Source: an uncultured delta proteobacterium (GTDB lineage: Bacteria > Desulfobacterota > RBG-13-43-22). Taken from it: 64,000 nucleotides of DNA. Each line of letters starts with the position of its first letter. The stretch's first letter is position 1. A program made the translations under genes and the position numbers. Where the stretch lies: positions 67,679 through 131,678 of the forward strand of contig CAVUPH010000008.1 of assembly GCA_963743305.1 (NCBI GenBank). Direction: 5' to 3'. Below, piece after piece: positions 1-64,000 of this stretch. The notes under the pieces were generated by a model that saw only the letters and a program-made list of their open reading frames with translations, made no database searches and had not been told where the DNA came from.

Positions 1-2
1 AC

Positions 3-92
3 AAATTCAGGAATAACCAGTCCGAACCGCTTACCGCACCGCACCCGGCAGAGGAGTCCGAGATAGGAAGGCAAAACGCGGATCATTTATGA
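3..92 (+). CDS. possible 3' end of an upstream gene (partial)
   Basis: Frame 3 is open from the window edge to TGA at 90-92 (KFRNNQ...ADHL*); no recognisable motif. Confidence 0.3.
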   Translation, partial: KFRNNQSEPLTAPHPAEESEIGRQNADHL

Positions 93-122
93 GTCTCTGA
101 GTCCCGGGTCAGGAGGGAAAAT

Positions 123-266
123 ATGAGTGATTTTGCCGAAGATCTCCGCGATCTGGATATGATGCAGATCGCCACGCATCCCCTGCTCACTTCGGCGCCC
201 ACGGTGCATCCTTTAATCAATGCTGCGCACCAGGCTCTGGCAAAACTGAGGACGGTTACGAAGTGA
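123..266 (+). pseudogene. 47-aa ORF resembling the C-terminal tail of a pyridine nucleotide-disulfide oxidoreductase (NADH oxidase-like); probable remnant
   Basis: RBS AGGAGG at 111-116; translation MSDFAEDLRDLDMMQIATHPLLTSAPTVHPLINAAHQALAKLRTVTK; in-frame stop at 90-92 upstream. Confidence 0.45.
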
Positions 267-288
267 TCTTCCGGATCGGAGCTGAACT

Positions 289-1287
289 ATTCAAACTTCA
301 ATAACCCGCTTACTTAAAATCCATTATCCTCTTCTCCAGGGGGCCATGGCCTGGATTACCGGAGCGGATATGGCCGCCGCGGTCTGTGAGGCTGGAGGGT
401 TGGGAACCATCGCGGCGGCCACTTTTCAGCCTGAAGAGTTACGGAAGGAAATTAGCCGGCTTCGCCAGATAACCGCAAAGCCCTTTGCGGTCAACATCCC
501 CCTCCGTCTGGCCTCCGCCAAGGAAGCCATCGAGGTGGTTTTCGAGGAAGAGGTGCCCGTTATCGTTTTCTCTGCCGGGGATCCACTTCCCTGGGTCCAG
601 CGATTCAAAAAGGCCGGACGGATCATTTTGCAGGTCGTCTTCAACCGGGAGATGGCCGAAAGGGCGGATCAGGCCGGGGTGGATGCCTTGATCGCCATGG
701 GGGCCGAAGCCGGCGGTAATCTCTGTCCCGATGAAATAAGCACCCTGGTTTTGATACCGCTGGTGCAAGATAGTACCGATTTGCCGATAATAGCGGCCGG
801 AGGAATCGCCGATGGCCGTGGTCTGGCCGCGGCCTTGGCCCTGGGGGCGGAGGCGGTTCAGTTAGGTACCCGGCTATTGGCTACCCGGGAAGCCACACTT
901 CATCCTCATTATAAGCAGGCGGTTTTATCGGCCGGGGATACGGATACTACGGTCATCGGTCGTTTTACAGGACTGGAGTTTCGAGTTTTCAGGAATCAGC
1001 GGGTCCGGGAAATCCTGGCCTTAGAACGACAGGGGGTAGATAAGAAAAAGATCGACGACCTGACCATAGCCGCCCTTCGACTGGCCGTGGCCGAGGGAGA
1101 CCTGGAAAAAGGGGCGCTGATGATGGGACAGGGGGTGGCCCTCATCCACAAAGAAATGACCCTAGCCGATCTTTTCAGCCGGATTACGAAAGACGCGGAG
1201 AAACGTCTTCAGACATTGGCTTCGTTGACGGGAAAAGGAACCAGGAAAAAATCTTCATTCACCAGGGGGACCATTCCTTCCCCTTAA
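289..1287 (+). CDS. nitronate monooxygenase / FabK-type enoyl-ACP reductase family flavoprotein
   Basis: QGAMAWI, GGLGTIA, PFAVN, GAEAGG, AAGGIADGRG, GAEAVQLGTR. The family N-terminus (ITRLLKIHYPLLQG) continues in frame upstream of ATG 346 to an ATT at 289. Confidence 0.85.
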   Translation: MQTSITRLLKIHYPLLQGAMAWITGADMAAAVCEAGGLGTIAAATFQPEELRKEISRLRQITAKPFAVNIPLRLASAKEAIEVVFEEEVPVIVFSAGDPLPWVQRFKKAGRIILQVVFNREMAERADQAGVDALIAMGAEAGGNLCPDEISTLVLIPLVQDSTDLPIIAAGGIADGRGLAAALALGAEAVQLGTRLLATREATLHPHYKQAVLSAGDTDTTVIGRFTGLEFRVFRNQRVREILALERQGVDKKKIDDLTIAALRLAVAEGDLEKGALMMGQGVALIHKEMTLADLFSRITKDAEKRLQTLASLTGKGTRKKSSFTRGTIPSP

Positions 1288-1308
1288 AAAGTAAAGGAGG
1301 AGAAAGTG

Positions 1309-1659
1309 ATGGCTAATTTTTTGTTTGTCTTGAGCAAGGATGAGGTGGAAAAGGCGACCCGTTGTTTCCAGTTTGGGAAAATAGCGCATTCCAAGGGACA
1401 TCAGGTGAATATTTTTCTTATCGACGACGGCGTCAAATGGGCCGATTCCGGGCGGGACCTGACCATTAAAACGGTTACCGGCGATTGTCCCCAGGACTAT
1501 CTACCCTATTTGGTAGAGCATGAAATCCCGATCGGGGTCTGAATCCCCTGTGCCCAGGCCCGTCAGGTGGACGAGGCCAAGTTTTTCTCCAACATGGTTT
1601 TGGATGGGGGACCCCATTTAATCGACCTGGCTGCAGAGGCCAAGGTCTTTAATTTTTAA
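1309..1659 (+). CDS. DsrE/DsrF-like selenoprotein (UxxC motif)
   Basis: DsrE motif VNIFLIDDGV; TGA at 1540-1542 is followed in frame by IPCAQARQVDE...KVFNF to TAA at 1657-1659; a SECIS-like hairpin follows the TGA. Confidence 0.85.
1557..1578 (+). promoter_or_regulatory. putative bacterial SECIS element
   Basis: Hairpin GGCC-CGTC-[AGGTG]-GACG-A-GGCC; the G-containing apical loop starts 22 nt after the UGA. Confidence 0.7.
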
Positions 1660-1717
1660 ACAAGCCGATGGTTGGTCCCCTAAAAGATCAGCCCGTTCGC
1701 CAGCAGGAAGAAAAATA

Positions 1718-2843
1718 ATGCCGCCAACAGATGCGCCCAAAAGTCACCCGGTTGGAATGAATCCTGTTTTTTCGATCCCGCAGCTTTACGAGGCCATTCT
1801 CAGAAACCTGCCGGTCGGTTTTTCCCTGGTCGACCAGGAAGGAATTATCCTGGAGTTTAATCCGGCCGCGGAGGAGCTCACGGGATATTCGCGAGATGAA
1901 ATTTTGGGGAAATCCCACCTCCAGATCTTCCACGGCTCATCCGATCCCCATTCCTGTCCTTTATTTTCACAGGCCTTTGAACAGCGCACCTCTTCGATCG
2001 CCACGGAAGGAATTCTTTATAAAAAGACCGGGGAAGCGCATTACCTTATCTTTGACGATCTTTCCACTCTTTGACGACGCGGGAAATTTTCTCGGCGGGG
2101 TCGAATTGTTCCGGGACATCACTGAAATAAAGCAGAAGGAAAGGGAACGAAAAAACTTTCTCTCCATGCTGGTCCACGACATGAAAAATCCGATCGTCAT
2201 CGGCGAAGGTTTTTTGAACAGGCTGCTCGCCGAAAAGGCCGGTCCGCTCACGGAAAAACAGAAGGATTACCTGTCCATCATCAGGGATGAAACCGCCAAA
2301 TTACAGCGAATAGTAGCGGACTTTCTCGACTTTTCCAAATTTGAGAGAAATCAATATCAACCGGCCCCGGCCCCCTATAATCTGGAAGAAGCCCTCGGCC
2401 ATCGACTCGAAGCTATGCGGGTAATGGCCGAGAAAAAAAACCTGCAATTATCTTTCGAATATGACCAGGAAAGCCTGCCCATTATTTACGCGGATGCGGC
2501 CATGATCGACCGGGTGATCTCGAATCTTCTGGACAATGCCGTCAAATATACCGAGGTGGGGGGAGCGATAACCGTGCGGCTGGTAAACCGAACTGAGGAC
2601 GTTCTGGTGGAGGTCTCGGATACCGGGATAGGCCTTCGTCCGGAAGACTTGCCCTGCGTTTTCGATGCCTTCTGCCGGATCGATAAAAAGGCCGAAGGCT
2701 CCGGCCTCGGGCTATCCATCGCCAAAGCCATTGTGACCGCCCATGGGGGAACGATCTCGGTAGAAAGTACTTTTGGAAAGGGCAGTATCTTTCGCTTCAC
2801 CCTGCCGAAAAACGGCAGGGCCTATACGGGGTTTTCCAGCTGA
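1718..2843 (+). CDS. PAS-domain sensor histidine kinase (frameshift near 2031)
   Basis: PAS (FNPAAEELTGY...ILGK) in ORF 1718; H-box SMLVHDMKNP, NLLDNAVKY, DTGIG and GSGLGL in ORF 1896; frames join at the G-run near 2030-2033. Confidence 0.85.
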
Positions 2844-2888
2844 AAAAATACCGTTATCGCTCAAGGAAGAATATTCATATTGAAAGCT

Positions 2889-2933
2889 TGAACCCCAGTC
2901 CCGTCTCCTAAAACAGGACGGGGCTGGGGTTCA
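2889..2933. terminator. hairpin between convergent genes
   Basis: TGAACCCCAGTCCCGTC ... GACGGGGCTGGGGTTCA. Confidence 0.65.
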
Positions 2934-2983
2934 CCAGATAAAGCAGGGAAACGGGCTGTTCGGCTACATTGTCAATACCGGAC

Positions 2984-3800
2984 TTAAAGCACCTTGCCGG
3001 GCCATCCCTGTTCCAGGTTGTATTTTTGGACCTCTTCGATGCTGGACAGGGCTTCAATCGCCGCCTTATGGTCCCAGGAGGCCTGGTAGTTCCGGTATAC
3101 CCATCCGGTCATGGCCGCCTGAAACACCAGGAGTACCTTTCGGTCCATGACGATATTCCGGTTGTCCGCCGAGCGCCAGCCAAACCCCTCCGGTAATTTG
3201 GAGTCTGAGGCCGCCAACATGGCGGTTGTAGCGGCCAGGGCGTTTCGACTCCGCTCGCTGCTGTCGAACAGAACTCCTTTGAATTGTACTCCCCCCGAAA
3301 GCTTCCGGTCCCGTAACGCATTGACATCTTGTTGCCGGGCTTCTTTGACCTCTTCCAGGGTGACCAGCAATTTCCTGATGATGGCCATCAGCCGATCCGG
3401 CTCAACCGGCTTTTCCAGAAATCCGTCCGGCTCGCGAGGCAATGAAGCGCCCCAGCACCTCCTCCGAGGTCTTATCGTCCAAAACCGGGCCGTCCTCGCG
3501 AAACTGACGTAATTCCGCCAGGTGCTTCAGGAAACCGCCTTCTCCGGTGAGGATGATGATCGGGATGTCCTTGAGGCGCTCATTTCCTCTGAGGTCGTTA
3601 AAAACCATAATGCCGTTTTTCTTGGGCATGCGCAGGTCGAGGAGGATCAGCCCGGGCTTGACCGTCTCCACCTTCTCCAACCCTTCCACTCCGTCAAAGG
3701 CCGCCTGGATGTCCGTAAAGCCGTTCTCCTCCAGGATGGTGGTCAAATAACGGACATTGCTCTGGTCATCATCAATAATCAATACATTCACAGGTTTCAT
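2984..3800 (-). CDS. response regulator receiver domain with C-terminal DUF4376-like domain (frameshift near 3433)
   Basis: REC motifs LIIDDD, LLDLRMP and IIILTG in one frame; the essential FLEKP is in the other frame, followed by RDRKLSGGVQF...FDS...WRSADN...HKAAIEAL...GWP. Confidence 0.7.
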
Positions 3801-3916
3801 GGTCTTCTCCTTTGAGGGCCTTGTTATCGACTAGTAGTATATAGATTAACCGCCTCAAAAAAACAAGGGTGTTTTCGCAGTCGAAGCCTCGTATCCTCCG
3901 CTTGGAGCCCACAGAT

Positions 3917-5816
3917 CTACTCGTTCGATCGTTGGAGTTGGGAAGGGATCGACACGCTAAACCGGGAGCCCTTTCCGGGCTCGGATTCAACCGAAATCTT
4001 GCCGCCGTGCTCCTCAATAATCTTGGCGGTGGTACTAAGCCCGAGGCCGGTCCCTTTATAGCTCTTGGTGCTGAAAAACCGTTTGAAAAGTTGTTCCCGG
4101 ACCTCCGGGCCCATCCCGATGCCGTTATCGCTCACGATAAAGCGGATCTCCCGGTCGACTCGCTCAATCCGAACATCCACCCGGGGGCTTTCCCCCGGGG
4201 CGTAGGTTTTTTCTTTGCAGGCCTCCACGGCGTTGGTTACCAAATTCAGCAGGGCGCGCCCGACGGCATCCGGATCCAGGTGAGCGATCTCATCTTCTCC
4301 CCCGCGGCAGGTGAGCGCAATGCCCTGCTGCTGGGCGGATTTCCGCACCAACTCCACGGCGTCCCGGGCCAGTTGATAAGGGCTGACGGGAACAGGAACG
4401 GGTCTTCGCTCCCGGCAATAGCTCAGCAGGTCCAGGCTGATCTTGCTGATCCGGTCGACGCCTTCCTGCACGGTCTCCCAACCCTCACGGGTTAGTTTGG
4501 AGTCATTCCGTTTCAGGCCCACCTCCACCATATAGGCGCCGCCCTTCAGTCCGTTCAGGACGTTTTTCATGCAATGGGTAACGCTGGCCACCGTCTGGCC
4601 TACGGCGGCCAGCCGCTCCTGCTCCAGCAGTTGTTTGCGCAGACGGTTTTCCTCGGAGATGTCCTTGCTGATCCCAACGGTGCCCAGGACCTTTCCCTGA
4701 ACATCCCGCAGTTGGGCGAGGGAAAGGCCGATTTCCACCACCTGCCCGTTCTTGGCGACCAGAGCGCCCGTCGTGTTATTCACCGCCCCGCTGGCTTCAA
4801 CCTGTCTCATGATTTCCCGGCGAATCCCAGGCTCTTTCCAGAATTTTTCCATCGGGACGCCGATCATCTCGTCCCGGGTGTAGCCCAGCATCCGCTCAGC
4901 CGCCGGGTTGACGGTCACGATACGACCCTCTGTATCGGTGGTGATGATCAAGTCATAGGAGTTGGAGAGAATATTCTCCAGGTATTCCTTGTTCCGGCGC
5001 AGCTCTTCCTGAAGGGCCACCTCTTCCGTCACATCCCTGGAGATAATGGCCAGGGAATCCATCCCACCCTGCTCATTAAAAATCGGGAAGCGCACCGTAT
5101 TATAGTAGCGGACTTCGCCGGCTATCTGCATCCGATCTTTGGAGAATCGGGTCTTCCGCTCCCTGACCACCTCCTGATGGTTCTCATACATGGCCCTGGC
5201 CTGGGGTTCAGGGAAAAGCTCAAAATCCGTATGGCCGATGACCTGTTCCCGGGATAAACCCGTGGACCGACTTCCGGCCGGATTGACGTACAGGTACCGA
5301 CCTTCCAGGTCTTTAATGATAATGACGTCGTGGGCCGACTCCAGGAACTGCCGGAGCTTGTTTTCCGACTCCACCTGCAAGGCCTGTTTCTCGATTTCCA
5401 TCTGAATCAAGTCCCACAGCAGCCGGGCACCGCGGTGGTCGATGAAACTGACCTCCAGAGGGATGGTCCGAATGACCTGCTCCCGGACCGCCGGGGAGCC
5501 GGTCAACTCGATGATCAAATTCGAGTCCGGGAAGACTGTAGAGTTCAGAGAAATCCTCGGTCGTGAACAATCCCAGCTCTCGGGCGCGGGAAATGCCGGG
5601 GGCTTGCGGGTTGGGGTCGGCCACGCCCAGGATTTCCATTTTCAGGTGGGTTAGACGTTCGTCGCTGAGCAGGGTGAGCAGGTCCGAACAGGACTTTCCA
5701 CCGCCGATGATCGCCGCCTTGAGCGGTACGCGGGATTGGCCCCCCCGCCGGAGGGGATAAACTTTTTCCCGAGAGGCAGCGATACTGGGATTCGTTTCAT
5801 CGGTGACTTTAGGCAT
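3917..5816 (-). CDS. PAS-PAS histidine kinase with N-terminal Rossmann-like (BkdR N-terminus-like) domain (frameshift near 5522)
   Basis: AAIIGGGKS...GVADPNPQAPG...IIELTG; two PAS domains; VTHCMKNVL, NLVTNA, DNGIG, GTGLGL. Confidence 0.85.
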
Positions 5817-5957
5817 AATCCATTTTTTGAAGCGACTTTCCGGACTAAGGCAAGCGGGCCGGCCTTTGAAATTGGAAAAATAATAGGTTCAGACACCGCG
5901 AGCAATTAGCTCTTGTTCGGAATCCTTTCAGAGAATAATTCTTGTCTAAGAATTTCT

Positions 5958-5973
5958 TGCAACCCTCGTACCA
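5958..5973 (-). promoter_or_regulatory. sigma54 -24/-12 promoter for the kinase/receiver pair
   Basis: TGGTAC-GAGGG-TTGCA on the minus strand; TGAAAC motifs ~200 bp upstream (6163-6190). Confidence 0.7.
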
Positions 5974-6287
5974 ACTAGGCGGCTGGTAATCGTCACAGCC
6001 GGGATCTGCTCCCAGGGGTTATTCACGGATAGGGTGTTTTTTCATATTATCGCCTAGGGGATCGCCTACATGTGTCACACCTGCGAAACAGGAAAAATTA
6101 ATTATTACTGCTTAAAATATGACAGAAATCTATATTTCCTATTAAACCTCCGGGTCCCTAAATGAAACCAAAGAAGCAAAAAAATGAAACTCATAGGTTA
6201 CACAACCGGGGACGGTATCCATTTTGGCGTCTCCGGCAACCGGAGCTTTATGATCCAGAATAACGATAAAGCCGGCCCCGGCCCGTT

Positions 6288-7649
6288 TCACTTTTTTCGG
6301 CTGCGGCCGTCCGTTTCCGGCACCTCCAACTGCAAGGCCTTTATTTTTCGGTAGAGGGAGCTCACATCAATACCCAGCTCCCGGGCGGCCTGTTTCCGGT
6401 TTCCCGAACAACGCCATAAGGTTTCCAGGATGAGCCGCTTTTCCATGGCCTCCAGGCTCATCGGGCCGAAGGTTTCCCCGGTGGAATCAGCGGGCGGACG
6501 CATTTCAGGAGGCAGATGCGTCATCTCGATCAACCCGCCGCGGCAGAGCACAAAAGCCTGCTCGATAATGTTTTCCAGTTCCCGGATATTGCCCGGATAA
6601 TCATACTCCAACAGCCGGGCCATGGCCTCCTGGGAAATCCCGGCAATCTGCTTTCCCTGCAGGCGGTTGAACTTGGCCACTAGATGATCCACCAGGAGCG
6701 GGATGTCTTCCCGCCGTTCCTTCAGGGGCGGCAGCTTCAGATGGATAACATGCAGGCGGTAATAGAGGTCCTCGCGAAACCGGCCGGCCTGAATGAGCCC
6801 GGTCAGGTCCTGATGGGTGGCGGCCACGACCCGGACATCCACCGGGACAGGTTCGAGACCCCCTAGAGGCTCAACCTGGCGTTCCTGGAGCACCCGCAGC
6901 AGGCGTACCTGCATGGCCGGCGAGATATCGCCGATTTCATCTAAGAACAGGGTCCCCCCGTTGGCCAGGACAAAGCGGCCCACCTTTTCCCGTTTGGCGT
7001 CGGTAAAGGCCCCGGCCTTGTGCCCAAACAGTTCGCTTTCCAGCAGGGTGTCCGGCAGGGCCGCGCAGTTCAAGGCCAGGAAACGCTTTTTCCGGCGGGG
7101 AGACTGGTTGTGAATAGCCTTGGCGAAAAGTTCTTTCCCGGTGCCGCTGGGGCCCTCAATCAGCACCGTACTGTTGCTTTCGGCAATCTGAGGGACCACC
7201 TCGAATAACTGCATCATGGCCGGACTTCGTCCGATGATGTCCTCAAACGAATGCCGGTTGAGCAATTCTTTTTGCAGCTCCTCGACCTGGCTGAGGTCCT
7301 GAAAAGTTTCCACTCCGCCGATGACCTCTCCGGCGCTGTTTTCTAGAATGGCGGTGCCGATGCGGATCGGCACCCGTTGTCCCCGGTTGTTGATGATGCC
7401 GGCGGTGGCGTTAACGATCGGATGGCCGGTGGTGAAGGTTCGCTTGAGGGCACAATCCTTTTCACAGATATCGGCGTGAAACACATCGGAACAGGAGCGG
7501 CCGAGGGCCTTCCTTCGGGACACGCCGGTTATCCGTTCCGCGGCCCGGTTAAAAGCCGTAATTCGCCAGTCGGGACCAACCGTAAACACCCCTTCGTTGA
7601 TGGAATCCAGGATAACGTCTCGTAGACCTATTTCCTCCTCCATTTTCAT
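6288..7649 (-). CDS. PAS-domain sigma54-dependent transcriptional activator (Fis-type HTH)
   Basis: GPSGTGKE, ESELFGH, GAFTDA, LFLDEIG, YPGNIREL, C-terminal HTH. Confidence 0.95.
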   Translation of the reverse strand: MKMEEEIGLRDVILDSINEGVFTVGPDWRITAFNRAAERITGVSRRKALGRSCSDVFHADICEKDCALKRTFTTGHPIVNATAGIINNRGQRVPIRIGTAILENSAGEVIGGVETFQDLSQVEELQKELLNRHSFEDIIGRSPAMMQLFEVVPQIAESNSTVLIEGPSGTGKELFAKAIHNQSPRRKKRFLALNCAALPDTLLESELFGHKAGAFTDAKREKVGRFVLANGGTLFLDEIGDISPAMQVRLLRVLQERQVEPLGGLEPVPVDVRVVAATHQDLTGLIQAGRFREDLYYRLHVIHLKLPPLKERREDIPLLVDHLVAKFNRLQGKQIAGISQEAMARLLEYDYPGNIRELENIIEQAFVLCRGGLIEMTHLPPEMRPPADSTGETFGPMSLEAMEKRLILETLWRCSGNRKQAARELGIDVSSLYRKIKALQLEVPETDGRSRKK

Positions 7650-7800
7650 CCCCAGGCCTCCAGTACCTCACTACTATTAATCGTGCAAAATAAAATCTTT
7701 TTCTTTCAATAGAATAGTATTTTGAATGACTATTGTCAACGATACAAGGGAAAGATTTCCCAACCAGCCGCTTTTAAACAACTATTTAATCGCCGGGCCT

Positions 7801-7816
7801 TGGCCCCCGGATTGCA
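7801..7816 (+). promoter_or_regulatory. sigma54 -24/-12 promoter
   Basis: TGGCCC-CCGGA-TTGCA just upstream of ATG 7830, divergent from a sigma54 activator. Confidence 0.7.
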
Positions 7817-7829
7817 TTTTATAGGATTC

Positions 7830-8247
7830 ATGAAGGTCGCAGTGGCTCATTGGCAGGGGAGGGTAGCTCCGGTGTTTGACGTATCGGACAACGTCTACCT
7901 GATCCAGTGTACGGGAGGGCGGGAAGTCAAGCGGGAAAAAATAACCCTGAACTGCCATGATCCCTTCCACCGGGCCAAAGAGGTAACCGGCTTAGGGACG
8001 CAAACCCTGATCTGCGGAGCGGTTTCGACCCCTCTGGAGACAGCCCTGGAGGCGGCCGGGGTCCGGGTCATCGGGTTTATCTGCGGCGACCTGGAGGTGG
8101 TCCTCCGGGCCTTTTTGTGTGGGATCGCTGCATCGACCCTGCTTTCGAATGCCCGGCTGGGTTCCCCGGGGCCGGCCAACCCGCTGCCGCAGGCTAATTA
8201 ACTGGAACCCGGAGATGCGGAAATGGAAAAAAACGGAAAGGGGGTGA
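7830..8247 (+). CDS. NifB/NifX-family (dinitrogenase FeMo-cofactor biosynthesis-like) protein (frameshift near 8121)
   Basis: MKVAV...RVAPVFD...LICGAVS...FICG; the shifted frame restores the family-like tail CFRMPG to TGA at 8245-8247. Confidence 0.75.
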
Positions 8248-8252
8248 TTTGT

Positions 8253-8498
8253 ATGCCTCGTGGTGATAAAACGGGACCGTTGGGCCAAGGCCCCATGACC
8301 GGCCGGGGCGCCGGGCCCTGTACTACCGGTTCTTCGAAGGGCCTTCTGGGCCGGAAATTAAACGGCGATTTTGGGCAACCGGGTTCTTTTCAACGGAAGG
8401 CCGGTAACGGTTTTCTGGGTTGGTTCGGTCTGGGCTTGGGTCGAGGCCGGGGTAGTCTTTCGGGCCTGGGAAGCCGTCGTCGTTGGTTCAACTGGTAA
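8253..8498 (+). CDS. DUF5320-family Gly/Arg-rich protein
   Basis: MPRGDKTGPLGQGPMTGRGAGPC signature. Confidence 0.8.
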   Translation: MPRGDKTGPLGQGPMTGRGAGPCTTGSSKGLLGRKLNGDFGQPGSFQRKAGNGFLGWFGLGLGRGRGSLSGLGSRRRWFNW

Positions 8499-8557
8499 TC
8501 AATGTTTTCTAATCTATACTCAAACAGAAATTCAACCACCGGAAAGGAGGTTCGATC

Positions 8558-8918
8558 ATGCCCAGAGGGGACAGGACAGGGCCCATGGGAATGGGGCCGA
8601 TGACCGGCCGGGGAGGCGGGTATTGCACCGGCTCCGGGAGGCCCGCATTTAATCAGGGAGGCTGGGGTAGCTTTTTCAGCAACGGCCCGGGTCTGGGTTC
8701 CGGCTGGGGAGGCGGCGGCCGAGGGTTATGCCGTTGGTTCTTCGGTGCCGGTCTGCCGGCCTGGAGGCGTTTCGCCGGTGGGGGTGCTTCCGTTCGAAGG
8801 ATCGGATCCGGATTTGGAAAAACGGTCGCTGAAAGGCCAGGCGGAAGCCTTGCAGTCCGAGTTGGACAGGATCAAAAAACGCATTCAGGAAATGGAATCC
8901 CGCCCCGCCTCCGAGTAA
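8558..8918 (+). CDS. DUF5320-family protein with C-terminal coiled coil (frameshift near 8783)
   Basis: MPRGDRTGPMGMGPMTGRGGGYC; after a G-run the shifted frame reads LKGQAEALQSELDRIKKRIQEME to TAA at 8916-8918; RBS GAAAGGAGG. Confidence 0.8.
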
Positions 8919-8927
8919 ACCCGCTGC

Positions 8928-8968
8928 AAAAGGCGGCCCGTCTCCCGGTAGGGAGGCAGGCCGCCTTT
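8928..8968. terminator. intrinsic terminator
   Basis: AAAGGCGGCC...TCTCCC-GGTA-GGGAGG...GGCCGCCTTT directly after the corrected stop. Confidence 0.7.
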
Positions 8969-9115
8969 ATAAATTTTCCCTGGCGCCCGGAACGCCCCGG
9001 TTCCCGTCAGGCTGAACCCCTCAGAGAACCGTCAGCCGGACATTCCCTCGCTGGACGGCGTTTCGATTTGACACCCATGGCCAGGACCTCCGCGGTGTAG
9101 GAATTCCCCAGGATA

Positions 9116-9587
9116 TCAGGACACTACCCAGACGGTGCAGTTGCCGGCATGATTTACGATCTTGCTGGAGACACTCCCGAAGAGAAACTGCTCTTTTCTG
9201 GAAAGACCCTGCCGGCCCACCACGATGGTATCGTACTTTGTCTCCTCTCGTTCAGCGAGAATACACTCGGCCAGGGAGGGGCAGTAACGGAGGGGTAGAT
9301 CGAACCGATACCTTGGATGGGTCGAAGCCGGCATCGATAAGGATTTGACGGTACGATTCCAAAAGGCTCCCCATTTTGGCCCGATATTTTTCGAGCCATT
9401 GATCCTTCTCGGCCGAACTGGGGAAATAGTCCTCTTCCGGGTCCTGGATGATATGCAGAATGGTCACCTTGGAGTCGGGTATCCCTCCGAGCAATTGGGC
9501 CACGTAAGAAACGGCCCGCTGGGAATTCTCAGACCCGTCGACGGCGATAAGAAAGTTCTTGTTGAATTTCTTGGTCTCATCAGGCAT
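9116..9587 (-). CDS. universal stress protein (frameshift near 9295)
   Basis: FLIAVDGSENS at the N-terminus; IVVGRQG...FLFGSVSSKIV...CTVWVV at the C-terminus in another frame. Confidence 0.85.
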
Positions 9588-10547
9588 GGGATTCCTCCAT
9601 TTTCTTTCCCTTCCGTCCGGAAAGGTCCTGAAACTCCGAAAGGTCGTCCAATAGTTGGGAGGTATGGTCATAGAACCATTTAGCGCCGACCGAAAAATGG
9701 AGGAGAATCCGGTTCAGGGATTCGGGTAGGTAAGGATAAACCTTCTTCAAATTGACCACCCGGTTATTGAAGACAATATTCCGGTCCTCCTCCCGCAAAT
9801 GGCTCACTGCGGGGTGATCGGACCTTTTAAGGTCCTGCAACAAAACGTCCCCTTTCCCCACCAAGAAAGCCAGGATATTGCCCAACCCGAAGAGGTCGTA
9901 GCCGTAAATATTTTCCCGGTGGCGGTAGTTGTAGTCAAAATCGATCCAGCGATAGTCTTTCGTGTCCTGGTCGATCAGGATATGATCGCGACGGATGTCC
10001 CCGTGCTTCTCTCCATGCTCATGGAGAAAACGAATCGCCTCGATACATTCCCGATATTGGAGCAGGATATTTGGAAAATGCTCATAGAAATAGGTCTCAT
10101 GATCCAGCGGCAGATTTTGGATATGGGCTGAAACCGGATTGCCCACGATGAAATCCAGGATCCGGACGATATTCCCTTTTTCATCTTTCTCGGAAAAGCC
10201 CTGCATGAAATTTTTCCGCCCCACCACCAAGGCCAGGATGCGGGCCTCTTTCTTGGGGCTTCGAAAGCACTCGAATTGGATGCCTCCGACATTCGAAAAA
10301 AAATTTTCATAAAAACCAGCTTTATGATTTTCTTACTTCCATCCTCCAGGTCGATGGCGTTTTTAACCCAGAATTTGGGCTCATCGTCAAGCCCGAATCG
10401 CATTTCCTTGGCGTTGTGCCGAATAAGGTACGGGTGTTCTCTCAGAATAACCACATCGCCATATTCCACACGGAAGAAATCCGTGGTATCGGTATGGACT
10501 TGAATACGGTGGGGCATCTGCGCCTGAGGCAGCCAACGGGAGGCCAT
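9580..10547 (-). CDS. Ser/Thr protein kinase-like protein (frameshift near 10313; start may lie near 10608)
   Basis: IIKLVF, KEARIL, HGDIRRDHILID, WIDFD, DLFGLG; adding one base to the homopolymer at 10311-10315 joins the frames (LVFYENFFSNVGG). Confidence 0.75.
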
Positions 10548-10759
10548 TTCAAAAAGCCTGTCTTGGGCCGTAGGAGTTACCTAGGGGAGGCCGGGTGTCT
10601 TTACCCATCCTAAAGGGTTAAAGTTTGCGCTAAACTCTTTCCTGCTAAAAAACCGGTTTTACTTTTGAGTCTTTTCCATATTAAAACCATCCCATCCGGA
10701 TTCGTCAACTTTTTTAGAGCTGGCTATAATTCTTCCCCTCTTGGAAACAGCTTTCCACT

Positions 10760-10805
10760 TTGACCTTCCGAAAGATATGAAGTATAAGTATACTACTTAC
10801 TTATA
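10760..10805 (+). promoter_or_regulatory. sigma70 promoter with overlapping palindrome
   Basis: TTGACC-17 nt-TATAAG; TATAAGTA-N7-TACTTATA at 10783-10805. Confidence 0.6.
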
Positions 10806-10840
10806 GTGTTATCTCAAATATTTTATCGTGCAAATCACCT

Positions 10841-11096
10841 ATGGCTGATCGAACCTGTAAACGCTGTTCTATCAATCGGGTCAATACCCTGGTGGCGGCC
10901 TATCATCGGGCTTTCACCCGGAAAGAGGAATCCTTATCGGGAGAAACTCCATAAGGTAGTTCTTTGGGTTAAAACCCAGGGGTTTGAGGCCGGTGAACTT
11001 TTGTCTCCCGGCTTGTCCGACCAGGATTTAAGGGCCCTCTGCTGGAACGTCTCCTCCTTCCTGGAAGATGAAGATATTAAGCGGATATTTGGTTGA
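10841..11096 (+). CDS. small hypothetical protein with N-terminal CxxC (probable frameshift near 10935)
   Basis: ATG 10841 gives MADRTCKRCSINRVNTLVAAYHRAF; the other frame continues YREKLHKVVLW...LCWNVSSFLED to 11096. Confidence 0.45.
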
Positions 11097-11136
11097 TACG
11101 ATTTTTAGGGACTAAAATTTTTTCGGAGAAGAACGA

Positions 11137-12882
11137 TTGGAACGGCAATCCCCTGAGAAGCCGATAAACCCTCCGTTCGCCTTCAGCGGTGAAGCCATAC
11201 TGGTCTTGGACCGCAACCTGAGGGTAATGGGTTTCAATGACCTGGCCCAGCGCCTTTTAAGGCCGGACTTCATGCCCGGAGAAGGGATCCATTTGGATCA
11301 GGTCTTCGAGGGCCCTTACCTGGCCAAGGTGTCAGCCGCTATCGACCAATCCTTGGGTAGGGGGGAAGGTTCCCATGGATTGGAGGCCCGAGCCCTGGAT
11401 ACTCAGGGGATGGTCTTTGATTGTCATTATTCCGTCAATCCCCTGATCGGGATCAATCATCAGGTAATCGGCGTCATCCTGACCATATTGGATGCCGACT
11501 ACGCCCCCTTAACGGTTCAAAACCGCCTGGACCCGTTGGCGGAACTTCCCCGAATGCCCCCCTTGAATTATGAAAGTCTCCTGGAACATTTGGCGGAAGG
11601 GATCTTCACTATCAACACCCGCTGGCGGATCACCTCCTTCAACCAGCCTGCCGAAAAAATCACCGGGTATAAGCGGAATGAAGTCCTGGGGCGGTATTGT
11701 TGGGATATCTTTCGCTCGGACGTCTGTAAGGGAGACTGTCCTTTACGGACGAGCCTGGAAAGCGGGATCACTCGCTTTGACCAGGATGTGCGTATGTTGG
11801 ATAAGAGCGGGGCCAAACTTCCGGTTTTAGTCAACACCAACGTGGTTCGAGACCGAAGCGGAGGGGTTATCGGGGCGGTGGAGACCTTTCGCTTGATTAC
11901 CCATCTGGAAGAATGCGTCAACCTATCCCCGGCGCAATATTCTTTTTCAGCCATTATCGGACGAAGCCAGTCCATGCAGCGGTTTTTCCAGATCCTGCCG
12001 GATGTGGCGGCCAGCGATGCCAATGTCTTGATCCAGGGAGAAAGCGGAACCGGCAAAGAATTGGTGGCTCGGGCTATCCACCACCACTCCCCTTTTCGGG
12101 AAGGGCCGTTCGTGGCCGTAAATTGTTCGGCCCTGGCGGAGTCGCTGCTGGAATCCGAGCTCTTCGGACACGAAAAAGCGGCCTTTACAGGGGCCATTCG
12201 CTCCAAGGTGGGACGCTTTGAACTGGCCCGCAGCGGAACCCTGTTCTTAGATGAGATCGGGGAATTGAAACCCGAACTGCAAGTCAAGCTCCTTCGAGTG
12301 CTGGAGCAACGGGTTTTTGAACGAGTGGGCGGCAACCGACTGATTCCCATGCAGGCCAGGATTATCAGCGCCACCAACCGCGACCTAATCAAGGCCTTAG
12401 GGGATGGAAGTTTCCGGGAAGACCTCTTCTATCGCCTCCGCACGGTCCCCATCACCCTACCGCCGCTCCGGGAAAGACCGGAAGATATTCCCTTACTGGT
12501 GGAGCATTTCCTTTCCCGCCTGAATAAAAAACATAAAAAAACCGTGCGGGGTCTGGATCCCAAATTGATGAGTCATTTTTTGGACTATTCCTGGCCTGGA
12601 AATGTGCGCGAACTGGAGCGGATGCTGGAATACGCCTATATCTTTGTCAAAGGGCCGGTCATTTTCCCCAGCAATCTACCGGCCATGGAGGAATTGATGC
12701 GTGAACGTCTCCCAGAACCAGGACAAGCCGGACACCCCCGGAGGAAAGCTAAAGACCTGGAGAAAGATCTCCTCCGCGAGGCCCTGGAGCGGGCCGGAGG
12801 GCGGCGATTGGAAGCGGCCACGATCCTAGGAATAAGCCGGACTTCTCTCTGGAGAAAAATGAAATTACTGGATATTAATTGA
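11137..12882 (+). CDS. PAS-PAS sigma54-dependent transcriptional activator
   Basis: Two PAS domains, [42 protein letters not shown]. Confidence 0.95.
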
Positions 12883-12919
12883 TGTTTCACATTTGTTTCA
12901 TTTGTTTCATTTTAGTTTC
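12883..12919. repeat. tandem TGTTTCA motifs, probable enhancer (UAS)
   Basis: TGTTTCA at 12883, 12894 and 12903; inverse TGAAACA at 12994; 80-190 bp upstream of a sigma54 promoter. Confidence 0.55.
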
Positions 12920-13076
12920 TTTTGCTATTTAATAATTATAATATTGATTTAATTAATAATTTTATTAAACTGCCTTAGCAGTATATCCCCCATTGAAACA
13001 TTTATACTGGCCGCCTTTACTTAAAAAAATTGCCAAAATATTAATTTATTACATTAAATAAATAAGTTATATTATT

Positions 13077-13092
13077 AGGCATATCTATTGCA
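13077..13092 (+). promoter_or_regulatory. sigma54 -24/-12 promoter of the nuoEFG-like/hdrA-like operon
   Basis: AGGCAT-ATCTA-TTGCA within an AT-rich stretch. Confidence 0.7.
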
Positions 13093-13147
13093 ATCTAAAG
13101 AAGACATGAAACTTGGTTGAAATAATACGAATTGCAGGAGGTCTAGG

Positions 13148-13612
13148 GTGAGTCGAGAACAAATCACAATTGATGATATCTTAGAGCGGTATCCCGGCCG
13201 GCCGGAGTATCTTATTTTTTTACTCCAGGATATCCAAAGCGCTTACAACTACGTGTCTCCGGAGGCCCTCAACCTGGTTTGCGACCACGTGGGGGTTCCG
13301 TTAACCCAAGCCTATGCCGTCGCCACCTTTTATAAGTCTTTCAGTCTGGAGCCCAAAGGGGAGCACGAAATCAAGGTCTGTCTGGGAACGGCCTGCCATC
13401 TGAAAGGCGGCGAGCGGCTGATCGAAGATTGGGAAAGGAAACTGAAGGTCAAGGCGGGAGAAACCACGCCGGACCTTAAATTCACCTTGGATTCCGTCAA
13501 CTGTTTGGGCTGTTGTGCCCTGAGTCCGGTGATGGTGGTGGACGAGGAATACCATGCCAAGGCCAGTGCCAGTACCATCAACAAGATCCTCAAGAAATTT
13601 GCTAACGAATAA
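13148..13612 (+). CDS. NuoE/HydC-like [2Fe-2S] subunit
   Basis: VATFY, VCLGTACH, NCLGCC. Confidence 0.92.
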   Translation: MSREQITIDDILERYPGRPEYLIFLLQDIQSAYNYVSPEALNLVCDHVGVPLTQAYAVATFYKSFSLEPKGEHEIKVCLGTACHLKGGERLIEDWERKLKVKAGETTPDLKFTLDSVNCLGCCALSPVMVVDEEYHAKASASTINKILKKFANE

Positions 13613-13631
13613 CGGAAAGAAGGAAGAGCCT

Positions 13632-15533
13632 ATGGAACAGGAAAATTTATTGACGGTCTTGGCGGCCCAACGTCTTCCGAATGCCGAAAAACTGAAAGAC
13701 CTGCGGGTAACTTTTTTATCGGAAAAAGATCCCCAACAAAGGGAAGTTATTGTCTGTTACGGCACCGGTTGCCTGGCCGCCGGGGCGGCGAAGGTGGAAC
13801 AGGCCTTTAAGAAGGTCTTAGCCAAGGGCGGGCTGAATATAAAAGTGAAGCCTTTGATCAAGGCCACCGGCTGCCGGGGATTTTGCTCTCGGGGGCCCCT
13901 GGTGGTGATCCAGCCGGAAGGGATATTCTACCAAAAGGTAGGCGTTGAAGATGTGGAAGAGGTCATTGAGAAGACCCTGCGGGGAGGGGAAATCATCGAG
14001 CGGTTGACCTACCAGGACCCCCAGAGCGGTGAATTCATCCCGAAGGAAAAAGACATCCCCTTCTATCAACTCCAACATCGTTTGGTCTTGAGCCGCATCG
14101 GTTCCGTCGATCCCACCGATATCCGGGATACGATTGCGGCCGGGGGCTATCAAGCGTTAGCCCGGGCACTGATGTCCATGACCCCGGAGGACGTGCTCAA
14201 CCAAGTTGAAAAATCAGGACTGCGGGGACGGGGCGGGGCCGGCTTTCCCACCGGCCGCAAGTGGCGCAGTGCGCTGCGTGCCAAAGAAAAAAAGAATCAG
14301 CCGATTTATGTGGTTTGCAACGGCGACGAAGGGGACCCCGGGGCCTTTATGGACTGTATGGTCATGGAGGGGGACCCCCATGCCGTATTGGAAGGGATGA
14401 TCTTAGGGGCCTATGCCCTGGGCTCCGGCCAAGGGTATATCTATGTCCGGGCCGAGTACCCTATCGCCATCAAACACTTGAACCTGGCTATGGATCAGGC
14501 CCGCGCCCTGGGGCTCCTGGGAGAAAATATCCTGGGCACGGACTTTTCCTTTGATATCCAGATCAACCGCGGTGCCGGGGCCTTTGTCTGCGGGGAATCC
14601 ACGGCCCTTTTTGCCTCCCTGGAGGGCAAGGCCGGGGAACCGAAACCCAAGTATATCCGTTCCGTCGAGGAAGGTCTCTGGGGCCGTCCCACGGTTTTAA
14701 ATAACGTCGAGTCCTGGGCCAATATCCCGATGATCATTGCCCAGGGGGGGGACTGGTACGCCGGTCTGGGCGTTCCCCACAGTACGGGGACCAAAGTCTT
14801 CTCGCTGGTGGGCAAAGTCAACAACGTGGGACTGGTGGAGGTCCCCATGGGGATCTCCCTTTCGAAAATCGTGGAGGAGATCGGGGGCGGGGTCCCCGGT
14901 GGAGAGCCCTTTAAGGCGGTTCAAACCGGCGGCCCTTCCGGAGGATGCATTCCTTATTCCCTGAAGGACGTGGCGGTGGACTACGATTCCCTGACCAAGG
15001 CGGGGTCTATGATGGGCTCCGGGGGGATGATTGTCATGGACCACCGGGATTGCGTGGTGGATATCGCCCGGTATTTTCTCCGGTTTCTGGAAGAAGAATC
15101 CTGCGGGAAATGCATGCCCTGCAGGCTGGGCCTGACCCGGATGCGGGAGATGCTCGATGCCTTTAGCCGGGGCCAGGGAACGGAGCAGGACCTGGAGGAT
15201 TTGAACAGTCTGGCTCAGGCGATCAAAGACGGCTCTCTCTGCGCCTTGGGGGGAAGCGCTCCCAATCCGGTTTTGACCACCATCCGCTATTTCCGGGACG
15301 AATACTTAGCCCATATTTTAGAAAAGCGCTGCCCGGCCGGGGTTTGCAAGGCCCTCATCACCTATGAGATCGACGGGGATAAATGCACCGGCTGTATGGC
15401 CTGTGCCCGCAATTGCCCGCAGGCCTGTATCTCCGGGGAAAAGAAGAAACCCCATGTCATCGATGCGTCTCGCTGCATCCGTTGCGGGGTTTGTCTGGAA
15501 TCTTGCAAATTTGAAGCCGTAAAGGTTTTTTAG
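13632..15533 (+). CDS. NuoF/HydB-like FMN/NAD(P)H-binding subunit
   Basis: N-terminal thioredoxin-like Fe-S domain, LRGRGGAGFPTG, NGDEGDPGAFMD, GAFVCGES, GGPSGG, ESCGKCMPC, C-terminal 2x[4Fe-4S]. Confidence 0.95.
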   Translation: MEQENLLTVLAAQRLPNAEKLKDLRVTFLSEKDPQQREVIVCYGTGCLAAGAAKVEQAFKKVLAKGGLNIKVKPLIKATGCRGFCSRGPLVVIQPEGIFYQKVGVEDVEEVIEKTLRGGEIIERLTYQDPQSGEFIPKEKDIPFYQLQHRLVLSRIGSVDPTDIRDTIAAGGYQALARALMSMTPEDVLNQVEKSGLRGRGGAGFPTGRKWRSALRAKEKKNQPIYVVCNGDEGDPGAFMDCMVMEGDPHAVLEGMILGAYALGSGQGYIYVRAEYPIAIKHLNLAMDQARALGLLGENILGTDFSFDIQINRGAGAFVCGESTALFASLEGKAGEPKPKYIRSVEEGLWGRPTVLNNVESWANIPMIIAQGGDWYAGLGVPHSTGTKVFSLVGKVNNVGLVEVPMGISLSKIVEEIGGGVPGGEPFKAVQTGGPSGGCIPYSLKDVAVDYDSLTKAGSMMGSGGMIVMDHRDCVVDIARYFLRFLEEESCGKCMPCRLGLTRMREMLDAFSRGQGTEQDLEDLNSLAQAIKDGSLCALGGSAPNPVLTTIRYFRDEYLAHILEKRCPAGVCKALITYEIDGDKCTGCMACARNCPQACISGEKKKPHVIDASRCIRCGVCLESCKFEAVKVF

Positions 15534-15551
15534 TTAAAGGAGGTCCGCGCA

Positions 15552-16169
15552 ATGATACCCTTTAAAATAAATGAACAGGATGTGGAGGCCCAGGAAGGCT
15601 GGACGATTCTGGAGACGGCCAAACAGTACGGCATCCACATTCCGACCCTCTGCTACCACGAGTCCGTCGCCCCCAGCGGGGCCTGTCGCCTGTGTGTAGT
15701 GGAAATTCGGGAAGGCGACTGGTCCAAGATCGTTATTTCCTGCATGTATCCGGTGCAATCCGGGTTAACGGTCTTGACCGATAGTGAACGGGTCCGTAAT
15801 GTCCGCCGCTGGATTCTGGAAATGCTGCTGGCCGAATGCCCGGCCAGCAAGGAACTGCAAAAATTGGCCGCCGAATATGGCGTCACGGAGACCCGCTTTA
15901 CCATCAAAAACCCGAAGGAGGAATGCATGTTGTGCGGTTTGTGCGCTCGAGTCTGCCGGGAGGTAGTCGGGGTCTCGGCCATCACCACTATCGGCCGGGG
16001 GGTCCACAAAAAGATCGGCGCGCCCTACGGGAGACCTTCCGAATCTTGCGTGGCCTGCGGGTCCTGTGTCAGCGTCTGTCCCACTGGAGCGATGCGCACC
16101 CGCATAGACAGTATACGCGGCCTGGGTCAAGCCAAAACCGGCCATTCCCACCAGGCTAAGGAGGTATGA
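15552..16169 (+). CDS. HoxU/NuoG N-terminus-like Fe-S subunit
   Basis: IPTLC...GACRLC...SC, CMLCGLCARVC, CVACGSCVSVCP; no H-cluster or molybdopterin domain. Confidence 0.9.
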   Translation: MIPFKINEQDVEAQEGWTILETAKQYGIHIPTLCYHESVAPSGACRLCVVEIREGDWSKIVISCMYPVQSGLTVLTDSERVRNVRRWILEMLLAECPASKELQKLAAEYGVTETRFTIKNPKEECMLCGLCARVCREVVGVSAITTIGRGVHKKIGAPYGRPSESCVACGSCVSVCPTGAMRTRIDSIRGLGQAKTGHSHQAKEV

Positions 16170-16172
16170 GGT

Positions 16173-18596
16173 ATGGAAAATAGAAAAAAAATCGGCGTTT
16201 TTCTCTGTCAGTGTGACGGCCGGATCGATCCCTGGGTAGACCTATCCTGGCTGAAAAAGGAGTTGGAAGAGGACCCGACCATCGCCCAAATGGAGATTCT
16301 TCCTCTGTCCTGCAGCTTACCGGGTTTAACCCATATCAAAACCCTTATCCAGGAAAATGGCCTGAACCGCATCCTGATCGCCGGTTGTGAGACCCGAATT
16401 CTCTTGAAAAAATTCTACCGGGAATTGGAGGAGGTGGGCATCCTGGAGGGGCAGATCGACATGGTCAACCTGAGAGATCATGTGTCCGCCGTGCATAATC
16501 TCCAGCCCCAGGAGATGGCGGCCAAGGGGGCCAAGCTTATTCGGGCTTCGGTAGCCGGGTTGGCCGCCCTGGAGCCGACGGTTTCCGAAAGAGTGGAATT
16601 CGTCGGGCCGGTGATGCTCTTGGGGGGAGGGATCGCCACTTATTCGGCGGCCCAGGAACTCCTCCGAAAAAATATCGACTGCATCCTGGCGGTCGCGACC
16701 GACGAATATGAAGATGAAATCCGCATGCTCCATGAGCACTATCCCGGCGAACGTCATTATTACGAACGCCTCCGGAAGATCATGGCCGAGGTCGACGAAA
16801 GCCCCCTGGTGCGCAGGATCACGGTGGGAGAACTCCAGAGTGTCCGAGGAAGGACCGGTCATTACACGGTAACCTTTTCCACCCTGGAGGACGGGCCGCC
16901 TAAGGTCCACGAGGTGGGGGCGATCATCGCCTGCCTGGATGGACAGATGTTGAACCAGGGGTCCAACTTCGGCCATGACGGCAAGACGGTGATCTGCCAT
17001 ACCGAAACCGAAGAATTGATCTGGACTCACGGGGTCCCCGGCGGAAAGATCGTTTTCTGGATTAACGATTATGAATCCCGAACGCCCCAGTTTGCCTATC
17101 TTTCTTCTCGCTGCGCCTGGTCCATTGCCCGCTACATGGTGGAGAACCGGAAAGATGTGGAAATTACCTTCATGTACAACAACCAGATGGATATACCCCT
17201 TTCCGCCGAGGAACGTCAAATTGCCCGCAAATATAAGATCAAGTGGATTCCCTATGATGGGGCCCTGCGCCCTACGGTTCAAGCGGGATATATCACCTAT
17301 TGCGATCCTCGGGATCATGTCGAGTATGAAATGGCCTGGGACAAGTTGATCCTTTCCCCCCGTCGCTCGGTTGGCATTGAAGCCACCCGGGTTGCCCGGA
17401 TCCTGGGTCTGGAAGGCGAGGAAGGCAAGTTCCTGGAAGTCAAAGGAGAGAAAGTCCGCCCGGAACAGGTGGGCCGGGATGAGCTCTTCCTGGCCGGCAG
17501 CGCCCGCCTCCCTTGTGATCTCCATGAGGCCCTACGGCAGGGCCGCCGGGCGGCGGTTAAGACCGCGGAACTGGTGGAAAGGGCCCGGGCCGGGACCCTC
17601 TACGCGCCCCGAATGGTCTGTTCGGTGGACCAGGCCCTCTGCACCGGCTGCGGTCTTTGCAAGGAAATCTGCCATTGCGGAGGGATCGAGCCGGTTGAAG
17701 GACTGGGGGGAGGAATTCCCCGTCATGTGGATCCCATGGTTTGTACCGGGGGTGGGACCTGTGCCGCTGCCTGCCCCACTCATGCCCTGATCCTGCAGAA
17801 TAATACCACCCTGCAACGGGAAGCACAGGTGACCGCTCTGGCCAACAGCTTGGTCGAAGGAGAGGTTATGGGCTACGGTTGTGTCTGGGGAGGGCTGGCC
17901 GCCGCAGATCACGCCGGCCTCAAGGGGCTGACCTATGATCCCCGCCTCTACCTGTTACGGGTGGGCTGTATCGGCCAATTGGATCCCGCGGTCATGGCCC
18001 GGGCCTTTATGGAGGGGGCCAATGGCTTAATTTTGATCGGCTGCCCCCCGGACGACTGCCACCATTCCTATGGTCTGGACCATACCTGGAGCCGGGTTAA
18101 TTTGATGAAAAAGCTGTTGGAGTTCTGCGGGCTGGACCGCCGGCGCATCGCCCTTGGTCATGTAGACCTCAATCAGCCGGAGCAGTACGTCATCATGGCC
18201 GAGAGCTTCATTAAATTGATTAATGAACTGGGCCCCATCGAACGGTCCCCGGAGGTGCAGGAAAGGCTGAGGGGTCTCTATGCCACGGTAAACAATTCCC
18301 GGGTTCGCTGGGTTCTGGGAGCCACGCTTCGGCGACCCTGGGAAGAGGTTTATCCGGGCAACCAGCGCAATGCCTTATCCTTTGACAAGGACCTCCTGGG
18401 GATCCTGAAGGAAGAATGGATGAAGGCCCGAATTTCCAATCTGCTCAGGTCCGATAAACGCTATTTTGATCTGAAGGAGCTCAGTCAAAACCTGAAGGCC
18501 AAACAAGAAGATATCATGAGCGGCCTGCAGGAGATGGTCAAAGAAGGGGTGGTCAGCCGGGTACACAAGGAAGGCGTCGCTCACTATAGCCTTTAA
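16173..18596 (+). CDS. divergent HdrA-like protein fused to ferredoxin, MvhD-like and winged-helix domains
   Basis: IGVFLCQC, MVNLRDH, LGGGIA, two ferredoxin-type Cys motifs, MvhD-like CVW...RVGCIG...GCPPDDCH, C-terminal wHTH-like segment. Confidence 0.8.
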   Translation: MENRKKIGVFLCQCDGRIDPWVDLSWLKKELEEDPTIAQMEILPLSCSLPGLTHIKTLIQENGLNRILIAGCETRILLKKFYRELEEVGILEGQIDMVNLRDHVSAVHNLQPQEMAAKGAKLIRASVAGLAALEPTVSERVEFVGPVMLLGGGIATYSAAQELLRKNIDCILAVATDEYEDEIRMLHEHYPGERHYYERLRKIMAEVDESPLVRRITVGELQSVRGRTGHYTVTFSTLEDGPPKVHEVGAIIACLDGQMLNQGSNFGHDGKTVICHTETEELIWTHGVPGGKIVFWINDYESRTPQFAYLSSRCAWSIARYMVENRKDVEITFMYNNQMDIPLSAEERQIARKYKIKWIPYDGALRPTVQAGYITYCDPRDHVEYEMAWDKLILSPRRSVGIEATRVARILGLEGEEGKFLEVKGEKVRPEQVGRDELFLAGSARLPCDLHEALRQGRRAAVKTAELVERARAGTLYAPRMVCSVDQALCTGCGLCKEICHCGGIEPVEGLGGGIPRHVDPMVCTGGGTCAAACPTHALILQNNTTLQREAQVTALANSLVEGEVMGYGCVWGGLAAADHAGLKGLTYDPRLYLLRVGCIGQLDPAVMARAFMEGANGLILIGCPPDDCHHSYGLDHTWSRVNLMKKLLEFCGLDRRRIALGHVDLNQPEQYVIMAESFIKLINELGPIERSPEVQERLRGLYATVNNSRVRWVLGATLRRPWEEVYPGNQRNALSFDKDLLGILKEEWMKARISNLLRSDKRYFDLKELSQNLKAKQEDIMSGLQEMVKEGVVSRVHKEGVAHYSL

Positions 18597-18612
18597 AAAA
18601 CACCCTACGGAT

Positions 18613-18645
18613 GGGGCCCCCCCGAAAAATCGGGGGGGGGGCCCC
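18613..18645. terminator. GC-rich hairpin between convergent genes
   Basis: GGGGCCCCCCCGA-AAAA-TCGGGG...GCCCC. Confidence 0.65.
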
Positions 18646-18657
18646 TCGTTTCATCCC

Positions 18658-19509
18658 TTAACCGGCCCAGTCGACGGCGGCGCGCATCTTTTTGTCGATA
18701 ACCAGGATCACGTGTTGTTCTTTTCGGTAGGCGGAAAGATAGGCCCGAACCGAAATGCTCATCGTGACCAATCCGGTCAGAATCAGAAGCCCATCCATCA
18801 CGGTCCAGAGCCCCATTCCAAAATAGCGTATTAAGGCCAACCCCAGGGCGATCAGGGCTAAACCGGTGCGCATAAAGGCCAGAAGCGTTCTTTCTTTGGC
18901 CAAGATGGTCCGATGGGAGGACAGATAGGTACGGAGGTCGGCCAGGGTATTTCTTCCGAAGGCCAGTTCAGTCCTGCGGTTGGACAAATGAGTGCGTTGT
19001 TCCGCCAGATTGGTTCGTTGCTCTGCCAGACCGGTTCGATTATCCGCCAGGTCGGTCCTCCTGGCAGCCAGATCCGTACGCCGGTTGGCCAAGCCGGTCC
19101 GCTCTTGGGCGAGTTCGGTGCTTTTGAATGACAGCCGGGTCTGCTCGCGCATCAGCCCGGTACGGGTATCGGCCATATCCGTACGTTTTTCTGCCGACTG
19201 GGTACGCAGATCGGAATTCCGGACCAATTGTTTGTTCAACTCGGTGCGCTCTCGGGCCAGTTCGGTTCGGGCCCCCGAGTCTTCCACTAAATGGGTGGTG
19301 AGGGTGTTGCGCTTTCGGGCTAGCGTGGTCCTTTCTTCTTCGAGTTTGTTACCCTTTTCGGCCAACTGCAGAAGTCCATCCAGGACCTCCTTCTCTTCAT
19401 CGGCAAACCGCAGGAGGCCGTCCAGGACCTCCTTCTCTTCTCCTAAAATCGCCAGGATCTGTTTTAAGAAGACCGGCCTTTTCCCCTCAATTCCGGGTTC
19501 AATGTCCAT
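18658..19509 (-). CDS. DUF202 (YidH-like) membrane protein with expanded RTxLAxx heptad repeats
   Basis: LAKERTLLAFMRTGLALIALG plus 2 TM helices, preceded by ~20 heptads. Confidence 0.8.
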   Translation of the reverse strand: MDIEPGIEGKRPVFLKQILAILGEEKEVLDGLLRFADEEKEVLDGLLQLAEKGNKLEEERTTLARKRNTLTTHLVEDSGARTELARERTELNKQLVRNSDLRTQSAEKRTDMADTRTGLMREQTRLSFKSTELAQERTGLANRRTDLAARRTDLADNRTGLAEQRTNLAEQRTHLSNRRTELAFGRNTLADLRTYLSSHRTILAKERTLLAFMRTGLALIALGLALIRYFGMGLWTVMDGLLILTGLVTMSISVRAYLSAYRKEQHVILVIDKKMRAAVDWAG

Positions 19510-19534
19510 CGGATTATCCTCTCTAGGCTATTGG

Positions 19535-20371
19535 TTATTCCAAGGCTACCGGAATGTCTTCAAGGCCGATCTGGACTTTTTTAACGCCCGGGACCTGTTG
19601 CGCCACGACGGTCAGGTCGTTCTTGATCCGTTTTTTCCCACTGGGGAAAATCCCGCCGGTCTCAAAGCTCCCGCTGATCTTGATAATCCCCTTTTCAGCG
19701 AGTACCTCCAATTCCAACCCCTTGGTATAGTCATGGGCAGCCAGCGCGTGCTTCACCCGGCTGGCCAAGACAAAATCTTCAATGATCGCCGCTGAATCCG
19801 GCGACTCGACAAACTCTTTTTGGTTTAGGGCACACTCGAGAATTCCGCAGGCCCCCTCAATCGTTATGGCATCCAGATTAATGACCAGATCATAGAGCGT
19901 CGGGTCCCGCCAGTCTACTTCGTATAAAAAGCGGGTCCACTTGATCCGGCTCTCGTCCATTTTTTCGATGGTTTTCAGGGCTTCTTCAAAGGTGATTTTT
20001 TGCGTCTCGGCCAGTTTCTGGGCTCTGGGCTTCAGAGGGGCGATCACCCGGACTTTCAGGACTTGGGGCAGTTTTTTTAACAAAAGATGCCCCGCATGTC
20101 CATAGTAGATGAACGGACCCTTTTGAGCCCTTTCAGCCAGGGCCAATTGAATAGCGGTAAGATAACAGCGCCGCTCGGGGGAAGAGCCGTGGACCAATCC
20201 TTTGGTTCTTTCCAGTTGCTGCAGAAGATGAGATTGGGAGATCCCGGATCGTCTGGAAGCCTCCTCGAGGATTTCCTGGCTGACGGCCGGAAACCCCAGT
20301 TTTTCGGAAAGACATTTCGCCAGGGACTCCCCGCCGCTCATAGTGCCCCTGGAAATGGTGATGATGGCCAT
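19535..20371 (-). CDS. cytidylate kinase-like protein with C-terminal BON-like domain
   Basis: ITISRGTMSGG, GHAGHLLL, KVRVIAP, YDLVIN; BON-like C-terminus ending VPGVKKV. Confidence 0.85.
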   Translation of the reverse strand: MAIITISRGTMSGGESLAKCLSEKLGFPAVSQEILEEASRRSGISQSHLLQQLERTKGLVHGSSPERRCYLTAIQLALAERAQKGPFIYYGHAGHLLLKKLPQVLKVRVIAPLKPRAQKLAETQKITFEEALKTIEKMDESRIKWTRFLYEVDWRDPTLYDLVINLDAITIEGACGILECALNQKEFVESPDSAAIIEDFVLASRVKHALAAHDYTKGLELEVLAEKGIIKISGSFETGGIFPSGKKRIKNDLTVVAQQVPGVKKVQIGLEDIPVALE

Positions 20372-20448
20372 TTTTCCTCCTTTGGTACAAATATAATCCC
20401 GGAGACCTTCTTACCCCGAAGTCCGTTTATTGAACTGGGGACCTCGCC

Positions 20449-20817
20449 TCACCGGTTGAGAGCCTTGACCACCAAATCCCGCAACTGAGAAAGTTTAAAG
20501 GGTTTGGCGATAAAGTCATAGGCCCCTATTTTTAGGGCTTCTTTAGCCTTTTCGACCGTGGCGAAACCCGTAATGATAATCACCTGGGTTTCCGGGGAAA
20601 CCTGTTTAACCCGTTTCAAGATTTCAATGCCGTCCAATTCCTTCATTTTAAGATCGGTGATCAAAACCTGAAATTTCTTTTCGGAAAATCGCCGGAGGGC
20701 TTCCAGAGGGTCGGTAAAAGTTTCGAGATCGAGATTCACCTTCTCCAGGGTGGACCGCAGGCGTTCGCAGACGATCGGTTCGTCATCCAGGATCATAACG
20801 CTGGGAATGGGTTCCAT
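20449..20817 (-). CDS. stand-alone response regulator
   Basis: LDDEPIV, TDLKM, ITGFAT, AKPF. Confidence 0.92.
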   Translation of the reverse strand: MEPIPSVMILDDEPIVCERLRSTLEKVNLDLETFTDPLEALRRFSEKKFQVLITDLKMKELDGIEILKRVKQVSPETQVIIITGFATVEKAKEALKIGAYDFIAKPFKLSQLRDLVVKALNR

Positions 20818-20845
20818 GGGACCTCCGCTCCGGAGCCGGCAGGAA

Positions 20846-21217
20846 TTACTTGAATTTTTTAGCCGCCTTCTCCACCAGTTTAACGATCTGCTCCAGCTTA
20901 AAAGGTTTGGTGACAAATTGGGCGTTCAGATATTCGGCTTCCCGGGCGCTTTCAATCGTCGCGTATCCGGTAATGACAATGGCTTCGGTATCCCGTTTCC
21001 GGTCTTTGAGAAACCGCAGGACATCAATGCCGGTAGGCCCGCTCATTTTCAGATCGGTTACCAGGACCTGAAAATGCTTCTCCTCCAGCCGGTTGATCGC
21101 CTGCCGACTGTCGGTAAAAACTTCCACCTGAAAGCCCTCCTTTTCCAAGACCGGCCGGAGCCGCTCCCCGACGATCGGTTCATCGTCCAGGACCATGACA
21201 GCAATATCACTTTTCAT
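20846..21217 (-). CDS. stand-alone response regulator
   Basis: LDDEPIV, TDLKM, ITGYAT, TKPF. Confidence 0.92.
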   Translation of the reverse strand: MKSDIAVMVLDDEPIVGERLRPVLEKEGFQVEVFTDSRQAINRLEEKHFQVLVTDLKMSGPTGIDVLRFLKDRKRDTEAIVITGYATIESAREAEYLNAQFVTKPFKLEQIVKLVEKAAKKFK

Positions 21218-21267
21218 TGGAACCTCCTTCCCCTTTAAGGACCTTTCCCCAATCGAAAAAACCATCT

Positions 21268-23837
21268 TCAATCGGTCTGGAGATGGGCTTTCGCCTCCCC
21301 CTCAAAGAACTGGTTGGTAAAAAAATCGATATCTTGATCCGTCCGCAATAAGATGTCCAGTTGCCGGGTGTAGCCGATTAATCGTCCCAGCATACGAAAT
21401 TTGTTTTCCATATTCGGGCGGTCCATCTTTTTAATACGGCCGATGATCAAGTCCGCTTTGCTTTCCACGGCAAAATCATTTTTTTCCAAAATCTGAGCCA
21501 ACACCCTGACCCGTCGGCTCCGGCGGGTGAATTCGGTGACGCCGCCGAAGAATCGAAAATAGAGGTAGTTGCTGTTGCGGTCGTCGGAAAGGTAGCCGTC
21601 CACCATATTAAAATGGTACCCCAGACCTAAATTTAGATTGATATATTCTTTGGAGACAATGGCTAGATTCACATTCGAGCTATCGGCGGCCAGCGCCTGG
21701 GTGGAAAGGTTGCTGGTAAAGCTGGAAATGAAGCCCTTCAGGTCCAAATCCACCGGTTGGGACTGCCAGACCCCCGGCGCGATCAAAGCCCGGAGCAGGA
21801 TGGACAAAGGTTCGCAGGCGATCTCTTCCAGGGAGATTTCGTTGGAAGAAAGGCCCGTTCGGATCCCCCCCCCGATGTCCAGGATGGTCAGGTCCAAGGG
21901 GACGGACAACTTCACTTTAGTCAACGAATGCGTAAAACCCAACTGGCTGGGGTGTATGCCCTGGGCGATCCTCCGGACCGCCATTTCATGGGAAAACCGG
22001 ATGATGTCGTGAAACGTTTTACAGTGGGCCGAATCAAAATCAGTGGATTGGGGATCGGTCACGTTCAGGATGGAAACCTTTTTTAATAAGCGCCGCAGCA
22101 ATTTGAATTCATAGGTTTCTTCATAGGGGAGGCGATCGATCAACTGGGCGGTCAGGAGTTCTTTGACGATCCCCTGATAGATCACATTCTCTTCGGCATC
22201 CACCGTCACTTCCATTCCGGATTTCAGGACCTCCGTAGCCAAGGCGGTATCCACGATGGTCGGCACCCGGAATTCCCGACAAATGGTGGCCATGTGACCG
22301 GTGACGGCCCCGATATCGGTCACCACCGCACTGGCGGCGGGAACCAGTTTGGATAGGCGGGGCGAAGTATGTTTCAAGACCAGCACCGCGCCGCGGGGAA
22401 AATGTCGGCTGTCCTCTTCGGACTGCACTTGGAAAACGGTCCCGGCCCCGATACCCCGGCTGGCGATCACCCCCCGGTCTTTTAGCAATATCGGATATTG
22501 CTGGGCGGCGGTAATGAGCCGGTTTTTATCCAATTTCAATTTCCCGGTAAATTGGAGCGGCCGGGCCTGGAGGTAGGTGACTTGGCCCTGGGTATCGATG
22601 GCCCATTCGATGTCCTGGAAGGATTTCATGTATTGTTCAATCCGGACGGCCCCGGCCAGAACTTCGCGCATCCGGGATTCATCCAGACAGGGGACCTCCT
22701 GCTTTTCCGGAAGGACCGGAACCAGGGCGATCCCCCCGGCTTCAGTCCAGCCATATTGTTTACTTTTACGGCCGATGCGCTGCCACAGAACCGGATAAGG
22801 TGGATTTTTGGAAACTTTATATTGATCCACTTCTCCCTCCCCGTCCACCACCAATTTTCCCAATCCCCAGGCAGCCGCCAGGATCATTTCGTTTCCTTCA
22901 AAGCCATTGGGATCTGCGGTGTAGACCACCCCGCTGACCTGAGGAGAGAGCATGGACAGGCAACCGACGGCCATAGCCATTTCCTGCTGCCGGCTCCCCC
23001 GCTGCAGGCGATACTGGATCACCGGGGGAGCAAACAGACTGGCCACTACCTGTTTGTAGCCGGCCTCGATTTGCGCCGAGGGAACATTTAAAACCGTGGT
23101 ATACTGGCCGGCATAGCTGATTTGGCTGTCTTCCCCGACCGCGCTGCTGCGCACCGCCCAGTGCTTCACCGGGAGGGCTTCCCGGGAAGAAAGTTCTTTC
23201 CGGATGGCCTTCCTGATTTCCGAGGGGACCTTGGCCCGCAGGATCCGTTCCCGCAGTTCCCGGGCCTTTTCCTCCATGACCTCCGGTTGTAACTTTCCTT
23301 CTCCCAGGGGGGCCACCAGGGATTCCAACTGGTTGGCTTCGATAAATTGCTTGAACGCATAGGTGGAAATCACAAAACCTTCCGGAACCCGCAAACCCAA
23401 ACGGTTCCGGAGTTCCCCAGGGAAGCCATTTTTTCCCCGGCAAAATCGGACATTTCTTTGGTCAGTTCCCGCAGCGGATAAACGTAGTCTCCTTTGGGAA
23501 TGGTGAAGCGGGAGTCCAGCTCGCCTTGAATTTCTATTTTAGCCTTTTCGAAAACGGTGAACAGCTCCAGGTACTTTTGGGGAGTGATTAAATTGAGATT
23601 GTAGACGACTTTATAGACTGCCTCCTCCAACTCGGCGATCACGGTCTCAATATACTGCTTGTCGAACAGATAATCGCCGCCTAGTTTTTCCCCCATATCG
23701 GCCATCAGGTCCAATGCCCGGTTGTTGTAATCCAACAGTTCCCGGAAGCTTTGGAACAGAAACTGCAGGCTTAGTCCTTCCTGGTTTTTTTTTCGTCGGA
23801 AAAAGGATTTGACGGAATCCAGCATCATGTACGGCAC
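21268..23837 (-). CDS. PEP synthase/pyruvate,water dikinase-like protein with atypical C-terminus (frameshift near 23416)
   Basis: GEKMASLG, AVRSSAVGED, YAGQY, DIEWA, LQARP, His domain TGHMATICRE; one extra G in a G-run restores LGELRNRLGL. Confidence 0.85.
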
Positions 23838-23860
23838 TTTTCCGGAGGCTCTGCGGGTTA

Positions 23861-24655
23861 TTAATGGCCCCCTTTGGAAGTGAAAACGATCCCGATGAGC
23901 AGTCCGCTTACGGTGGCGATCAGCACGGCCAGGATACCGTACCCTAGCCCCTGGCGGGCGGCCATATTGGAAACCAGGGCCGGCAACCCCACCAGTCTGA
24001 CTTCCAGGGTGCTGGAATGAATCAGCCGGCCTTGCCCACCCTTAAAAGCAATCATCTCCAGGGAGTACGACCCGGGCTCGATTTTTGCCGGCAAGCTTAA
24101 CAGCGCATCGACCTGCTCCCAGTCCTCGGGCTCCAGGGACTTCATCTTAACCGCCCCTTCGAAAATCTGGTAGAGTTGGTCCTCCTCTTTTAATTTGACC
24201 AATTCATGCAGCAGCCGGTCTTCTTCCTCCGGATTGTTCCGGGGCAAGGTCCCGGCCAGCAATGAAGAAAAATCCAATTTCCAGGATCGGCGTTCGGCTT
24301 CCGTCCCCAGAGAAGACATCGGGGTCGAGGTCCAGAGTAGGTAGATTTTTGGTATGTCTTGAAAAGTAACCTGACCCACGTTCATCCACAGCCCCCCCAC
24401 ACGTCCCTTCTTCATCAGTTCCAGCGGATGACGGGGTCCCAGGATTCGCAAGGCCACTTGATCCCCCGCCGGGACCACCCCGCGCACCGTCACCTGACCT
24501 CCGGAAAAAAAGGTCCCGATCCGTATCGTTTTGGGTTGCACCACATCGATCCCCGGCGGGGAAGTCCGGCCAACAGCCTCGGAAATAAAGAAAGCCCCAT
24601 TAAGGACAAAAAGGACGATGGCCCCAATCAAGGTTGTTTGTTTGGACCGCTTCAT
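23861..24655 (-). CDS. TIGR02186-like membrane protein
   Basis: N-terminal hydrophobic segment, FFSG, KKGRVGGLWMN, C-terminal TM; follows tauE. Confidence 0.75.
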   Translation of the reverse strand: MKRSKQTTLIGAIVLFVLNGAFFISEAVGRTSPPGIDVVQPKTIRIGTFFSGGQVTVRGVVPAGDQVALRILGPRHPLELMKKGRVGGLWMNVGQVTFQDIPKIYLLWTSTPMSSLGTEAERRSWKLDFSSLLAGTLPRNNPEEEDRLLHELVKLKEEDQLYQIFEGAVKMKSLEPEDWEQVDALLSLPAKIEPGSYSLEMIAFKGGQGRLIHSSTLEVRLVGLPALVSNMAARQGLGYGILAVLIATVSGLLIGIVFTSKGGH

Positions 24656-25593
24656 TAGGAGTGGCCTCCTTTATAGGATAAGAGCAAATGGGGGCTAAGG
24701 ATCAGGCCTAAGAGCATCTGAACCATGACCACGATGATGATCACTGCCAGGAGAATTTTGATCTGGTCGCCCTTTAATCGTTTGCTGATCCGGGCCCCGA
24801 TCTGGGCCCCGCAGGACGAGCCGATCAGCAGGATGAGGGCCAGGATGAAATCCACGGTATGATTAACATGGGCCTGCATGATGGTCACATTGACGCAAGT
24901 AAAAAATATCTGAAAGAGACTGGTTCCCACAACGACGTGCATGGGCATCCGGAGCAGATACACCATGATCGGCACCATGACAAACCCTCCTCCCACGCCC
25001 ATGATGGCCGCCAGGATCCCCACCAGACTTCCCAACAAGAGGGGAACGATCATGGAGATTTGGATCCCGGATTTGGTGAAATGCATCTTGAAAGGCAAGG
25101 CGGTAATCAACCGGGCGTATAAAGAAGGTTTGCGGCGGGATACCTCCGACGGTTTTTCAGCGGCCGGCGTCTTCTTGAGACTTTGCAGGCTTTCGACGAA
25201 CATATACCCGCCGATGATCCCCAACATGGCCACGTAGGTGATCTTGATGACGAAATCGGCATTCCCCATGGCCCGCAGCATGCGGACCAGGTAGACCCCG
25301 AGACTTCCGCCCAACACCCCCCCGACCAAAAGAACCACGCCCATTTTGAAGTCCACATTTCCCAAACGGTAGTGGGCATAGGTCCCGGAAGCCGAAGCCG
25401 CCACGATCTGGTTGGAGTCACTGGCGGCGGCCACGGTGGGGGGGATGCCGAACATAATCAGCAGCGGGGTGAGCAGAAAGCCTCCTCCCACTCCGAAAAG
25501 GCCGGAAAGAAAGCCGACCAGGCCTCCCAGACCCAAGAGGAGAAAGATATTGACGCTGCTGGCGGCTATCGGCAAATAGATAAAAAAAGACAT
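24655..25593 (-). CDS. TauE/SafE-family transporter
   Basis: GLFGVGGGFLLTP, AIMGVGGGF, VVGTSLFQ; multiple TM helices. Confidence 0.92.
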   Translation of the reverse strand: MSFFIYLPIAASSVNIFLLLGLGGLVGFLSGLFGVGGGFLLTPLLIMFGIPPTVAAASDSNQIVAASASGTYAHYRLGNVDFKMGVVLLVGGVLGGSLGVYLVRMLRAMGNADFVIKITYVAMLGIIGGYMFVESLQSLKKTPAAEKPSEVSRRKPSLYARLITALPFKMHFTKSGIQISMIVPLLLGSLVGILAAIMGVGGGFVMVPIMVYLLRMPMHVVVGTSLFQIFFTCVNVTIMQAHVNHTVDFILALILLIGSSCGAQIGARISKRLKGDQIKILLAVIIIVVMVQMLLGLILSPHLLLSYKGGHS

Positions 25594-25596
25594 GAC

Positions 25597-27153
25597 TTAG
25601 CGCTCCTCGGATTTGGGAATAAGCACGGTGAAGGCGGACCCCTGGTTAATTTGGCTGTCTATCTGGATCTTACCCCCATGTTTTTTGACGATGCTGTAGG
25701 TGGTCGAAAGTCCCAAGCCGGTCCCTTTTTCTTTGGTGGTAAAAAAAGGGTCGAATATTTGATTGATAATGGACTGGGGGATACCGACGCCGGTATCCTT
25801 TACGGTGATCGCGACCAGGTCGGGGTCATCGTTTTTTACCCCGATGCTCAGGCGGCCCCCCTGGGGCATGGCCTGGATGGCATTGATCACCAGGTTGAGG
25901 AAAACTTGCTGCAATTGACTGAAATCGCCCATCAACCGGGCATCGGCCGACTCAGGGTTGTAATCCAGATGGACGCCGTTTAACTCCATTTCGTTCCGGG
26001 CCAGGTTGAGGGTGGAATTCAGGAGTTCCCGAACCGAAACCGGGACGAAGGTCGGTTGCCCCATCCGGGTGAAGTCCAGGAGGTTGCGAACCGTCCCGCT
26101 GGCCCGCTCGGCCTGGGTATAGATATCCTGAAGACGTTTTCTTTTTTCCGCCTCGGAAATGGTATCCAGATCATCCATCAGGGATTCGGTGGTAATACAG
26201 ATGTTATTGAGAGGATTATTCAATTCATGGGCGATACCGGAGGTCAGGGTACCGATGGAAGCCATCTTACGGGATTGAATATATTGCTCCTGGTTTTTTT
26301 TTAATTGATCCATCATCCAGTTGATGGCCATGGCCAGCCGGGAAAATTCGTCTTTGTATTTTTTGGCCGGCTTGATGGGAGTAAAATCACCCCGGGCGAT
26401 GCGTAGGGTATATTCGACAAAACGGTTTAGGGGACGGACGATCTGCTGGGCTAAAAAATGGGTCAGGTAGGCCATAACGATCAGCAGAATGGCTAGAAAA
26501 AAGAGCGGGACCTGGCGGAATAATTGCGTTATGGCCTCCACGTCTTTGCGTTCTTTTTCGACTAAATTGGCGGCCAGAAAAATCATTTCCGCCCCATGCT
26601 GCCGGAGTTCTCCCTCGATACTGGCCGAGGGTGCCGGGGGTTCGGTCGACGGGGTCTGGCCGACCCTCAGGCTGGTCAGCAGGCTTTCATAGCGGTTCAA
26701 ATGGGCCGTCATCATATCTAATTTTTCAGGACCGATCACTTTGGTAATATTCTCTTTTTCCTTCTTGAGGATCTCACGGGCATTCTGAATGTTTTCCAGG
26801 GCGTCCGGGAGATTGGTCCGGTAAAGAAAAAAGTTCTTTTCAAACCGGCGGGCTTGTTGGACCTCGAAGGTATAGGAATTAACGGTTTCCATGACCTTCA
26901 ATTTCTGATTGATACGGGAACCCATGATCAGAAAGGTGATGCTGGCCCCGGCACTCAAGATAAACAGCAGGATAAATCCCAGAATGATCTTGGCCCGGAT
27001 ACTCATGGTGGGCCGGGCCGTAAGGCCCTTCTGCGCTTCGGCGAAACCGCGTTCCTCCGGCATGGGGGAATCGGACGTCCCTTCAAGAAGAGCCCCCTTT
27101 TTTTCCAGGAGATCGTCTGAAGGATCATTGGCTTTAGTGGCCCGTTGAAGCAT
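25597..27153 (-). CDS. HAMP sensor histidine kinase
   Basis: 2 TM helices, EVQQARRFEKNFFLY, AHELNNPL, NLVINA, GTGLGL. Confidence 0.92.
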   Translation of the reverse strand: MLQRATKANDPSDDLLEKKGALLEGTSDSPMPEERGFAEAQKGLTARPTMSIRAKIILGFILLFILSAGASITFLIMGSRINQKLKVMETVNSYTFEVQQARRFEKNFFLYRTNLPDALENIQNAREILKKEKENITKVIGPEKLDMMTAHLNRYESLLTSLRVGQTPSTEPPAPSASIEGELRQHGAEMIFLAANLVEKERKDVEAITQLFRQVPLFFLAILLIVMAYLTHFLAQQIVRPLNRFVEYTLRIARGDFTPIKPAKKYKDEFSRLAMAINWMMDQLKKNQEQYIQSRKMASIGTLTSGIAHELNNPLNNICITTESLMDDLDTISEAEKRKRLQDIYTQAERASGTVRNLLDFTRMGQPTFVPVSVRELLNSTLNLARNEMELNGVHLDYNPESADARLMGDFSQLQQVFLNLVINAIQAMPQGGRLSIGVKNDDPDLVAITVKDTGVGIPQSIINQIFDPFFTTKEKGTGLGLSTTYSIVKKHGGKIQIDSQINQGSAFTVLIPKSEER

Positions 27154-27192
27154 CGTTCTGTTTCCGCTTAAACAATGTCACGGCCCCTTTTT

Positions 27193-27600
27193 TTATTTAG
27201 CGGGGACGACGGGGGTCAGCCCCTTAAATCCCAAGGCGTTGGCTGCCTTGACGATGACTTCGCGCAGGTCGTTGGGTTTAAAGGGTTTGGCGATAAAATC
27301 AAAAGCCCCTTTACCCATGGCCTCCCGGGCCACTTCCACGGTGGCATAGCCGGTAATCATAATGACCTTGGTGTGGTCGGATTTGGCCTTGACCTTTTCC
27401 AGGATTTCGATGCCGTCGATATCCTCCATCCGAATATCGGTTACCACAATATCAAAGGTTTTCTCCTCGATACGTTTCAGGGCCTGATGCGGGTCTTCAA
27501 AGACCTCCACCTCCCCGCCCATTTTAGCCAGGGCCGGTCCCAACCGTTTCCCGACGATCGGTTCATCGTCCAAGATGAGAATTTGAATTTTTTCTTCCAT
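27193..27600 (-). CDS. stand-alone response regulator
   Basis: LDDEPIV, TDIRM, ITGYAT, AKPF. Confidence 0.92.
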   Translation of the reverse strand: MEEKIQILILDDEPIVGKRLGPALAKMGGEVEVFEDPHQALKRIEEKTFDIVVTDIRMEDIDGIEILEKVKAKSDHTKVIMITGYATVEVAREAMGKGAFDFIAKPFKPNDLREVIVKAANALGFKGLTPVVPAK

Positions 27601-27677
27601 GGTTTTCCCTCCTTAGGGGACGATCGAGAGGTTCTCTTCTGCTCCGCAAGCCAACCCGGTGATCGCTGTTCCTTTTT

Positions 27678-28766
27678 TCAGGACCGGGGCCGGCTGAAGG
27701 CCAAGGTCATATGAATTTTTTTCCGGGCGCTATAGGCCCGGATAACACTGGCCAGGATAACGATAACCCCTGCGAGGCCGCTGGCAAAAAGCAGATATTT
27801 ACTGGCATTGTTGAACCAGGGGTCCAGACCGGGGTCCAAGGCTACCAATCCCAATTGCCGGAGATACATGGGGATGGAGATGGCCCGGCTGAGAACGCAC
27901 AGGATGATAATTAGGCAGGTCACCATTCGGATATATTTTTCATTGACCACCTTGACACCGTAGGCCCCGACATAGACCCCGATCAAAGAGCCGGACATGA
28001 GGAGCATGGTCAGACGGATATCGACAAAGCCCTCCCAGGCATAATTCAAGGCCCCAAAGGCACCCATCCACATGGCCAGATAGAGCTCCGTCCCCGCCGC
28101 CACGGCCGTGGGCACCCCGAAGATGTAAATCATGGCCGGGACGCCGACAAAGCCCCCCACCCCGATGGTGCCGGCCAGATAGCCGGTGGCCAGTCCGACG
28201 GGGAACAACACCCACAAGGAAACTCGGACGTCGGCCGTCTTAAAGGAAATAAAGGGGGGGATATGGAGGTTGGCCAAGTATTCGACGATTTTTCTTGAGG
28301 GACCGGCCCCTTCCTCCCCTTTGGTCATCAGGTCCTTCAGCATGGAAAGGGCCACAATGGACAAAATACTTACAAAGACGATACTAATATAAAGATTGGC
28401 CCCGGCCCCTTTGGCCGCTCCGTGTCCATCCCCTCCCCCATGGAACAGCAGGCTGTTGATCCAGACCGCCAAACGGATACCCAAGGTGGCGGTGATCAAC
28501 AGATAGAGACCCAACCGTTTATCGACATTGCCCATTTCGCCGTGCTTCTTGGAACCCATCATGGCCTTGCCGAATTTATGGGTAATATTGCTGGCCACGG
28601 CCACCACCCCATTGACGCCCACATTCATCATGCCCGGCGTCATAAAAAAAGCCCCGCCGCTGCCGATGAAACCGCTCAACACCCCCCCGATGAAACCCAG
28701 GACCACCACTTGGACAATGGTGGAAAAATCCAGGGTAATGAATAAATTAGACAGATCTCCGGTCAT
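27678..28766 (-). CDS. TauE/SafE-family transporter (second, divergent type)
   Basis: SGFIGSGGAF, HKFGKA, GTIGVGGF, AAGTEL; multiple TM helices. Confidence 0.88.
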   Translation of the reverse strand: MTGDLSNLFITLDFSTIVQVVVLGFIGGVLSGFIGSGGAFFMTPGMMNVGVNGVVAVASNITHKFGKAMMGSKKHGEMGNVDKRLGLYLLITATLGIRLAVWINSLLFHGGGDGHGAAKGAGANLYISIVFVSILSIVALSMLKDLMTKGEEGAGPSRKIVEYLANLHIPPFISFKTADVRVSLWVLFPVGLATGYLAGTIGVGGFVGVPAMIYIFGVPTAVAAGTELYLAMWMGAFGALNYAWEGFVDIRLTMLLMSGSLIGVYVGAYGVKVVNEKYIRMVTCLIIILCVLSRAISIPMYLRQLGLVALDPGLDPWFNNASKYLLFASGLAGVIVILASVIRAYSARKKIHMTLAFSRPRS

Positions 28767-28839
28767 AATGTCGCTCCTTTAGGCAGGGAAAAATGATTTT
28801 CTTGTCTTTTCTTTCGCGGATCGAATAGCAACGCCTTTC

Positions 28840-30348
28840 CTAATCGAATTTGATCATCTTCAGAAATAAATGGGCGATGGTCCCGTAAAAATAAGCGAAG
28901 ATCGGTGCAAAGAGGCCTACGGCCACCACCGCTATGAATTTGGCCCCCTTGTAGGCCTGCAAGAAATCGAGAATCGCCTCCTGGTGACTGAAAACCCCCC
29001 AGAAGGCAGCGGCAACCAGGGCCATAAAACCAAAAAACTGGATTAGTTGCTTCCCGCCGACAAAATATTTTTCCTGTAATTCGTCGGAGGAAATGACGGG
29101 GACCCGGATCCGTTCGCTCAGATAAACCTTTAAATCCCGAAGCATGCGAATCTGGGCCGCTTTGGGTTTAGTCAGAAAGAGACCGCCGATCACCACCAGG
29201 CTGTAATTGATATTCCTGGCGACAGCGGAGGACAAGGTCTGGAAACTCCCCTGCAGGAGACGGCCGCCGCCGGAACGTCCCTGCCGGACCAGTTCCTCCA
29301 GGGTTTGTCCCAGGCCCCCATCCTCGACCGGGGTTTTTTCCGGCTCATCATCTTCAATCCCGCCCGTATATTGTTTTTGGTCGATTACCGTCTTGGGACC
29401 GGCGTCCTCTTCTTCCGCCGCTTCCATCCCCATCTCCTCCGAGGGGAGAAAACGGAGCAACTCTATGGCCGCTCCCCAGCGCTGGGCAATCTGGTTGATT
29501 TGAATAAACGCCTCCGAGCCGGAATCGTACTTTTCTTGAATCCAGAGGATGTTGGTTTCGGCCATGGTGGCCATTATTTCCCGGGCTCCTTCGAGATCGG
29601 CCAGCACCTCCGGAATAAACCGACCTACCTGGGATTGCCGGGGCATATAGGTTACCGTGACCACCCCGTCATTGGCTGAAACGGTAAAATCGGATTCGGC
29701 GGTCCGCTCGTCCAGGGCCAGTTTCAGCCTGGCCCGGGCGGCCAGACAATAATCACCCATGGCCTTCAGGGAGGCCGGGGTCGGGCGGAAATCAGGCAGT
29801 TCAGCCATGGAACAAAGAGCGGCGCTGGCGTTGGCCAGACTCATGTTCTCCAAATTCAAAATAAGGTCATATTGCTTAGGGTCATGGATGTCCTGGCCGT
29901 GAATCAGATGGACCCATTTCTCAATATCCTCGTTAACCTGTTCGATGTATTTTTCCGCCTTGGGGTGGTCCAGACGCAGTTGCTGCATCTTGGCGTGGAT
30001 CTCCTGTTCCTGGTTGGGAACCAGATGGATCCGAAAGATATGAGAGACATTGGGCAGCAGGAGATGCCCTCCCCGGCCATGATAAACCAGGTTTCCTTCC
30101 CCGGCCTGCTCACAAAGCCCGGAGGATATGAAGGCCAGATAGCGTTCCTTCAATCGGGCCTGCCGCTCGGTCTGAGCCGGTCTTTTGATAATGGACATTT
30201 CCAGTTTACCCACCGGTATGCCCGCCCCCGTGGCTTCTTCGACCAATTTTTCACGACTCACGCAGGCGTAACCCAGTTTGCGGGCCAGACTTTCGGAAAC
30301 TTCCCGGCGGAGGGCTGCCGAGGTGCTCGAAATAATGATCAGGGCCAT
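28840..30348 (-). CDS. cytidylate kinase-like protein with extra domains and 2 C-terminal TM helices
   Basis: YHGRGGHLLL, YDLILN, acidic linker, C-terminal hydrophobic helices; P-loop glycines absent. Confidence 0.75.
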   Translation of the reverse strand: MALIIISSTSAALRREVSESLARKLGYACVSREKLVEEATGAGIPVGKLEMSIIKRPAQTERQARLKERYLAFISSGLCEQAGEGNLVYHGRGGHLLLPNVSHIFRIHLVPNQEQEIHAKMQQLRLDHPKAEKYIEQVNEDIEKWVHLIHGQDIHDPKQYDLILNLENMSLANASAALCSMAELPDFRPTPASLKAMGDYCLAARARLKLALDERTAESDFTVSANDGVVTVTYMPRQSQVGRFIPEVLADLEGAREIMATMAETNILWIQEKYDSGSEAFIQINQIAQRWGAAIELLRFLPSEEMGMEAAEEEDAGPKTVIDQKQYTGGIEDDEPEKTPVEDGGLGQTLEELVRQGRSGGGRLLQGSFQTLSSAVARNINYSLVVIGGLFLTKPKAAQIRMLRDLKVYLSERIRVPVISSDELQEKYFVGGKQLIQFFGFMALVAAAFWGVFSHQEAILDFLQAYKGAKFIAVVAVGLFAPIFAYFYGTIAHLFLKMIKFD

Positions 30349-30350
30349 GA

Positions 30351-30857
30351 TCACGATCCTTTCTTGCCGGGATGCGGTTTTGGTTTCAGGGCTGGAGGCG
30401 AATCCCCTCCGTCCTTCACTGCTTCTGAGGTCACAATCTTTTCCTCCTTTGGTTTAACGATGATGAGTTGGCTCTCCAGATCATTTCGCATTTGGCCGAC
30501 CTGCTCCACTAACCGGGGATAGGCCGGGTCTCTTTCGGAAGGAAGGGCCATGACGATCTCCGTCAGGCCGTGATCCTTGGAAAATTGGCTGGTGCCTTCG
30601 TAAAAAGGTTCTTTCGAATAAAAAATTTCCAAGTTGATTTTTTCCGTCCTGGCTCGTTGAAGCAGATCTTCAAACTGTTTTCGTTGGAGACTTAGCTTTT
30701 TTTCGACGGCCGCGGAACCGGATTCTTCCTGGGGAACATTAGAAAAAATCAAAAAAAAGAGCTTAGCCGGATTCCGCTTAGCAAACTCGATCGCGAAATA
30801 GGTGGCCGATAGCGACAGGCCTGAAAAATTTTCTATGGGGATTAGAAGCTTATGCAT
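30351..30857 (-). CDS. degenerate universal-stress-like protein
   Basis: KLLIPI...AIEFAKR...EIVMAL...LIIVKP follows the USP fold pattern. Confidence 0.55.
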   Translation of the reverse strand: MHKLLIPIENFSGLSLSATYFAIEFAKRNPAKLFFLIFSNVPQEESGSAAVEKKLSLQRKQFEDLLQRARTEKINLEIFYSKEPFYEGTSQFSKDHGLTEIVMALPSERDPAYPRLVEQVGQMRNDLESQLIIVKPKEEKIVTSEAVKDGGDSPPALKPKPHPGKKGS

Positions 30858-30879
30858 GTTTCGCCTCGGTTCCATGATA

Positions 30880-30895
30880 AGCAAATCCGGGACCA
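30880..30895 (-). promoter_or_regulatory. sigma54 -24/-12 promoter of the TauE operon
   Basis: TGGTCC-CGGAT-TTGCT on the minus strand, 23 nt before ATG 30857. Confidence 0.65.
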
Positions 30896-30957
30896 CAGTA
30901 ATATTAGTTGTCTAATCAATGAGATAAATTAGAGATAGTCCTTCCGGCCTTAATCAT

Positions 30958-31084
30958 TGGTTCATATTGAAACACTTGATCTCGGATTTTTTTGGAAGAA
31001 CAGGTAGAGGTAACACAAAAAGGAGGAAAATTTAAAAGGTTAGGTGATAATTCCACCGGACAGGCGATGTTTCATTTTGGAAAA
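30958..31084. promoter_or_regulatory. two 17-bp palindromic enhancer-like sites
   Basis: TGGTTCATATTGAAACA (30958-30974) and TGTTTCATTTTGGAAAA (31068-31084). Confidence 0.55.
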
Positions 31085-31100
31085 TCTATCGGCCAACCAG

Positions 31101-32477
31101 TCAGGGGTCGATCAATCCGTACTTGATCAGCTTACGCCATAAGGTAGTCCTGGACATCTTTAAAATACCGGCCGCCTTCAGTTTGTTATACGAAGTGCTC
31201 TCCAGAATTCTCCGGATGTGGGCCTTTTCCTGTTCTTCCCAGGAAAGCCACAGCTCTCCCCCCAGGCTCTCGACCTCGAATTGTTTCAGGTCTTCCGGAA
31301 GATCCAGCGGGCCGATGAGGTCTCCCTCCGACAGCGCTAAGGCACTGGCGACGATATTTTCCAATTCCCGCACGTTTCCGGGGAAAGAATAGCGCATGAG
31401 AATTTCCAGGGCTTCCCTGGAAAAACCCCTGACCTTTTTTTTATAGGCCTGATTGAACTGTTCAATAAAAAAATTCAACAGAACCGGGATATCTTCTTTG
31501 CGTTCCCGCATGGGGGGCACTTTAATGGAGACCACTTTCAGACGATAAAAAAGATCTTCCCGAAAGCGACCTTCTTTGACCTCTTTTTCCAATTCGCGGT
31601 TGGTGGCGCTGATAATCCGGATATCCAGACTGATAGGTTTGATCCCCCCCAAACGAAATATTTTTCTTTCCTGGATCACCCGGAGAAGTTTTACCTGCAT
31701 GGTGATGGGCATTTCCTCAATTTCATCCAGAAAGAGGGTCCCGCCCTGGGCGGCCTCCATCAGGCCGATTTTGGTGGAATCGGCCCCGGTGAAGGCCCCT
31801 TTTTCATGCCCGAACAGCTCATTGGCAATCAAGTCCTCCGAAAACCCCCCGCAGTTCAAATCGATAAACGGATATTCCCGCCGTTGGCTGTGATGGTGGA
31901 TCGAAAGGGCCACCAATTCTTTTCCGGTTCCACTTTCCCCCTGGATTAACACATTGCAATCAATCTTGGATACCTTGTCGATGGCCTGCAGCAGCTCTTT
32001 CACTTGGGGACTGATTCCCACGATCCCCTTAAGCGGAGGTCTTTTGGAGAGTTCTTGACGGAGCCGTTGATTTTCAGGGGACAGGGTGAAGTGTTCCAGC
32101 GCCTGTTCCACAATCGTTAAAACCTGATCGGGGGTGAACGGTTTGGCCAGGTAATAAAAGGCCCCCTGTTTAACGGCCTCCACCGCCTGATCCAAGGTAG
32201 CGTAGCCGGTGATCAGAATGACCTGGGTTTCGGGAAATTTTTTCTTGATCTCCGTCAGGACCTCCAATCCATTCCGATCCGGCAGCCGGATATCCGAAAG
32301 GACCAAGTGAAAGGACTTGACCGCCATCCGTCGCAGAGCCGGTTCAGCCGCCGTAAAAGTCTCCACCTCGAGAGGCATTTTTCTGAAAATCTGCTTAAGC
32401 CTTTGGCAGACAATCGGCTCATCATCAATAACGGCCAAACGTAATTTTTCCGGTCGAGGAATGTTCTTGTTTTTCAT
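31101..32477 (-). CDS. NtrC-family sigma54 response regulator
   Basis: REC domain, [25 protein letters not shown]. Confidence 0.95.
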   Translation of the reverse strand: MKNKNIPRPEKLRLAVIDDEPIVCQRLKQIFRKMPLEVETFTAAEPALRRMAVKSFHLVLSDIRLPDRNGLEVLTEIKKKFPETQVILITGYATLDQAVEAVKQGAFYYLAKPFTPDQVLTIVEQALEHFTLSPENQRLRQELSKRPPLKGIVGISPQVKELLQAIDKVSKIDCNVLIQGESGTGKELVALSIHHHSQRREYPFIDLNCGGFSEDLIANELFGHEKGAFTGADSTKIGLMEAAQGGTLFLDEIEEMPITMQVKLLRVIQERKIFRLGGIKPISLDIRIISATNRELEKEVKEGRFREDLFYRLKVVSIKVPPMRERKEDIPVLLNFFIEQFNQAYKKKVRGFSREALEILMRYSFPGNVRELENIVASALALSEGDLIGPLDLPEDLKQFEVESLGGELWLSWEEQEKAHIRRILESTSYNKLKAAGILKMSRTTLWRKLIKYGLIDP

Positions 32478-32665
32478 AATTTCATTTTATATAATGGAAT
32501 ATTAGGGTTTACAACTGTAAAATACTGATTAATCAATTATTTAATCGATCTGGCTTGCGAGCCGAACAAGTCCCGGGTTCTTTTTAGTTTTCGCTGCCGG
32601 CCCGCCGTTGATTTGGCGTGTTATGGTACGCCCTGAAAGTCAACCGCCCGATGTGAAATTCCCTG

Positions 32666-34252
32666 ATGTCGACTGCGAATCCGATGAACTCAGAAACGGA
32701 TCATCAAACGCCATTATTCCCCGAAGCTTCTTCCGAAAGCCAAGCCGAAGCCACAGAAAACGGTTTTTCCGGAAAACCCAACTTAAGTATTCGCACCCGC
32801 ATCACCCTCGGTTTTTTTATCTGCTTTGTCATGGCCTTGGGTATAACGCTGGCCTCCCTTTATGTCGTCTATCGCCTGGAAGACAAGCTTCATTTCTTAA
32901 AAGTGGCCGACAATTTTTCCTTTGAAATCCAACAGGCACGTCGATTTGAAAAAAATTATTTCCTCTACGGTACGAATTTGGCCGATGCCCTCTACCACGT
33001 AAATACGGCCTTGTCCTTTCTGGACACCAATCACCTCAAAATCGCCGGGGTTATCGGAAGGAAGTCCTACGATACCCTGTTCTCCCATACCGAGACCTAC
33101 CGGTCGCTCCTGGAAAATTTACAATTGATCGTCAGCAGACGGGAATCGGCTCCCCCCGGACAACGTATCCAACTGGAATCGGACCTCCGCATCCATGGGG
33201 GGGAGATGATTTCCTTGGCTTTCAATTTGGTCCAGGAGGAGCGACAATCGGTCGAGGAAATGTTTACCAGTGCCAAGCGGGTTCCTATCTATTTCATGAT
33301 TTTCCTTTTTTTATTAATGGGTTACTTGGCCCATCTCTTAACCCGGCAAATTTTAGGACCCTTGAAACAGATATTAGGTTACACCCAACGAATTTCCCAA
33401 GGAGACTTCAAACCCGTAATTCCCACCCGACACTATAAAGATGAGTTTTCCGCCTTGATCTTAGCCATGGATCGCATGTTGAAAGAACTCAGCCACCGCC
33501 AGGAAGTATTGGTCCAGTCTCATAAGCTCCGGGCCGTAGGCAATTTGACGGCCGGCGTGGCCCACGAGTTGAACAACCCCATCAATAATATTTCGCTGAC
33601 CGCCCATCTCCTTTTGGAGGATTATCGCGACCTACCGGACGAGGAGCGTCTGGAAATGATCCGGGATCTCATCAGTCAGGCGGATCGGTCCCAGGGGATC
33701 ATCCGGAACCTGCTGGATTTCGCCCGGGAGGGCGAATCCAAAATCGAACCGCTGGATTTGGGCCAGATCATCCAAGAAACAGTTCGGCTGGCGGGCAACC
33801 AGATCAAGATTTCCGGGGCCCACCTGGAGGTCAGCGTCCTGCCCCAACTCCCGCGCATCCACGGGGATCACCAGCAATTGACCCAGGTCTTTTTAAATAT
33901 TGTTTTAAACGCCATCGACGTCATTCCCAAAGGAGGAAGGATTCAAATCTCCGTGGCCCAGGAGGGGCCTAATTTCTTGGCGGTCAAAATCACCGACAAT
34001 GGTCCGGGGATCCCCGAACATATACTGCCTAACGTCTTTGATCCCTTTTTTACAACCAAGACGAAAGGAAAAGGAACCGGGTTAGGGCTTTCGGTTTCTC
34101 ATGGAATTGTTGCCCGGCACGGGGGGCAGATCCGGGCAGACAGCCAAGTGGGCGTCGGCACGACCTTTACCGTCATCCTGCCCGTCACCACCTTCCCGGC
34201 TCCGGAATTAAGTTCCAAAGTGGAAATAACCGGAGGGCCCCCGGGCCGATGA
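32666..34252 (+). CDS. HAMP sensor histidine kinase
   Basis: EIQQARRFEKNYFLY, AHELNNP, DNGPG, GTGLGL. Confidence 0.92.
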   Translation: MSTANPMNSETDHQTPLFPEASSESQAEATENGFSGKPNLSIRTRITLGFFICFVMALGITLASLYVVYRLEDKLHFLKVADNFSFEIQQARRFEKNYFLYGTNLADALYHVNTALSFLDTNHLKIAGVIGRKSYDTLFSHTETYRSLLENLQLIVSRRESAPPGQRIQLESDLRIHGGEMISLAFNLVQEERQSVEEMFTSAKRVPIYFMIFLFLLMGYLAHLLTRQILGPLKQILGYTQRISQGDFKPVIPTRHYKDEFSALILAMDRMLKELSHRQEVLVQSHKLRAVGNLTAGVAHELNNPINNISLTAHLLLEDYRDLPDEERLEMIRDLISQADRSQGIIRNLLDFAREGESKIEPLDLGQIIQETVRLAGNQIKISGAHLEVSVLPQLPRIHGDHQQLTQVFLNIVLNAIDVIPKGGRIQISVAQEGPNFLAVKITDNGPGIPEHILPNVFDPFFTTKTKGKGTGLGLSVSHGIVARHGGQIRADSQVGVGTTFTVILPVTTFPAPELSSKVEITGGPPGR

Positions 34253-35679
34253 AAGTGTTTCCTTCGACCATCCGGGGGCAGGTCATCATGGCCTTTTCAG
34301 CCTGCTTCCTGTTCATGGCCCTGATGATCGCCATCAATTACGGTAATTTTTACCGTTTGAGCAGCTCCATGCAATTTTTTGAAATCGCCGAGGAACTCAA
34401 CAGCAGCCTGCTGGAAATGCGGCGCTACGAGAAAAATTATTTTCTTTATCAAAAAGAATATGACTTTGAAGAAAACCTGACCTACACCAACCGGCTGGGA
34501 CTGATCCTGAATCGAGAAAGGGAAAACCTGATCCGGTCCATGGGAAAGGAGAATTACGATCGATTCATAAAGAATACCGGCGAATATTCCTCCTCGATGG
34601 AGGCGCTGAGGAAGAATCCCATGAAGAAAGAGGAGAACCTAGCCCTCCAGGGAAAAATCCGGGGGACCGGCCAGAACCTCCTGGTCCTAGCCGATCAACT
34701 GATTGCCGGTGAACGCCGGGAAATCAATCAGCGCCTGCAGCGCATGATATCTTTTCCCATGCTTAATTTAGTCGTTCTGGTCCTGTTACTGGGATTTGTG
34801 GTTTTTTTTATCGGGGAAAAAATCATCCGTCCGCTGGCCCGGATTACCCGGGAATCCGAGGCCATTGCCCAGGGTATTTTTCACGGAAAGATTTCACCGC
34901 TGCTGGGGAATACCGACAACGAAATCTGCCGCCTGACCGCGGCCCTCAACCGGATGATGACCGAGTTGGAAAGCCGCCAGGAGCAACTGGTGCAATCCCG
35001 AAAGATCGCCGCCGTCGGCACCCTGACCTCGGGAATCGCCCACGAGATCAATAATCCCATCAATAACATCGTTCTGACCCTGGAAACCCTGGCTGAAGAC
35101 AACCAAACCCTATCACCGGAAGATCGGCTACAATTATACCAAGAGGCCCTGGATCAGGCCGACCGGGCGAGTGATATTGTCAAGAATCTTCTGGAATTCT
35201 CCCGAGCCAATCATCCCCGACGTGAGGAAGTTTCCCTGGAGGAACTGATCGACAAAACCATCCGCCTGCTGAATAATGAGTTTAAAGTCCATCGAATAAA
35301 GATAACCAAAGAAATAAAATGGTTGTTTCCCAAGCTACTCCTGGATAAGAGCGGCTTGCAGCAGGTATTGGTCAATCTTCTATTAAACAGCATACAGGCC
35401 ATGCCCGAGGGCGGCAAGTTGAATATTATCCTGGATCGAGTCAACCATGAAGCGCGAATCGACATCATGGACACCGGACCGGGTATCCCCGCCGAGAACC
35501 TGAGCCGGATTTTTGACCCCTTTTTCTCCACGAAAAAAGGAGGGACGGGCCTGGGTCTTTCGGTAAGTTATAATATCCTCCAAAACCAAGGAGGTCGGAT
35601 CGAAGTTCAGAGTTCGGAAGGCCAGGGAACTACCTTTTCCCTTTACCTTCCTTTTTCTGAGAAAGCAGTCGGTATTTGA
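34249..35679 (+). CDS. HAMP sensor histidine kinase
   Basis: LLEMRRYEKNYFLY, AHEINNP, GTGLGL; ATGA overlap with the previous gene. Confidence 0.92.
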   Translation: MKVFPSTIRGQVIMAFSACFLFMALMIAINYGNFYRLSSSMQFFEIAEELNSSLLEMRRYEKNYFLYQKEYDFEENLTYTNRLGLILNRERENLIRSMGKENYDRFIKNTGEYSSSMEALRKNPMKKEENLALQGKIRGTGQNLLVLADQLIAGERREINQRLQRMISFPMLNLVVLVLLLGFVVFFIGEKIIRPLARITRESEAIAQGIFHGKISPLLGNTDNEICRLTAALNRMMTELESRQEQLVQSRKIAAVGTLTSGIAHEINNPINNIVLTLETLAEDNQTLSPEDRLQLYQEALDQADRASDIVKNLLEFSRANHPRREEVSLEELIDKTIRLLNNEFKVHRIKITKEIKWLFPKLLLDKSGLQQVLVNLLLNSIQAMPEGGKLNIILDRVNHEARIDIMDTGPGIPAENLSRIFDPFFSTKKGGTGLGLSVSYNILQNQGGRIEVQSSEGQGTTFSLYLPFSEKAVGI

Positions 35680-35802
35680 AGGGATCCTTTTTTTCGGTTC
35701 CAACTACCCGGCGGCAGGCGGACACCCCTTTCCACCCCATCCTCCCGGTCCAGCAGACCAGGTTTCGGGTAAATTAGGAATCGCCCGGCACCCTTTCTTG
35801 AT

Positions 35803-35898
35803 CGTTTCATTTTGGAACAAAGCCTCCGGCTACTCACACCTTCCAAATTATAACCTTTTTATTTTAATTGATTTTTATTTGCTGGCCCTTATATTGTA
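35803..35898 (+). promoter_or_regulatory. enhancer-like palindrome plus variant sigma54 promoter
   Basis: CGTTTCATTTTGGAACA (35803-35819); TGGCCC-TTATA-TTGTA (35883-35898). Confidence 0.55.
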
Positions 35899-35945
35899 TT
35901 ATAACTTCGTAAGAAAGAAAATGGCCAAGAGACAAAGGAGATGCG

Positions 35946-36335
35946 ATGGGAAGGCCTTGGGAGTTATTGATTATTGACGATGAACCCCTGGTGGGTCAAC
36001 GCCTCAAGCCCGCCCTGACCAAGGAAGGGTATCGGGTGGAGATTTATACGGATCCGAAAGAGGCCATCGCCCGGTTGGGAGAAAAAAGTTTTGACATTGT
36101 GGTGACTGACATCCGCATGGAGGAAATGGACGGGTTGCAGGTGTTGGAAGGCGTCCTTCAAAAATCCCCCGCCACCAAAGTGATCATGATCACCGGATAT
36201 GCCACCTTGGATATGGCCCATGAATCCCTAGCCAAAGGGGCCTTTGATTTTATTGCCAAACCGTTTCGAATCGGGAGGATCCGAGAAGTTATCCTGAAGG
36301 CGGCCCAAACCTTGGAAAAGGAGGGAAAACGATGA
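35946..36335 (+). CDS. stand-alone response regulator
   Basis: IDDEPLV, TDIRM, ITGYAT, AKPF. Confidence 0.92.
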   Translation: MGRPWELLIIDDEPLVGQRLKPALTKEGYRVEIYTDPKEAIARLGEKSFDIVVTDIRMEEMDGLQVLEGVLQKSPATKVIMITGYATLDMAHESLAKGAFDFIAKPFRIGRIREVILKAAQTLEKEGKR

Positions 36336-36729
36336 AAATCTATCGCAGTAATATGGAAAAAATCTTGGATAAACAGGAAGAGGATACTATTATTACCAAT
36401 CCCAGGCAACCGGTAAGAACTTTCTTCCGAAAAATCAATTATCTTTTTTCCCTCTGGAAAGAAAAATTAGGAAAAATATTTCGGCCCTAGACTTCCTTGC
36501 CTTAGTTTCGGTCTCCACGAAAAAGTGTCCCATCCCCCTGCCTGATCCTTAGGGTACCAAGTCCTGGGAGAGGGTCCGATCACTCCGCCCCTTTTTTTCT
36601 AACTGCCCCCCTTGTAGATAATTTTTATTGACCTGAAGAAAAATTAATAATGCGCTTGCTTTTAAGGAAAAGCAGTTCTATAAATTTTTAATAACAATAA
36701 AGATTATCTGAAGGTTGGACGAGGAAGGT

Positions 36730-38814
36730 ATGGAAAAAGAAATTTATAGCCTGTGCTTCATGTGTTCGGTCCGTTGCCCCATCAAGGTGCTGGTCAAGGA
36801 CGGGCAAGTCCGGTGGATCGAGGGGAACCCGCACGTGCCAGGAATGGAGGGGAGCCTGTGTCCCCGAGGGGCGGCCGGTATCTCCATGCTTTATGACGAT
36901 CAGCGGCTTAAATATCCCCTGATCCGGGTCGGCGAGCGCGGAGCGGGGCATTTCAAGAAGGCCTCCTGGGAACAAGCCCTGGATTATGTGGCCGAAAAAT
37001 TGAAGGACATCATAGCCGCCCATGGGGGGCACAGTGTGGTCCTCGGCGAACGCACCCAACTGGCCACCCATGTTACCAAAACCTTTGCTCGGGCCATACA
37101 ATCGCCGAACCATTTTACCCATGACGCCCTCTGCAAGGGTTCGATCAACACGGCCTGCCGCAGCCTTTTCGGATACACCGACGCCCAGATGGGCCTGGAT
37201 TACAAGAACACCAAGCATCTGGTCCTGTACGGCCGGAATCTCTTTGAGGCCATCGAGGTCAAGGCGGTTAACCAGACGATGGAGGCCCTGGGAAAAGGGG
37301 CTCGGCTGACCTATATCGATCCCCGGGTGTCCATTACCGCCACCAAGGCCCACCGGTATTGGATGATCCGGCCGGGGACCGATCTGGCACTCAATTACGC
37401 CCTGATCCAGGTGATTCTCAAAGAGCGGCTTTATGACGCGGCCTATGTCGACCGCTGGGTGCTGGGACTGGCCGAACTGCAGGATTTTATTTATCCCTAT
37501 ACCCCGGAATGGGCCGAAAAGGAAACCGGGATTCCCGCCGAACAGATTGTGGACCTGGCCCGGGAGGTCAGCCGGGACAAACCCTCGGTACTATTTCATT
37601 TTGGCTATCGGGGCTCCAATCAAACCAACGAAATTTATATGCGTCGTTCTATCATGATGCTCAACGCGCTGATGGGTAGTGTCGAGGCTCGCGGGGGTTT
37701 CTTTTTCAAGAAAGGACCGGGAGCGGTCGACCGCCAAGCGGCCCGAAAACTGACCGAGCAGAAATTCCCCAAAATCGAGGTTCCCCGCTTCGATAAAGTG
37801 GGCACTCGGGATTTCCCCTTGCCGGACCCGAATCACGGGGTGGGTCAGATGCTGCCCCAGGCGATCTTGAATGAGGACCCCTACCCGATCAAGGCGCTCC
37901 TCGCCTTTCGGTTTGATCCGCTCCAATCCATTCCGGATACGAACCTGACCAAAAAAGCCTTGAGCAAACTGGACCTGATCGTCTCCGTCGATATCAACCC
38001 CAGCGATATCGCCTGGTATTCGGACGTGGTGTTGCCGGAATCCACCTATCTGGAGCGAACCGACTGCGTCCAGCAGGCCAATGGCTTGAAACCGCAGATG
38101 TTTTTAAGAAGGCAGGCGGTGCTCCCCCGCTACGATACCCGGGAAGGGGCCATGATCCTTAAACAGATCGCGGAAAAGATCGGTATCGGAAAATATTTTC
38201 CCTACGGCAGCATGGAGGAACTGGTCTCCTGGCAGTTGGAAGGAACCGGTTTCACCCTGGAGGATTTTGAGGCCCGGGGCTCTGTCGCCTACACCAAAAA
38301 TCAAATATTCTGGGATCGAAATGATGGGATAAAATTCAAAACCCCTTCCGGTAAAATTGAATTCAAATCTTCATTGCTGGAAAACGCCGGTTTTGCCTCT
38401 TTTCCGCCCTACGAACCCCTGCCGTCACCGCCGGAGGGCCGGTTCAGACTGGTGGTGGGGCGCACGGCCCTGCATACCCACCTTTCCACCCAAAATAATC
38501 CCTACCTGAACGAAATTTGTCCGGAAAACGAGCTCTGGATCAATGAACAAAAGGCGGAGGAGCTGGGTGTTCTAGACGGGCGGGAGGTAACGGTTTCTTC
38601 CAAGGTCGGTGAGGGTACGCTCAAGGCCAAGGTGACCGAGCTTATTCATCCGGAGGCGGTCTTCATGCTCCATGGTTTCGGCCATGAATCCAACCTGGCC
38701 GCCCGGGCTTTCCATAAGGGCTGCTCGGACGCCATGCTGCAGGAGAACCTCTCCGACCAAATCGGTGGCAGCCCGGCCCTTCACGAAACTTTTATAACCG
38801 TGAAACCGGCCTGA
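36730..38814 (+). CDS. molybdopterin oxidoreductase catalytic subunit, PsrA/PhsA-like, no Tat signal
   Basis: CFMCSVRC...LCPRG, RLKYPL, HDALC, IRPGTD, DVVLPESTYLER, C-terminal bis-MGD-binding domain. Confidence 0.9.
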   Translation: MEKEIYSLCFMCSVRCPIKVLVKDGQVRWIEGNPHVPGMEGSLCPRGAAGISMLYDDQRLKYPLIRVGERGAGHFKKASWEQALDYVAEKLKDIIAAHGGHSVVLGERTQLATHVTKTFARAIQSPNHFTHDALCKGSINTACRSLFGYTDAQMGLDYKNTKHLVLYGRNLFEAIEVKAVNQTMEALGKGARLTYIDPRVSITATKAHRYWMIRPGTDLALNYALIQVILKERLYDAAYVDRWVLGLAELQDFIYPYTPEWAEKETGIPAEQIVDLAREVSRDKPSVLFHFGYRGSNQTNEIYMRRSIMMLNALMGSVEARGGFFFKKGPGAVDRQAARKLTEQKFPKIEVPRFDKVGTRDFPLPDPNHGVGQMLPQAILNEDPYPIKALLAFRFDPLQSIPDTNLTKKALSKLDLIVSVDINPSDIAWYSDVVLPESTYLERTDCVQQANGLKPQMFLRRQAVLPRYDTREGAMILKQIAEKIGIGKYFPYGSMEELVSWQLEGTGFTLEDFEARGSVAYTKNQIFWDRNDGIKFKTPSGKIEFKSSLLENAGFASFPPYEPLPSPPEGRFRLVVGRTALHTHLSTQNNPYLNEICPENELWINEQKAEELGVLDGREVTVSSKVGEGTLKAKVTELIHPEAVFMLHGFGHESNLAARAFHKGCSDAMLQENLSDQIGGSPALHETFITVKPA

Positions 38815-38922
38815 TCGGAATGCATTGTGGACGATTTCAGATTGGACCGGGAATGAAGCCACGGCCGCTCAACCCGCTTCGATCCTCGTTGGCCGATCGT
38901 CCTTAATAACGGGAGCCAAAGA

Positions 38923-39444
38923 ATGAGTAAATATTTCTTATTGCAGGACCAACAGAAGTGTATCGGCTGCCATGCCTGCGAAATTCAATGCAAAAGCAAT
39001 AAATCCCTGCCCATCGGGCCCAAGCCCTGTCAAATCATCCCCGTGGGCCCTAAATTTATCAACGGCCTGCCGCGGGCCTCGTTTATTTTCATGCCCTGCT
39101 TTCACTGCGAAAATCCCTGGTGCGTGGCAGCCTGCCCCACGGGCGCCATGCAAAGAAGGGCTAAAGACGGGATTGTCTTTGTGGATCACCACCTCTGTGT
39201 GGGCTGCAAGACCTGCATTTCCGCCTGCCCCTGGGGTGCGCCCCAGTGGAATCCGGAAATCGGGAAGGTGGTCAAGTGCGATTACTGCATGGACCGCATT
39301 GACGCCGGGCTCAAGCCGGCCTGCGTGACAATCTGCACCACCCATTGTCTTAACTTTGCCCAAACCGAGCATATCCCGCTGGTCAAACGGGAGCGTTATG
39401 CCCGGGCCATGGCCTCCACGAAGGGCGCGGCCACGCTGGAGTAA
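38923..39444 (+). CDS. 4x[4Fe-4S] subunit (PsrB/PhsB-like)
   Basis: CIGCHAC, CFHCENPWCVAACP, CVGCKTC, KCDYC...PACV. Confidence 0.92.
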   Translation: MSKYFLLQDQQKCIGCHACEIQCKSNKSLPIGPKPCQIIPVGPKFINGLPRASFIFMPCFHCENPWCVAACPTGAMQRRAKDGIVFVDHHLCVGCKTCISACPWGAPQWNPEIGKVVKCDYCMDRIDAGLKPACVTICTTHCLNFAQTEHIPLVKRERYARAMASTKGAATLE

Positions 39445-39458
39445 GAGGAAGCGGCCCC

Positions 39459-39914
39459 ATGGATGTAGCCACGATCAACGCGATCCTGTCGAAGTTTCCG
39501 GAGATAAAAGGCAATCTCATCGCCGCCCTCCACGAAATTCAAAATCAATTTCACTACCTGCCCGAAGAGGAACTGCGGTATCTCTCCAAAAATAAAAATA
39601 TACCTATTACCCAGATCTATAGTATCGCCACCTTCTATAATCGGTTCAGCCTCAAGCCAAAAGGCCGCCATCAGATTAATGTCTGTCTGGGAACGGCCTG
39701 CCACGTCAAAGGGGCTGAAAAAATCCTGGATGAGATAAAACGCCGACTCCAGATTGAGGTGGGAGAAAATACGGAGGACATGAATTTTTCGCTGGATGAA
39801 GTTCGATGTATCGGGGCCTGCAGTTTAGCGCCGGTGGTGGTTATCAATGAAGATACCCACAGCCAGGTGACACCGAAAGAGGTCGGAAAACTTTTGGGCC
39901 GTTATGGGTCCTAA
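39459..39914 (+). CDS. NuoE/HydC-like subunit
   Basis: IATFY, VCLGTACH, RCIGAC. Confidence 0.92.
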   Translation: MDVATINAILSKFPEIKGNLIAALHEIQNQFHYLPEEELRYLSKNKNIPITQIYSIATFYNRFSLKPKGRHQINVCLGTACHVKGAEKILDEIKRRLQIEVGENTEDMNFSLDEVRCIGACSLAPVVVINEDTHSQVTPKEVGKLLGRYGS

Positions 39915-40020
39915 ACTGTTTTCGTAGCGTTCCTGGTTTTATGTTTTTTATCGGATGAACCGGACCCCCGCTTTCGAGAACGGCGGATTCAATCCTACGA
40001 ACTGAAGTAACCCTTCCCCT

Positions 40021-41790
40021 ATGACTAAAGAAATCGTCATCAGTGTTTGTACCGGCACAGGAGGGATCGCGGCCGGGGGCTACAAGGTTTTGGCCGCCTT
40101 TGAGGAAGCCCTGGGGGACAGCGACCTGAAGGTCCGGTTTAAACCTCGTACCCATAAAGTGGGCTGCCGTGGTTTTTGCGCCAAGGATGTCCTGGTCGAT
40201 GTAGTCGTTGACGGCCAAAAAGAAACCTACCAGTTTGTTACCCCGGAACGGGCGAAAGAGATCGTTGCCCAACACCTCCTGGGAGGTGCGCCGGTCAACC
40301 AATGGCTGGTAAAGGAAGACTACCATGCCTTTCACAGCAAACAACAAAAGCTGGTCCTGAAAGACTGCGGCCAGATAGATCCGGAATCCATCGACGAATA
40401 TATCGCCGCCGGGGGCTACCGGTCCGCCCGGAAGGCCTTGTCGCTGGATCCGATGCAGATTGTCCACATGATAAAAGAATCGGGCTTGCGGGGACGGGGC
40501 GGCGGCGGTTTCCCTACCGGGGTCAAGTGGGAGAGTTGCCAAAAAGCCGAGGGGAAGATCAAATACGTGTTATGCAATGCCGATGAGGGCGACCCCGGCG
40601 CCTTTATGGACCGCTCGGTCCTCGAGGGAAACCCCCATTCCGTAATCGAAGGCATGATTGTTGGGGCCCGGGCCGTTGGATCCACGGAAGGCATTGTCTA
40701 TATCCGGGCCGAATACCCATTGGCCGTAAACCGCCTTCGACTGGCCCTGGAGCAGGCCCGGGAACGAAAATTTCTGGGGAATGACATTTTTGAGACCACC
40801 TTACAGTTTAATATCAAAATAGTATTGGGTGCCGGCGCTTTTGTCTGTGGGGAATCTACGGCGCTGATGACCTCCATCGAAGACAAGGCCGGTGAGCCCC
40901 GCCCCAAGTACGTACATACTACCGAACGCGGACTCTGGGGCCGCCCCAGCTTGTTGAACAATGTGGAAACCTGGGCCAATGTGCCGTTGATCATCGAGCA
41001 GGGTCCCTTGTGGTATTCCGGTATCGGCAGTGAAAAAAGCAAGGGCACCAAAATATTTTCCCTGGTGGGAAAAATTAATAACACCGGTCTGGTGGAAGTG
41101 CCCATGGGGATTCCGTTGCGGGATATCATTTTTGGAATCGGCGGGGGAATTCCAAATAAAAAGGCGTTCAAAGCGGTTCAAACCGGCGGCCCCTCGGGTG
41201 GATGCATTCCGGCCAGCCATCTGGACATGCCCGTGGATTACGAACACCTTTCCGAGGCCGGCTCCATGATGGGTTCCGGCGGTATGATCGTTTTGGATGA
41301 AGACGACTGCATGGTGGATGTGGCCAAATACTTTCTGGAGTTCTGTCTGGATGAAGGCTGCGGCCAGTGTACTCCCTGCCGGGAGGGTGTCGCCCAGATG
41401 GTACGTCTGCTGAAAGAAATCACCCAGGGGAAGGGAACGGCGGGACACATCGGTCTGTTGGAAGAGTTGTCCGCCATGATCAAAGACGCGTCTTTATGCG
41501 GATTGGGCACCTCGGCGCCGAATCCCGTGTTATCCACCCTGCGGTATTTCCGCCACGAATACGATGCCCACATCTTAGAGAAACGCTGCCCGGCCGGGGT
41601 CTGCAAGGCGTTGACTACCTTTATCATCAATCCCGAATTATGTACCGGGTGCGGTTTATGCGCCAAAAATTGCCCGGCGGAAGCCGTCACCGGGGAGAAG
41701 AAAGAACCCCACTTCATCGACCAGAAAAAATGCGTTACCTGCCGGACTTGTTATGAAAAATGCAAATTCGGGGCAGTGCAGATCGACTAA
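40021..41790 (+). CDS. NuoF/HydB-like subunit
   Basis: LRGRGGGGFPTG, NADEGDPGAFMDR, GAFVCGES, CGQCTPC, C-terminal 2x[4Fe-4S]. Confidence 0.95.
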   Translation: MTKEIVISVCTGTGGIAAGGYKVLAAFEEALGDSDLKVRFKPRTHKVGCRGFCAKDVLVDVVVDGQKETYQFVTPERAKEIVAQHLLGGAPVNQWLVKEDYHAFHSKQQKLVLKDCGQIDPESIDEYIAAGGYRSARKALSLDPMQIVHMIKESGLRGRGGGGFPTGVKWESCQKAEGKIKYVLCNADEGDPGAFMDRSVLEGNPHSVIEGMIVGARAVGSTEGIVYIRAEYPLAVNRLRLALEQARERKFLGNDIFETTLQFNIKIVLGAGAFVCGESTALMTSIEDKAGEPRPKYVHTTERGLWGRPSLLNNVETWANVPLIIEQGPLWYSGIGSEKSKGTKIFSLVGKINNTGLVEVPMGIPLRDIIFGIGGGIPNKKAFKAVQTGGPSGGCIPASHLDMPVDYEHLSEAGSMMGSGGMIVLDEDDCMVDVAKYFLEFCLDEGCGQCTPCREGVAQMVRLLKEITQGKGTAGHIGLLEELSAMIKDASLCGLGTSAPNPVLSTLRYFRHEYDAHILEKRCPAGVCKALTTFIINPELCTGCGLCAKNCPAEAVTGEKKEPHFIDQKKCVTCRTCYEKCKFGAVQID

Positions 41791-41802
41791 GGAGAGGGCG
41801 GG

Positions 41803-42621
41803 ATGGCCGGCATGATCACGATAACCATCAATGGCCGAAAGATAAGGGCGGAGGAAGGAATGACCGTTCTGGAAGCCGCCACCCGGGAAGGCATCTTTAT
41901 TCCGACCCTGTGTTACCATGAAGCGCTGGAACCCGAGGGAACCTGCCGCCTCTGTCTGGTTGAGGTGAGCGGTTCGATCCGGCCGGCTATTCGGGTCTCC
42001 TGCATCCAGGAAGTGCAGGAAGGTCTGGTGGTGGAAACAGACACCGAACGCGTTAAAAAAAATCGGCAGCTTATTTTGGAATTGTTGCTGGGGCGTACGC
42101 CTTACTCCAAGGAACTGCTGGACTTGGCCTCCCGCTGCGGGGTCACCTCGAGCCGTTTCCGCACGGGAGAAAACGATGATTGCGTCCGCTGCGGGCGGTG
42201 TGTCCGGGTTTGCCGGGACAAAATCGGCGTCTATGCCCTCTGCTGGGCCAATCGGGGATACGCTCGCAAGGTAACGACGGATTTTGAACGACTTTCCGAA
42301 TATTGTATCGGCTGCGGGGCCTGCGCCCAGGTCTGTCCTACCGGGGCAATCCGGGTCGAGGACCGAGGCGATGAGCGAAAAATATTCACCTGGGGACAGG
42401 TGCTGGCCCGTTTTAAACTGGAAAGATGCGAGCATTGTGGAAACCCTTTTGCCCCTAAGAAATACCTGGAGCTGATCAATGAAAGAGCCTACAAACCCAA
42501 GGGCCTCGAATTGATAAACTATATCTGTCCCGAGTGTTACGAGATGAAAGATCGGGCTTCCGAGAAGCGCCGGGAAGGCAGCCTGCTGCAGGTAATCAAA
42601 TGGTCGGTTCCCAGGGAATAA
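41803..42621 (+). CDS. HoxU/NuoG N-terminus-like Fe-S subunit with extra CxxC pair
   Basis: IPTLC, GTCRLC, CVRCGRC, CIGCGAC, CEHC...CPEC. Confidence 0.9.
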   Translation: MAGMITITINGRKIRAEEGMTVLEAATREGIFIPTLCYHEALEPEGTCRLCLVEVSGSIRPAIRVSCIQEVQEGLVVETDTERVKKNRQLILELLLGRTPYSKELLDLASRCGVTSSRFRTGENDDCVRCGRCVRVCRDKIGVYALCWANRGYARKVTTDFERLSEYCIGCGACAQVCPTGAIRVEDRGDERKIFTWGQVLARFKLERCEHCGNPFAPKKYLELINERAYKPKGLELINYICPECYEMKDRASEKRREGSLLQVIKWSVPRE

Positions 42622-42665
42622 CCAGACCATTGGGATAATCCTCTTCCAAAAAGAAAGCGCGGCTT

Positions 42666-44820
42666 ATGTCCGATCCTTGCCCGGTAAACACAACGATCCT
42701 AAAATTGAAAGACCTCTTGGAACCCGGCCGTCTTCAGGACCCCCAATCCCGGCGATTGTCCGAAGAGGCCCTACAGCTCCTGAATGATATCGCCTGGGGG
42801 AGGGCCGGGGAAGAGCATCTGGGTTTTCTGCAATCGCTGGCCCAAACGTTAATGGCTGACGGCCGGGATACGGCCGGCCAGGAGGCCGGCGCCATATATT
42901 CAAGCCGCCCTTCATGATCACCGAGAGGTATTTCTCAGCCATATCCAGACCCATAACTGCATCACCGGCGATTGCGTTCGCCTGGTCCCGGCCCCCTGCC
43001 AGATGACCTGTCCGGCGGGAATCGACGTCCCCACTTACGTGAACCTTATCGGTCTCGGCCGGGACGCCGAAGCCATCGAAGTCATTCGCCGCGACAATCC
43101 TTTTCCCTGGGTCTGCGGCCTGATCTGCACCCGACCCTGCGAGTTCATGTGCGTGCGTGGCCGGATCGACCAACCGATTTCCATCAAGTTCCTCAAGGCC
43201 TTTGCCGCCGAATGCGCGATCTCGGACCGACACTACCGGAACCCGACTAAAAAGCCGGACCAAGGCCGGCGCGTGGCCGTTATCGGTGCCGGTCCCGGGG
43301 GCCTGACCGCGGCCTACTATCTGGCGCTCCAAGGTTATGCCGTAACGGTGTTCGAGGCGCTGCCGGTGGCGGGTGGCATGATGATGCTCGGCATTCCCCG
43401 GTACCGGCTGCCCCGGGAGGTCATCGACCGCGAGGCGGCCATGCTGGAGGACCTGGGCGTGGCCTTCCGCTTCAACACCCGGTACGGCCGCGACGTGACC
43501 TGGGCGGGTTTGCGATCCAAGGGGTTCCAGGCGCTGTTCCTGGCCATCGGCGCCCATGAATCTTTAAAGCTCTATATCCCGGGGGAAAATGATTTCCCGC
43601 AGGTCATCGAGGCCGTCGACTTTCTACGACGGGTGGCGCTGGGAGACCACCGGATTCCCGGAAAGCGGGCGGTCATCGTCGGCGGCGGCAACGTGGCGAT
43701 CGACGCGGCTCGCACCTGTTTGCGGCTGGGCTCCGATGAGGTAATCATCGCCTACCGGCGAACCCGGAACGAAATGCCGGCCGATGTCGAGGAATTGGAC
43801 CAAGCCGAAGAGGAAGGTATTGTCCTGTCGTTCCTGACCATCCCCATAGCCGTTCTCGGCCGGGACGGCCGCCTGACCGGCTTGCTTTGTCGCCGCGCCG
43901 AAATGATCCGGAAAGAAGGCAGCGACCGCCCCTCTCCAGTCCCGGTGGAGGGAAGTGACTTCCTCCTCGAGGCCGATACGATCATCTCGGCCATCGGCCA
44001 GCGCATCGACCTGGAGTGCCTGGACGATTTAAAAGACCTCAAATGGTCGCGGCGCCAGACCATCTTGGCCAACCCCGTTACCCTGGAAACTGCGATCCCC
44101 GGGGTATTTGCCGGCGGCGATGCCGTCACCGGCCCGGCTACGGTCGTCGAGGCCATCGGGGCGGGCAAGCGCGCCGCCGAAGCCATCGACCGCTACCTGT
44201 CCGGGATTCCCCAGCCTAAGATGCCGCCGGTACCGGTTCGTCGCGGGCGGGTGGAATGGCTCGATGTCCCGGCCAGCACCAAGATGACCCTTCGGCGTCC
44301 GGAAATGCCGCTGCTCAACCTCGAACGACGGCGCATCACCTTCCAGCAGGTGGAGCTCGGCTACCCCGAAAACGCCGTCCGGGAAGAAGCCCGACGCTGC
44401 CTGCGCTGCGACATCTGTCTGCGCTGCGGCCGGTGCGTCGAGATCTGCCGGGACCAAATGGGCCTCGACGCCCTGGCGTTCGGTTTTTTAAACTTCGATC
44501 ACCCGGCGCTTACGGACTTCCGATTGACGGCCGAACGCTGCATCTTGTGCGGCGCCTGCGCGGCCAATTGCCCCAACCAGGCCCTCCGCATCATCGACCG
44601 CGGAGACGAGCGGCTTCTGTCCTACTGCGGCACCATTTTAAATCGCCAGAAGCTGGAATACTGCCGGAATTGCGGCACGGTCCTGGGCCCGGCGCGGTAC
44701 CTGGAATTTTTACAGAAACGGACTCAAGGCGTCGGTCCGGCCCTGACCACCCGGCCTTTGTGCCAGGCCTGTGCCCGCCAGCAGACCGCCAGGGCCCATG
44801 TGGAAATGCACCCGGCCTAA
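42666..44820 (+). CDS. GltD/NfnB-like FAD/NADP-dependent oxidoreductase with ferredoxin tail (frameshift near 42895)
   Basis: PCQMTCP, CGLICTRPCE, GAGPGG, GIPRYRLP, GGGNVAID, YRRTR, GGDAV, RCLRCD plus 2x[4Fe-4S]; removing one base joins ORF 42666. Confidence 0.88.
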
Positions 44821-44859
44821 CCCCGGCCGCCTGCGGCCGCTGTAATAAGGAGCGCATCC

Positions 44860-45072
44860 ATGGCTTTTCACCGAGGTCAAAAAGTGGAGATATTCTGTAA
44901 ATCCCAAGACGAGGGCTGGGAGAAGTACATGGACCAGTACCTGGGCCGCCACGGGATCATCACCGATCCGGATACCTCCAAAAACGATCCGGATGCCTTG
45001 ATCGAGGTGAGTGTGGAAGGCAAGGGCACGTACCGCTTTCCCCAGGACTGCCTGCGTCCTCTCCCGGAGTGA
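44860..45072 (+). CDS. small hypothetical protein, SH3/KOW-like pattern
   Basis: RBS AAGGAG; FHRGQKVEI...GRHGII...IEVSV...YRFPQDCL. Confidence 0.65.
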   Translation: MAFHRGQKVEIFCKSQDEGWEKYMDQYLGRHGIITDPDTSKNDPDALIEVSVEGKGTYRFPQDCLRPLPE

Positions 45073-45168
45073 CCCGGCCGGGCCCTGCCCGCCGCACCGG
45101 GGACCATTTTCCAGGCGACGTTTGGAGAAACGCCCGGTGTGCTCCTGCCGTCCCAAGAAAGGTCCGCA

Positions 45169-45756
45169 ATGATGATCCAGACGATTGGCCGGTTTGCTTT
45201 CGGGGAATTCGTCGACCGGGTAAAGGCCTTCCATGGTTTTCCCGCCCCCGGGGTAATCCTGGGCGGAGTCATGGTCGATTTGGCCATAAAAAATTTGCCG
45301 GATCATATTTTGTATGATGCCCTTTGTGAAACCGATAAGTGCCTCCCGGATGCCGTTCAATTGCTGACCCCCTGTACGGTGGGCAACGGGTGGCTAAAGG
45401 TTCAGGATTGGGGTCGGTTCGCCCTGGCTCTCTACAATAAAAAAACCGGGGCGGGGATCAGGGTGGTTTTGAATCCTGCTCGGGTGGAAGAGTGGCCTGA
45501 AATCAAGGACTGGTACTACAAACTGAAACCCAAAAAGGAAGGGGACCCGGAAAAACTTCTCATCGCTATCCAAGGGTCCGGGCATAGGCTCTGCTCGCCG
45601 CAGAAAATCCAGATTCAGCCCGCGCTGCTGATAAAAAAACCCAGGGGAAAACGGGTCGTCTGTCCCCAATGTCAGGAAGCCTTTCCGGCAGACGCTCCAG
45701 GAATCTGTTTAGCCTGCCAAGGGAAATCTCCTTACCTTTCCCAATGCAGGGAATAA
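45169..45756 (+). CDS. FmdE-family protein with C-terminal Zn ribbon
   Basis: FHGFPAPG, CLPDAVQLLTPCTVGNG, CPQC...CLACQG. Confidence 0.88.
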   Translation: MMIQTIGRFAFGEFVDRVKAFHGFPAPGVILGGVMVDLAIKNLPDHILYDALCETDKCLPDAVQLLTPCTVGNGWLKVQDWGRFALALYNKKTGAGIRVVLNPARVEEWPEIKDWYYKLKPKKEGDPEKLLIAIQGSGHRLCSPQKIQIQPALLIKKPRGKRVVCPQCQEAFPADAPGICLACQGKSPYLSQCRE

Positions 45757-45839
45757 CCCATTTCCATTCGGCAAAATTTAATGGACGATGGGCTGGAGAC
45801 TATGGTAAAAATGGCCACGGGCTCCTAAAAAATTGACGC

Positions 45840-46148
45840 TTCGCCCTTTTGGGTGGGTACCCCTTGGATCTAGTATGGCCATCTGGTCTCGGCGAAAGGG
45901 TTTTCCAAAGGTACTCCGGACTTCGAATCCGGGCCGAAATTACTCATTTTATTTGAAGCAGGCCCAAACTCAGAGACTTTTGATGCTTCCCAGGCTGGCC
46001 CTGCTTCCGGGAAGATTTAGAAACACTGGGGCCGGGTTAGAACCTATAAGGCCAGGTGGAAAACCCTTTCGCCGAGACCAGATGGCCATGGGGGCCTGAT
46101 TTCAGTCTAATCTACTAGATATCGTGGCCACCCACCCAAAAGGGCGAA
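45840..46148. repeat. nested inverted-repeat element (structured RNA, MITE-like or invertible segment)
   Basis: Perfect 19-bp IR (45840-45858/46130-46148), 8-bp IR (45868-45875/46113-46120) and perfect 33-bp IR (45875-45907/46057-46089). Confidence 0.85.
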
Positions 46149-46190
46149 CAACCAAAAAGTTTAGGGATTCAAAAGAGGAAAAGACCGACC

Positions 46191-46562
46191 ATGACCAACT
46201 TAAAATTTCATCCGGACCATTCCTGGATTCGAATGGAGGGTGATATCGGCATCATCGGCATCTCCCATTTTGCCCAGGAGCAGATGGGCAAGATTATCTA
46301 TGTGGAATTGCCCGAGCCCGGGACCGAGGTTATCGCCGGTGAACCGCTGGGAGCTCTGGAATCGAGCAAAGTGACTTCCGATCTCATCGCTCCGATAAGC
46401 GGCGAAGTCATAGAATCCAATCAGGACCTGGACCAAGAGCCCACCCTGATCAACGATTCCCCTTACGAACGGGGATGGATCACCCGGGTCAGGCTGAAAA
46501 ACCCGGCTGAAATCGATGCCCTGATGGAAGAGGCCGCTTACCTCGCCCGGGTCTCCAATTAA
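46191..46562 (+). CDS. gcvH: glycine cleavage system H protein
   Basis: HSW, GISHFAQ, lipoyl-Lys motif LESSK, INDSPY.GW. Confidence 0.92.
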   Translation: MTNLKFHPDHSWIRMEGDIGIIGISHFAQEQMGKIIYVELPEPGTEVIAGEPLGALESSKVTSDLIAPISGEVIESNQDLDQEPTLINDSPYERGWITRVRLKNPAEIDALMEEAAYLARVSN

Positions 46563-46575
46563 CTGATTTTCAGAG

Positions 46576-48024
46576 ATGAGTATCCGCATCGGCATTATCG
46601 GCGCCGGACCGGGGGGTTATATCGCCGCCATCCGCGCCGCCCAGTTGGGCGCGGAGGTCCTCCTTTTTGAACAGGAGGAAGTGGGGGGGACCTGCCTGAA
46701 CTGGGGTTGCATCCCCACTAAGACCCTGAGGACCACCGCCGAGGCCCTTGAGCAGTTTCACCGGGCCAGGGAATTGGGAATTGATCTGGAGGGCGGCTTT
46801 AAACCCAACCTGAAGCGGATCATGTCCCGGAAAAACGAAGTAATTCAGATCCTGGTCCAGGGCATCCGAAAAATTCTGAGCAGCTATAAAATCCAACAGG
46901 TCTCGGGCCAGGCCTTCGTGGCCGATCCCCGGATGATCAAGGTTCGGGAAAACCAGGGCGGGGAACAGAAATTCCCGGTGGATAAGATGATCCTCGCTCC
47001 CGGTTCCCGGCCTCTGGCTTTTCCGGCCTTTCCCTTTGACGGGACCCACATCCTCTCCAGTAACGACGCCCTGACCCTGGAAACGATTCCGGAATCCATC
47101 CTGATCATCGGCGGCGGGGTGATCGGTTGCGAATTCGCGTTTATTTTCCAGGCCCTGGGCAGCCAGGTGACGGTGGTGGAGGCCCTGCCCCGGGTCATCG
47201 GCCTGCCTTCGGTGGATGGGGACTGCTCCACGGTCCTGCAGCGCGAAATGAAAAAAAAGAAGATCCGTCTTTATCTGGACAAGACCGTGGAACAGACAGA
47301 AGTCCAAAACGGACGGGTCAAAGTGACCATCGGGCCTTCCCCCTTTCTTGTGGAAGCAAAAGAAAAGGATAAAAAAACCGTCGAGGTGGAGGTGCGGCAG
47401 GTCTTAGTCACCATAGGACGGCAGTCAAACACCGAAGTCCTGGGGCTGGAGTCCTTGGGCCTGGAGCGGGATACCCGGGGCTGGATCAGGGCCAATGAAC
47501 GGTTGGAGACCAATATCCCCGGGATCTATGCCGTTGGGGACGCCCTGGGGCCGTCCAAGATCATGCTGGCCCATGTGGCCTCCACCGAAGGGATCCTGGC
47601 TGCTGAAAACATCATGGGCCGTAAGCGGACCATGGATTACGAAGTGGTGCCCTCGGGAATATTCACTTTCCCCGAGGTTGCCAACGTGGGCCTCACCGAA
47701 TCCCAAGCCGGCCTGCGGGGCCTGGAAGTGCGGGCCGACAGCTTTCCTTTTCGGGCCCTGGGAAAACCCCAGGCGATGGGAGAAATCGTGGGGCAGGTCA
47801 AAATCATTTCGGAGCGAAAAAACCTGAGGATAGTGGGGGTCCATATCGTCGGGCCACACGCCACCGATCTGATCGCCGAAGGGGCCCTGGCGATCCAAAT
47901 GGGGGCCACGGTGGAAGATCTGGCGCGGACCATCCACGCCCACCCCACCCTGTCCGAGGCGGTTCTGGAAGCGGCCCATCAGGCCCTGGGCACAGGCCTG
48001 CATAGTTTAAAAGAGAGCCATTAA
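46576..48024 (+). CDS. lpdA: dihydrolipoamide dehydrogenase
   Basis: GAGPGGY, GGTCLNWGCIPTK, GGGVIG, HAHPTLSE. Confidence 0.95.
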   Translation: MSIRIGIIGAGPGGYIAAIRAAQLGAEVLLFEQEEVGGTCLNWGCIPTKTLRTTAEALEQFHRARELGIDLEGGFKPNLKRIMSRKNEVIQILVQGIRKILSSYKIQQVSGQAFVADPRMIKVRENQGGEQKFPVDKMILAPGSRPLAFPAFPFDGTHILSSNDALTLETIPESILIIGGGVIGCEFAFIFQALGSQVTVVEALPRVIGLPSVDGDCSTVLQREMKKKKIRLYLDKTVEQTEVQNGRVKVTIGPSPFLVEAKEKDKKTVEVEVRQVLVTIGRQSNTEVLGLESLGLERDTRGWIRANERLETNIPGIYAVGDALGPSKIMLAHVASTEGILAAENIMGRKRTMDYEVVPSGIFTFPEVANVGLTESQAGLRGLEVRADSFPFRALGKPQAMGEIVGQVKIISERKNLRIVGVHIVGPHATDLIAEGALAIQMGATVEDLARTIHAHPTLSEAVLEAAHQALGTGLHSLKESH

Positions 48025-48030
48025 AAAAAC

Positions 48031-48058
48031 TTGACAAGCCGATTATTCGTGATAAAAT
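48031..48058 (+). promoter_or_regulatory. sigma70 promoter of the cold-shock gene (long 5' UTR)
   Basis: TTGACA-16 nt-TAAAAT with extended TG; ~160 nt leader to ATG 48223. Confidence 0.6.
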
Positions 48059-48222
48059 TTGTAGTTAAGCAGTTAAATCCGTTATGAGTTCATGCGGAAT
48101 ATCATAGCGGTCGAAGTTGGTGGTAGATAAGAAAAAGTCCAAGCATCGTGGATAATGAGTCGATGCCTTTATTTTTTTATTCGTATCCCAACTTGAGAAA
48201 TCTGAAAAGGAGGGATACGAGT

Positions 48223-48426
48223 ATGCCAGAAGGACACGTGAAGTGGTTCAACGAAAGTAAGGGCTTTGGTTTTATCGCGGTCGATGGTCAGGAGAAAGAC
48301 GTTTTTGTTCACCATTCAGCAATCACCATGCAAGGCTTCAGAACTTTGGCCGAAGGTCAACGCGTAAGCTTTGATATCGAAGAAGGCAAAAAAGGCCCGG
48401 CGGCAACCAATGTAAAAGCTTTGTAG
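48223..48426 (+). CDS. cold-shock protein
   Basis: [20 protein letters not shown]; RBS AGGAGG. Confidence 0.95.
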
Positions 48427-48449
48427 AAACCAGATTTCTCAAGAAAACC

Positions 48450-48485
48450 AAAAAAGGGGTTGAGCTTCCGTTCAACCCTTTTTTT
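48450..48485 (+). terminator. intrinsic (probably bidirectional) terminator
   Basis: A-run, GGGTTGA...TCAACCC, T-run. Confidence 0.8.
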
Positions 48486-48591
48486 GTTTTTATTCGCTCT
48501 TTCGGTAAGCGCTTATTCGGCTTTTGGGCCTTCGTATTTTATTCGAATTTCATGCTTCAAATGGCGGATGTACGGATATCAACTATCCCCT

Positions 48592-50433
48592 TCACCTCAA
48601 AACTTTATTCAGATGTTCTAACAGTTGTGCGGCTTCCTGCTCGCCAATCAGGCGGGCGGCTTTGATCTCCTGCCCTTGCTCGTCAAAAAAAAGGATTGCC
48701 GGAGACCCGAAGAGGCCTAATTTCTTCAGCAGTGCCCGGTCCTCTTCCGTCATATCCGTGATGTCGAATTTAAGGATTTTCACCTTTTGCAAACGTTCCC
48801 GAACTCGGGGGTCCAAAAAGGCTCCGCGCTCCATCGCCTTGCAGGACGCGCACCACTCGGCTCCGAAATATAGCATGACCTTCCTGCCTCGAGCCGACTG
48901 CAGTTCCTGTTCCAATTCCGCGGGGCTGGTCAGGCGTTGAAAGGTCAATCCCGAATCAGGGGTTGTTCCTTTTGTCGGTGTTACCGGCCCCCCCCTTTCC
49001 AGAAGCCCTTCCAAGGGTTGATAAAGATTTTTTCCTCCGCCTAAGGCCCCGATCAGCAACGCCAAGCCAACCAGAAAAACGAGCACCCCCACGCCCTTCC
49101 GGAATTGGGCCCAGCCTCGGACCCCTTCGGGCAGTGGGTCCAAGGCCCGCAGGTATATGGAAGAGAGGATCAGCAGGGCGGCCCAGAGGAACATCTGCAG
49201 GGAAAGGGAGAGGAAGGGACTCACCTGATAGAGAGCCAGACCCAGGAGCAGAACTCCGAAAAAGGTTTTGATGGCCTCCATCCAGGGCCCGGCCTTGATG
49301 AGGATTAACCCGGCCGAAGCGCCGACGATCAGCAGCGGGACCCCCATGCCCAAGGCTAGGATAAAAAGGGCCGACCCACCCACCCAGACGTTTTGGGTCT
49401 GGCCGATAAACAGCAGGGCCCCGGCCAAAGCAGGGGTGACGCAGGGGCCCAGGATCAGGCCCGAAAGGATCCCCATGAAAAAGACGCCTAAAAAGTTTCC
49501 GCCGGAAAAACGGTTGCTCGTTCGGCACAACAGCGTCTGGAGCTTGCCGGGCATCTGAACTTCATAGAAGCCGAACATGGACAGGGCCAGTAGGACAAAG
49601 ATTAGAGAGAATGAACCGATGACCCAGGGATTCTGCAGCAGGGCGGAGATCAGGGAGCCGGTCAGCCCGGCGATCACCCCGACGGCGGCGAAAGTCAGGG
49701 CCATGCCGAGCACATAAATGAGAGACAAAGTAAAGCTCCGTCCCCGGTGCACGCAAATCCCCTGGGCCACAATAATGCCCGAGAGGATGGGAATCATGGG
49801 AAGCATGCAGGGAGTCAGGGAAAGGAGCAGACCAAAACCAAAGAAGCTCAACAAAACAAAGAAATAATTACCTTCCCGGAAGAGGCGGTCGTAGTTACGG
49901 GGATCCGATGACTCGATCGGCTGCGGATCGGGTTTGGTTTCCAAGGCCGCCGCCGGAGGGCTCGGGGGCAGGGTCAGGTTGATTTTTTTTCTTTGGGGGG
50001 GGTAACAAAATCCGCTATCCGAGCAGCCCTGATATTTGACGGTCAGGATGATTTCCCGCGTTTCCGGGTTAAGACGTTTGATCGGAATGCGCACCTGGAG
50101 GGATTGGCGGTAGATTTCGGTAGGTCCGAAAACGGGGTCTTCCTTGGGATGTCCGGGCGGGAGCTTAATCTCCCCGGGTTGAATCTCCGGAGGTTGAATC
50201 TCAAATTTCAACTTGTCGCGGTAAAGGTAAGCCCCGTCCGCCATGCGAAAAAACACTTCCAGATGATCAGATCCCGCTACCCGTCCCTCCACCTGAAAAA
50301 CCTGTTCTGCGGATAAGACCTCCCGGGTGGCAGGGGTGGCGTTGAGGTGACCCGGGAAAAGGAGAATAAACAAAAGGGAGGCTAAAGAAAACCTCCGTTT
50401 CCAACCCGGCCTGGTAGGGGCGATCGCCGTCAT
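48592..50433 (-). CDS. dsbD: thiol:disulfide interchange protein DsbD
   Basis: YQGC...CYPP, LTPCMLP, GPCVTP, thioredoxin WCASC. Confidence 0.93.
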   Translation of the reverse strand: MTAIAPTRPGWKRRFSLASLLFILLFPGHLNATPATREVLSAEQVFQVEGRVAGSDHLEVFFRMADGAYLYRDKLKFEIQPPEIQPGEIKLPPGHPKEDPVFGPTEIYRQSLQVRIPIKRLNPETREIILTVKYQGCSDSGFCYPPQRKKINLTLPPSPPAAALETKPDPQPIESSDPRNYDRLFREGNYFFVLLSFFGFGLLLSLTPCMLPMIPILSGIIVAQGICVHRGRSFTLSLIYVLGMALTFAAVGVIAGLTGSLISALLQNPWVIGSFSLIFVLLALSMFGFYEVQMPGKLQTLLCRTSNRFSGGNFLGVFFMGILSGLILGPCVTPALAGALLFIGQTQNVWVGGSALFILALGMGVPLLIVGASAGLILIKAGPWMEAIKTFFGVLLLGLALYQVSPFLSLSLQMFLWAALLILSSIYLRALDPLPEGVRGWAQFRKGVGVLVFLVGLALLIGALGGGKNLYQPLEGLLERGGPVTPTKGTTPDSGLTFQRLTSPAELEQELQSARGRKVMLYFGAEWCASCKAMERGAFLDPRVRERLQKVKILKFDITDMTEEDRALLKKLGLFGSPAILFFDEQGQEIKAARLIGEQEAAQLLEHLNKVLR

Positions 50434-50516
50434 GAGGCCTGCACTAAGTACCTTAAATGGGCAATCCCCCGGTAAGGGGGGATTGGCGGGAATAGTCTTC
50501 TTCTCCGGCCCTGGGG

Positions 50517-50933
50517 TTAGGGTTTAAAAACATAGATACTCGTGTAGGCAAACGCCCCTTTGTAAGACGCGGTGATCTGGGTGACCCCGACAGCGGCGGT
50601 GGGGGTGGTGGTGGTGCCGCCTGAGGTGGTAAAAACAGTCGTGGCGACACCGCTGGACAGAAAAGGTGAAGCGGGGCTGAACGATCCACCCAAGGTCGAG
50701 GAAAAGGTGACCCCCTGCACCGAATCGTTCACCGGGTTGCCTTGGGCGTCCTTTCCGGCCACGATCAAGGTGACGCTGCCGCCTTCGGGAATCGAAGTGT
50801 TGGAGGTGGTAAGATTCAGGCTATAACCCGATCCGGACCCAAAGCCGCTGGAAGATGAGGTATTCGAATTGCAGCCCAGCAGAAATACAGTGAGGATGAC
50901 CAACAGACAGATTAGGGTAGTTATCCGGTTCAT
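50517..50933 (-). CDS. lipoprotein with Ig-like (invasin/Big_1-like) domain
   Basis: Lipobox FLLGC, Ser/Gly linker, DAQGNPV, VTFSS, Thr-rich beta strands. Confidence 0.65.
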   Translation of the reverse strand: MNRITTLICLLVILTVFLLGCNSNTSSSSGFGSGSGYSLNLTTSNTSIPEGGSVTLIVAGKDAQGNPVNDSVQGVTFSSTLGGSFSPASPFLSSGVATTVFTTSGGTTTTPTAAVGVTQITASYKGAFAYTSIYVFKP

Positions 50934-50961
50934 AGGCTAAACCTCCAAATTAGAAAAAAAT

Positions 50962-51423
50962 TTAGACGATATTGATGGCAAATGAACTCCGCAAAGAGGT
51001 CCCCGGGATGGTGGCGGCAATTTCCGTGTTTCCAAGCACCCCTCCGGCTTCAAAGGAAGTGATAAAAATTCCCCCGGTAGTGGTCCCGACGATGGTTCCG
51101 CTCTTCGTTCCACTGTCGATGACAAAATTCCCACCCAAAGAGGAGGTCAAATAAAAGGTGGCCTCGGTTCGGGCCCCTCGACTGTCGGTGACCATAACCG
51201 TAATCGTGGTAGTCCCCCCACTGGCGGCTAATTCATTATTGCCGGCCACCACCGTAATAGCCGCCGGCGGAAGCCCGGATCCGCCGGACCCGGTGTGGGT
51301 CCCACTGCTGATACTATCCTTGTTGTTGGAATCGCTGCCACAACCCAGTGCAAACAGGTTAAATAATAAGGCCAGCAGGAAAAGTGTAAAGTTCGTTTTG
51401 GATGAACGGATCTTTCGAAGCAT
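50962..51423 (-). CDS. lipoprotein with Ig-like domain
   Basis: Lipobox FALGC, ASGGTTTITVMVTDSRG, TSSLGG. Confidence 0.65.
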   Translation of the reverse strand: MLRKIRSSKTNFTLFLLALLFNLFALGCGSDSNNKDSISSGTHTGSGGSGLPPAAITVVAGNNELAASGGTTTITVMVTDSRGARTEATFYLTSSLGGNFVIDSGTKSGTIVGTTTGGIFITSFEAGGVLGNTEIAATIPGTSLRSSFAINIV

Positions 51424-51622
51424 AGGAACCGGCCATAAAATAATAGAAATTCAATAGTAAATAGAGTCTCTTACAAGTCTCTAACCACCCGCCGCCCCAG
51501 AGGTAACGAGGAGGCCCACAACGGACCTATTCCAGCAGTCCAAGTTCATAATAAAAAGGAGACGGTAAAATTGTCAAGAAAAATTTGATAGATAGAACCA
51601 GTCCCGCCGGTACCGAATCTTC

Positions 51623-52712
51623 CTAAACCGCCCAGGTTTTCTTTCTAACCTGCCCCTCCCCGCGGACCTGAATCAGTTCAGCTATTATGGAGATCGCGAT
51701 TTCCTCGGGGGTCTGGGCGTTGATGGCCAGGCCGATAGGGGCATGGACGGATTTAATTTTTTCTTCCGAAAAACCCTCCCGGCGCAAGGCCTCAAAAATA
51801 ATTCCCGTTTTGCGGCGGCTGCCGATCATGCCAAGATAACCCAAAGGTTTTTTCAGAACCTGGCGCAGTATTTGATGGTCATGCAAATGGCCTCGGGTGA
51901 TGATCACGATATAGGCGTTGGGCCCCAGAGAAAGCTCGTTAAGGTCCGCATCGAAAGAGCGGACAAGCAATTCATCGGCTTCGGGAAACCGGGCTGTCGT
52001 CGGGAACTCCTCTCGATCGTCGATGACTACGACCCGGAACCCGGCCATTTTGGCCAGCCGGCAAAGAGGCCTGGATACATGCCCGGCACCGAACAGAAAC
52101 ACGGTAGCCGGCGGGGTCCGGGTTTCTAGAAAAAGTTTAGTTTTTCCCGTCGGCTCGGTCAGGACTTGGACCGGTGGGTCGTTATTTAAAAAAGCGGAAA
52201 GGCGATCCCTGAAGGGTTGGATCCAGGGGGGGGGGAGGATTGGGGTAATACCCCCCCTCTTCTTCGGAATAGAAAAAAAATTTCGTCTCCTCCCGGTCGG
52301 CGCGGCCTTGATCTTCGACCCGCGTCACCAATAGGATTTTATGGTCAAGAAGTGACAGGGTGGAGAGATAGTTAAAAAAGTGCCGGTGATGGGGGTTCTG
52401 CGCGGAAATCAATTCCAGGAAGACATCTACCTCGCCGCCGCAGATCATCTCCGTTTGCGCCACCTCCTCCCCCCGCAAAAGGAAAAAAAGCAACTTATTT
52501 TTTCTTTGAGAAAAAACCTCAGGGGCCGCCTGGAGCACCTCGGCCTCTAATTTTCCTCCCCCGATCGTGCCGCTGAAATGACCATCCGACCGGATCAAAA
52601 AACAGGTCCCCGTGGTCCGAGGGGCCGACCCTTTTTGCCGGATAATGGTGGCCAGGACGATATCCCGGCCCTGGGAGAGTTCTTGGTTTATTTGGCGGTA
52701 AAGGTCATCCAT
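51623..52712 (-). CDS. xdhC: XdhC/CoxI-family Moco chaperone (frameshift near 52230)
   Basis: GSAPR, GTIGGG, MICGG; FGAGH, TRGH, YLGMIGS, PIGL, TPEEIAISI; frames join at a long G-run. Confidence 0.88.
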
Positions 52713-52726
52713 TGAGCCAAAAGAAA

Positions 52727-52767
52727 GAGGGGACAATTTTTAATGGGAATCTAAAAATTGTCCCCTC
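52727..52767 (-). terminator. intrinsic terminator after the small lipoprotein
   Basis: Perfect 16-bp IR GAGGGGACAATTTTTA/TAAAAATTGTCCCCTC followed by TTTCTTT on the minus strand. Confidence 0.7.
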
Positions 52768-52792
52768 AGGGTACCACGTGCTTTGAGCGAGG

Positions 52793-53023
52793 CTATTTTT
52801 TTTCTGCCGGAGCTGCAGGAGCTTCGGGGGCTTTGGCCTCAGGGGCTTTTTGCTCTCCAGCCGGCGGAGCAGGAGCCGGAGCGGCTTCAGGAGCTTTTTG
52901 TTCCGTGGCAGCCGGCGGAGCCGGGGGAGCTTCTTCCTTCTTCTTGCAGCCCATGGCGAAAGTAAAAACTACCAGCAACATGACGACGAGCAACAGGGAA
53001 ATAAGTTTGCGCATTATCTTCAC
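52793..53023 (-). CDS. small Pro/Ala-rich lipoprotein
   Basis: Lipobox FAMGC followed by KKKEEAPPAP; EQKAPEA repeated. Confidence 0.75.
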   Translation of the reverse strand: MKIMRKLISLLLVVMLLVVFTFAMGCKKKEEAPPAPPAATEQKAPEAAPAPAPPAGEQKAPEAKAPEAPAAPAEKK

Positions 53024-53175
53024 CTCCTTTTCTTAAATTAAATTTCTTTCCGTCTCCAAAAAACGTTTTAAATCCTGGAAATAATAAAACCATGTTTTTT
53101 CAGTAGGATAGAACAATCTCCAAGAATTTTAAACTGGAATAATAGGTTATTTAATCTGGCATGTCAAGATATTTT

Positions 53176-53448
53176 TTACTTAATCACCTCGATATCCACC
53201 AAACGTAATTTCCCTTTTTCTCTAATAAAATCGCCCATCACCCAGTAACCGGCCTCCAGGTCACTCAACTCAAAATCGGAGGCATCCAGGGTCAGACCAT
53301 TGACGACCAGGGTTCCTGCCCCTTCATTGATCTGCGTTATCCGGCCTTCAAATTGTTCCAGCTTTTCCCCATTCACGGCCGACATAAGAAAAGACCAGAG
53401 CACCAGACAACTCAAAAGAAAGAAAAGGTGTTTCTGTTTTCTACTCAT
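53176..53448 (-). CDS. small exported OB-fold-like (DUF5666-like) protein
   Basis: Signal peptide; FEGRIT...TLVVNG...LSDLEAG. Confidence 0.55.
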   Translation of the reverse strand: MSRKQKHLFFLLSCLVLWSFLMSAVNGEKLEQFEGRITQINEGAGTLVVNGLTLDASDFELSDLEAGYWVMGDFIREKGKLRLVDIEVIK

Positions 53449-54550
53449 CCGAGATTCCTTTTTTCTCTTTTTGTATTTTTTGACGAACGGCGGCGATTAA
53501 GATCGGCCAAGCCACCGTGGCATCGCAATAGATTTCTGCGTAACGGCCGCCTTCTTCCGGCGGAATGAACTTACCCCAAGAAACTCCTTCCGAGTACGTG
53601 CAACCGCTCAAGCCACCCCAATGGGCCGGTTCCGGGCAGATGCGGATCCCGAGGGAAAAACGCTTCAGGGGCAAGGGTTGGCCTAAACGGTATTGGAGGA
53701 TCTCCACAAAAGGGCCGACTTGTTGTGCCCAGTTCCGGGGAACTCCGCCGCCGATAGTAAAGATAGCCACTTTTTTGGCCTCCAGAATGCGCCGGGTATA
53801 ACTAGCCAGATCCAGAAAGGGGTTGAAGGAGAGAAAGGGTTTCGAAAGGCCCTGAACCAGGTCCTGATCAGGCCGATCGCTCAAGGTCTTTTTTACCATC
53901 CAGGTGGCCAGATCCAAGCCGAGTTCGGAGTCGGTAAAAGCCGGGATGAAAACCGGGACCCCCTTTTGATAGGCGTTTTTCAGGATCCCCGGCTGATCGG
54001 TTATTTCCGACAGATAACGGCCGACCTGCCGGCAGAAAATTTCCGAGCCTAAGGGTTCCCGGGGGTCCAGACGGTCCAGTACCTGAGAGATAATGTTTTC
54101 CACATCGTTTAAATTTTTTTCCATTTCCAGGGTATCATAAATTCGGTTATACCCCAAGGCATAGAGACGGCTGTCGGTCTGGTGAGGAGGATTTTTATAA
54201 TGTACCAACCCGATGGATTCCACCAACCCGTGGGCCATGAGGGCCCCGGTGGAGATTATGATGTCCAGCCAGCCCCAATCGATCATGTCGCAGAGCAAGA
54301 GCCCCATCTTGGCCACCGACATGGCTCCCGAAAAGGTCCCTACCACCAAGCAATCTGGATCCTCAACCATATCCAGGAGAATCTCTTGGGCTTCTCCCAG
54401 GGAACGGCCGCTAAAGGCCGTTTGGGCCATTCCTTCCAGCAAAGACGAGAAGTCGTCCACTTGCTTCAGATCCAGGCTCCTTAAGGGGGTCAGGCCATCC
54501 TGGGATCCGTCATGAAACTCCCGCCAACTGAATTTATTAGTCTCGTCCAT
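53441..54550 (-). CDS. deoxyhypusine synthase-like protein (SpeY/homospermidine synthase-like)
   Basis: TAFSGR, STGA, NRIYD, PAFTDSE, GGGVPRN, GGLSG...EGVSWGK, DATVAWP. Confidence 0.9.
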   Translation of the reverse strand: MDETNKFSWREFHDGSQDGLTPLRSLDLKQVDDFSSLLEGMAQTAFSGRSLGEAQEILLDMVEDPDCLVVGTFSGAMSVAKMGLLLCDMIDWGWLDIIISTGALMAHGLVESIGLVHYKNPPHQTDSRLYALGYNRIYDTLEMEKNLNDVENIISQVLDRLDPREPLGSEIFCRQVGRYLSEITDQPGILKNAYQKGVPVFIPAFTDSELGLDLATWMVKKTLSDRPDQDLVQGLSKPFLSFNPFLDLASYTRRILEAKKVAIFTIGGGVPRNWAQQVGPFVEILQYRLGQPLPLKRFSLGIRICPEPAHWGGLSGCTYSEGVSWGKFIPPEEGGRYAEIYCDATVAWPILIAAVRQKIQKEKKGISDE

Positions 54551-54557
54551 AAATAAA

Positions 54558-55445
54558 TTAGATTCTCTCTTTATACAACAGGGCCGATAGGATTTTAAAA
54601 ATCAGCTTGGCCGCAATAAATTCGGACTGCTTCGAACCGGAGACGGGCATCAATTCGGTCAGATCCAGGCCCCGAATCGTTCCCTGTCGGTTAATGATCC
54701 GGATCGCCTCCAACAGGAAATACCAGGATAAACCGCCTGGTTCAGGAGTACCGGTCCCGGGGAGCAGACCGGGATCGATGACGTCCACGTCCAGAGACAG
54801 GTAAATATTTTTCGTCCCACTATCGACCAAGTCCCGGGCTAGCCGGCTTAGGCCATTTTCCAGCAGGATTTCCCGGCTGGAATAGGTTCGGATCCGGGGA
54901 TTATCCCGGATAAAATCCGCTTCCTCCCGTGAAAAGCTGCGCAGCCCCATATGAAAAATCGGGAGGTCCAACTCGGCTATCCGACGCAGCACACAGGCGT
55001 GGGAGAATCTGGAACCTTCCCATTCTTCCCGCAAATCCCCGTGGGCGTCCAGAAAGCAGACTGCCAAGCCGGGATACACTTCCTGTAAGGAGTGGACGAT
55101 CGGAAAGCTGATGGAGTGTTCACCGCCCAGGGCCACGACCAACTTTCGAATTTTATGGTAGGGTTGAATCCTTTCCCGTATATCCCGAACCATGCGCTCC
55201 GGCCCCCCGTGATTTACCGGGATGTCGCTCAAGGTCAGACAGGTGTACCGACTGAAAGGTTCCCAGGATAATTCCTCATCCCATAACTCTACTTGCTGAC
55301 TGGCTTGGAGGACGGCCTCCGGACCAAAGCGGGTCCCGGGCTGAAAGCTGGTGGTGGCATCATAGGGGATAGGCTGAATAAGGACGTCGGCCGAGGCCGG
55401 ATCTTGGCCGGTTTCGTCTAAGCCTAGGAAATTGAGTGACCGCAA
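54558..55445 (-). CDS. speB: agmatinase / ureohydrolase
   Basis: GGEHS, DAHGD, SHAC, DVDVID, GTGTPEPGG. Confidence 0.92.
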   Translation of the reverse strand: MRSLNFLGLDETGQDPASADVLIQPIPYDATTSFQPGTRFGPEAVLQASQQVELWDEELSWEPFSRYTCLTLSDIPVNHGGPERMVRDIRERIQPYHKIRKLVVALGGEHSISFPIVHSLQEVYPGLAVCFLDAHGDLREEWEGSRFSHACVLRRIAELDLPIFHMGLRSFSREEADFIRDNPRIRTYSSREILLENGLSRLARDLVDSGTKNIYLSLDVDVIDPGLLPGTGTPEPGGLSWYFLLEAIRIINRQGTIRGLDLTELMPVSGSKQSEFIAAKLIFKILSALLYKERI

Positions 55446-55489
55446 GGGATTAACTCATCCGTTAGGAAAAGCAGAGATGTTCCGAGATC

Positions 55490-56107
55490 TTATTGGTCGC
55501 CGGGCGCTCCGAGGAGAAAGACCGCCGCCACGACCACCGTTGTCCACAGACCATTGCCGCGGGCGACACAGGTATGGGAAAAGGTGTCCACGATTTTTCC
55601 GCTCATGCGGTAAATTTCCCGCCGTTCGTCGTAATCTTTTTGGGGGTCAAAGTCGATGCCCAACGTGGTAGCCAGCATGGTGGAAGCCAGGTCTTCGGCG
55701 AAATCCCCCATTTCTTTTTCGTTCTCTCCGAAAGCGGCGTGCTCCGACAAATACCCGTAATGATATTCATCGGCCGGGACGGCCAATCCGATAGAGGCCC
55801 CCATCAATCGCTCCGGTTCATTGGAACTGATTTTGGCCAGCACGCAAAAGGTGATTTGTCCGGGCAATAGCTCCAGAATCCCTTCTTCAAAAGGGATGAT
55901 TTTACAATTAGGAGGGAAAATCGAAGAAACATAAACCAGATTGCATTTTTCAATCCCGGCATCGCGCAGGGCCAATTCAAAGGACTGTAGTTTGGCCTTA
56001 TGCCGCCCGATCCCCTTGGTGAAAAATATCTTTTTGGGAACTAACCAGGCGTTGTTGAATCCCAGTGGTTCTTCTTTTGCTTTTTTCCCTTTATAGATCC
56101 CGCTCAA
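55490..56107 (-). CDS. pdaD: pyruvoyl-dependent arginine decarboxylase
   Basis: [21 protein letters not shown] (Ser-Ser self-cleavage site), GYLSEH. Confidence 0.9.
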
Positions 56108-56188
56108 TTTTTCCGTCTCCCGTGAATATGCAAAAATGTATATAACTATTATAAGAACAGGAGATTTGTCAATCTAATTAATTTTAGA

Positions 56189-57446
56189 CTATTCTTTGAA
56201 GTGGCAAAAAATATGGGCCAGAACCTGGGCGTCGCCGATCATCCGGGACAAACGGGCCGTTTCATTCGGCTGATGAGCCGTTTCCAGGGTGGTCATCCAG
56301 ACCGCCGCCGGCAGCCCACGGGCCCGGAAGAAAGCAGCCACGGTGGCCCCTCCAATACCCCGGGCGCAGGCCTTTTTCCGGTAAACCGCCTGGACAGCTT
56401 CCTGGAGGGCCCGGACGACCGGGGCCCTTGGCGAGGTTGGCGGCGGGGCCTGAACGGCGTTGACCACCTCGCAGACAATCCGGGCCCCTGTTTTCCGGGA
56501 AACGGAAGAAACCATAACCTGAACACGTTCCAGGACCTTTTTCAGGGAATAGGCGGGGAGAATCCGGCAGTCCAGGTAGAAAACATCCTCTCCGGGGATG
56601 GTATTGACATTCGAGACATTGGCTTCTTTCTTGGTCGGTTCGAAGGTGCTGATAGGTGGTTCAAAGGCCCTATCCCGCTGTTTAAACCAACGCGGCAGTT
56701 GTTCCAGGGTCAGGATTAATTGAGCGCTGGCTCGCAGGGTATTCACCCCCAGATCCGGACGGCTGGCATGACAGGAGGTACCGAACAGAGAAAACTTAAG
56801 CCATAAAAGACTCTTTTCGGCCACCTCGATTAGGGTGCCCTCCGGGTTGCCGGCGTCCGGAACAATGATCAGATCCTCCGGCTTAAAAAGTTTCCCTTGT
56901 TTCTTGAGGACATATTGCAACCCTCTCCGACTGCCGGTTTCTTCGTCGGAAACCAAACCCAACCCGATCGCATAGGCCGGAAGGACCCCTTCCTCCTGAA
57001 AGGCCTTAACGGCAAAAAAGGAGGATACGATTCCGTGATGATTATCCTCCACACCTCGACCGAAGAGCCGGTCTCCCTTCTGGTGAAGCGTATAGGGATC
57101 CCTTTTCCAAAGGCGACGGTCTCCCGGAGGGACAGTATCCAGGTGGCTCAATATCCAGACCGTTCGTCGCGGGTCTCGGCCTGCAAACAGGGCTAGGATA
57201 TTCGGCCGAATTTTTGAAGGGACCCGCTGGTCCGGACAAGAAAGGGAGATCATCCGCTGAGGGTTCAGGGCCTTTAATTTATTTTTGGAGATAAAGGGCC
57301 TTGGCCTGCTCCCCCTCGCCTCCATTCTCGGGCCCCAAGGCAGGAATAGCGGTCAGATCCCGAAGCAGTTGGACTGCTTCGTCTCTATAGCCCCGCAATC
57401 GGCGCTGAATTTTTGGCCAAAAGGAGGCGGGGGGATAGGGGGCCAT
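56189..57446 (-). CDS. M20-family metallohydrolase (DapE/ArgE-like; frameshift near 57290)
   Basis: IPALGPENGGEGE; SHLDTVP, GRGVEDN, DEETGS, HASRP, AHQPNE. Confidence 0.85.
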
Positions 57447-57450
57447 GGGT

Positions 57451-58794
57451 TCAGGCGGCCCGACCAAGACTGAACTCTTCCAGTTTGGCCGTTAAATAGT
57501 TGACCTGCCGTGAGACCTCGTTGTTTTTTTTCAAACTTTTTTCCACGGCATTCACGGCATGGATGATCGAAGAATAATCGCGGTTAAAGGCCAGCCCGAT
57601 AGCCTCACAGGTCTGGTTGGTAAATTTTTTACTCAGATAGATAGACAGGTTCCGGGGATAAAGGTGTGTCCGTCTTCGGGACTTGGAAATCATCTCCTCC
57701 GGAGTAATCTTGAAATAGCGCCCCACCAGGTTCTTGATATCCGAAATAGTAATTTCCCGATGGGCCGGGAGGTGTTGTTGGACTAGACATTCGGCCAAGT
57801 CTAGGTCCAGAGGTTGATTTAACAGCATCACCTGAGCCTTCATGCTGGTCAGACAGTTTTCCAATTGCCGGATGTCTGTCAGGGGTTGATCGGCCAGGTA
57901 TTCTTTAACCTGCGGATCTAGGCCCAACCCCAAAAGAGCGGATTTCTTTTCCACAATCCCCAAGCGGGTCTCAAAATCGGGTGGATCAATACCTCCCAAC
58001 AGGGCAGCGCTGAACTGGGATTTCAATTTCCCCCCGATTCGGGAGAGGTCTTTCGGCAAAAAAGAACTGGTGAAAATTATTTTTTTATTATCGTTCAGCA
58101 AGGTATCCAGGGTGTAGCCCAATTCGGCCTGGGTGGTTTCCTTCCCGCTTAAAAAGTGAATCTCCTCTAAAAGCAGAAAATCGCAATTTTTCCGGTATTT
58201 CTCTTTAAAATTCTCCATCCGGTTCGACTTTAGGGACACCACCATTTCCTGAGTAAATTCCTCGGCCGACAGATAAAGGACCTTGGCCTGGGGTTTATGC
58301 GTTAGCAGATGGCGGCCTACGGCCTGTGAAAGGTGGGTTTTTCCCAGACCATTGGCCGAGTAAAGGTAGAGGGCATTGTTGTAAATATTTTGCTCGGAGG
58401 CCAAGGCCAAGGTGGCCAGATAGGCAAAACGATTGCTCGGGCCGGTGACAAATTGGTCAAAAGTAAAGCCGCCCTGAAAACGCCGGGGCTCTTTACGGTC
58501 CAGGCCGGGCAATACATACTGCAGCGTTTGGGGGACCTCCGCCGGAAAAGAGCGCTGCTTGGACAACTGTAACGTCAATCGGGGGGGATGCCGGTGAAGG
58601 CGGGTTATTGTTTCAGAGATTAAAGGTAGATATTTTTCTTTGATCCAGTTGAGGAAAAAAAGATTGGGGCACTGTAAAATGATTTCTTGTTCGGTGACCT
58701 GGGCCGTGTCCAGCGGGTCGATCCACAGACGAAAAAGATTTTCGGGGAGTTGCGACTGAAGCTCCCCTTTGACTTGGATCCAGATCGATTCCAT
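57451..58794 (-). CDS. DnaA-like protein (divergent paralog)
   Basis: Domain I WIDPL...PNLF, TFDQFV.G.SN, GLGKTHL, LLEEIHFL.GKE.TQ.E, domain IV IGLAFNRDYSSI; dnaN not adjacent. Confidence 0.88.
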   Translation of the reverse strand: MESIWIQVKGELQSQLPENLFRLWIDPLDTAQVTEQEIILQCPNLFFLNWIKEKYLPLISETITRLHRHPPRLTLQLSKQRSFPAEVPQTLQYVLPGLDRKEPRRFQGGFTFDQFVTGPSNRFAYLATLALASEQNIYNNALYLYSANGLGKTHLSQAVGRHLLTHKPQAKVLYLSAEEFTQEMVVSLKSNRMENFKEKYRKNCDFLLLEEIHFLSGKETTQAELGYTLDTLLNDNKKIIFTSSFLPKDLSRIGGKLKSQFSAALLGGIDPPDFETRLGIVEKKSALLGLGLDPQVKEYLADQPLTDIRQLENCLTSMKAQVMLLNQPLDLDLAECLVQQHLPAHREITISDIKNLVGRYFKITPEEMISKSRRRTHLYPRNLSIYLSKKFTNQTCEAIGLAFNRDYSSIIHAVNAVEKSLKKNNEVSRQVNYLTAKLEEFSLGRAA

Positions 58795-59391
58795 GCAGGT
58801 TTTAAGCCCTTAGATTGCGTTTTGGTTTAGGATGCGTGCGTTGTTTTTTACGGTTGGATTAAGGACGGTTGTAATGGATTCGAAAGGCCCTGTCAAAGGG
58901 GGAAAGGGCGATTTTTAAGTTAGCCAAGGCTGAAGCGTTGAGGAGGCTGAAGTAGCCCTGAAAGCGGTCCTTCAAGGTTTCAAGAGGTCTAACTGGCTAG
59001 AAATTCATTTCATATTTGGATTCAATAAATCCTGAGTAGTTTTCAGGGGTAAGCCTCCTGGCTCCCTCGAGGGCCGCGGCGGGTTCATTATTTTTCCTCT
59101 GTTTTCCTTTTCTTTTCTTCCTTTTTTGAAGCCTCCCGCCCCCCCCCTTCAAAAATCTCCTTTTCCCCTTTCCCTCGATAAAGAAAACCTGGAAAGCCAG
59201 GGGTTCTGCTGGATTAAGGGGGTCCTTTTTTCGATGAATAGCGGTCCTCGGCGGAACCTGAACCAGCAACTCGATTTTGTGCTGTAATTTACCGGCCTTC
59301 CGGTGGTTGAAGGAGTGGCGGGAAAAATGAAAACAGACGTTGTTCGCCCTTATGGGCGGGTGGCTACCCTCGTGGAGAACTGCCAATGGTT

Positions 59392-60744
59392 TTAAAGACG
59401 GGATTGTACTTGGGTCAACAGCCCTTCTATAAGTTGTTGTATTTCCTTTAGACGGGCCGGCGAGCGGGCCTCAAAACGCAAGACCAGTACCGGCTGGGTA
59501 TTTGAGGCTCGGATAAGCCCCCAGCCGTCCTCAAAGAGTACCCGGACCCCGTCCACCTCGATGATCGGAAAACGACCGGCCAATTCATTTTTCATGGCCT
59601 CCACCAAGCTAAATTTAAGCTCTTCCGGGGTCTCCACTCGAATTTCCGGAGTGGCGTAGGTTTGGGGGAGGCCTGCCAAGAGTTCGGATATGGAATGACC
59701 GGATCGGGCCAATATTTCCAAAAGCCGCAACGAGGCATAGATGGCGTCATCGAAGCCAAAGTAGCGATCCGCGAAAAAAATATGTCCGCTCATTTCACCT
59801 GCCAGCACGGCCTGAACTTCCTTCATTTTCTGTTTAATCAAGGAGTGCCCGGTCTTCCACATCAGGACCTGGCCCCCTTGGCGGGGGATGTCTTCGTACA
59901 GATTTTGGGAGCATTTAACCTCCCCGAGGAAGGTAGCCCCGGGATGGGTTTTCAGGATATCCCGGGCGAATAGGATCAGGAGTTGATCTCCCCAGATAAT
60001 CGTTCCCCGATGGTCGACGACCCCCAGGCGATCCCCGTCCCCATCGTAAGCCAGGCCCACGTCCAGTTTTTCCCGACGCACCAGGTCGATCAAATCGGCC
60101 AAATTCCGGGGTACCGTGGGATCGGGCTCATGATGGGGGAAGGTGCCGTCGATATCGCAATACAGGTCAAAGACCTGGCAACCCAATTTTTTCAGAAGCG
60201 GCAAGGCCAGCCAGCCGCCGGTCCCGTTTCCCCCGTCCACCCCCACCCGTAAGGGCTTGGACAGCCGGATATCGGAAAGGATGAACTGGTGATAAGCCGG
60301 AAGGACGTCCCGGTATTCCAACTGGCCGTGGCCGGCAAGGAAATCGCCCTTTTCAGCAATACCCAGCAGCCTCTGGATTTCTTGCCCAAAGATGGTATCC
60401 GGTCCGTTACAGATTTTAAATCCATTGTATTCCGGTGGATTGTGGCTGGCGGTAATCATAACCCCGCCATCGGCTTCCAAGGAGCGAATGGAAAAATACA
60501 AGAGCGGCGTCGGACAGACCCCGATATCCAGGACCTGGCAACCGGTGGACAGCAGTCCTTCCAGCAGATGGTCCCGAAAGGTCCCGGAACTCAGACGGCC
60601 GTCGCGGCCCAGGGTGATCTTTTTTTTCCCCTCCCGCCCCAGATAAGTTCCGATAGCCCGGCCTAAGAGGGCCACTTCGTCAAGGGTTATTTCCCGATCG
60701 ACCAGGGCCCGAATATCATATTCTCTAAATATATGGGGTTTCAT
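59392..60744 (-). CDS. phosphomannomutase/phosphoglucomutase (AlgC type)
   Basis: FREYDIR, TASHNP, DGDGDR, GEMSGH, RASNTQP. Confidence 0.95.
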   Translation of the reverse strand: MKPHIFREYDIRALVDREITLDEVALLGRAIGTYLGREGKKKITLGRDGRLSSGTFRDHLLEGLLSTGCQVLDIGVCPTPLLYFSIRSLEADGGVMITASHNPPEYNGFKICNGPDTIFGQEIQRLLGIAEKGDFLAGHGQLEYRDVLPAYHQFILSDIRLSKPLRVGVDGGNGTGGWLALPLLKKLGCQVFDLYCDIDGTFPHHEPDPTVPRNLADLIDLVRREKLDVGLAYDGDGDRLGVVDHRGTIIWGDQLLILFARDILKTHPGATFLGEVKCSQNLYEDIPRQGGQVLMWKTGHSLIKQKMKEVQAVLAGEMSGHIFFADRYFGFDDAIYASLRLLEILARSGHSISELLAGLPQTYATPEIRVETPEELKFSLVEAMKNELAGRFPIIEVDGVRVLFEDGWGLIRASNTQPVLVLRFEARSPARLKEIQQLIEGLLTQVQSRL

Positions 60745-60762
60745 TCCATCCTCCGCTCATTT

Positions 60763-61833
60763 CTACAACAGGTCTTCCCGCCCTTCTCGGATCAGCCGTT
60801 CGACGATTTTTTTTACTTCTTGGGAACGCTCCCGCGGACAAATCAGGAGGGCCTCCGGGGTTTCTACCACCACCAGGTCTTGAACGCCCAGAAGGGCCAC
60901 GGTTTTTTGAGGGCTGTACACCAAACAATCCCGGCTGTCCAAGTCGACCACCGACCCCTGAAAAACATTTCCCTGGCCGTCCTTTTCAGATAATTGATAG
61001 ACCGCTTCCCAACTGCCCACGTCGTTCCAACCGAAACGACCCTCGAGCATCCGTACGTTGTCCGCCTTCTCCATGACGGCGTAGTCAATGGAGATATCTT
61101 CCATCCGTTCATAGGCCTCCCGCAAAGCCTTTTCCCATCCCGGAGATCCCGATTGATTCTTAAGCCCCAACAGTTCCTCGTAAAGCGCCGGGGTCCAGCG
61201 TGCGAACTGCTTCAGGATCGTGGCCGCGGTCCAGATAAACATCCCGCTGTTCCAGTAAAAATGGCCGGCTGCCAGCATGGTTTCGGCCCTTTTTCGATCC
61301 GGTTTTTCATGAAAGGCCTTAACCTCCCAGACGCCGCGAGGGCTTCCAGACTTCATCGGCTCCCCTTGTTCAATATAACCGTAGCCCGTTTCCGGGAAGG
61401 TCGGGGGGATGCCCAGGGTAATTAGCACGTCGCCCTCTTGAGCCGCCTGCACGGCGGCCCTCAGGGTGATTTGAAAATCATCAATATCCTCAATATGATG
61501 ATCCGCCGGAAGGATGACCAGGGCCTCCTCCGGATCGCGTTCGGCCACAAAAAGCGCCGCCAGACCGATGCAGGGGGCCGTGTTCCTGCCGAGGGGTTCA
61601 ACCAGCAACTGATCGGCGGGGAGCTGGGGCAAGAGCTCCCGGATCAGGGGGGCTTGTTCCTCCTCGGTAACGATCAGAATTCGATCCCAGTCGCAAAGGG
61701 GCCGTATGCGGTCCACGGTCTGTTCCAGGATCGTTTTTTCCCCTATGATATTCAATAGTTGTTTAGGACGGTGCTTGCGGCTCCGGGGCCAGAAACGGGT
61801 CCCCCGACCACCGGCCATGATCACGGCAACCAT
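60763..61833 (-). CDS. manC: mannose-1-phosphate guanylyltransferase
   Basis: MAGGRGTRFWP.SR...PKQ, EP.GRNTAP, GYGYI, FHEKP, WNSG, WNDVGSW. Confidence 0.93.
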   Translation of the reverse strand: MVAVIMAGGRGTRFWPRSRKHRPKQLLNIIGEKTILEQTVDRIRPLCDWDRILIVTEEEQAPLIRELLPQLPADQLLVEPLGRNTAPCIGLAALFVAERDPEEALVILPADHHIEDIDDFQITLRAAVQAAQEGDVLITLGIPPTFPETGYGYIEQGEPMKSGSPRGVWEVKAFHEKPDRKRAETMLAAGHFYWNSGMFIWTAATILKQFARWTPALYEELLGLKNQSGSPGWEKALREAYERMEDISIDYAVMEKADNVRMLEGRFGWNDVGSWEAVYQLSEKDGQGNVFQGSVVDLDSRDCLVYSPQKTVALLGVQDLVVVETPEALLICPRERSQEVKKIVERLIREGREDLL

Positions 61834-61863
61834 GGGCTCTCCTCATTGAGATTTGAATTTAGT

Positions 61864-61887
61864 CGCTTCCCCCTTCGGGGGGAGGCG
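61864..61887. terminator. GC-rich hairpin after nifS
   Basis: CGCTTCCCCC-TTCG-GGGGGAGGCG. Confidence 0.5.
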
Positions 61888-61950
61888 CCCATCCAAAAGG
61901 GATAACAATCAATAAGGACGGACTTGTTGCGAGCGCGTCAATAGTCTCCC

Positions 61951-63138
61951 TTAACCGGCAGCCGAGGCTGTCGGCTGATCCCGATTCTTCCAGAAAGGCG
62001 AAATCTCCCGCAAACGGGAAATGATTTTTGGAAGATGCTCCAGGATAAAGTCCACTTCTTCCTCAGTGTTATAAGGGCTCAGGCTGAAACGAATCGAGCC
62101 GTGAGCGGCGGTAAAAGGGACCCCCATGGCCCGCAGGACATGGGAGGGTTCCAGGGACCCGGAGGTACAGGCCGAACCGGAAGAGGCGCAGATCCCCAGG
62201 TTGCTCATCAGCAGAAGGATCGATTCCCCTTCCACGTATTCAAAGCTGACGCTTACGGTGTTCGGCAGGCGCAAAATCCGGTCGCCGTTAATCAGGACTC
62301 GGGGGATCCGATCCAGGATCCCCTGCTCCAGTTTGTCCCGCAGGCCCCGCACCCGCTGGTTTTCATCGATCAAATGGACCTGGGCCAATTGGCAGGCCTG
62401 ACCCAGGCCGATGATATAGGGGACATTTTCCGTCCCGCCCCGGCGGCCTTTTTCCTGATGGCCCCCCATCAGAAAAGGGGTAAAGCGGGTTCCCCGCCGA
62501 ATATAGAGGACCCCGATCCCTTTGGGGGCATGGAGTTTGTGGCCGGAAAAGGCCAAAAGGTCGATCGGGATCTTTTGCAGGTTGATGGGCGCCTTGCCCA
62601 CGGCCTGGACGGCGTCGGTGTGGAACACCGAACCCTTGGACTTGACCAGGGCCGCTATTTCCTCGATGGGAAACACCACCCCGGTTTCGTTATTGGCCCA
62701 CATGATGCTGACAATGGCTGTTTCCTCGGTGATGGCGGCGGCCAGTTGGTCCAGGTCCAAACGGCCTTCCCGGTCCACCGGCAACAGGGTCACCCGGTAT
62801 CCTCTCTTGGATAGATAGGTGGCCAGGTTCAAAACGGCCGGATGCTCCACCCGGGTGGTGATCAGGTGCTTCTTTTGGGGATAGGAATTCAGGGTTCCCC
62901 AGAGGGAAGCATTATCGCTTTCGGTACCGCAACTGGTAAAAACAATTTCCGAAGGATCGGCCCCGATCAAGGCGGCCGTCTGCTCCCGGGCCTGCTGAAC
63001 ATTTTTGGCTACCTGGCCGCCGAAAAAGTGCATGCTGGATGGGTTCCCATAAAACGTGGAAAAAAAAGGCAACATGGCCTCCACCACCTCCGGCGCGGTC
63101 CGGGTGGTGGCGTTATTGTCCATATAAATAACCTTCAC
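61951..63138 (-). CDS. nifS: cysteine desulfurase NifS
   Basis: DNNATT, GNPSS, HTDAVQ, SGHK, SSGSACTS. Confidence 0.95.
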   Translation of the reverse strand: MKVIYMDNNATTRTAPEVVEAMLPFFSTFYGNPSSMHFFGGQVAKNVQQAREQTAALIGADPSEIVFTSCGTESDNASLWGTLNSYPQKKHLITTRVEHPAVLNLATYLSKRGYRVTLLPVDREGRLDLDQLAAAITEETAIVSIMWANNETGVVFPIEEIAALVKSKGSVFHTDAVQAVGKAPINLQKIPIDLLAFSGHKLHAPKGIGVLYIRRGTRFTPFLMGGHQEKGRRGGTENVPYIIGLGQACQLAQVHLIDENQRVRGLRDKLEQGILDRIPRVLINGDRILRLPNTVSVSFEYVEGESILLLMSNLGICASSGSACTSGSLEPSHVLRAMGVPFTAAHGSIRFSLSPYNTEEEVDFILEHLPKIISRLREISPFWKNRDQPTASAAG

Positions 63139-63980
63139 GATTTGACCTCCTCCACGGTGATCTCCGGGGCCACGAATTCCTTCAATTTAAACTCCACATA
63201 ATCCTTTAAGGTTACCTCAGCGGCCCGGCAGGAGGAACAGGCCCCCCGTAAAGCCACCAGCACTTTGTTGCCGTCAATGTCGATCAGGTCGATATCCCCG
63301 CCGTCTGCCTTCAACGCCGGTTTGATCTCTCTTTCCAGCGTCTCTTCGATCAGTTTCATCTTCTGGATGTTGGTCAATACCGTTTTTTTGACTGCCGGCG
63401 CCGGCCGGGTCCCCCGGTCTTCTTTCAGAATTCGGGCCAGGAGGGCTTCAATCTTTTCATGGCAGGATTCACAGCCGCCTCCGGCCTTGGTATAGTTGGT
63501 CACCTCTTCCCGGGTTTTCAGCCCGTTTTCCCGGATCACCCGCTCGATTTCCTTATCCGTGACCCCGAAGCACTCACAGACGATTTCCCCCTCTTCCGTC
63601 TTCGGAAGAGTTTGTCCCCGATAGTTGGCTATGGCCGCGGCCAGGGCCTGTTCGCCCAGCACCGAACAATGCATCTTTTCTTTCGGCAGACCGCCTAAAA
63701 AGGAGGCGATATCTTTGTTGGTGATTTTCCCCGCTTCATCCAGGGTCTTGCCGAGGATCAGTTCGGTCAAGGCCGAGGAGGAGGCAATGGCACTGGCGCA
63801 GCCGAACGTCTGAAATTTAGCCTCCTGGATCCGTTTTTCTTCGTCCAGCTTAAAGGTCAGCTTCAGGGCGTCGCCGCAGGCCAGGGAACCCACCTCGCCC
63901 ACCCCGTCGGGGTTTTCCACCTCGCCGATATTTTTTGGATTCTCAAAATATTCCTTCACTTTTTCCGTATAATCCCACAT
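63135..63980 (-). CDS. nifU: Fe-S scaffold NifU
   Basis: ACGD, FGCASA, KMHCS, CECF...GGCESC, GACSSC; three-domain NifU. Confidence 0.95.
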   Translation of the reverse strand: MWDYTEKVKEYFENPKNIGEVENPDGVGEVGSLACGDALKLTFKLDEEKRIQEAKFQTFGCASAIASSSALTELILGKTLDEAGKITNKDIASFLGGLPKEKMHCSVLGEQALAAAIANYRGQTLPKTEEGEIVCECFGVTDKEIERVIRENGLKTREEVTNYTKAGGGCESCHEKIEALLARILKEDRGTRPAPAVKKTVLTNIQKMKLIEETLEREIKPALKADGGDIDLIDIDGNKVLVALRGACSSCRAAEVTLKDYVEFKLKEFVAPEITVEEVKS

Positions 63981-64000
63981 GGATTACATCCCCCCAAACG

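Follow-up and report, generated by a model that had tools for sequence, protein, structure and literature searches.

The window, by which we mean the whole 64,000-nucleotide stretch of DNA that was analyzed, derives from an uncultured delta proteobacterium and contains on its minus strand a gene for a response regulator of 271 amino acids (2984–3800). The protein combines an N-terminal receiver (REC) domain with a C-terminal DUF4376 domain. This assignment is based on the open reading frames (ORFs), on intact orthologs of 271 amino acids, and on Pfam matches to PF00072 and PF14301 in the read-through protein designated P0017 and in P0001 and P0016. Neighboring genes in the window encode histidine kinases, a sigma54 activator, NMO, DsrE, and DUF5320. 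A strong hairpin (2889–2933, minus strand) that lies 50 nucleotides past the regulator's stop codon, between convergent genes, is a probable terminator; RNA folding gave −32.9 kcal/mol with a z-score of −4.9, and none of 200 shuffles was equally stable. The consensus terminator scan missed the hairpin because it contains no T run.

In the window, the regulator gene reads as two overlapping minus-strand ORFs, 3402–3800 (132 amino acids) and 2984–3442 (152 amino acids), the latter in the +1 frame relative to the former. The split stems from a single additional base, at 3433, that was revealed by alignment to a same-genus genome (G002, 93% DNA identity). ORF 3402–3800 encodes the front of the REC domain: PF00072 matches its residues 6–88 over profile positions 1–80 of 111, and the last third of the domain is absent. 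ORF 2984–3442 opens with DGFLEKPVEPDRLM (...DGFLEKPVEP...), which corresponds to β5 and α5 of REC and includes the conserved Lys. A preliminary description of this DNA had proposed that the REC domain is complete only when both ORFs are joined, with the FLEKP motif in the downstream frame; the Pfam match and the sequence of the downstream ORF bear this out. Correction of the indel, which that description had placed near 3433, by read-through with one four-letter step at 3433 yields P0017, a 271-amino acid protein that matches both PF00072 and PF14301. P0017 shares 93% identity with P0001, an intact ortholog, and contains no other defect and no stop codons.

Nature of the frame break

The frameshift at 3433 is very probably an assembly or consensus error, as judged from contigs, which possibly represent another strain, and from genome comparisons. 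We base this reading on a contig that lacks the extra base, on the neighboring kinase genes, which are likewise split, and on additional indels at a distance. The 318-nucleotide contig, from public run X1, spans 3392–3710, omits base 3433, and contains one other mismatch (99.7% identical). Comparison of approximately 17 kb with G002 revealed six single-base indels (2038, 3433, 5523, 20417, 21264, and 23418), five of which fall in four genes that are split in the window and whole in G002. Two of these are the kinase genes on either side of the regulator, which are split by single-base insertions near 2038 and 5523 and encode proteins of 368 and 632 amino acids in G002; the base at 2038/2039 is also omitted by contigs of runs X2 and X3. 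The indels at 20417, 21264, and 23418 sit 17–20 kb further on, and the latter two break up into three window ORFs a gene whose product has 951 amino acids in the relative.

The extra base is present in the assembled window, both neighboring kinases are also split by single-base insertions, and a second frameshifted copy of the regulator (P0018) occurs in another assembly. These observations would be expected if the frameshift were genuine and the regulator and the two kinases were pseudogenes of a signaling locus that is decaying in this strain. We consider such decay very unlikely, however. The run X1 contig is nearly identical to the window and lacks the base, the indels that split the distant 951-amino acid gene fit a general consensus error better than local decay, orthologs of the regulator are under purifying selection (see below), and apart from base 3433 the window copy is free of stop codons and 93% identical to the intact P0001. 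Single-base indels that split genes are frequent in the window's assembly, so other apparently split genes there need careful reading.

Conservation and distribution of the REC–DUF4376 family

Unbroken frames of 279–301 amino acids were found in four related genomes. Searches of databases identified 16 protein clusters, 14 of which consist of 271 amino acids and all of which are labeled PF00072+PF14301. We then used an alignment of the DUF4376 part to fetch 48 loci, 13 from species-representative genomes and 35 from metagenomes. The full REC and DUF4376 domains occupy a single frame in 42 of the 48. Four of the other six are cut by contig ends (one of them, L017, retains a partial REC), and two (L054 and L055) contain a truncated DUF4376 remnant alone, with no REC. 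The presence of two ORFs in the window could mean that separate genes, or parts of an assembly chimera, were wrongly joined, but this is virtually dismissed by the 42 independent loci, which come from many assemblies and hold both domains in an uninterrupted frame, and by a REC fold that is complete only across the junction. The preliminary description had foreseen that a DUF4376 or phage match might be lacking or that the two parts might be separate or chimeric; matches to DUF4376 and to phage families were found in Pfam and PHROGs, and the homologs and an independent contig speak for a single gene.

The 13 species-representative carriers are labeled delta proteobacterium, Thermodesulfobacteriota, Desulfobacteraceae, or Candidatus Desulfacyla MAGs. 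When the phylum was sampled evenly, the DUF4376 domain clade turned up in 6 of 401 genomes (including that of the window) and was confined to two families. Among 40 closer relatives, it was present in 4 of 20 genomes from the same family and in 0 of 20 from other families. The 4.9-Mb genome to which the window belongs contains only one DUF4376 match.

Both halves of the gene are under purifying selection, the DUF4376 half less strictly. In 13 gap-free genes of 271 codons, for which 18 of 78 pairs were usable (dS of 0.05–1.5 in both halves), the median dN/dS was 0.135 for REC and 0.27 for DUF4376. The DUF4376 domain is retained at 49–89% identity over 44 loci. Judged from these sequences, bacteria carry REC–DUF4376 as a genuine and conserved fused gene, outside any phage context and paired with a histidine kinase. 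We are highly confident in the identity of the gene and its family as a REC–DUF4376 response regulator. The preliminary description did not recognize this architecture. Both domain families are known and the architecture is already labeled PF00072+PF14301 in public databases; we found no paper that discusses it.

The receiver domain and its insertion

The REC domain comprises residues 1–145 (3365–3800, minus strand). PF00072 scores 75.7–77 bits on P0017, P0001, and P0016 (75.7 bits for REC of the window; cut-off, 30.2). The match covers just profile positions 1–80 of 111 because of an insertion in the domain. Asp10, Asp11, Asp55, Thr85, and Lys130, to which we assign roles by analogy with CheY, do not vary among the 16 members aligned, which indicates that the phospho-acceptor machinery is complete. 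The phospho-acceptor Asp55 is encoded at 3636–3638 and Lys130 at 3410–3412. Foldseek matched REC to the receivers of CheY, PleD, and RssB at E values of approximately 1e-6. In the AlphaFold2 (AF2) model of the full-length protein (pTM 0.58), REC contains β1–β4 and α1–α3, and the α4/β5 region has a pLDDT below 50. The model has pLDDT values below 50 at residues 95–116 and 124–132 and gives no confident interface between REC and DUF4376.

The best NCBIfam match of REC is the DVU0259/DivK-type receiver NF045717 (E 1.7e-20, residues 5–87). The regulator scores 73 bits, far under the cut-off of 160 for that family, which does not contain DUF4376. The closest language-model neighbors of the regulator are stand-alone receivers of 127–130 amino acids, and in the protein atlas P0001 falls in generic receiver clusters only. 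In the regulator, PADLOC matched only REC, with its SduA model at residues 5–64, and it matched the sigma54 activator upstream to RtcR/PspF-like models. We do not take these matches to mark a defense system.

A family-specific insertion of approximately 23 residues is located in the α4 region of REC (residues 87–121; 3438–3542, minus strand), where the AF2 model has low confidence. Thr85 and Lys130 are separated by 45 residues, compared with approximately 22 between Thr87 and Lys109 of E. coli CheY. The preliminary description had noted an insertion of about 25 amino acids after β4; the insertion is real. It is highly conserved in the family alignment (A1). Pfam and PDB receiver alignments end at about residue 88, and none of the receiver paralogs encoded in the same genome aligns beyond about residue 104. 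A search with the insertion region retrieved 73 protein clusters, of which 68 contain both PF00072 and PF14301. The five with PF00072 alone include the frameshifted P0018 (244 amino acids) as well as two that are short, at 159 and 161 amino acids. At source, the proteins go by the names "response regulator," "CheY-like chemotaxis protein," or "DUF4376 domain-containing protein." One family member, P0201, is encoded on an 8.16-Mb contig, perhaps part of a complete genome. The position of the insertion on the usual output face of receivers, together with its co-occurrence with DUF4376, suggests that REC and DUF4376 work together as a unit.

The DUF4376 domain

The DUF4376 domain comprises residues 146–271 (2987–3364, minus strand), with the Pfam match located at 3032–3352. 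In ORF 2984–3442, PF14301 matches residues 31–137 (E 4.6e-19; 69.3 bits); the scores range from 67.5 to 69.6 bits (cut-off, 25) and cover profile positions 1–101 or 1–105 of 106. The same ORF matches tail and tail-fiber PHROGs, the best of which is phrog_2837 (6.1e-19). Nine residues that are near-invariant in DUF4376, with conservation of 90% or more in an alignment of 150 sequences, are kept: R163, P203, F206, W208, R209, N213, W242, K245, and W266. AF2 modeled the domain alone (141 aligned sequences) with a pLDDT of 97.5 and a pTM of 0.88. The model consists of three main helices and two β-hairpins, in the order helix, β-hairpin, helix, β-hairpin, long helix, short helix. Of the predicted viral structures in BFVD, 40 matched the model at E ≤ 1e-3, headed by named phage DUF4376 proteins (TMq 0.7–0.83). 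The likeness to DUF4376 that had been noted by eye is thus borne out by Pfam, PHROGs, and a fold match to phage models.

Searches of solved structures gave no significant match and revealed no experimental structure of DUF4376. Foldseek of the DUF4376 model against the PDB returned nothing at E ≤ 1e-3, and in the VIA wide search and a second look against solved structures the best Z was 7.6, which is within noise for helical proteins. Prefoldin β chains gave nearly full-length structural alignments to the model with Z of 6.0–7.4, below the tool's meaningful level for helical proteins, and we treat them as a lead only. A fiber chain of cyanophage Pam3 (7ypx_a) gave Z of 5.8–6.8. Against PDB sequences, phmmer of the domain returned only chance-level hits to chlorophyll-binding proteins, and a profile of the domain (A3) gave one chance-level hit at E ≤ 10. 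Neither the profile search nor the single-sequence search listed a phage tail-fiber assembly protein. Prediction of a three-copy complex of the domain (A3), run without controls, scored 0.00 and gave no answer either way.

Excerpts of published reports describe DUF4376 proteins of phages and prophages. In Alteromonas phage V22, the DUF4376 protein gp27 is required for active tail fibers (PMC7289586). V22 gp27 and A5 gp9 have an α-helical body, are predicted to form homotrimers, and resemble intramolecular chaperone domains (PMC10579305, as excerpted). Domains of this kind occur in phage fibers and tailspikes (K1F and T5), chains of which were absent among our fold-search matches listed. The H-fiber of the Campylobacter element CJIE1 depends on a downstream DUF4376 gene, and the variable N-terminus of such chaperones is said to bind the fiber while the conserved C-terminus mediates multimerization (excerpt of PMC7882524, citing North et al. 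2019 for the latter statement). The same excerpt links DUF4376 chaperones to the Mu-type Tfa, a link that is not reproduced here, because no tail-fiber assembly protein appeared among the PDB sequence matches. In phage F341, the chaperone is a predicted one; its N-terminal part resembles the CJIE1 chaperone, and the far C-terminus of the receptor-binding protein (RBP) is nearly identical to the CJIE1 fiber (PMC10877375, as excerpted).

The regulator and the phage chaperones (V22 gp27, A5 gp9, the protein encoded downstream of the H-fiber in CJIE1-like Campylobacter prophages, and F341_034) are alike in their C-terminal PF14301, predicted fold, and near-invariant residues. They differ in that the chaperones carry a variable, fiber-matching N-terminal part, whereas the regulator has REC in its place. 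Chaperones of this class are encoded by phages or prophages, beside the gene for a tail fiber or RBP; the regulator gene has no fiber gene next to it, lies outside phages and prophages, and is paired with a histidine kinase. The literature that we found describes DUF4376 only as the C-terminal module of tail-fiber/RBP chaperones, and that which names PF14301/IPR025484 concerns a Campylobacter phage. All but one of the listed papers that name DUF4376 deal with phages or prophages, and our literature search brought up none in which the domain is part of a response regulator.

The probable kinase partner and gene neighborhood

The probable cognate histidine kinase is encoded immediately upstream (3917–5816, minus strand) in a gene that is interrupted by the insertion near 5523. 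Approximately 150 amino acids at its N-terminus match no Pfam family, and the remainder comprises two PAS domains, HisKA, which is matched only weakly (E 0.037, under the cut-off), and HATPase. All 33 loci with at least 900 nucleotides of upstream flank encode, directly upstream and on the strand of the regulator, an ortholog of this PAS-PAS kinase (52–100% identity); ten loci with shorter flanks were left out of the count. The kinase gene is no more than 1 kb away in 32 loci and 1.1 kb away in L049.

The preliminary description had referred to the kinase as controlled by sigma54, which is borne out in part only. A -24/-12-like site, TGGTACGAGGGTTGCA (5958–5973, minus strand), has one mismatch to the consensus, lies 142 nucleotides before the kinase start, and is identical in two relatives (L008 and L009), in keeping with that claim. 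Against it, the site is absent from a third relative (L007), and such sites occur across the window at the frequency expected by chance (12 found, 13 expected), with no exact match to the sigma54 consensus. Further upstream, 6288–7649 (minus strand) encodes an activator in which Pfam identified PAS, sigma54-interaction AAA+, and Fis-HTH domains. This activator is confined to a close clade, in which it lies upstream at 89–97% identity (L010–L013); the matches in L017 and L018 were too weak (35–38% identity) to be orthologs and were ruled out.

In the distant clade of the family, genes for CBS pairs often flank the kinase–regulator pair, and a conserved ORF of about 94 amino acids lies between kinase and regulator on the opposite strand. 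Pfam gave no match to this ORF, and no copy of it was found in the window's own genome. Other genes in family neighborhoods include BatD/TPR. We found no candidate partner gene beside the kinase–regulator pair that is conserved across both clades, and a search of five loci with Rfam returned two tRNAs only. No tail, fiber, baseplate, or other phage genes were seen near the 48 loci, as clustered and sampled. The initial remark that the gene lacks a phage context therefore holds for the neighbors examined, and its DUF4376 match is the sole one in the genome.

Origin of the fusion

Search of 1.84 billion representative sequences with the DUF4376 domain (phmmer) identified 612 hits at E ≤ 1e-3. 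The best 150 of these are mostly proteins of 100–230 amino acids with DUF4376 at the C-terminus, and none contains a REC-like region; ten that were sampled by Pfam contain DUF4376 alone. In an unrooted FastTree phylogeny of 185 distinct domain sequences, 38 fused proteins group with four short ones (P0019, P0020, P0022, and P0028), which may be fragments or remnants, in one clade that has support of 100. The sister group of this clade has weak support (41). It includes P0025, encoded by a viral contig of 543 kb, in which a gene whose product matches baseplate and tail PHROGs precedes it by two genes. In contrast to the fused loci, the viral relative L074 has a baseplate/tail-like gene nearby.

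Among 50,697 phage records, 52 matched the regulator and none of these covers at least 80% of P0001. The best match, in a 469-kb Sinorhizobium phage, is 33.6% identical (E 2e-13). Scans of viral contigs with P0021, P0023, and an alignment of the fused clade (A4) found nothing. The contexts of DUF4376 hits in Campylobacter phage DA10 and Sinorhizobium phage Phosso are annotated as hypothetical proteins only. Receiver hits in Alteromonas phages cover residues 1–88 or 6–119 only, at 23–33% identity, and reveal no specific link to the fused REC. These results fit the view that a domain carried by phages was captured once, as read from a tree that is unrooted and in which most of the 147 other rows come without a known context. 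The fusion may thus have arisen once, from the phage-borne pool of DUF4376 domains, in an ancestor within the Thermodesulfobacteriota, and have been kept under purifying selection.

Discussion

We propose that the locus encodes one intact gene, broken in the window by an assembly error, in which a REC domain with an insertion and a DUF4376 output were joined in a single event, and that the product acts with its kinase partner through a phosphorylation-gated interaction. As a whole, this account seems to us rather probable. The neighboring cytoplasmic PAS-PAS kinase would be the partner that phosphorylates Asp55, a step that we infer because the adjacency of the two genes is conserved and the catalytic residues are intact. 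The preliminary description had suggested that a phage domain was domesticated as a signaling output. Its first part is supported by a fusion that is conserved, non-phage, and kinase-paired; the signaling output itself is still a matter of inference.

In the proposed mechanism, REC would have replaced the fiber-specific N-terminal module of a phage chaperone, and phosphorylation would then gate whatever the DUF4376 body does. Self-association or binding of a protein partner appears the most likely activity because the phage papers, as excerpted, propose a role in multimerization or assembly for the DUF4376 body. By this analogy, phosphorylation-gated self-association or partner binding through DUF4376 is quite possible, and we put it forward as a tentative proposal. 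The highly conserved residues, polar as well as aromatic (R, W-R, N, W, K, W-P), could equally fit a ligand or catalytic site and not an interface.

RssB, CpdR, and CheY are response regulators of the protein-interaction type, and RssB consists of REC and an inactive PP2C-like adaptor. The regulator described here would belong with RssB or CpdR and not with transcription factors or enzymes: like these proteins, it has all residues of the phospho-acceptor pocket and lacks an output that binds DNA or is recognizably enzymatic, and the matches of its REC by fold and by family include RssB receivers. It differs in that their outputs are unrelated to DUF4376 and in that the α4 insertion is unique to the REC–DUF4376 family.

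DUF4376 may alternatively be a passive appendage, a tail that stabilizes the protein or causes constitutive oligomerization, with REC acting alone in the manner of CheY or as a phosphate sink. The stronger constraint on REC, the stand-alone receivers that are its nearest language-model neighbors, and the lack of a conserved target gene nearby are all compatible with such a role. It is nonetheless unlikely, inasmuch as DUF4376 has kept all near-invariant residues of the wider family, has been retained over 44 loci, and co-occurs with an insertion on the output face of REC, which suggests that the two work jointly. Considerably less probable is that DUF4376 still serves as an assembly chaperone, now for a trimeric fiber of the host (a tailocin, contractile injection system, or adhesin), with REC adding dependence on a signal. 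Phage DUF4376 proteins are needed for functional fibers (PMC7289586 and PMC7882524, both as excerpted) and the core residues of the family are kept in the regulator. Yet the fiber-specific N-terminal part is gone, with REC in its place, the surroundings of the 48 loci, as clustered and sampled, contain no tail, fiber, or baseplate genes, and the genome has the single DUF4376 match.

Response regulators are classed by their outputs, and the output found here is, in the papers we found, otherwise described only in phage tail-fiber/RBP chaperones. Its stable retention by sulfate-reducer-type bacteria of sediments and groundwater would represent a clean case in which a structural-assembly module of phages was recruited into host signaling. 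The regulator would also offer a phage-free, switchable setting in which to ask what the conserved DUF4376 module does, a question that extends to the phage chaperones.

One may speculate further that the DUF4376 body has an activity independent of fibers, such as the nucleation of trimers, that bacteria captured and placed under phospho-control. We give this idea only a slight chance. In its boldest form, the regulator would be a kinase-gated anti-phage decoy that recognizes incoming phage fibers or causes their mis-assembly. In another form, REC and DUF4376 would cooperate in phages as well. According to an excerpt of one report, a CheY-like gene is conserved in the host-recognition modules of V22 and A5, where only a few genes separate it from that for the DUF4376 chaperone (PMC10579305). 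If the two cooperate in these phages, the fusion would be a "Rosetta stone" for the pair.

Frameshifted genes in the window and in the regulator family

Alignment to the same-genus genome revealed that three genes of the window besides that of the regulator are broken by single-base indels, each of them whole in the relative. A forward-strand gene of 368 amino acids (1718-2843) is interrupted at about position 2038, and the reverse-strand gene for the PAS-PAS kinase (632 amino acids; 3917-5816) at about 5523. The third, which encodes 951 amino acids on the reverse strand (20846-23837), carries two indels, at about 21264 and 23418. A further single-base indel relative to the same genome lies at 20417. 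The remaining split genes of the window's assembly are probably artefacts as well. A frameshift also affects one other copy of the regulator, P0018, a homologue of 244 amino acids from another assembly, whose frame is lost at a different site, within DUF4376. Error-rich assemblies evidently tend to yield mis-called members of the regulator family.

Organization of the kinase-regulator locus and related loci

The first ~150 residues of the PAS-PAS kinase (5313-5816 on the reverse strand of the window; 8821-9290 in L007, the locus of the same-genus genome) have no Pfam match. This N-terminal region may constitute an undescribed sensor domain. It contains a Gly-rich stretch (…AAIIGGGKS…) that by eye resembles a dinucleotide-binding motif. 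A hairpin with a 17-bp stem (2889-2933; -32.9 kcal/mol) lies between the convergent genes for the regulator and a kinase, and is likely a two-way terminator despite the missing clear U tract.

Loci of the distant clade share a conserved ORF of ~94 amino acids that starts with MSIAYPV… and is located between kinase and regulator, on the strand opposite to both. It lies on the reverse strand in L019 (5146-5430) and L027 (4113-4502), occupies the same place in 17 loci, and is open in all nine loci examined; Pfam gave no match for it, and the genome of the window was found to lack it. The same-genus genome carries a 5.3-kb insertion (L007 11650-16970) that separates the regulator from the next kinase and contains ORFs of 301, 307, 426, and 364 amino acids, one with a weak metallo-beta-lactamase match and three with no Pfam match. 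Two metagenome loci, L054 (507-920) and L055 (689-1105), harbor a forward-strand ORF of 137 amino acids that lacks REC as well as the first third of DUF4376. A catalase gene adjoins this ORF in both loci, and the in-frame peptide ahead of it resembles, by eye, the last part of a kinase ATPase domain. The ORF is probably the remnant of a kinase-regulator pair after deletion.

CheY-like genes in Alteromonas phages

Table 2 and section 7 of PMC10579305 describe a CheY-like gene in Alteromonas phages V22 and A5 (gp30/gp11; 66% similar) that is retained in the host-recognition module; the gene stands a few genes away from the DUF4376 chaperone of these phages (PMC10579305). Among the matches listed by our tblastn search, REC was matched in four other Alteromonas phage records over residues 1-88 or 6-119 with 23-33% identity, and none of the four bears the label V22 or A5.

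ORFs divergent from the sigma54 activator

The sigma54 activator gene is flanked by divergently oriented ORFs at 7722-9100 on the forward strand: one of 159 amino acids (orf159), which has no Pfam match, and after it two Gly/Arg-rich ORFs. The scan covered the ORF at 8558-9100, which matches DUF5320. The ORFs of this region are conserved among close relatives, with 76-90% identity for orf159.

Follow-up and report, generated by a model that had tools for sequence, protein, structure and literature searches.

The gene cluster at positions 36730-45756 (+ strand) of the window, the whole 64,000-nucleotide stretch of DNA from a sulfate-reducer-type bacterium that was analyzed, probably encodes a soluble, cytoplasmic PhsAB-like enzyme that would be tied to pyridine-nucleotide and ferredoxin modules instead of to quinone and a membrane anchor. 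We tentatively regard this enzyme as a thiosulfate reductase of the cytoplasm that would be linked to NAD(P)H/ferredoxin and may work by confurcation, a reading in which both the substrate and bifurcation are inferred and to which we give somewhat less than an even chance. The genes form a tight, single-strand group whose intergenic gaps, in order from the catalytic subunit (A) to FmdE, measure 108, 14, 106, 12, 44, 39 and 66 bp, an operon-like arrangement as judged from the layout. An earlier, sequence-only reading had proposed the gene content of this region, and ORF, Pfam and NCBIfam analyses located every element that it named. Its interpretation is supported overall, with the amendment that the partner conserved alongside the Mo enzyme is the GltD-like protein, rather than NuoEF.

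A (36730..38814, + strand; 694 aa) is a PsrA/PhsA-like Mo/W-bisPGD catalytic subunit with the Molybdop_Fe4S4, Molybdopterin and Molydop_binding domains (PF04879, PF00384, PF01568) and an FS0 Cys motif. The sequence-only reading had noted that it lacks a twin-arginine leader. Indeed, its first Fe-S cysteine is residue 9, and the frame is open over 700 aa for a 694-aa match; an in-frame Tat leader is therefore impossible, since only 6 open codons precede the ATG. The Cys ligand candidate pointed out in the motif HDALC is found at residues 131-135, its Cys being aligned to that of 'SLC' in Thermus PsrA. Next comes the predicted PsrB-like subunit, B (38923..39444, + strand; 173 aa), a PhsB/PsrB/DmsB-like four-cluster ferredoxin with four Cys groups (PF13247 Fer4_11, E 2e-26; TIGR02951, 141.6 bits, under the cut-off) and no signal peptide. 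B directly follows A in 75/75 related loci whose downstream sequence extends 0.7 kb or more. The claim that the cluster has no NrfD/PsrC anchor also held: contig C8, which carries the window, contains no NrfD (PF03916) match, the single one in the 4.9-Mb assembly being on contig C6. The cluster shares with PhsABC (Salmonella/E. coli plasmid) and PsrABC (Thermus thermophilus, 2vpw) the three A domains, the FS0 cysteines, the Cys ligand column and the four-cluster B subunit, but it lacks their Tat leader and PhsC/PsrC anchor, and the encoded partners are flavoproteins, not quinol.

The family phylogeny placed A in the Psr/Phs part, as a sister to the PhsA clade and not in a non-sulfur clade, in agreement with the sulfur-compound enzyme originally suggested. 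In the sampled trees, the query clade has no recognizable Tat motif (18 rows in the FastTree tree, with 15 short and 3 degenerate N-termini; 15 rows in the IQ-TREE tree, support 100) and is sister to a Tat clade that includes PhsA (support 99, FastTree SH-like; 99, IQ-TREE SH-aLRT), the PhsA reference being an E. coli plasmid protein annotated as such by PGAP (L087). Because the Psr/Phs branch reduces several substrates, this sister position leaves the substrate unfixed. A is 33.7% identical to the annotated PhsA and scores 597.5 bits against NCBIfam PhsA NF012032, under the equivalog cut-off of 694.

With the same architecture, the substrate could instead be polysulfide or another sulfane-sulfur carrier, in which case the enzyme would be Psr-like and would reduce or detoxify sulfur in the cytoplasm with electrons from NAD(P)H. 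This would fit the best solved relative of A in the PDB, Thermus 2vpw_A (E 4.6e-116, 392 bits), known as a polysulfide reductase, and the JGI label of A homologues, 'thiosulfate reductase/polysulfide reductase chain A'. However, A groups with the PhsA clade, apart from the clade that holds P0151, the cluster of Thermus PsrA (1165 bits against 2vpw), and differs from PsrA at the His145 and Arg332 columns. In the alignment, the His145 column is occupied by Lys/Arg across the PhsA clade and by Glu across the query clade, and the Arg motif reads GYR in A, compared with GHR for PhsA and GRH for PsrA; A keeps neither the His of the PsrA type nor the GRH motif. Moreover, polysulfide, with a potential of about -260 mV, would require no low-potential donor and would leave a confurcating module unexplained, although bifurcation towards ferredoxin could still take place. 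We consider polysulfide unlikely, even though, according to PMC9431562, other organisms reduce polysulfide in the cytoplasm with NAD(P)H, by means of an unrelated protein family.

The genes around the cluster bear on the substrate as well. Upstream lie, by Pfam, a sigma-54 response regulator (31101-32477, - strand), two HAMP histidine kinases (32666-35679, + strand) and a receiver-only response regulator (35946-36335, + strand); no sigma-54 promoter match was found upstream of A. Of the 43 related loci whose upstream sequence extends 7.5 kb or more, 38 have a sigma-54 regulator and 35 a PAS kinase near the cluster. TauE/SafE-family permeases are encoded nearby in 14/43 close and 8/20 distant loci, and two are encoded inside the window itself. 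Such two-component sigma-54 regulators point to an inducible, specific substrate and the permeases are annotated for sulfite/sulfonates (by Pfam name), which would suit a substrate of another kind: sulfite, oxidized in a Soe-like manner towards NAD(P)+/ferredoxin, tetrathionate/trithionate, arsenate/selenate or a TauE-imported organosulfur anion. The failure of A to reach the PhsA equivalog cut-off, its active-site neighbors, unlike those of PhsA and PsrA alike, and the third rank of ArrA among its solved relatives in the PDB go in the same direction. We nevertheless find this improbable: the query clade is sister to PhsA, Tat-less PhsAB-like proteins are induced on thiosulfate according to the proteomics of PMC13490349, and reducing high-potential acceptors with NAD(P)H in the cytoplasm would presumably waste energy.

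The NuoE/F/G-like genes announced by the sequence-only reading are all present. The NuoE/HydC/StnA-like [2Fe-2S] subunit (BfuC-like; 39459..39914, + strand; 151 aa; PF01257, E 2.6e-50) scores 142 bits against NuoE NF005722 (cut-off 141). The NuoF/HydB/StnB-like FMN/NADH subunit (BfuB-like; 40021..41790, + strand; 589 aa; Pfam and PDB matches) starts with a thioredoxin-like domain and ends with a 2x[4Fe-4S] domain. It matches solved bifurcating B subunits over its full length (9bov_B 734, 7t2r_B 722, 7q4v_B 711 and 8oh5_B 681 bits, with 9n5u_B between 681 and 734 bits), versus only 359 bits for Nqo1 (2fug_1). It is probably a relative of HydB/StnB/NfnB-type bifurcating subunits, and this end-to-end similarity strengthens the original proposal that the system is possibly electron-bifurcating. 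The NuoG-like subunit (BfuA-like; 41803..42621, + strand; PF13510 plus Fer4) turned out to be short (272 aa), consisting of 2Fe-2S, 2x[4Fe-4S] and a CxxC...CxxC tail, and its best PDB match is the BfuA of WOR-Bfu (9mqx_A, 247 aa, E 5.4e-46). Its C-terminal domain recurs, at 47% identity (E 3e-32), at the C-terminal end of the GltD/StnC/NfnA-like FAD/NAD(P)H flavoprotein encoded downstream (42666..44820, + strand; PF14691, PF07992), which also ends with 2x[4Fe-4S] and is closest to StnC/NfnA (9bov_A, 404 bits; 8oh5_C, 353 bits). The FMN/NADH (PF01512) and GltD-like FAD/NAD(P)H modules fit the two pyridine-nucleotide sites initially postulated.

The GltD-like protein is part of a core, PhsA-PhsB-GltD-SH3-NuoG', that is conserved over the 80 Desulfobacterales loci surveyed, and NuoEF is found in 12 of these and missing from 68. 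Desulfosarcina widdelii PP31 is a cultured carrier. In the 46 loci whose downstream sequence extends 6.5 kb or more, we found a GltD-like gene in 44, the SH3-like gene in 40 and any NuoG-like gene in 39; the adjacency of A-B and the GltD-like gene is not due to chance. The same partners even accompany, in L098, an A homologue that is no more than 44% identical, and NuoE-F-G adjoin an A-B pair at 45% identity in L095. NuoEF is also missing from a congener whose catalytic subunit is 96% identical, so that bifurcation is not the general mechanism of the family. Indeed, in blastn comparisons with the same-genus locus L090, the window is collinear at ~93.5% over 36645-39425 and over 42774-45834; no part of the stretch between them aligns. 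The intervening segment (39426..42773, unstranded), which comprises NuoE, NuoF, the NuoG-like gene and the 5' end of the GltD-like gene, is replaced in L090 by ~0.97 kb with a different NuoG-like gene. NuoEF is thus an accessory cassette.

The GltD-like gene itself is present, as foreseen, but split by a +1 frameshift: it occupies two frames (42666-42917 and 42853-44820), the PF14691 match breaks off at profile position 35, and a single additional base near 42892 leaves a 1-base gap relative to L090. Intact homologues of ~718 aa occur in L050 and L090, and the GltD-like input module may be dead in this genome. The extra base, located just 120 bp from the 3' cassette breakpoint at 42774, could betray a pseudogene that decayed after the Bfu cassette took over, or a junction artefact in a metagenome bin, the assembly comprising 43 contigs with 5.7% contamination. 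Single-base indels are, however, a common assembly error, the flanks are collinear with those of the congener and no other gene is disrupted. Furthermore, L002, L006, L008, L014 and L042 share the order A-B-NuoE-F-G-GltD-SH3 with their GltD parts in one frame. Decay or mis-assembly therefore seems very improbable to us.

Among solved structures, the NuoF-like and GltD-like proteins are most similar to the B and A subunits of NfnABC/Stn (9bov, 8oh5, 9n5u), which raises the question of whether two enzymes are encoded side by side, i.e. a stand-alone Stn/Nfn-Bfu-type NADPH:NAD+/ferredoxin transhydrogenase (NuoE/F/G-like plus GltD-like) and a ferredoxin-dependent PhsAB-like enzyme. Stn/NfnABC (Nfn-Bfu) have in common with the cluster a bifurcating core of NuoE-like and NuoF-like subunits, along with a GltD-like NADPH/FAD domain and a NuoG-like 2Fe-2S/4Fe-4S domain, and their assembly includes a pterin-enzyme-like part that is inactive in StnC, as far as described in PMC10482914. 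Moreover, distant A-B pairs occur without either module (L093, L094, L096, L097, L099, L102, L103). Yet the GltD and NuoG parts, fused in Stn and NfnA, are separate genes here, and the pterin protein, unlike the inactive FdhF-like domain of StnC, is a separate Psr/Phs-type protein in which the FS0 and ligand cysteines are preserved and which is paired with a four-cluster protein of its own. In addition, the GltD-like gene adjoins A-B mostly without NuoEF, and in L021 and L046 A-B is followed by NuoE-F-G without any GltD-like gene; each module alone therefore accompanies PhsAB. Modeling of B with the NuoG-like protein gave a median complex score of 0.53, compared to 0.00 for the best of 3 controls, the runs sharing at least 87% of contacts with a partner pLDDT of at least 81. 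In the calibration, the mark was reached by 58/80 solved complexes and 2/110 mismatched pairs, and at scores of 0.60 or lower by only 7/80 solved complexes and both mismatches, so that the model lends weak support to a contact between B and the NuoG-like protein. Taken together, we hold the two-enzyme arrangement to be quite doubtful.

A single thiosulfate reductase would resemble Type 2/3 Bfu enzymes (HydABCSL NiFe-hydrogenase 7t2r, Fdh-Bfu, WOR-Bfu 9mqx), as classified in the relevant part of PMC9304861, in which a BfuABC 'plug' likewise sits on a separate catalytic module. It differs from them by its Psr/Phs-type catalytic module and a second, GltD-type nucleotide site; polysulfide, thiosulfate and DMSO have 0 occurrences in the available main text of PMC9304861. 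In the proposed scheme, electrons would enter through the conserved GltD-like FAD/NAD(P)H flavoprotein and would pass from the 2x[4Fe-4S] domain common to the GltD-like and NuoG-like proteins through the four PhsB clusters to the pterin site. The HydBC/StnAB-type (Bfu) module acquired by this genome would bring with it an FMN/NADH site as well as a 2x[4Fe-4S] domain of the ferredoxin type. Most likely, thiosulfate would be cleaved reductively in the cytoplasm, giving sulfite and sulfide, a reaction driven, with the Bfu module, by NADH plus reduced ferredoxin (HydABC-like confurcation) and/or by NADPH. Dsr or a TauE-type exporter could then take over the sulfite, in line with the TauE/SafE-family permeases encoded nearby. 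Neither dsrA nor dsrB turned up in this assembly, which is 90% complete; dsrA is above the cut-off in 4/4 same-genus or same-family genomes checked.

Tat-less PhsAB-like proteins without subunit C, like A-B here, are described in the relevant passages of PMC13490349 and PMC9751629 for the sulfur-disproportionating Desulfobacterota Dissulfuribacter thermophilus and Desulfolithobacter dissulfuricans; we compared them by description. Those passages propose cytoplasmic thiosulfate cleavage from proteomics only and guess sulfite oxidation as the electron source, naming no input subunits, whereas the GltD-like and Bfu modules are encoded in the cluster here. The D. thermophilus enzyme is among the most increased proteins during thiosulfate disproportionation, its electron source being unknown according to the same part of PMC13490349, and our cluster suggests an electron supply route for such cytoplasmic enzymes of unknown donor. 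The energetics also speak for the proposed reading: the thiosulfate couple quoted in PMC13490349 (-402 mV) is close to H+/H2 (-414 mV), the couple given in PMC9304861 for HydABC confurcation of NADH and ferredoxin.

Two small genes follow the GltD-like gene, both as listed in the sequence-only reading. The first (44860..45072, + strand) encodes the SH3-like protein of 70 aa, whose conservation is also apparent from an alignment of 17 rows with 24 invariant columns. Its AF2 model (pLDDT 82) gives only weak fold matches, all with E > 0.001, to PetP, NdhS, the FTR variable chain and PsaE, PetP being the atlas lead at 0.92. The second (45139..45756, + strand) encodes an FmdE-family protein with a treble-clef zinc finger (PF02663, E 8.9e-34; PF23475). 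Its presence was confirmed, but it does not belong to the conserved system, as FmdE occurs in 0/46 of the related loci that extend 6.5 kb or more downstream. It is a lineage-specific, genus-level addition, the only copy elsewhere being at the same position in L090 and 90% identical.

The region 36730-45756 (plus strand) comprises eight genes, seen as nine ORFs since one gene is split, with intergenic gaps of 12-108 bp. It opens with the gene for A (36730-38814), a 694-aa Mo/W-bisPGD protein with Fe4S4, molybdopterin and dinucleotide-binding domains (Pfam, NCBIfam), and that for B (38923-39444), a DmsB/PhsB-type four-cluster ferredoxin of 173 aa (Pfam, NCBIfam). There follow, all on the plus strand, genes for a NuoE-like 2Fe-2S protein (39459-39914), a 589-aa NuoF-like protein with additional Fe-S domains at both termini (40021-41790; Pfam), a 272-aa NuoG-like protein (41803-42621), a GltD-like flavoprotein, whose gene is the split one (42666-44820; Pfam, NCBIfam), a 70-aa protein matching no Pfam or NCBIfam family (44860-45072), and FmdE, with its FmdE domain and treble-clef zinc finger (45139-45756; Pfam). 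Promoter and terminator patterns matched about as often as expected: the sigma-54 pattern 24 times in the window (21.8 expected) and nowhere in 36336-36729, and, in a scan of 35600-46700, sigma-70-like sites 9 times (6.0 expected) and terminator-like sites 19 times (15.7 expected). The limits of the operon are therefore based on gene spacing alone. A look-up for 36500-46000 turned up no RNA run.

No NrfD/PsrC or PhsC-type membrane subunit is encoded in the cluster, each ORF belonging to another family (Pfam), and the sole match to PF03916 (NrfD) in the 4.9-Mb assembly lies on contig C6, not on that of the window. A itself has no room for a hidden Tat leader: eight residues precede the first Fe-S cysteine, the frame stays open for just six codons ahead of the start, and there is no RR motif. 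Homologue lengths are alike, the best 120 among the matches listed having 684-714 aa, mostly 694. The sequence-only reading had described this gene cluster, with a leaderless catalytic subunit and no membrane anchor, and on all three points it is borne out by the ORFs, the Pfam and NCBIfam assignments, the reading-frame check and the NrfD search.

The domains of A, each scoring above its gathering threshold, are in the order PF04879 (residues 8-60), PF00384 (64-488) and PF01568 (577-692). Among solved structures, A is closest to the Thermus enzyme 2vpw (E 4.6e-116; 392 bits), compared with 180 bits for acetylene hydratase, 179 for ArrA and at most 165 for formate dehydrogenase, all three of which we rejected as identities. 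PhsA is by far the best NCBIfam family: A scores 597.5 bits against the equivalog NF012032, which is below the cut-off of 694, and the runner-up, Fdh-alpha, reaches 251 bits. Identity to the PGAP-annotated PhsA of E. coli plasmids is 33.7%. Homologues were searched among 1.84 billion cluster representatives, and two trees were built: a FastTree tree of 132 rows, made up of the query, four Desulfobacterales homologues, the plasmid PhsA and 126 of the best 150 matches (the other 24 being shorter or longer than 640-860 aa), and an IQ-TREE tree (PMSF, short search) of 44 rows hand-picked from the first. In both, A falls within a clade in which no Tat motif is recognisable (18 rows in the first tree, 15 in the second; support 100), whose sister is a five-row, Tat-bearing clade that includes PhsA (support 99). 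P0151, which represents the Thermus PsrA cluster (1165 bits to 2vpw), belongs to a separate, all-Tat clade. The proposed placement of A among the Psr/Phs sulfur-compound enzymes thus holds in both trees. Only two of ten cluster representatives had a cluster name, Bilophila (P0133) and 'bacterium' (P0136).

The cysteine of the HDALC motif of A is the candidate metal ligand: it occupies the column of PsrA Cys173, aligned with the 'SLC' cysteine of 2vpw, and, in the motif alignment, it shares its column with the Cys of both the PhsA and the PsrA clades. By contrast, the columns of PsrA His145 and Arg332, which we take to be substrate-side residues, hold different residues in the leaderless, PhsA and PsrA clades, so that the substrate is not readable from the sequence. 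Outside the window, on contig C40 of the assembly (G000; 23784-25676), lies another Psr/Phs-like gene, with 41-51% identity to A. It is in four pieces, one of which contains a TGA, and could be a broken gene, a selenoprotein gene or an assembly problem.

The three Nuo-like proteins resemble the HydBC/StnAB-type electron-bifurcating (Bfu) module. The NuoF-like protein has Pfam domains at residues 4-84, 151-322, 433-517 and 535-586, and residues 7-588 are collinear with the B subunits of five solved bifurcating enzymes: NfnABC (9bov, 734 bits), NiFe-HydABCSL (7t2r, 722), archaeal Nfn-Bfu (9n5u, 712), HydABC (7q4v, 711) and Stn (8oh5, 681), as against 359 bits for Thermus Nqo1. It combines the FMN/NADH and N3-type 4Fe-4S domains with the N-terminal thioredoxin-like and C-terminal 2x[4Fe-4S] domains of a Bfu B subunit, the latter two being absent from NuoF/Nqo1. 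Its N-terminal domain has three cysteines only (C10, C49 and C53); in the alignment, NfnB and StnB likewise have a single Cys left of the first pair. The C and A subunits are encoded alongside, as the NuoE-like (PF01257) and NuoG-like (PF13510 and Fer4) proteins; among solved structures, the latter, short protein is most like the A subunit of 9mqx, which has 247 aa. For the GltD-like protein, the nearest solved counterparts are the GltD domains of NfnA (9bov_A) and StnC (8oh5_C). Bfu classes are set by whatever attaches to the invariant BfuBC core (PMC9304861). In Stn, whose bifurcating module is StnAB, the StnC chain joins a 2Fe-2S domain and a GltD domain to the clusters of NuoG and to an FdhF-like domain that is inactive (PMC10482914). 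Stn and Nfn-Bfu are three-gene units with GltD, NuoG-like and inactive FdhF-like parts in one A/C polypeptide, whereas the window has separate GltD-like and NuoG-like genes, set among the PhsAB-like, SH3-like and FmdE genes. From the subunit matches and the plan of StnC, the window thus has all the Stn-like parts as separate genes, together with an intact-looking pterin enzyme.

A is itself unlikely to be a dead pterin scaffold of the StnC kind, given that A and its close relatives in the leaderless clade retain both the FS0 cysteines and the ligand Cys. The ligand Cys is lost in 8 of the 13 other leaderless representatives (P0121, P0128, P0136, P0161, P0199, P0130, P0131 and P0139), three of which have lost the FS0 cysteines as well; these proteins may be inactive scaffolds or use another ligand.

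The family is widespread: relatives of A were found in 313 of 331 candidate stretches (one genome per species), and the best 80 of these 313 loci, at 73-81% identity, are nearly all from Desulfobacterales, including the cultured Desulfosarcina widdelii PP31 (L050), which has the core type. Among these 80, the gene for B follows that for A in all 75 loci whose downstream sequence extends to 0.7 kb or more. Where at least 6.5 kb is available downstream (46 loci), a GltD-like gene is present in 44, the SH3-like 70-aa protein in 40 and a NuoG-like gene of any kind in 39, with NuoE and NuoF together in only 8; NuoE or NuoF occurs in 12 of the 80. The two loci devoid of a GltD-like gene (L021 and L046) have the order A-B-NuoE-NuoF-NuoG. 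Upstream, where at least 7.5 kb is available (43 loci), a sigma-54 response regulator is found in 38, a PAS kinase in 35 and a 589-aa TauE/SafE-type permease in 14. Across the phylum, 40 of 401 sampled genomes have a match at 58% identity or more, and many more of them have matches of leaderless length at 40-51%. We inspected the surroundings of the A homologues in 20 genomes picked from this sample: 18 have A and B side by side on one strand, 7 have a GltD-like gene after them (among these L098, whose A is only 44% identical), a TauE-like gene is nearby in 8, and NuoE-F-G genes lie beside A-B in 2 (L095 and L106). The A of the window is 73-77% identical to homologues from other families and only 58-60% to those of a congener (G169) and of the sister genus, a pattern that suggests transfer or two orthologue lines.

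The contrast with a locus of the same genus (L090, genome G312) indicates that the Bfu module was gained or lost within a genus. Indeed, the two loci, whose A proteins are 96% identical, run collinear over 36645-39425 and 42774-45834 of the window, with a DNA identity of about 93.5%; between these stretches L090 carries a different NuoG-like gene on about 0.97 kb, and the window carries, on 3.35 kb, the NuoE-, NuoF- and NuoG-like genes and the first codons of the GltD-like gene. About 120 bp past the right-hand breakpoint of this cassette, near 42892 (42853-42917), the window has an extra base relative to the intact L090 gene, a +1 frameshift that splits the GltD-like gene into two frames; the homologues have a single ORF of about 718 aa. 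The extra base is either an assembly error or a real lesion: the four public DNA runs gave only short, low-depth contigs over the cluster, with no indel rows and no confirmed cover at 42892. L090 also has about 7.6 kb (10470-18082) between the upstream region and A that is missing from the window (36651/36645) and contains a weak histidine-kinase match.

FmdE, for all its domain and zinc finger, seems not to be a conserved part of the Phs-like system: it is found in none of the 46 related loci and otherwise only in L090. The 70-aa protein has 24 invariant columns across 17 sequences. Its model, a small beta-barrel with one helix (pLDDT 82), is fairly described as an SH3-like fold; in fold it comes nearest to PetP, NdhS, the variable chain of ferredoxin:thioredoxin reductase and PsaE, none with E at or below 0.001, and the Atlas lead is likewise PetP (0.92). 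Docking of ferredoxin by this protein is a speculation by analogy with NdhS and PsaE.

The GltD-like and NuoG-like proteins end alike, in a 2x[4Fe-4S] domain that has a Cys tail (47% identity, E 3e-32) and is likely to be the connector to the PhsB-like subunit. The predicted complex of B with the NuoG-like protein lends this weak support, with a median score of 0.53 as compared with 0.00 for the best of three controls. Of 80 solved complexes 58 reach the mark for this score, as do 2 of 110 mismatches; but at 0.60 or below, only 7 of the 80 solved complexes reach it, along with both mismatches. Contacts agreed among runs to at least 87%, with a partner pLDDT of at least 81.

Three lines point to thiosulfate as the substrate of A: its position as sister to PhsA, published proteomics and energetics. 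Tat-less PhsAB-like enzymes have been proposed to catalyse the initial step in the reduction or disproportionation of thiosulfate by Desulfobacterota (PMC13490349, PMC9751629). A PhsAB-like pair of Dissulfuribacter thermophilus that has neither Tat leader nor PhsC ranks among the most increased proteins during thiosulfate disproportionation, and its electron source is left open by the authors (PMC13490349); PhsAB had never been functionally analysed according to the earlier proteomics paper (PMC9751629). The thiosulfate couple (-402 mV, quoted in PMC13490349) adjoins the H+/H2 couple (-414 mV), for which HydABC combines NADH and reduced ferredoxin (PMC9304861). Thiosulfate reduction by A is a prediction of an indirect kind, drawn from the sister clade and from the proteomics of other Tat-less PhsAB-like proteins. 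Polysulfide, other sulfur anions or a non-sulfur oxyanion are possible alternatives, and the recurrent TauE/SafE-type permeases would fit an anionic sulfur substrate or product without discriminating among the candidates. As for sulfur metabolism elsewhere in the genome, aprA was found in the 90%-complete assembly of the window organism and dsrA and dsrB were not; dsrA is present in all four relatives checked.

With thiosulfate as acceptor, the parts can be assembled into a scheme, 'Phs-Bfu', which we regard as doubtful when taken as a whole, namely as one soluble four-site redox hub. The HydBC-type flavin/iron-sulfur core would confurcate electrons from NADH and reduced ferredoxin, the GltD site would contribute those of NADPH, and the electrons would pass to a cytoplasmic thiosulfate reductase operating at about -400 mV. 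The conserved 70-aa protein would be the ferredoxin-docking subunit, analogous to NdhS or PsaE, and the 2x[4Fe-4S] tail domain common to two of the proteins would serve as a plug, allowing input modules to be swapped by cassette exchange within the genus. If true, this scheme would remove the thermodynamic problem of the periplasmic PhsABC with menaquinol, and the list of Bfu-type bifurcating enzymes would gain a sulfur-compound reductase.

Cytoplasmic PhsAB-like proteins and the Bfu family are both already in print. We found no link between PhsAB and Bfu, or PhsAB and GltD, described in the literature searched; the supplements of two papers (Bfu clade tables of PMC9304861, CISM trees of PMC12998232) may list such clusters, and the main text of the former, the Bfu classification, contains none of the words polysulfide, thiosulfate and DMSO. 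The conserved GltD-like partner suggests a testable donor, NADPH, and the accessory Bfu cassette suggests NADH and ferredoxin, which would turn the open question of the electron source into an experiment. Surveys that count a PhsA/PsrA orthologue as periplasmic respiration would misread such cytoplasmic forms.

Several neighbouring genes of the window deserve mention. A second Bfu-type cluster lies at 11137-18596 on the plus strand. The gene at 11137-12882 is for a PAS/sigma-54 activator; 13554-15533 encodes a NuoF-like protein of 659 aa that has Fe-S domains at both ends, and 16173-18596 a protein of 807 aa that includes an MvhD/FlpD domain. Further ORFs stand at 13148-13612 and 15552-16169. 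On the minus strand, 8-12 kb upstream of the A cluster, the stretch 24655-28766 has a HAMP histidine kinase gene (25597-27153) between two genes for TauE/SafE-family permeases (24655-25593 and 27678-28766). The 589-aa type of TauE-like permease is not encoded in the genome of the window organism, where the best match is 31% identical, and an Atlas search with its N-terminal 288 residues gave no usable match. The A cluster is followed by genes for a GcvH-like lipoyl-carrier protein (46191-46562) and a dihydrolipoamide-dehydrogenase-like flavoprotein (46576-48024) and, on the opposite strand to these two, a DsbD-like gene (48592-50433), all three being collinear in the congener that has L090. 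Finally, a DnaA gene is located at 57451-58794 (minus strand), and a replication origin may lie near it.

What the first reader, a model, noticed from the sequence alone, without database searches (positions are those of the whole stretch)
45812..46148. ~310-bp nested inverted-repeat element upstream of gcvH-lpdA
Seen: a perfect 33-bp IR (ATGGCCATCTGGTCTCGGCGAAAGGGTTTTCCA, 45875-45907, with its complement at 46057-46089) encloses a 149-nt core. It is nested inside an 8-bp IR and a perfect 19-bp IR (TTCGCCCTTTTGGGTGGGT, 45840-45858/46130-46148). The arms are asymmetric: about 23 extra nt sit on the right arm only (46090-46112). The core has its own stems (CCGGA/TCCGG at 45916-45932; GAAGCAGG/CCTGCTTC), and TGGCCACG (45812-45819) can pair alternatively with CGTGGCCA (46123-46130). 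I see no target-site duplication and no transposase, recombinase or reverse transcriptase in the window. The element ends 42 nt before the gcvH ATG. Inference: an unnamed long rod-like ncRNA or leader (possible RNase III substrate or switch), a non-autonomous mobile element, or an invertible segment controlling gcvH-lpdA.
Basis: partly seen in the sequence, partly recalled or inferred. Interest (0 to 1): 0.8.

Follow-up and report, generated by a model that had tools for sequence, protein, structure and literature searches.

The report
Small jumping-DNA element upstream of gcvH
The nested inverted repeat in front of gcvH is one copy of a roughly 320-bp non-coding transposable element (a MITE) that is scattered through this genome and its close relatives, so it is ordinary mobile DNA and not a dedicated regulator of the glycine-cleavage genes.

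Summary
In detail: the perfect 33-bp and 19-bp inverted repeats are at the stated coordinates. The reading needs correcting.

- **What it is.** The feature is a 319-bp MITE at window 45835-46153. It has an 8-bp A+T-rich target-site duplication, AAAAAATT / AAAAAGTT.
- **Copy number.** Family-related sequence lies at 114 loci of the 4.9-Mb assembly. 27 of these are full length.
- **Target duplications.** 24 of 40 end-to-end pairs carry 8-bp flanking direct repeats matching at 7 or 8 positions. The control gives 1.9%.
- **Empty site.** The orthologous fmdE-gcvH spacer is empty in the closest sister species, whose flanks are 95-97% identical. A soil-metagenome contig shows the same empty form.
- **Likely mobiliser.** The outer ~45 nt of each end are 71-73% identical to the corresponding ends of an ISL3-family insertion sequence found in relatives. 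ISL3 elements also make 8-nt duplications (PMC11448079). No ISL3 transposase is in this assembly.
- **Inner hairpin.** The 33-bp stem keeps pairing through compensatory changes, while the 149-nt core shows none. The core lies in either orientation in different copies, from at least 3 independent inversions.
- **Not found.** Rfam gave no match, no tRNA or tmRNA was found, and neither scanned region holds a promoter-like site.

Verdict: a new family of a known kind, of low to moderate interest.

The parts
45827..45834 (.). Left copy of the 8-bp target-site duplication (AAAAAATT)
   Evidence: The sister species has a single copy of this 8-mer at the empty site.
45835..46153 (+). Whole MITE, 319 bp, drawn L end to R end. 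GC is 0.53 against 0.546 for the genome.
   Evidence: Boundaries come from the alignment of 30 copies with their flanks and from the register in which the flanking 8-mers match.
45835..45858 (+). Left terminal inverted repeat: outermost GACGC plus the perfect 19-mer
   Evidence: The consensus L end has 33 of 45 positions identical to the left end of an ISL3 IS (z = 10.5).
45859..45874 (+). Short left spacer (16 nt) between the terminal repeat and the 33-bp arm
   Evidence: It is alignable to the subterminal part of the IS end.
45875..45907 (+). Left arm of the perfect 33-bp inner inverted repeat. It contains a 4-nt hypervariable box at 45881-45884 (ATCT in this copy).
   Evidence: I1. Compensatory changes are shown: columns 50-53 pair with columns 279-282.
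45908..46056 (+). 149-nt core, with a conserved CCGGA-loop-TCCGG hairpin and further GC-rich stems. It is in the canonical orientation in this copy.
   Evidence: None of its 21 predicted pairs has a change on both sides. Its orientation varies among copies.
46057..46089 (+). Right arm of the 33-bp inner inverted repeat
   Evidence: I1.
46090..46129 (+). Long right spacer (40 nt). It holds the roughly 23 extra nt that make the arms asymmetric.
   Evidence: Its outer part aligns to the right subterminal region of the IS.
46130..46153 (+). Right terminal inverted repeat: the 19-mer complement plus outermost CAACC
   Evidence: The consensus R end has 32 of 45 positions identical, without gaps, to the right end of the ISL3 IS (z = 11.5).
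46154..46161 (.). Right copy of the target-site duplication (AAAAAGTT)
45139..45756 (+). Upstream gene: FmdE-domain protein with a C-terminal zinc finger
   Evidence: Pfam PF02663 (E = 8.9e-34) and PF23475.
46191..46562 (+). gcvH (glycine cleavage H protein). It starts 37 nt after the element.
   Evidence: Pfam PF01597, E = 3.8e-40.
46576..48024 (+). Dihydrolipoyl-dehydrogenase-like flavoprotein (lpdA-like)
   Evidence: Pfam PF07992 and PF02852.
59339..59367 (-). Solo 29-nt remnant of an R-type end of the same family
   Evidence: 59343-59361, 2 mismatches; C8 127021; C8 127017-127045, Rend positions 35-63.

Best explanation

**Anatomy.** Each full copy has two 24-nt terminal inverted repeats and about 20-40 nt of subterminal sequence. 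These parts descend from the ends of an ISL3-family insertion sequence. Between them lies a 215-bp module unrelated to that IS: a 33-bp inverted repeat around a 149-nt core.

**Mobilisation (inferred).** A DDE transposase of the ISL3 family, supplied in trans, binds the ends and inserts the element into A+T-rich 8-bp targets, which it duplicates.

**This copy (shown).** It landed between the fmdE-like gene and gcvH after this species split from its closest sampled relative. That widened the spacer from 107 to 434 nt and left the gcvH ribosome-binding region untouched.

**Effect on expression (not shown).** Any effect on gcvH-lpdA would be a side effect. If the spacer is transcribed from upstream, the transcript carries a long, very stable hairpin.

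**Inner stem (inferred).** Its complementarity is most simply kept up in the lineages of active source copies, by selection for transposable copies, by arm-to-arm correction during replication (quasipalindrome template switching), or by both. The same inverted arms allow occasional inversion of the core and deletion of the hairpin tip. Deletion yields mobile short forms of about 102-112 bp.
For: **Multicopy.** The assembly holds 167 BLAST matches to the element at 114 loci. These comprise 23 full-length canonical copies, 4 full-length copies with an inverted core and 10 short forms; the rest are fragments. The 19-mer with up to 3 mismatches occurs 150 times.

**Target duplication.**
- Of 40 facing 19-mer pairs 60-400 nt apart, 15 have perfect 8/8 flanking direct repeats and 9 have 7/8.
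- With the boundary shifted by 1-3 nt, 0-1 of 40 reach 7/8.
- Mismatched left/right flanks reach 7/8 in 1.9% of pairs.
- The duplicated 8-mers are 87% A+T.

**Empty sites.**
- In G002 the flanks are contiguous, overlapping by about the length of the target, at 95% and 97% identity.
- G003 and G001 also lack the element upstream of gcvH.
- A contig of soil run X2 joins 45820 to 46156.
- A second young copy (locus L003) is empty in G002, G001 and G003.
- 18 full-length copies in relatives' loci had both flanks mapped to one contig of this genome. Of these sites, 9 are empty here, 3 hold the orthologous copy and 6 are other or unclear.

**Distribution.** The family is found in 3 of 3 other species of the genus and in 3 of 3 species of two sister genera. 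It was not found in 14 species of a fourth genus or in 20 other families of the phylum.

**ISL3 link.**
- PF01610 transposase fragments lie inside 1.44-kb elements with 28-30-bp terminal repeats at G002:C9 and G003:C18.
- MITE L end against the IS left end: 33 of 45 identical, z = 10.5. MITE R end against the IS right end: 32 of 45, z = 11.5. Cross pairs score lower, at z = 6.2 and 9.0.
- The IS copies sit next to A+T-rich flanks.
- A passage of PMC11448079 reports ISL3 ends beginning GGCTCTTCG, 8-nt direct repeats and a 187-nt ISL3-derived MITE in Microcystis. The two ends here, GACGCTTCG and GGTTGTTCG, each match that 9-mer at 7 of 9 positions (my count).

**Non-coding.** The internal 88-codon frame has no Pfam hit, and copies differ by indels that are not multiples of three.

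**Not an assembly artefact.** The family appears in several independently assembled genomes. A 206-nt contig of run X1 with 1 mismatch spans the right junction, although X1 may be the source sample.
Against: - No ISL3 transposase domain was found in this assembly (0 matches). The assembly is 90% complete, so absence is not shown, but the recent insertions have no identified mobiliser here.
- The IS ends are only 71-73% identical to the MITE ends. The IS copies seen lie at contig starts, so neither can be checked for a duplication on both sides. Their transposase frames are interrupted: at least 3 ORF pieces in G002:C9. They may be relatives of the true mobiliser and not the mobiliser itself.
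- Two other ISL3 elements in the relatives (loci L090 and L095) show no similarity of ends.
- The element is not A+T-rich, unlike what the review PMC10969869 calls typical of MITEs (passage seen).
- The origin and role of the inner 215-bp module are unexplained. Its strict pairing with a hypervariable box is more than a plain 'stuffer' predicts.
Confidence: 0.92

Rival explanations
1. It is a MITE, but the inner 33-bp stem plus core is a selected functional module. It could be a DNA hairpin or cruciform that the transposition machinery or a host protein needs. It could also be an RNA hairpin that the host has recruited at some loci, for example for RNase III processing or transcript stabilisation.
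For: - 10 of the 24 pairs of the 33-bp helix show changes on both sides, and 98.9% of cells are paired.
- The two most variable pairs have three pair types each and no broken cell in 39 copies.
- 0 of 500 shuffles reach the observed covariation.
- Parts of the core are invariant across 39 copies from several species.
- Pieces of family members occur in contigs of two metatranscriptome runs. The tool warns that this does not show transcription.
Against: - Covariation is confined to DNA-symmetric inverted repeats. None of the 21 core pairs has a change on both sides.
- G-U and A-C mismatches are about equal, 12 against 7 by my count. Neither strand is favoured as RNA.
- In the 3 orthologous copy pairs shared with a relative, the stem diverged no more slowly than the core: 8 differences in 198 sites against 11 in 447. 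Three pairs is a small sample.
- Short forms that lack the module still carry perfect target duplications (C7 185518, C24 52512). The module is therefore not required for insertion.
- Replication template switching makes imperfect inverted repeats more perfect without selection (PMC7202029, abstract seen).
Confidence: 0.1
2. It is a programmed invertible switch. The 149-nt core flips between the 33-bp arms and sets gcvH-lpdA expression.
For: - The core is found in both orientations relative to the asymmetric arms. Of 42 cores, 31 are canonical, 6 inverted and 5 undetermined.
- The inverted ones need 6 changes on the tree, and well-supported branches force at least 3.
- A contig in run X2 joins the L side to the reverse-complemented right arm of some family copy.
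Against: - I saw no recombinase gene next to the element: its neighbours are an FmdE-domain gene, gcvH and an lpdA-like gene. I did not screen the rest of the window's ORFs.
- No promoter-like site was found in 45500-46300.
- The copies sit at about a hundred unrelated loci.
- The element is absent from this spacer in relatives.
- Only contigs could be laid on the stretch, not reads, and the inverted joint belongs to a copy about 87% alike, not to this locus.
- Rare inversion between 33-bp inverted arms needs no dedicated enzyme.
Confidence: 0.03
3. It is a dedicated cis-regulatory leader or ncRNA of the gcvH-lpdA operon, such as a riboswitch-like element or an RNase III-controlled 5' UTR.
For: It lies 37 nt upstream of the gcvH start and folds very stably.
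Against: - It is absent from the same spacer in G002, G003 and G001.
- It occurs at 114 loci.
- Rfam gives no match at E up to 1.
- It carries a target-site duplication and transposon-type ends.
Confidence: 0.01
4. It is a MITE mobilised by a transposase family other than ISL3. The likeness to ISL3 ends would then be convergent, or inherited from a distant common end type.
For: - No PF01610 match in the own assembly.
- Identity to the IS ends is only 71-73%.
- I recall that several other IS families also make 8-bp duplications. This was not tested here.
Against: - Like-with-like end matching, L with left and R with right, at z = 10.5 and 11.5, including the asymmetric outermost bases.
- The same 8-bp A+T-rich target habit as published for ISL3.
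- No transposase gene lies beside the two solo ends whose neighbouring ORFs I listed. The sequence inside the others runs on as MITE or breaks off within about 140 nt.
Confidence: 0.1
5. It is a fold-back assembly artefact.
For: Perfect long inverted repeats can arise from chimeric assembly.
Against: - The same structure occurs in dozens of diverged copies in this assembly and in other assemblies.
- An independent contig spans the right junction.
Confidence: 0.005

Closest known systems
187-nt ISL3-derived MITE of Microcystis aeruginosa (PMC11448079; passages seen)
   Same: - Short and non-coding.
- Imperfect terminal repeats that match those of ISL3-family insertion sequences.
- 8-nt direct repeats.
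- A stem-loop fold.
- Moves into or near genes.
   Different: - A different phylum and no sequence relationship tested.
- The element here is 319 bp.
- Its ends match the published 9-mer GGCTCTTCG at only 7 of 9 positions.
- It carries a 215-bp inner palindromic module whose core varies in orientation.
Chunjie MITE of Geobacter uraniireducens (as described in PMC3184786; passages seen)
   Same: - A deltaproteobacterial host.
- About 0.2-0.3 kb with terminal repeats of about 21-24 bp.
- Predicted folds of around -100 kcal/mol or stronger.
- The cited title reports insertion into an operon.
   Different: - Chunjie is A+T-rich with 9-bp direct repeats. This family has 53% GC with 8-bp repeats.
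- No sequence comparison was made.
- I did not read the Chunjie primary paper.
Correia elements of Neisseria (PMC3184786, passages seen; further properties recalled)
   Same: Abundant small inverted-repeat elements that are often located 5' of genes.
   Different: - The passages read describe Correia elements as about 104-157 bp and as carrying functional promoters and an IHF site.
- TA target duplication and RNase III processing of Correia transcripts are my recollection, not from a call.
- None of these features was found or testable here. No promoter-like site was found.
ISL3-family insertion sequences in sister species (G002:C9:1-1441, G003:C18:1-1442, G007:C73 and G007:C368)
   Same: - Terminal about 45 nt on each side are 71-73% identical, with the same left/right asymmetry.
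- A+T-rich flanks.
   Different: - They are 1.44 kb and encode a PF01610 transposase, interrupted in the copies seen.
- They lack the 33-bp stem and core.
- They were not found in the window's own assembly.

Membership tests
MITE (miniature inverted-repeat transposable element) | Short (under about 500 bp) and without coding capacity | tested here: met
   The element is 319 bp. Its internal 88-codon frame has no Pfam hit, and indels that break the frame occur among copies.
MITE (miniature inverted-repeat transposable element) | Terminal inverted repeats | tested here: met
   The ends are 24 nt, of which 19 are perfect in this copy.
MITE (miniature inverted-repeat transposable element) | Target-site duplication of fixed length | tested here: met
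   The duplication is 8 bp. 24 of 40 pairs match at 7/8 or better, against 1.9% in the control, and only in the correct register.
MITE (miniature inverted-repeat transposable element) | Many dispersed copies | tested here: met
   114 loci in 4.9 Mb. Dozens of matches in each of three congeneric genomes.
MITE (miniature inverted-repeat transposable element) | Presence/absence polymorphism with precise empty sites | tested here: met
MITE (miniature inverted-repeat transposable element) | Mobilised in trans by a transposase | not testable with these tools
   This needs a mobilisation assay.
ISL3-derived element | 8-bp direct repeats at the insertion | tested here: met
   The family trait is as stated in PMC11448079.
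ISL3-derived element | Ends homologous to those of an IS that encodes a DDE_Tnp_ISL3 (PF01610) transposase | tested here: met
   33 of 45 and 32 of 45 positions identical, z = 10.5 and 11.5, to IS copies with PF01610 hits of 146.7-156.8 bits in G002 and G003. The identity is moderate.
ISL3-derived element | A cognate autonomous IS in the same genome | tested here: not met
   There are 0 PF01610 matches and 0 DNA matches to the IS in G000. The assembly is 90% complete, so absence is not proven.
Rfam RNA families, tRNA, tmRNA | Match to a curated covariance model, or a tRNA/tmRNA call | tested here: not met
   No Rfam match at E up to 1 in 45300-46700. ARAGORN finds 0 genes in 45000-47000.
Site-specific invertible promoter switch | An adjacent recombinase and a promoter within the invertible segment | tested here: not met
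   The genes next to the element are an FmdE-domain gene, gcvH and an lpdA-like gene, none a recombinase. I did not screen the remaining ORFs of the window. No promoter-like site was found.
REP/BIME-type palindromic repeats | Short palindromes of about 20-40 nt without target duplication (definition recalled) | tested here: not met
   The element is 319 bp with transposon-type ends and 8-bp duplications.

The most novel reading that the evidence does not exclude
The 215-bp inner module is not passive filler. It would be a structure-selected hairpin that the element carries for a purpose. One possibility is that it folds the two ISL3-type ends together, or recruits a host factor. Its loop would flip recurrently, making this a MITE with a built-in, orientation-variable structured cargo that could be co-opted at loci such as gcvH.
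Probability: 0.1. Interest if true: 0.55.

Novelty: new member of a known kind. Interest (0 to 1): 0.25.

Why it matters
- **Annotation.** About a hundred intergenic 'structured RNA-like' hairpins in this lineage are copies of one transposon family. They should be masked before ncRNA or riboswitch hunting.
- **Evolution.** The family was active after the split of closely related species, so its insertions are useful strain markers. It adds a second documented case of an ISL3-derived MITE.
- **Possible model system.** The compensated hypervariable box, the recurrent core inversion and the hairpin-tip deletions give a natural data set on how long inverted repeats evolve in bacterial chromosomes.
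- **For gcvH-lpdA.** The practical consequence is a 327-nt longer, strongly structured spacer. Whether this changes expression is untested.

Tried and rejected
- **tRNA or tmRNA.** The CCGGA-CTTCGAA-TCCGG hairpin looked like a T-arm, but ARAGORN found nothing and Rfam found nothing.
- **Autonomous parent in the own genome.**
  - All 64 unpaired 19-mer hits were inspected over 140 nt of interior sequence. They are truncated MITE copies or chance matches.
  - Self-megablast found repeats of 1.2-4.5 kb, many of them apparently duplicated contig regions, and none of them holds a 19-mer hit.
  - PF01610 gave 0 matches.
- **Solo ends in public MAG loci.** L079 and L070 have no transposase beside them.
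- **Other ISL3 elements.** G002:C28 (intact 445-aa frame) and G003:C34 show no similarity of ends beyond 9-13-nt words.
- **Homology between MITE and IS beyond about 50 nt.** Only weak, patchy matches were found. They are treated as a lead, not a finding.
- **Gene context.**
  - Two crude longest-ORF gene callers mis-called the window's own genes and were discarded.
  - A codon-usage log-odds caller reproduced the window's genes and was used instead.
  - It was run on 34 hand-listed copies (29 long, 5 short). 31 do not overlap a predicted gene by more than 40 nt.
  - In tandem gene contexts, 14 copies are antisense and 6 sense. My arithmetic gives a two-sided binomial p of about 0.12, so no orientation bias is shown.
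- **Two supposed orthologous pairs.** L088/C26 and L062/C39 turned out not to hold the element in this genome and were dropped from the divergence count.
- **Sequencing runs.**
  - No run holds half or more of the stretch's words.
  - RNA runs X16 and X20 gave only pieces of diverged family members. That is no evidence for or against transcription at this locus.
- **Earlier findings.** The search by sequence returned nothing.
- **Not used.** No protein homology search, structure prediction or complex prediction was run. The question did not need them.
Full report
**1.

- The 33-nt inverted repeat 45875-45907 / 46057-46089 is perfect and encloses 149 nt.
- The 19-mer 45840-45858 / 46130-46148 is perfect.
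- The small core stems are present.
- The right arm carries about 23 extra nucleotides.

Chance does not produce this. The 33-mer is expected 0.00 times in shuffles and occurs twice. The region folds at -164.6 kcal/mol on the + strand and -169.7 on the - strand. Both z-scores are -8.7, and 0 of 100 shuffles fold as well.

No tRNA or tmRNA was found in 45000-47000. No Rfam family matches at E up to 1 in 45300-46700. No promoter-like site was found in 45500-46300.

Pfam confirms the gene context:
- an FmdE-domain gene at 45139-45756;
- gcvH at 46191-46562;
- an lpdA-like flavoprotein gene at 46576-48024.

**2. It is a dispersed repeat with transposon hallmarks**

A search of the window's own 4.9-Mb assembly with the 351-nt stretch returned 167 matches. 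About 40 are near full length at 75-95% identity, on many contigs.

Module-by-module BLAST places family sequence at 114 loci:
- 23 full-length copies in the same arrangement as the window copy;
- 4 full-length copies with the core inverted;
- 10 short forms of roughly 102-112 bp that consist of the two ends only;
- many truncated pieces.

One full-length copy is counted twice, because contigs C3 and C16 duplicate each other at 98%.

Aligning 30 copies with their flanks shows that similarity begins 5 nt outside the 19-mer on each side. The outermost bases are GACGC on the left and CAACC on the right. The window copy is therefore 45835-46153, 319 bp.

Flanking 8-mers match in exactly that register:
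- Of 40 facing 19-mer pairs, 15 have perfect 8/8 direct repeats and 9 have 7/8.
- Shifting the boundary by 1-3 nt leaves 0-1 of 40 at 7/8 or better.
- Mismatched flanks reach 7/8 in 1.9% of pairs.
- The duplicated 8-mers are 87% A+T.

The window copy has AAAAAATT and AAAAAGTT.

**3. Empty sites show that it inserted here recently**

In the closest sampled congener, G002, the left flank is 95% identical and the right flank 97% identical. The two flanks abut, overlapping by about the length of the target, and G002 has a single A+T-rich 8-mer where the window has two.

G003 and G001 also lack the element upstream of gcvH. A contig from soil-metagenome run X2 joins 45820 to 46156 in the same empty form.

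A 206-nt contig of run X1 with one mismatch crosses the right junction. X1 may be the source sample, so I do not count it as independent support.

Without the element the fmdE-gcvH spacer would be 107 nt. With it the spacer is 434 nt.

Other copies behave the same way.
- The copy in locus L003 is empty in G002, G001 and G003.
- The copy in L002 is absent in G003, and G002 has about 590 nt of other sequence there.
- 18 full-length copies in relatives' loci had both flanks mapping to one contig of this genome. Of these sites, 9 are empty here, 3 hold the orthologous copy and 6 are other or unclear.
- One of the unclear sites holds a copy truncated from its end.

**4. Distribution**

Among 40 relatives, the element is found in 3 of 3 other species of the genus and in 3 of 3 species of two sister genera. 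It was not found in 14 species of a fourth genus of the family, nor in one genome from each of 20 other families of the phylum.

An exact-match scan of 185,579 species genomes with the 19-mer gave 49 stretches.
- 42 lie in records titled 'uncultured delta proteobacterium'.
- The other 7 are single hits in unrelated MAGs. Six of these end within 19-22 nt, so they are chance-level.
- The seventh, in a contig labelled Chloroflexia, extends to about 31 nt with the family's outermost bases.

**5. The likely source and mobiliser: an ISL3-family IS**

No transposase lies beside the two solo ends whose neighbouring ORFs I listed. The sequence inside the other solo ends runs on as MITE or breaks off within about 140 nt. 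The ISL3 transposase domain PF01610 has no match in this assembly.

It does match in G002 and G003, with 3 matches in each. Four of these six matches lie in 1.44-kb elements at the starts of contigs G002:C9 and G003:C18. These elements have 28-30-bp terminal repeats. Diverged copies exist in G007, one with its left flank preserved.

Comparison of the family consensus ends with these IS ends:

| MITE end | IS end | Identical positions | z against 2000 shuffles |
|---|---|---|---|
| L | left | 33 of 45 | 10.5 |
| R | right | 32 of 45, ungapped | 11.5 |
| L | right | not used | 6.2 |
| R | left | not used | 9.0 |

The asymmetric outermost bases go with the corresponding IS end. The IS flanks are A+T-rich.

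Passages of PMC11448079 describe the following for Microcystis:
- ISL3 terminal repeats beginning GGCTCTTCG;
- 8-nt direct repeats;
- a 187-nt MITE attributed to ISL3.

The two ends here match that 9-mer at 7 of 9 positions each (my count).

Caveats:
- Identity to the IS ends is moderate.
- The IS copies are cut by contig starts.
- Their transposase frames are interrupted. This could be real decay or long-read indel error.
- Two other ISL3 elements in the relatives have unrelated ends.
- Beyond about 50 nt the MITE and the IS are not convincingly alike. The inner 215 bp therefore has another, unknown origin.

**6. The inner hairpin**

I aligned 39 canonical copies out of 41 distinct full-length copies held in loci. 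The 2 inverted-core copies were left out.

RNAalifold and pair counting give the following:
- The 33-bp helix has 24 counted pairs. 10 have changes on both sides, and 98.9% of cells are paired.
- A 4-nt box inside the stem is hypervariable yet always complementary. One pair shows U-A 17, C-G 16 and A-U 6. Its neighbour shows C-G 22, G-C 12 and U-A 5. Neither has a broken cell.
- 0 of 500 shuffles reach the observed covariation. All slid registers fall far below it.
- The six predicted core helices, 21 pairs in all, have no pair with changes on both sides.

G-U against A-C mismatches in the stem are 12 against 7 by my count, so neither strand is favoured as RNA. The constraint looks like one on a DNA inverted repeat.

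Two explanations need no cellular function:
- Only source copies with intact stems spread.
- Replication template switching at quasipalindromes makes arms more perfect (PMC7202029, abstract).

The one direct test I could make used 3 orthologous copy pairs shared with a relative, with 45 differences in all:

| Module | Differences | Sites |
|---|---|---|
| 33-bp stem | 8 | 198 |
| Core | 11 | 447 |
| Terminal repeats | 10 | 144 |
| Spacers | 16 | 168 |

This shows no in-situ protection of the stem, but the sample is small. In one pair the box changed on both arms, partly in a compensatory way.

**7. Inversion and deletion**

The core can be oriented against the asymmetric spacers. I started from 43 cores of at least 125 nt and dropped one duplicate. 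I resolved 8 ambiguous motif calls by hand: 7 were assigned an orientation and one was set to undetermined. That left 31 canonical, 6 inverted and 5 undetermined.

On a maximum-likelihood tree of the cores, the inverted state needs 6 changes. Well-supported branches force at least 3. Inversion between the 33-bp arms has therefore happened repeatedly.

A few copies also have everything inside the 19-mers inverted relative to the outermost 5 nt.

Short forms keep the outer few base pairs of both arms around a tiny loop, with different breakpoints in different copies. This looks like repeated deletion of the hairpin tip. Several short forms have perfect 8-bp duplications, so they moved as short forms.

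**8. Gene context**

A codon-usage gene caller that reproduces the window's genes was run on 34 hand-listed copies.
- 31 do not overlap a predicted gene by more than 40 nt.
- In tandem gene contexts, 14 copies are antisense and 6 sense. My arithmetic gives a two-sided binomial p of about 0.12.

I see no evidence that orientation matters to neighbouring genes.

**9. Verdict**

This is a MITE of a new, lineage-restricted family, most likely derived from and moved by ISL3-type elements. Its place upstream of gcvH-lpdA is an accident of a recent insertion.

It works like other bacterial MITEs described in the reviews I read in passages (PMC10969869; PMC3184786). I searched the library for ISL3 with MITE, and for Chunjie with Geobacter. 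I found no description of this family. ISfinder and the supplements of these papers could not be consulted.

Open points:
- what mobilised the recent insertions in this genome;
- where the inner module came from;
- whether its strict pairing reflects function or only mutation mechanics.

Noticed in passing
window 59339-59367: A solo 29-nt remnant of an R-type end of the same MITE family, with no partner end nearby.
   Followed up: partly
G000 contigs C3/C16, C4/C26, C25/C38, C22/C37 and others (outside the window): Kilobase-scale contig regions duplicate each other at 91-99% identity. This suggests that strain variants were co-assembled, in line with the stated 5.7% contamination. One MITE copy (C3 7716 / C16 41280) is counted twice because of this.
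   Followed up: partly
L074:3613-3942, L059:7012-7343, L075:5312-5642; G000 C17:130567-130891, C27:50339-50673, C37 near 11451: A subset of copies carries an extra GC-rich mini-hairpin of about 12-18 nt at the junction of the core and one 33-bp arm. The stem is conserved and the loops differ. Its origin is unknown.
   Followed up: no
L070:1505-1545 (a contig of a MAG labelled Chloroflexia): A fragment of about 31 nt of the family's L end, including the outermost bases, lies in a MAG of another phylum. It could be a mis-binned contig or a transfer. No transposase is nearby.
   Followed up: partly
G002:C9:1-1441 and G003:C18:1-1442 (L092, L091): The ISL3 elements related to the MITE both sit at the very start of their contigs. 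Their transposase frame is split at about the same place in the DDE domain. This could be a shared frameshift or a long-read indel error.
   Followed up: partly
G000 C34:6711-6902 against L083:7008-7328: At an orthologous site this genome keeps only half of a copy that is complete in a relative. The deletion starts at or next to the element's end. This shows how the many fragments arise.
   Followed up: partly
G000, R ends of copies: In antisense tandem contexts the R end often lies 0-14 nt from the stop codon of the neighbouring gene. This could be a target preference for A+T-rich sequence just after stop codons. It was not tested statistically.
   Followed up: no
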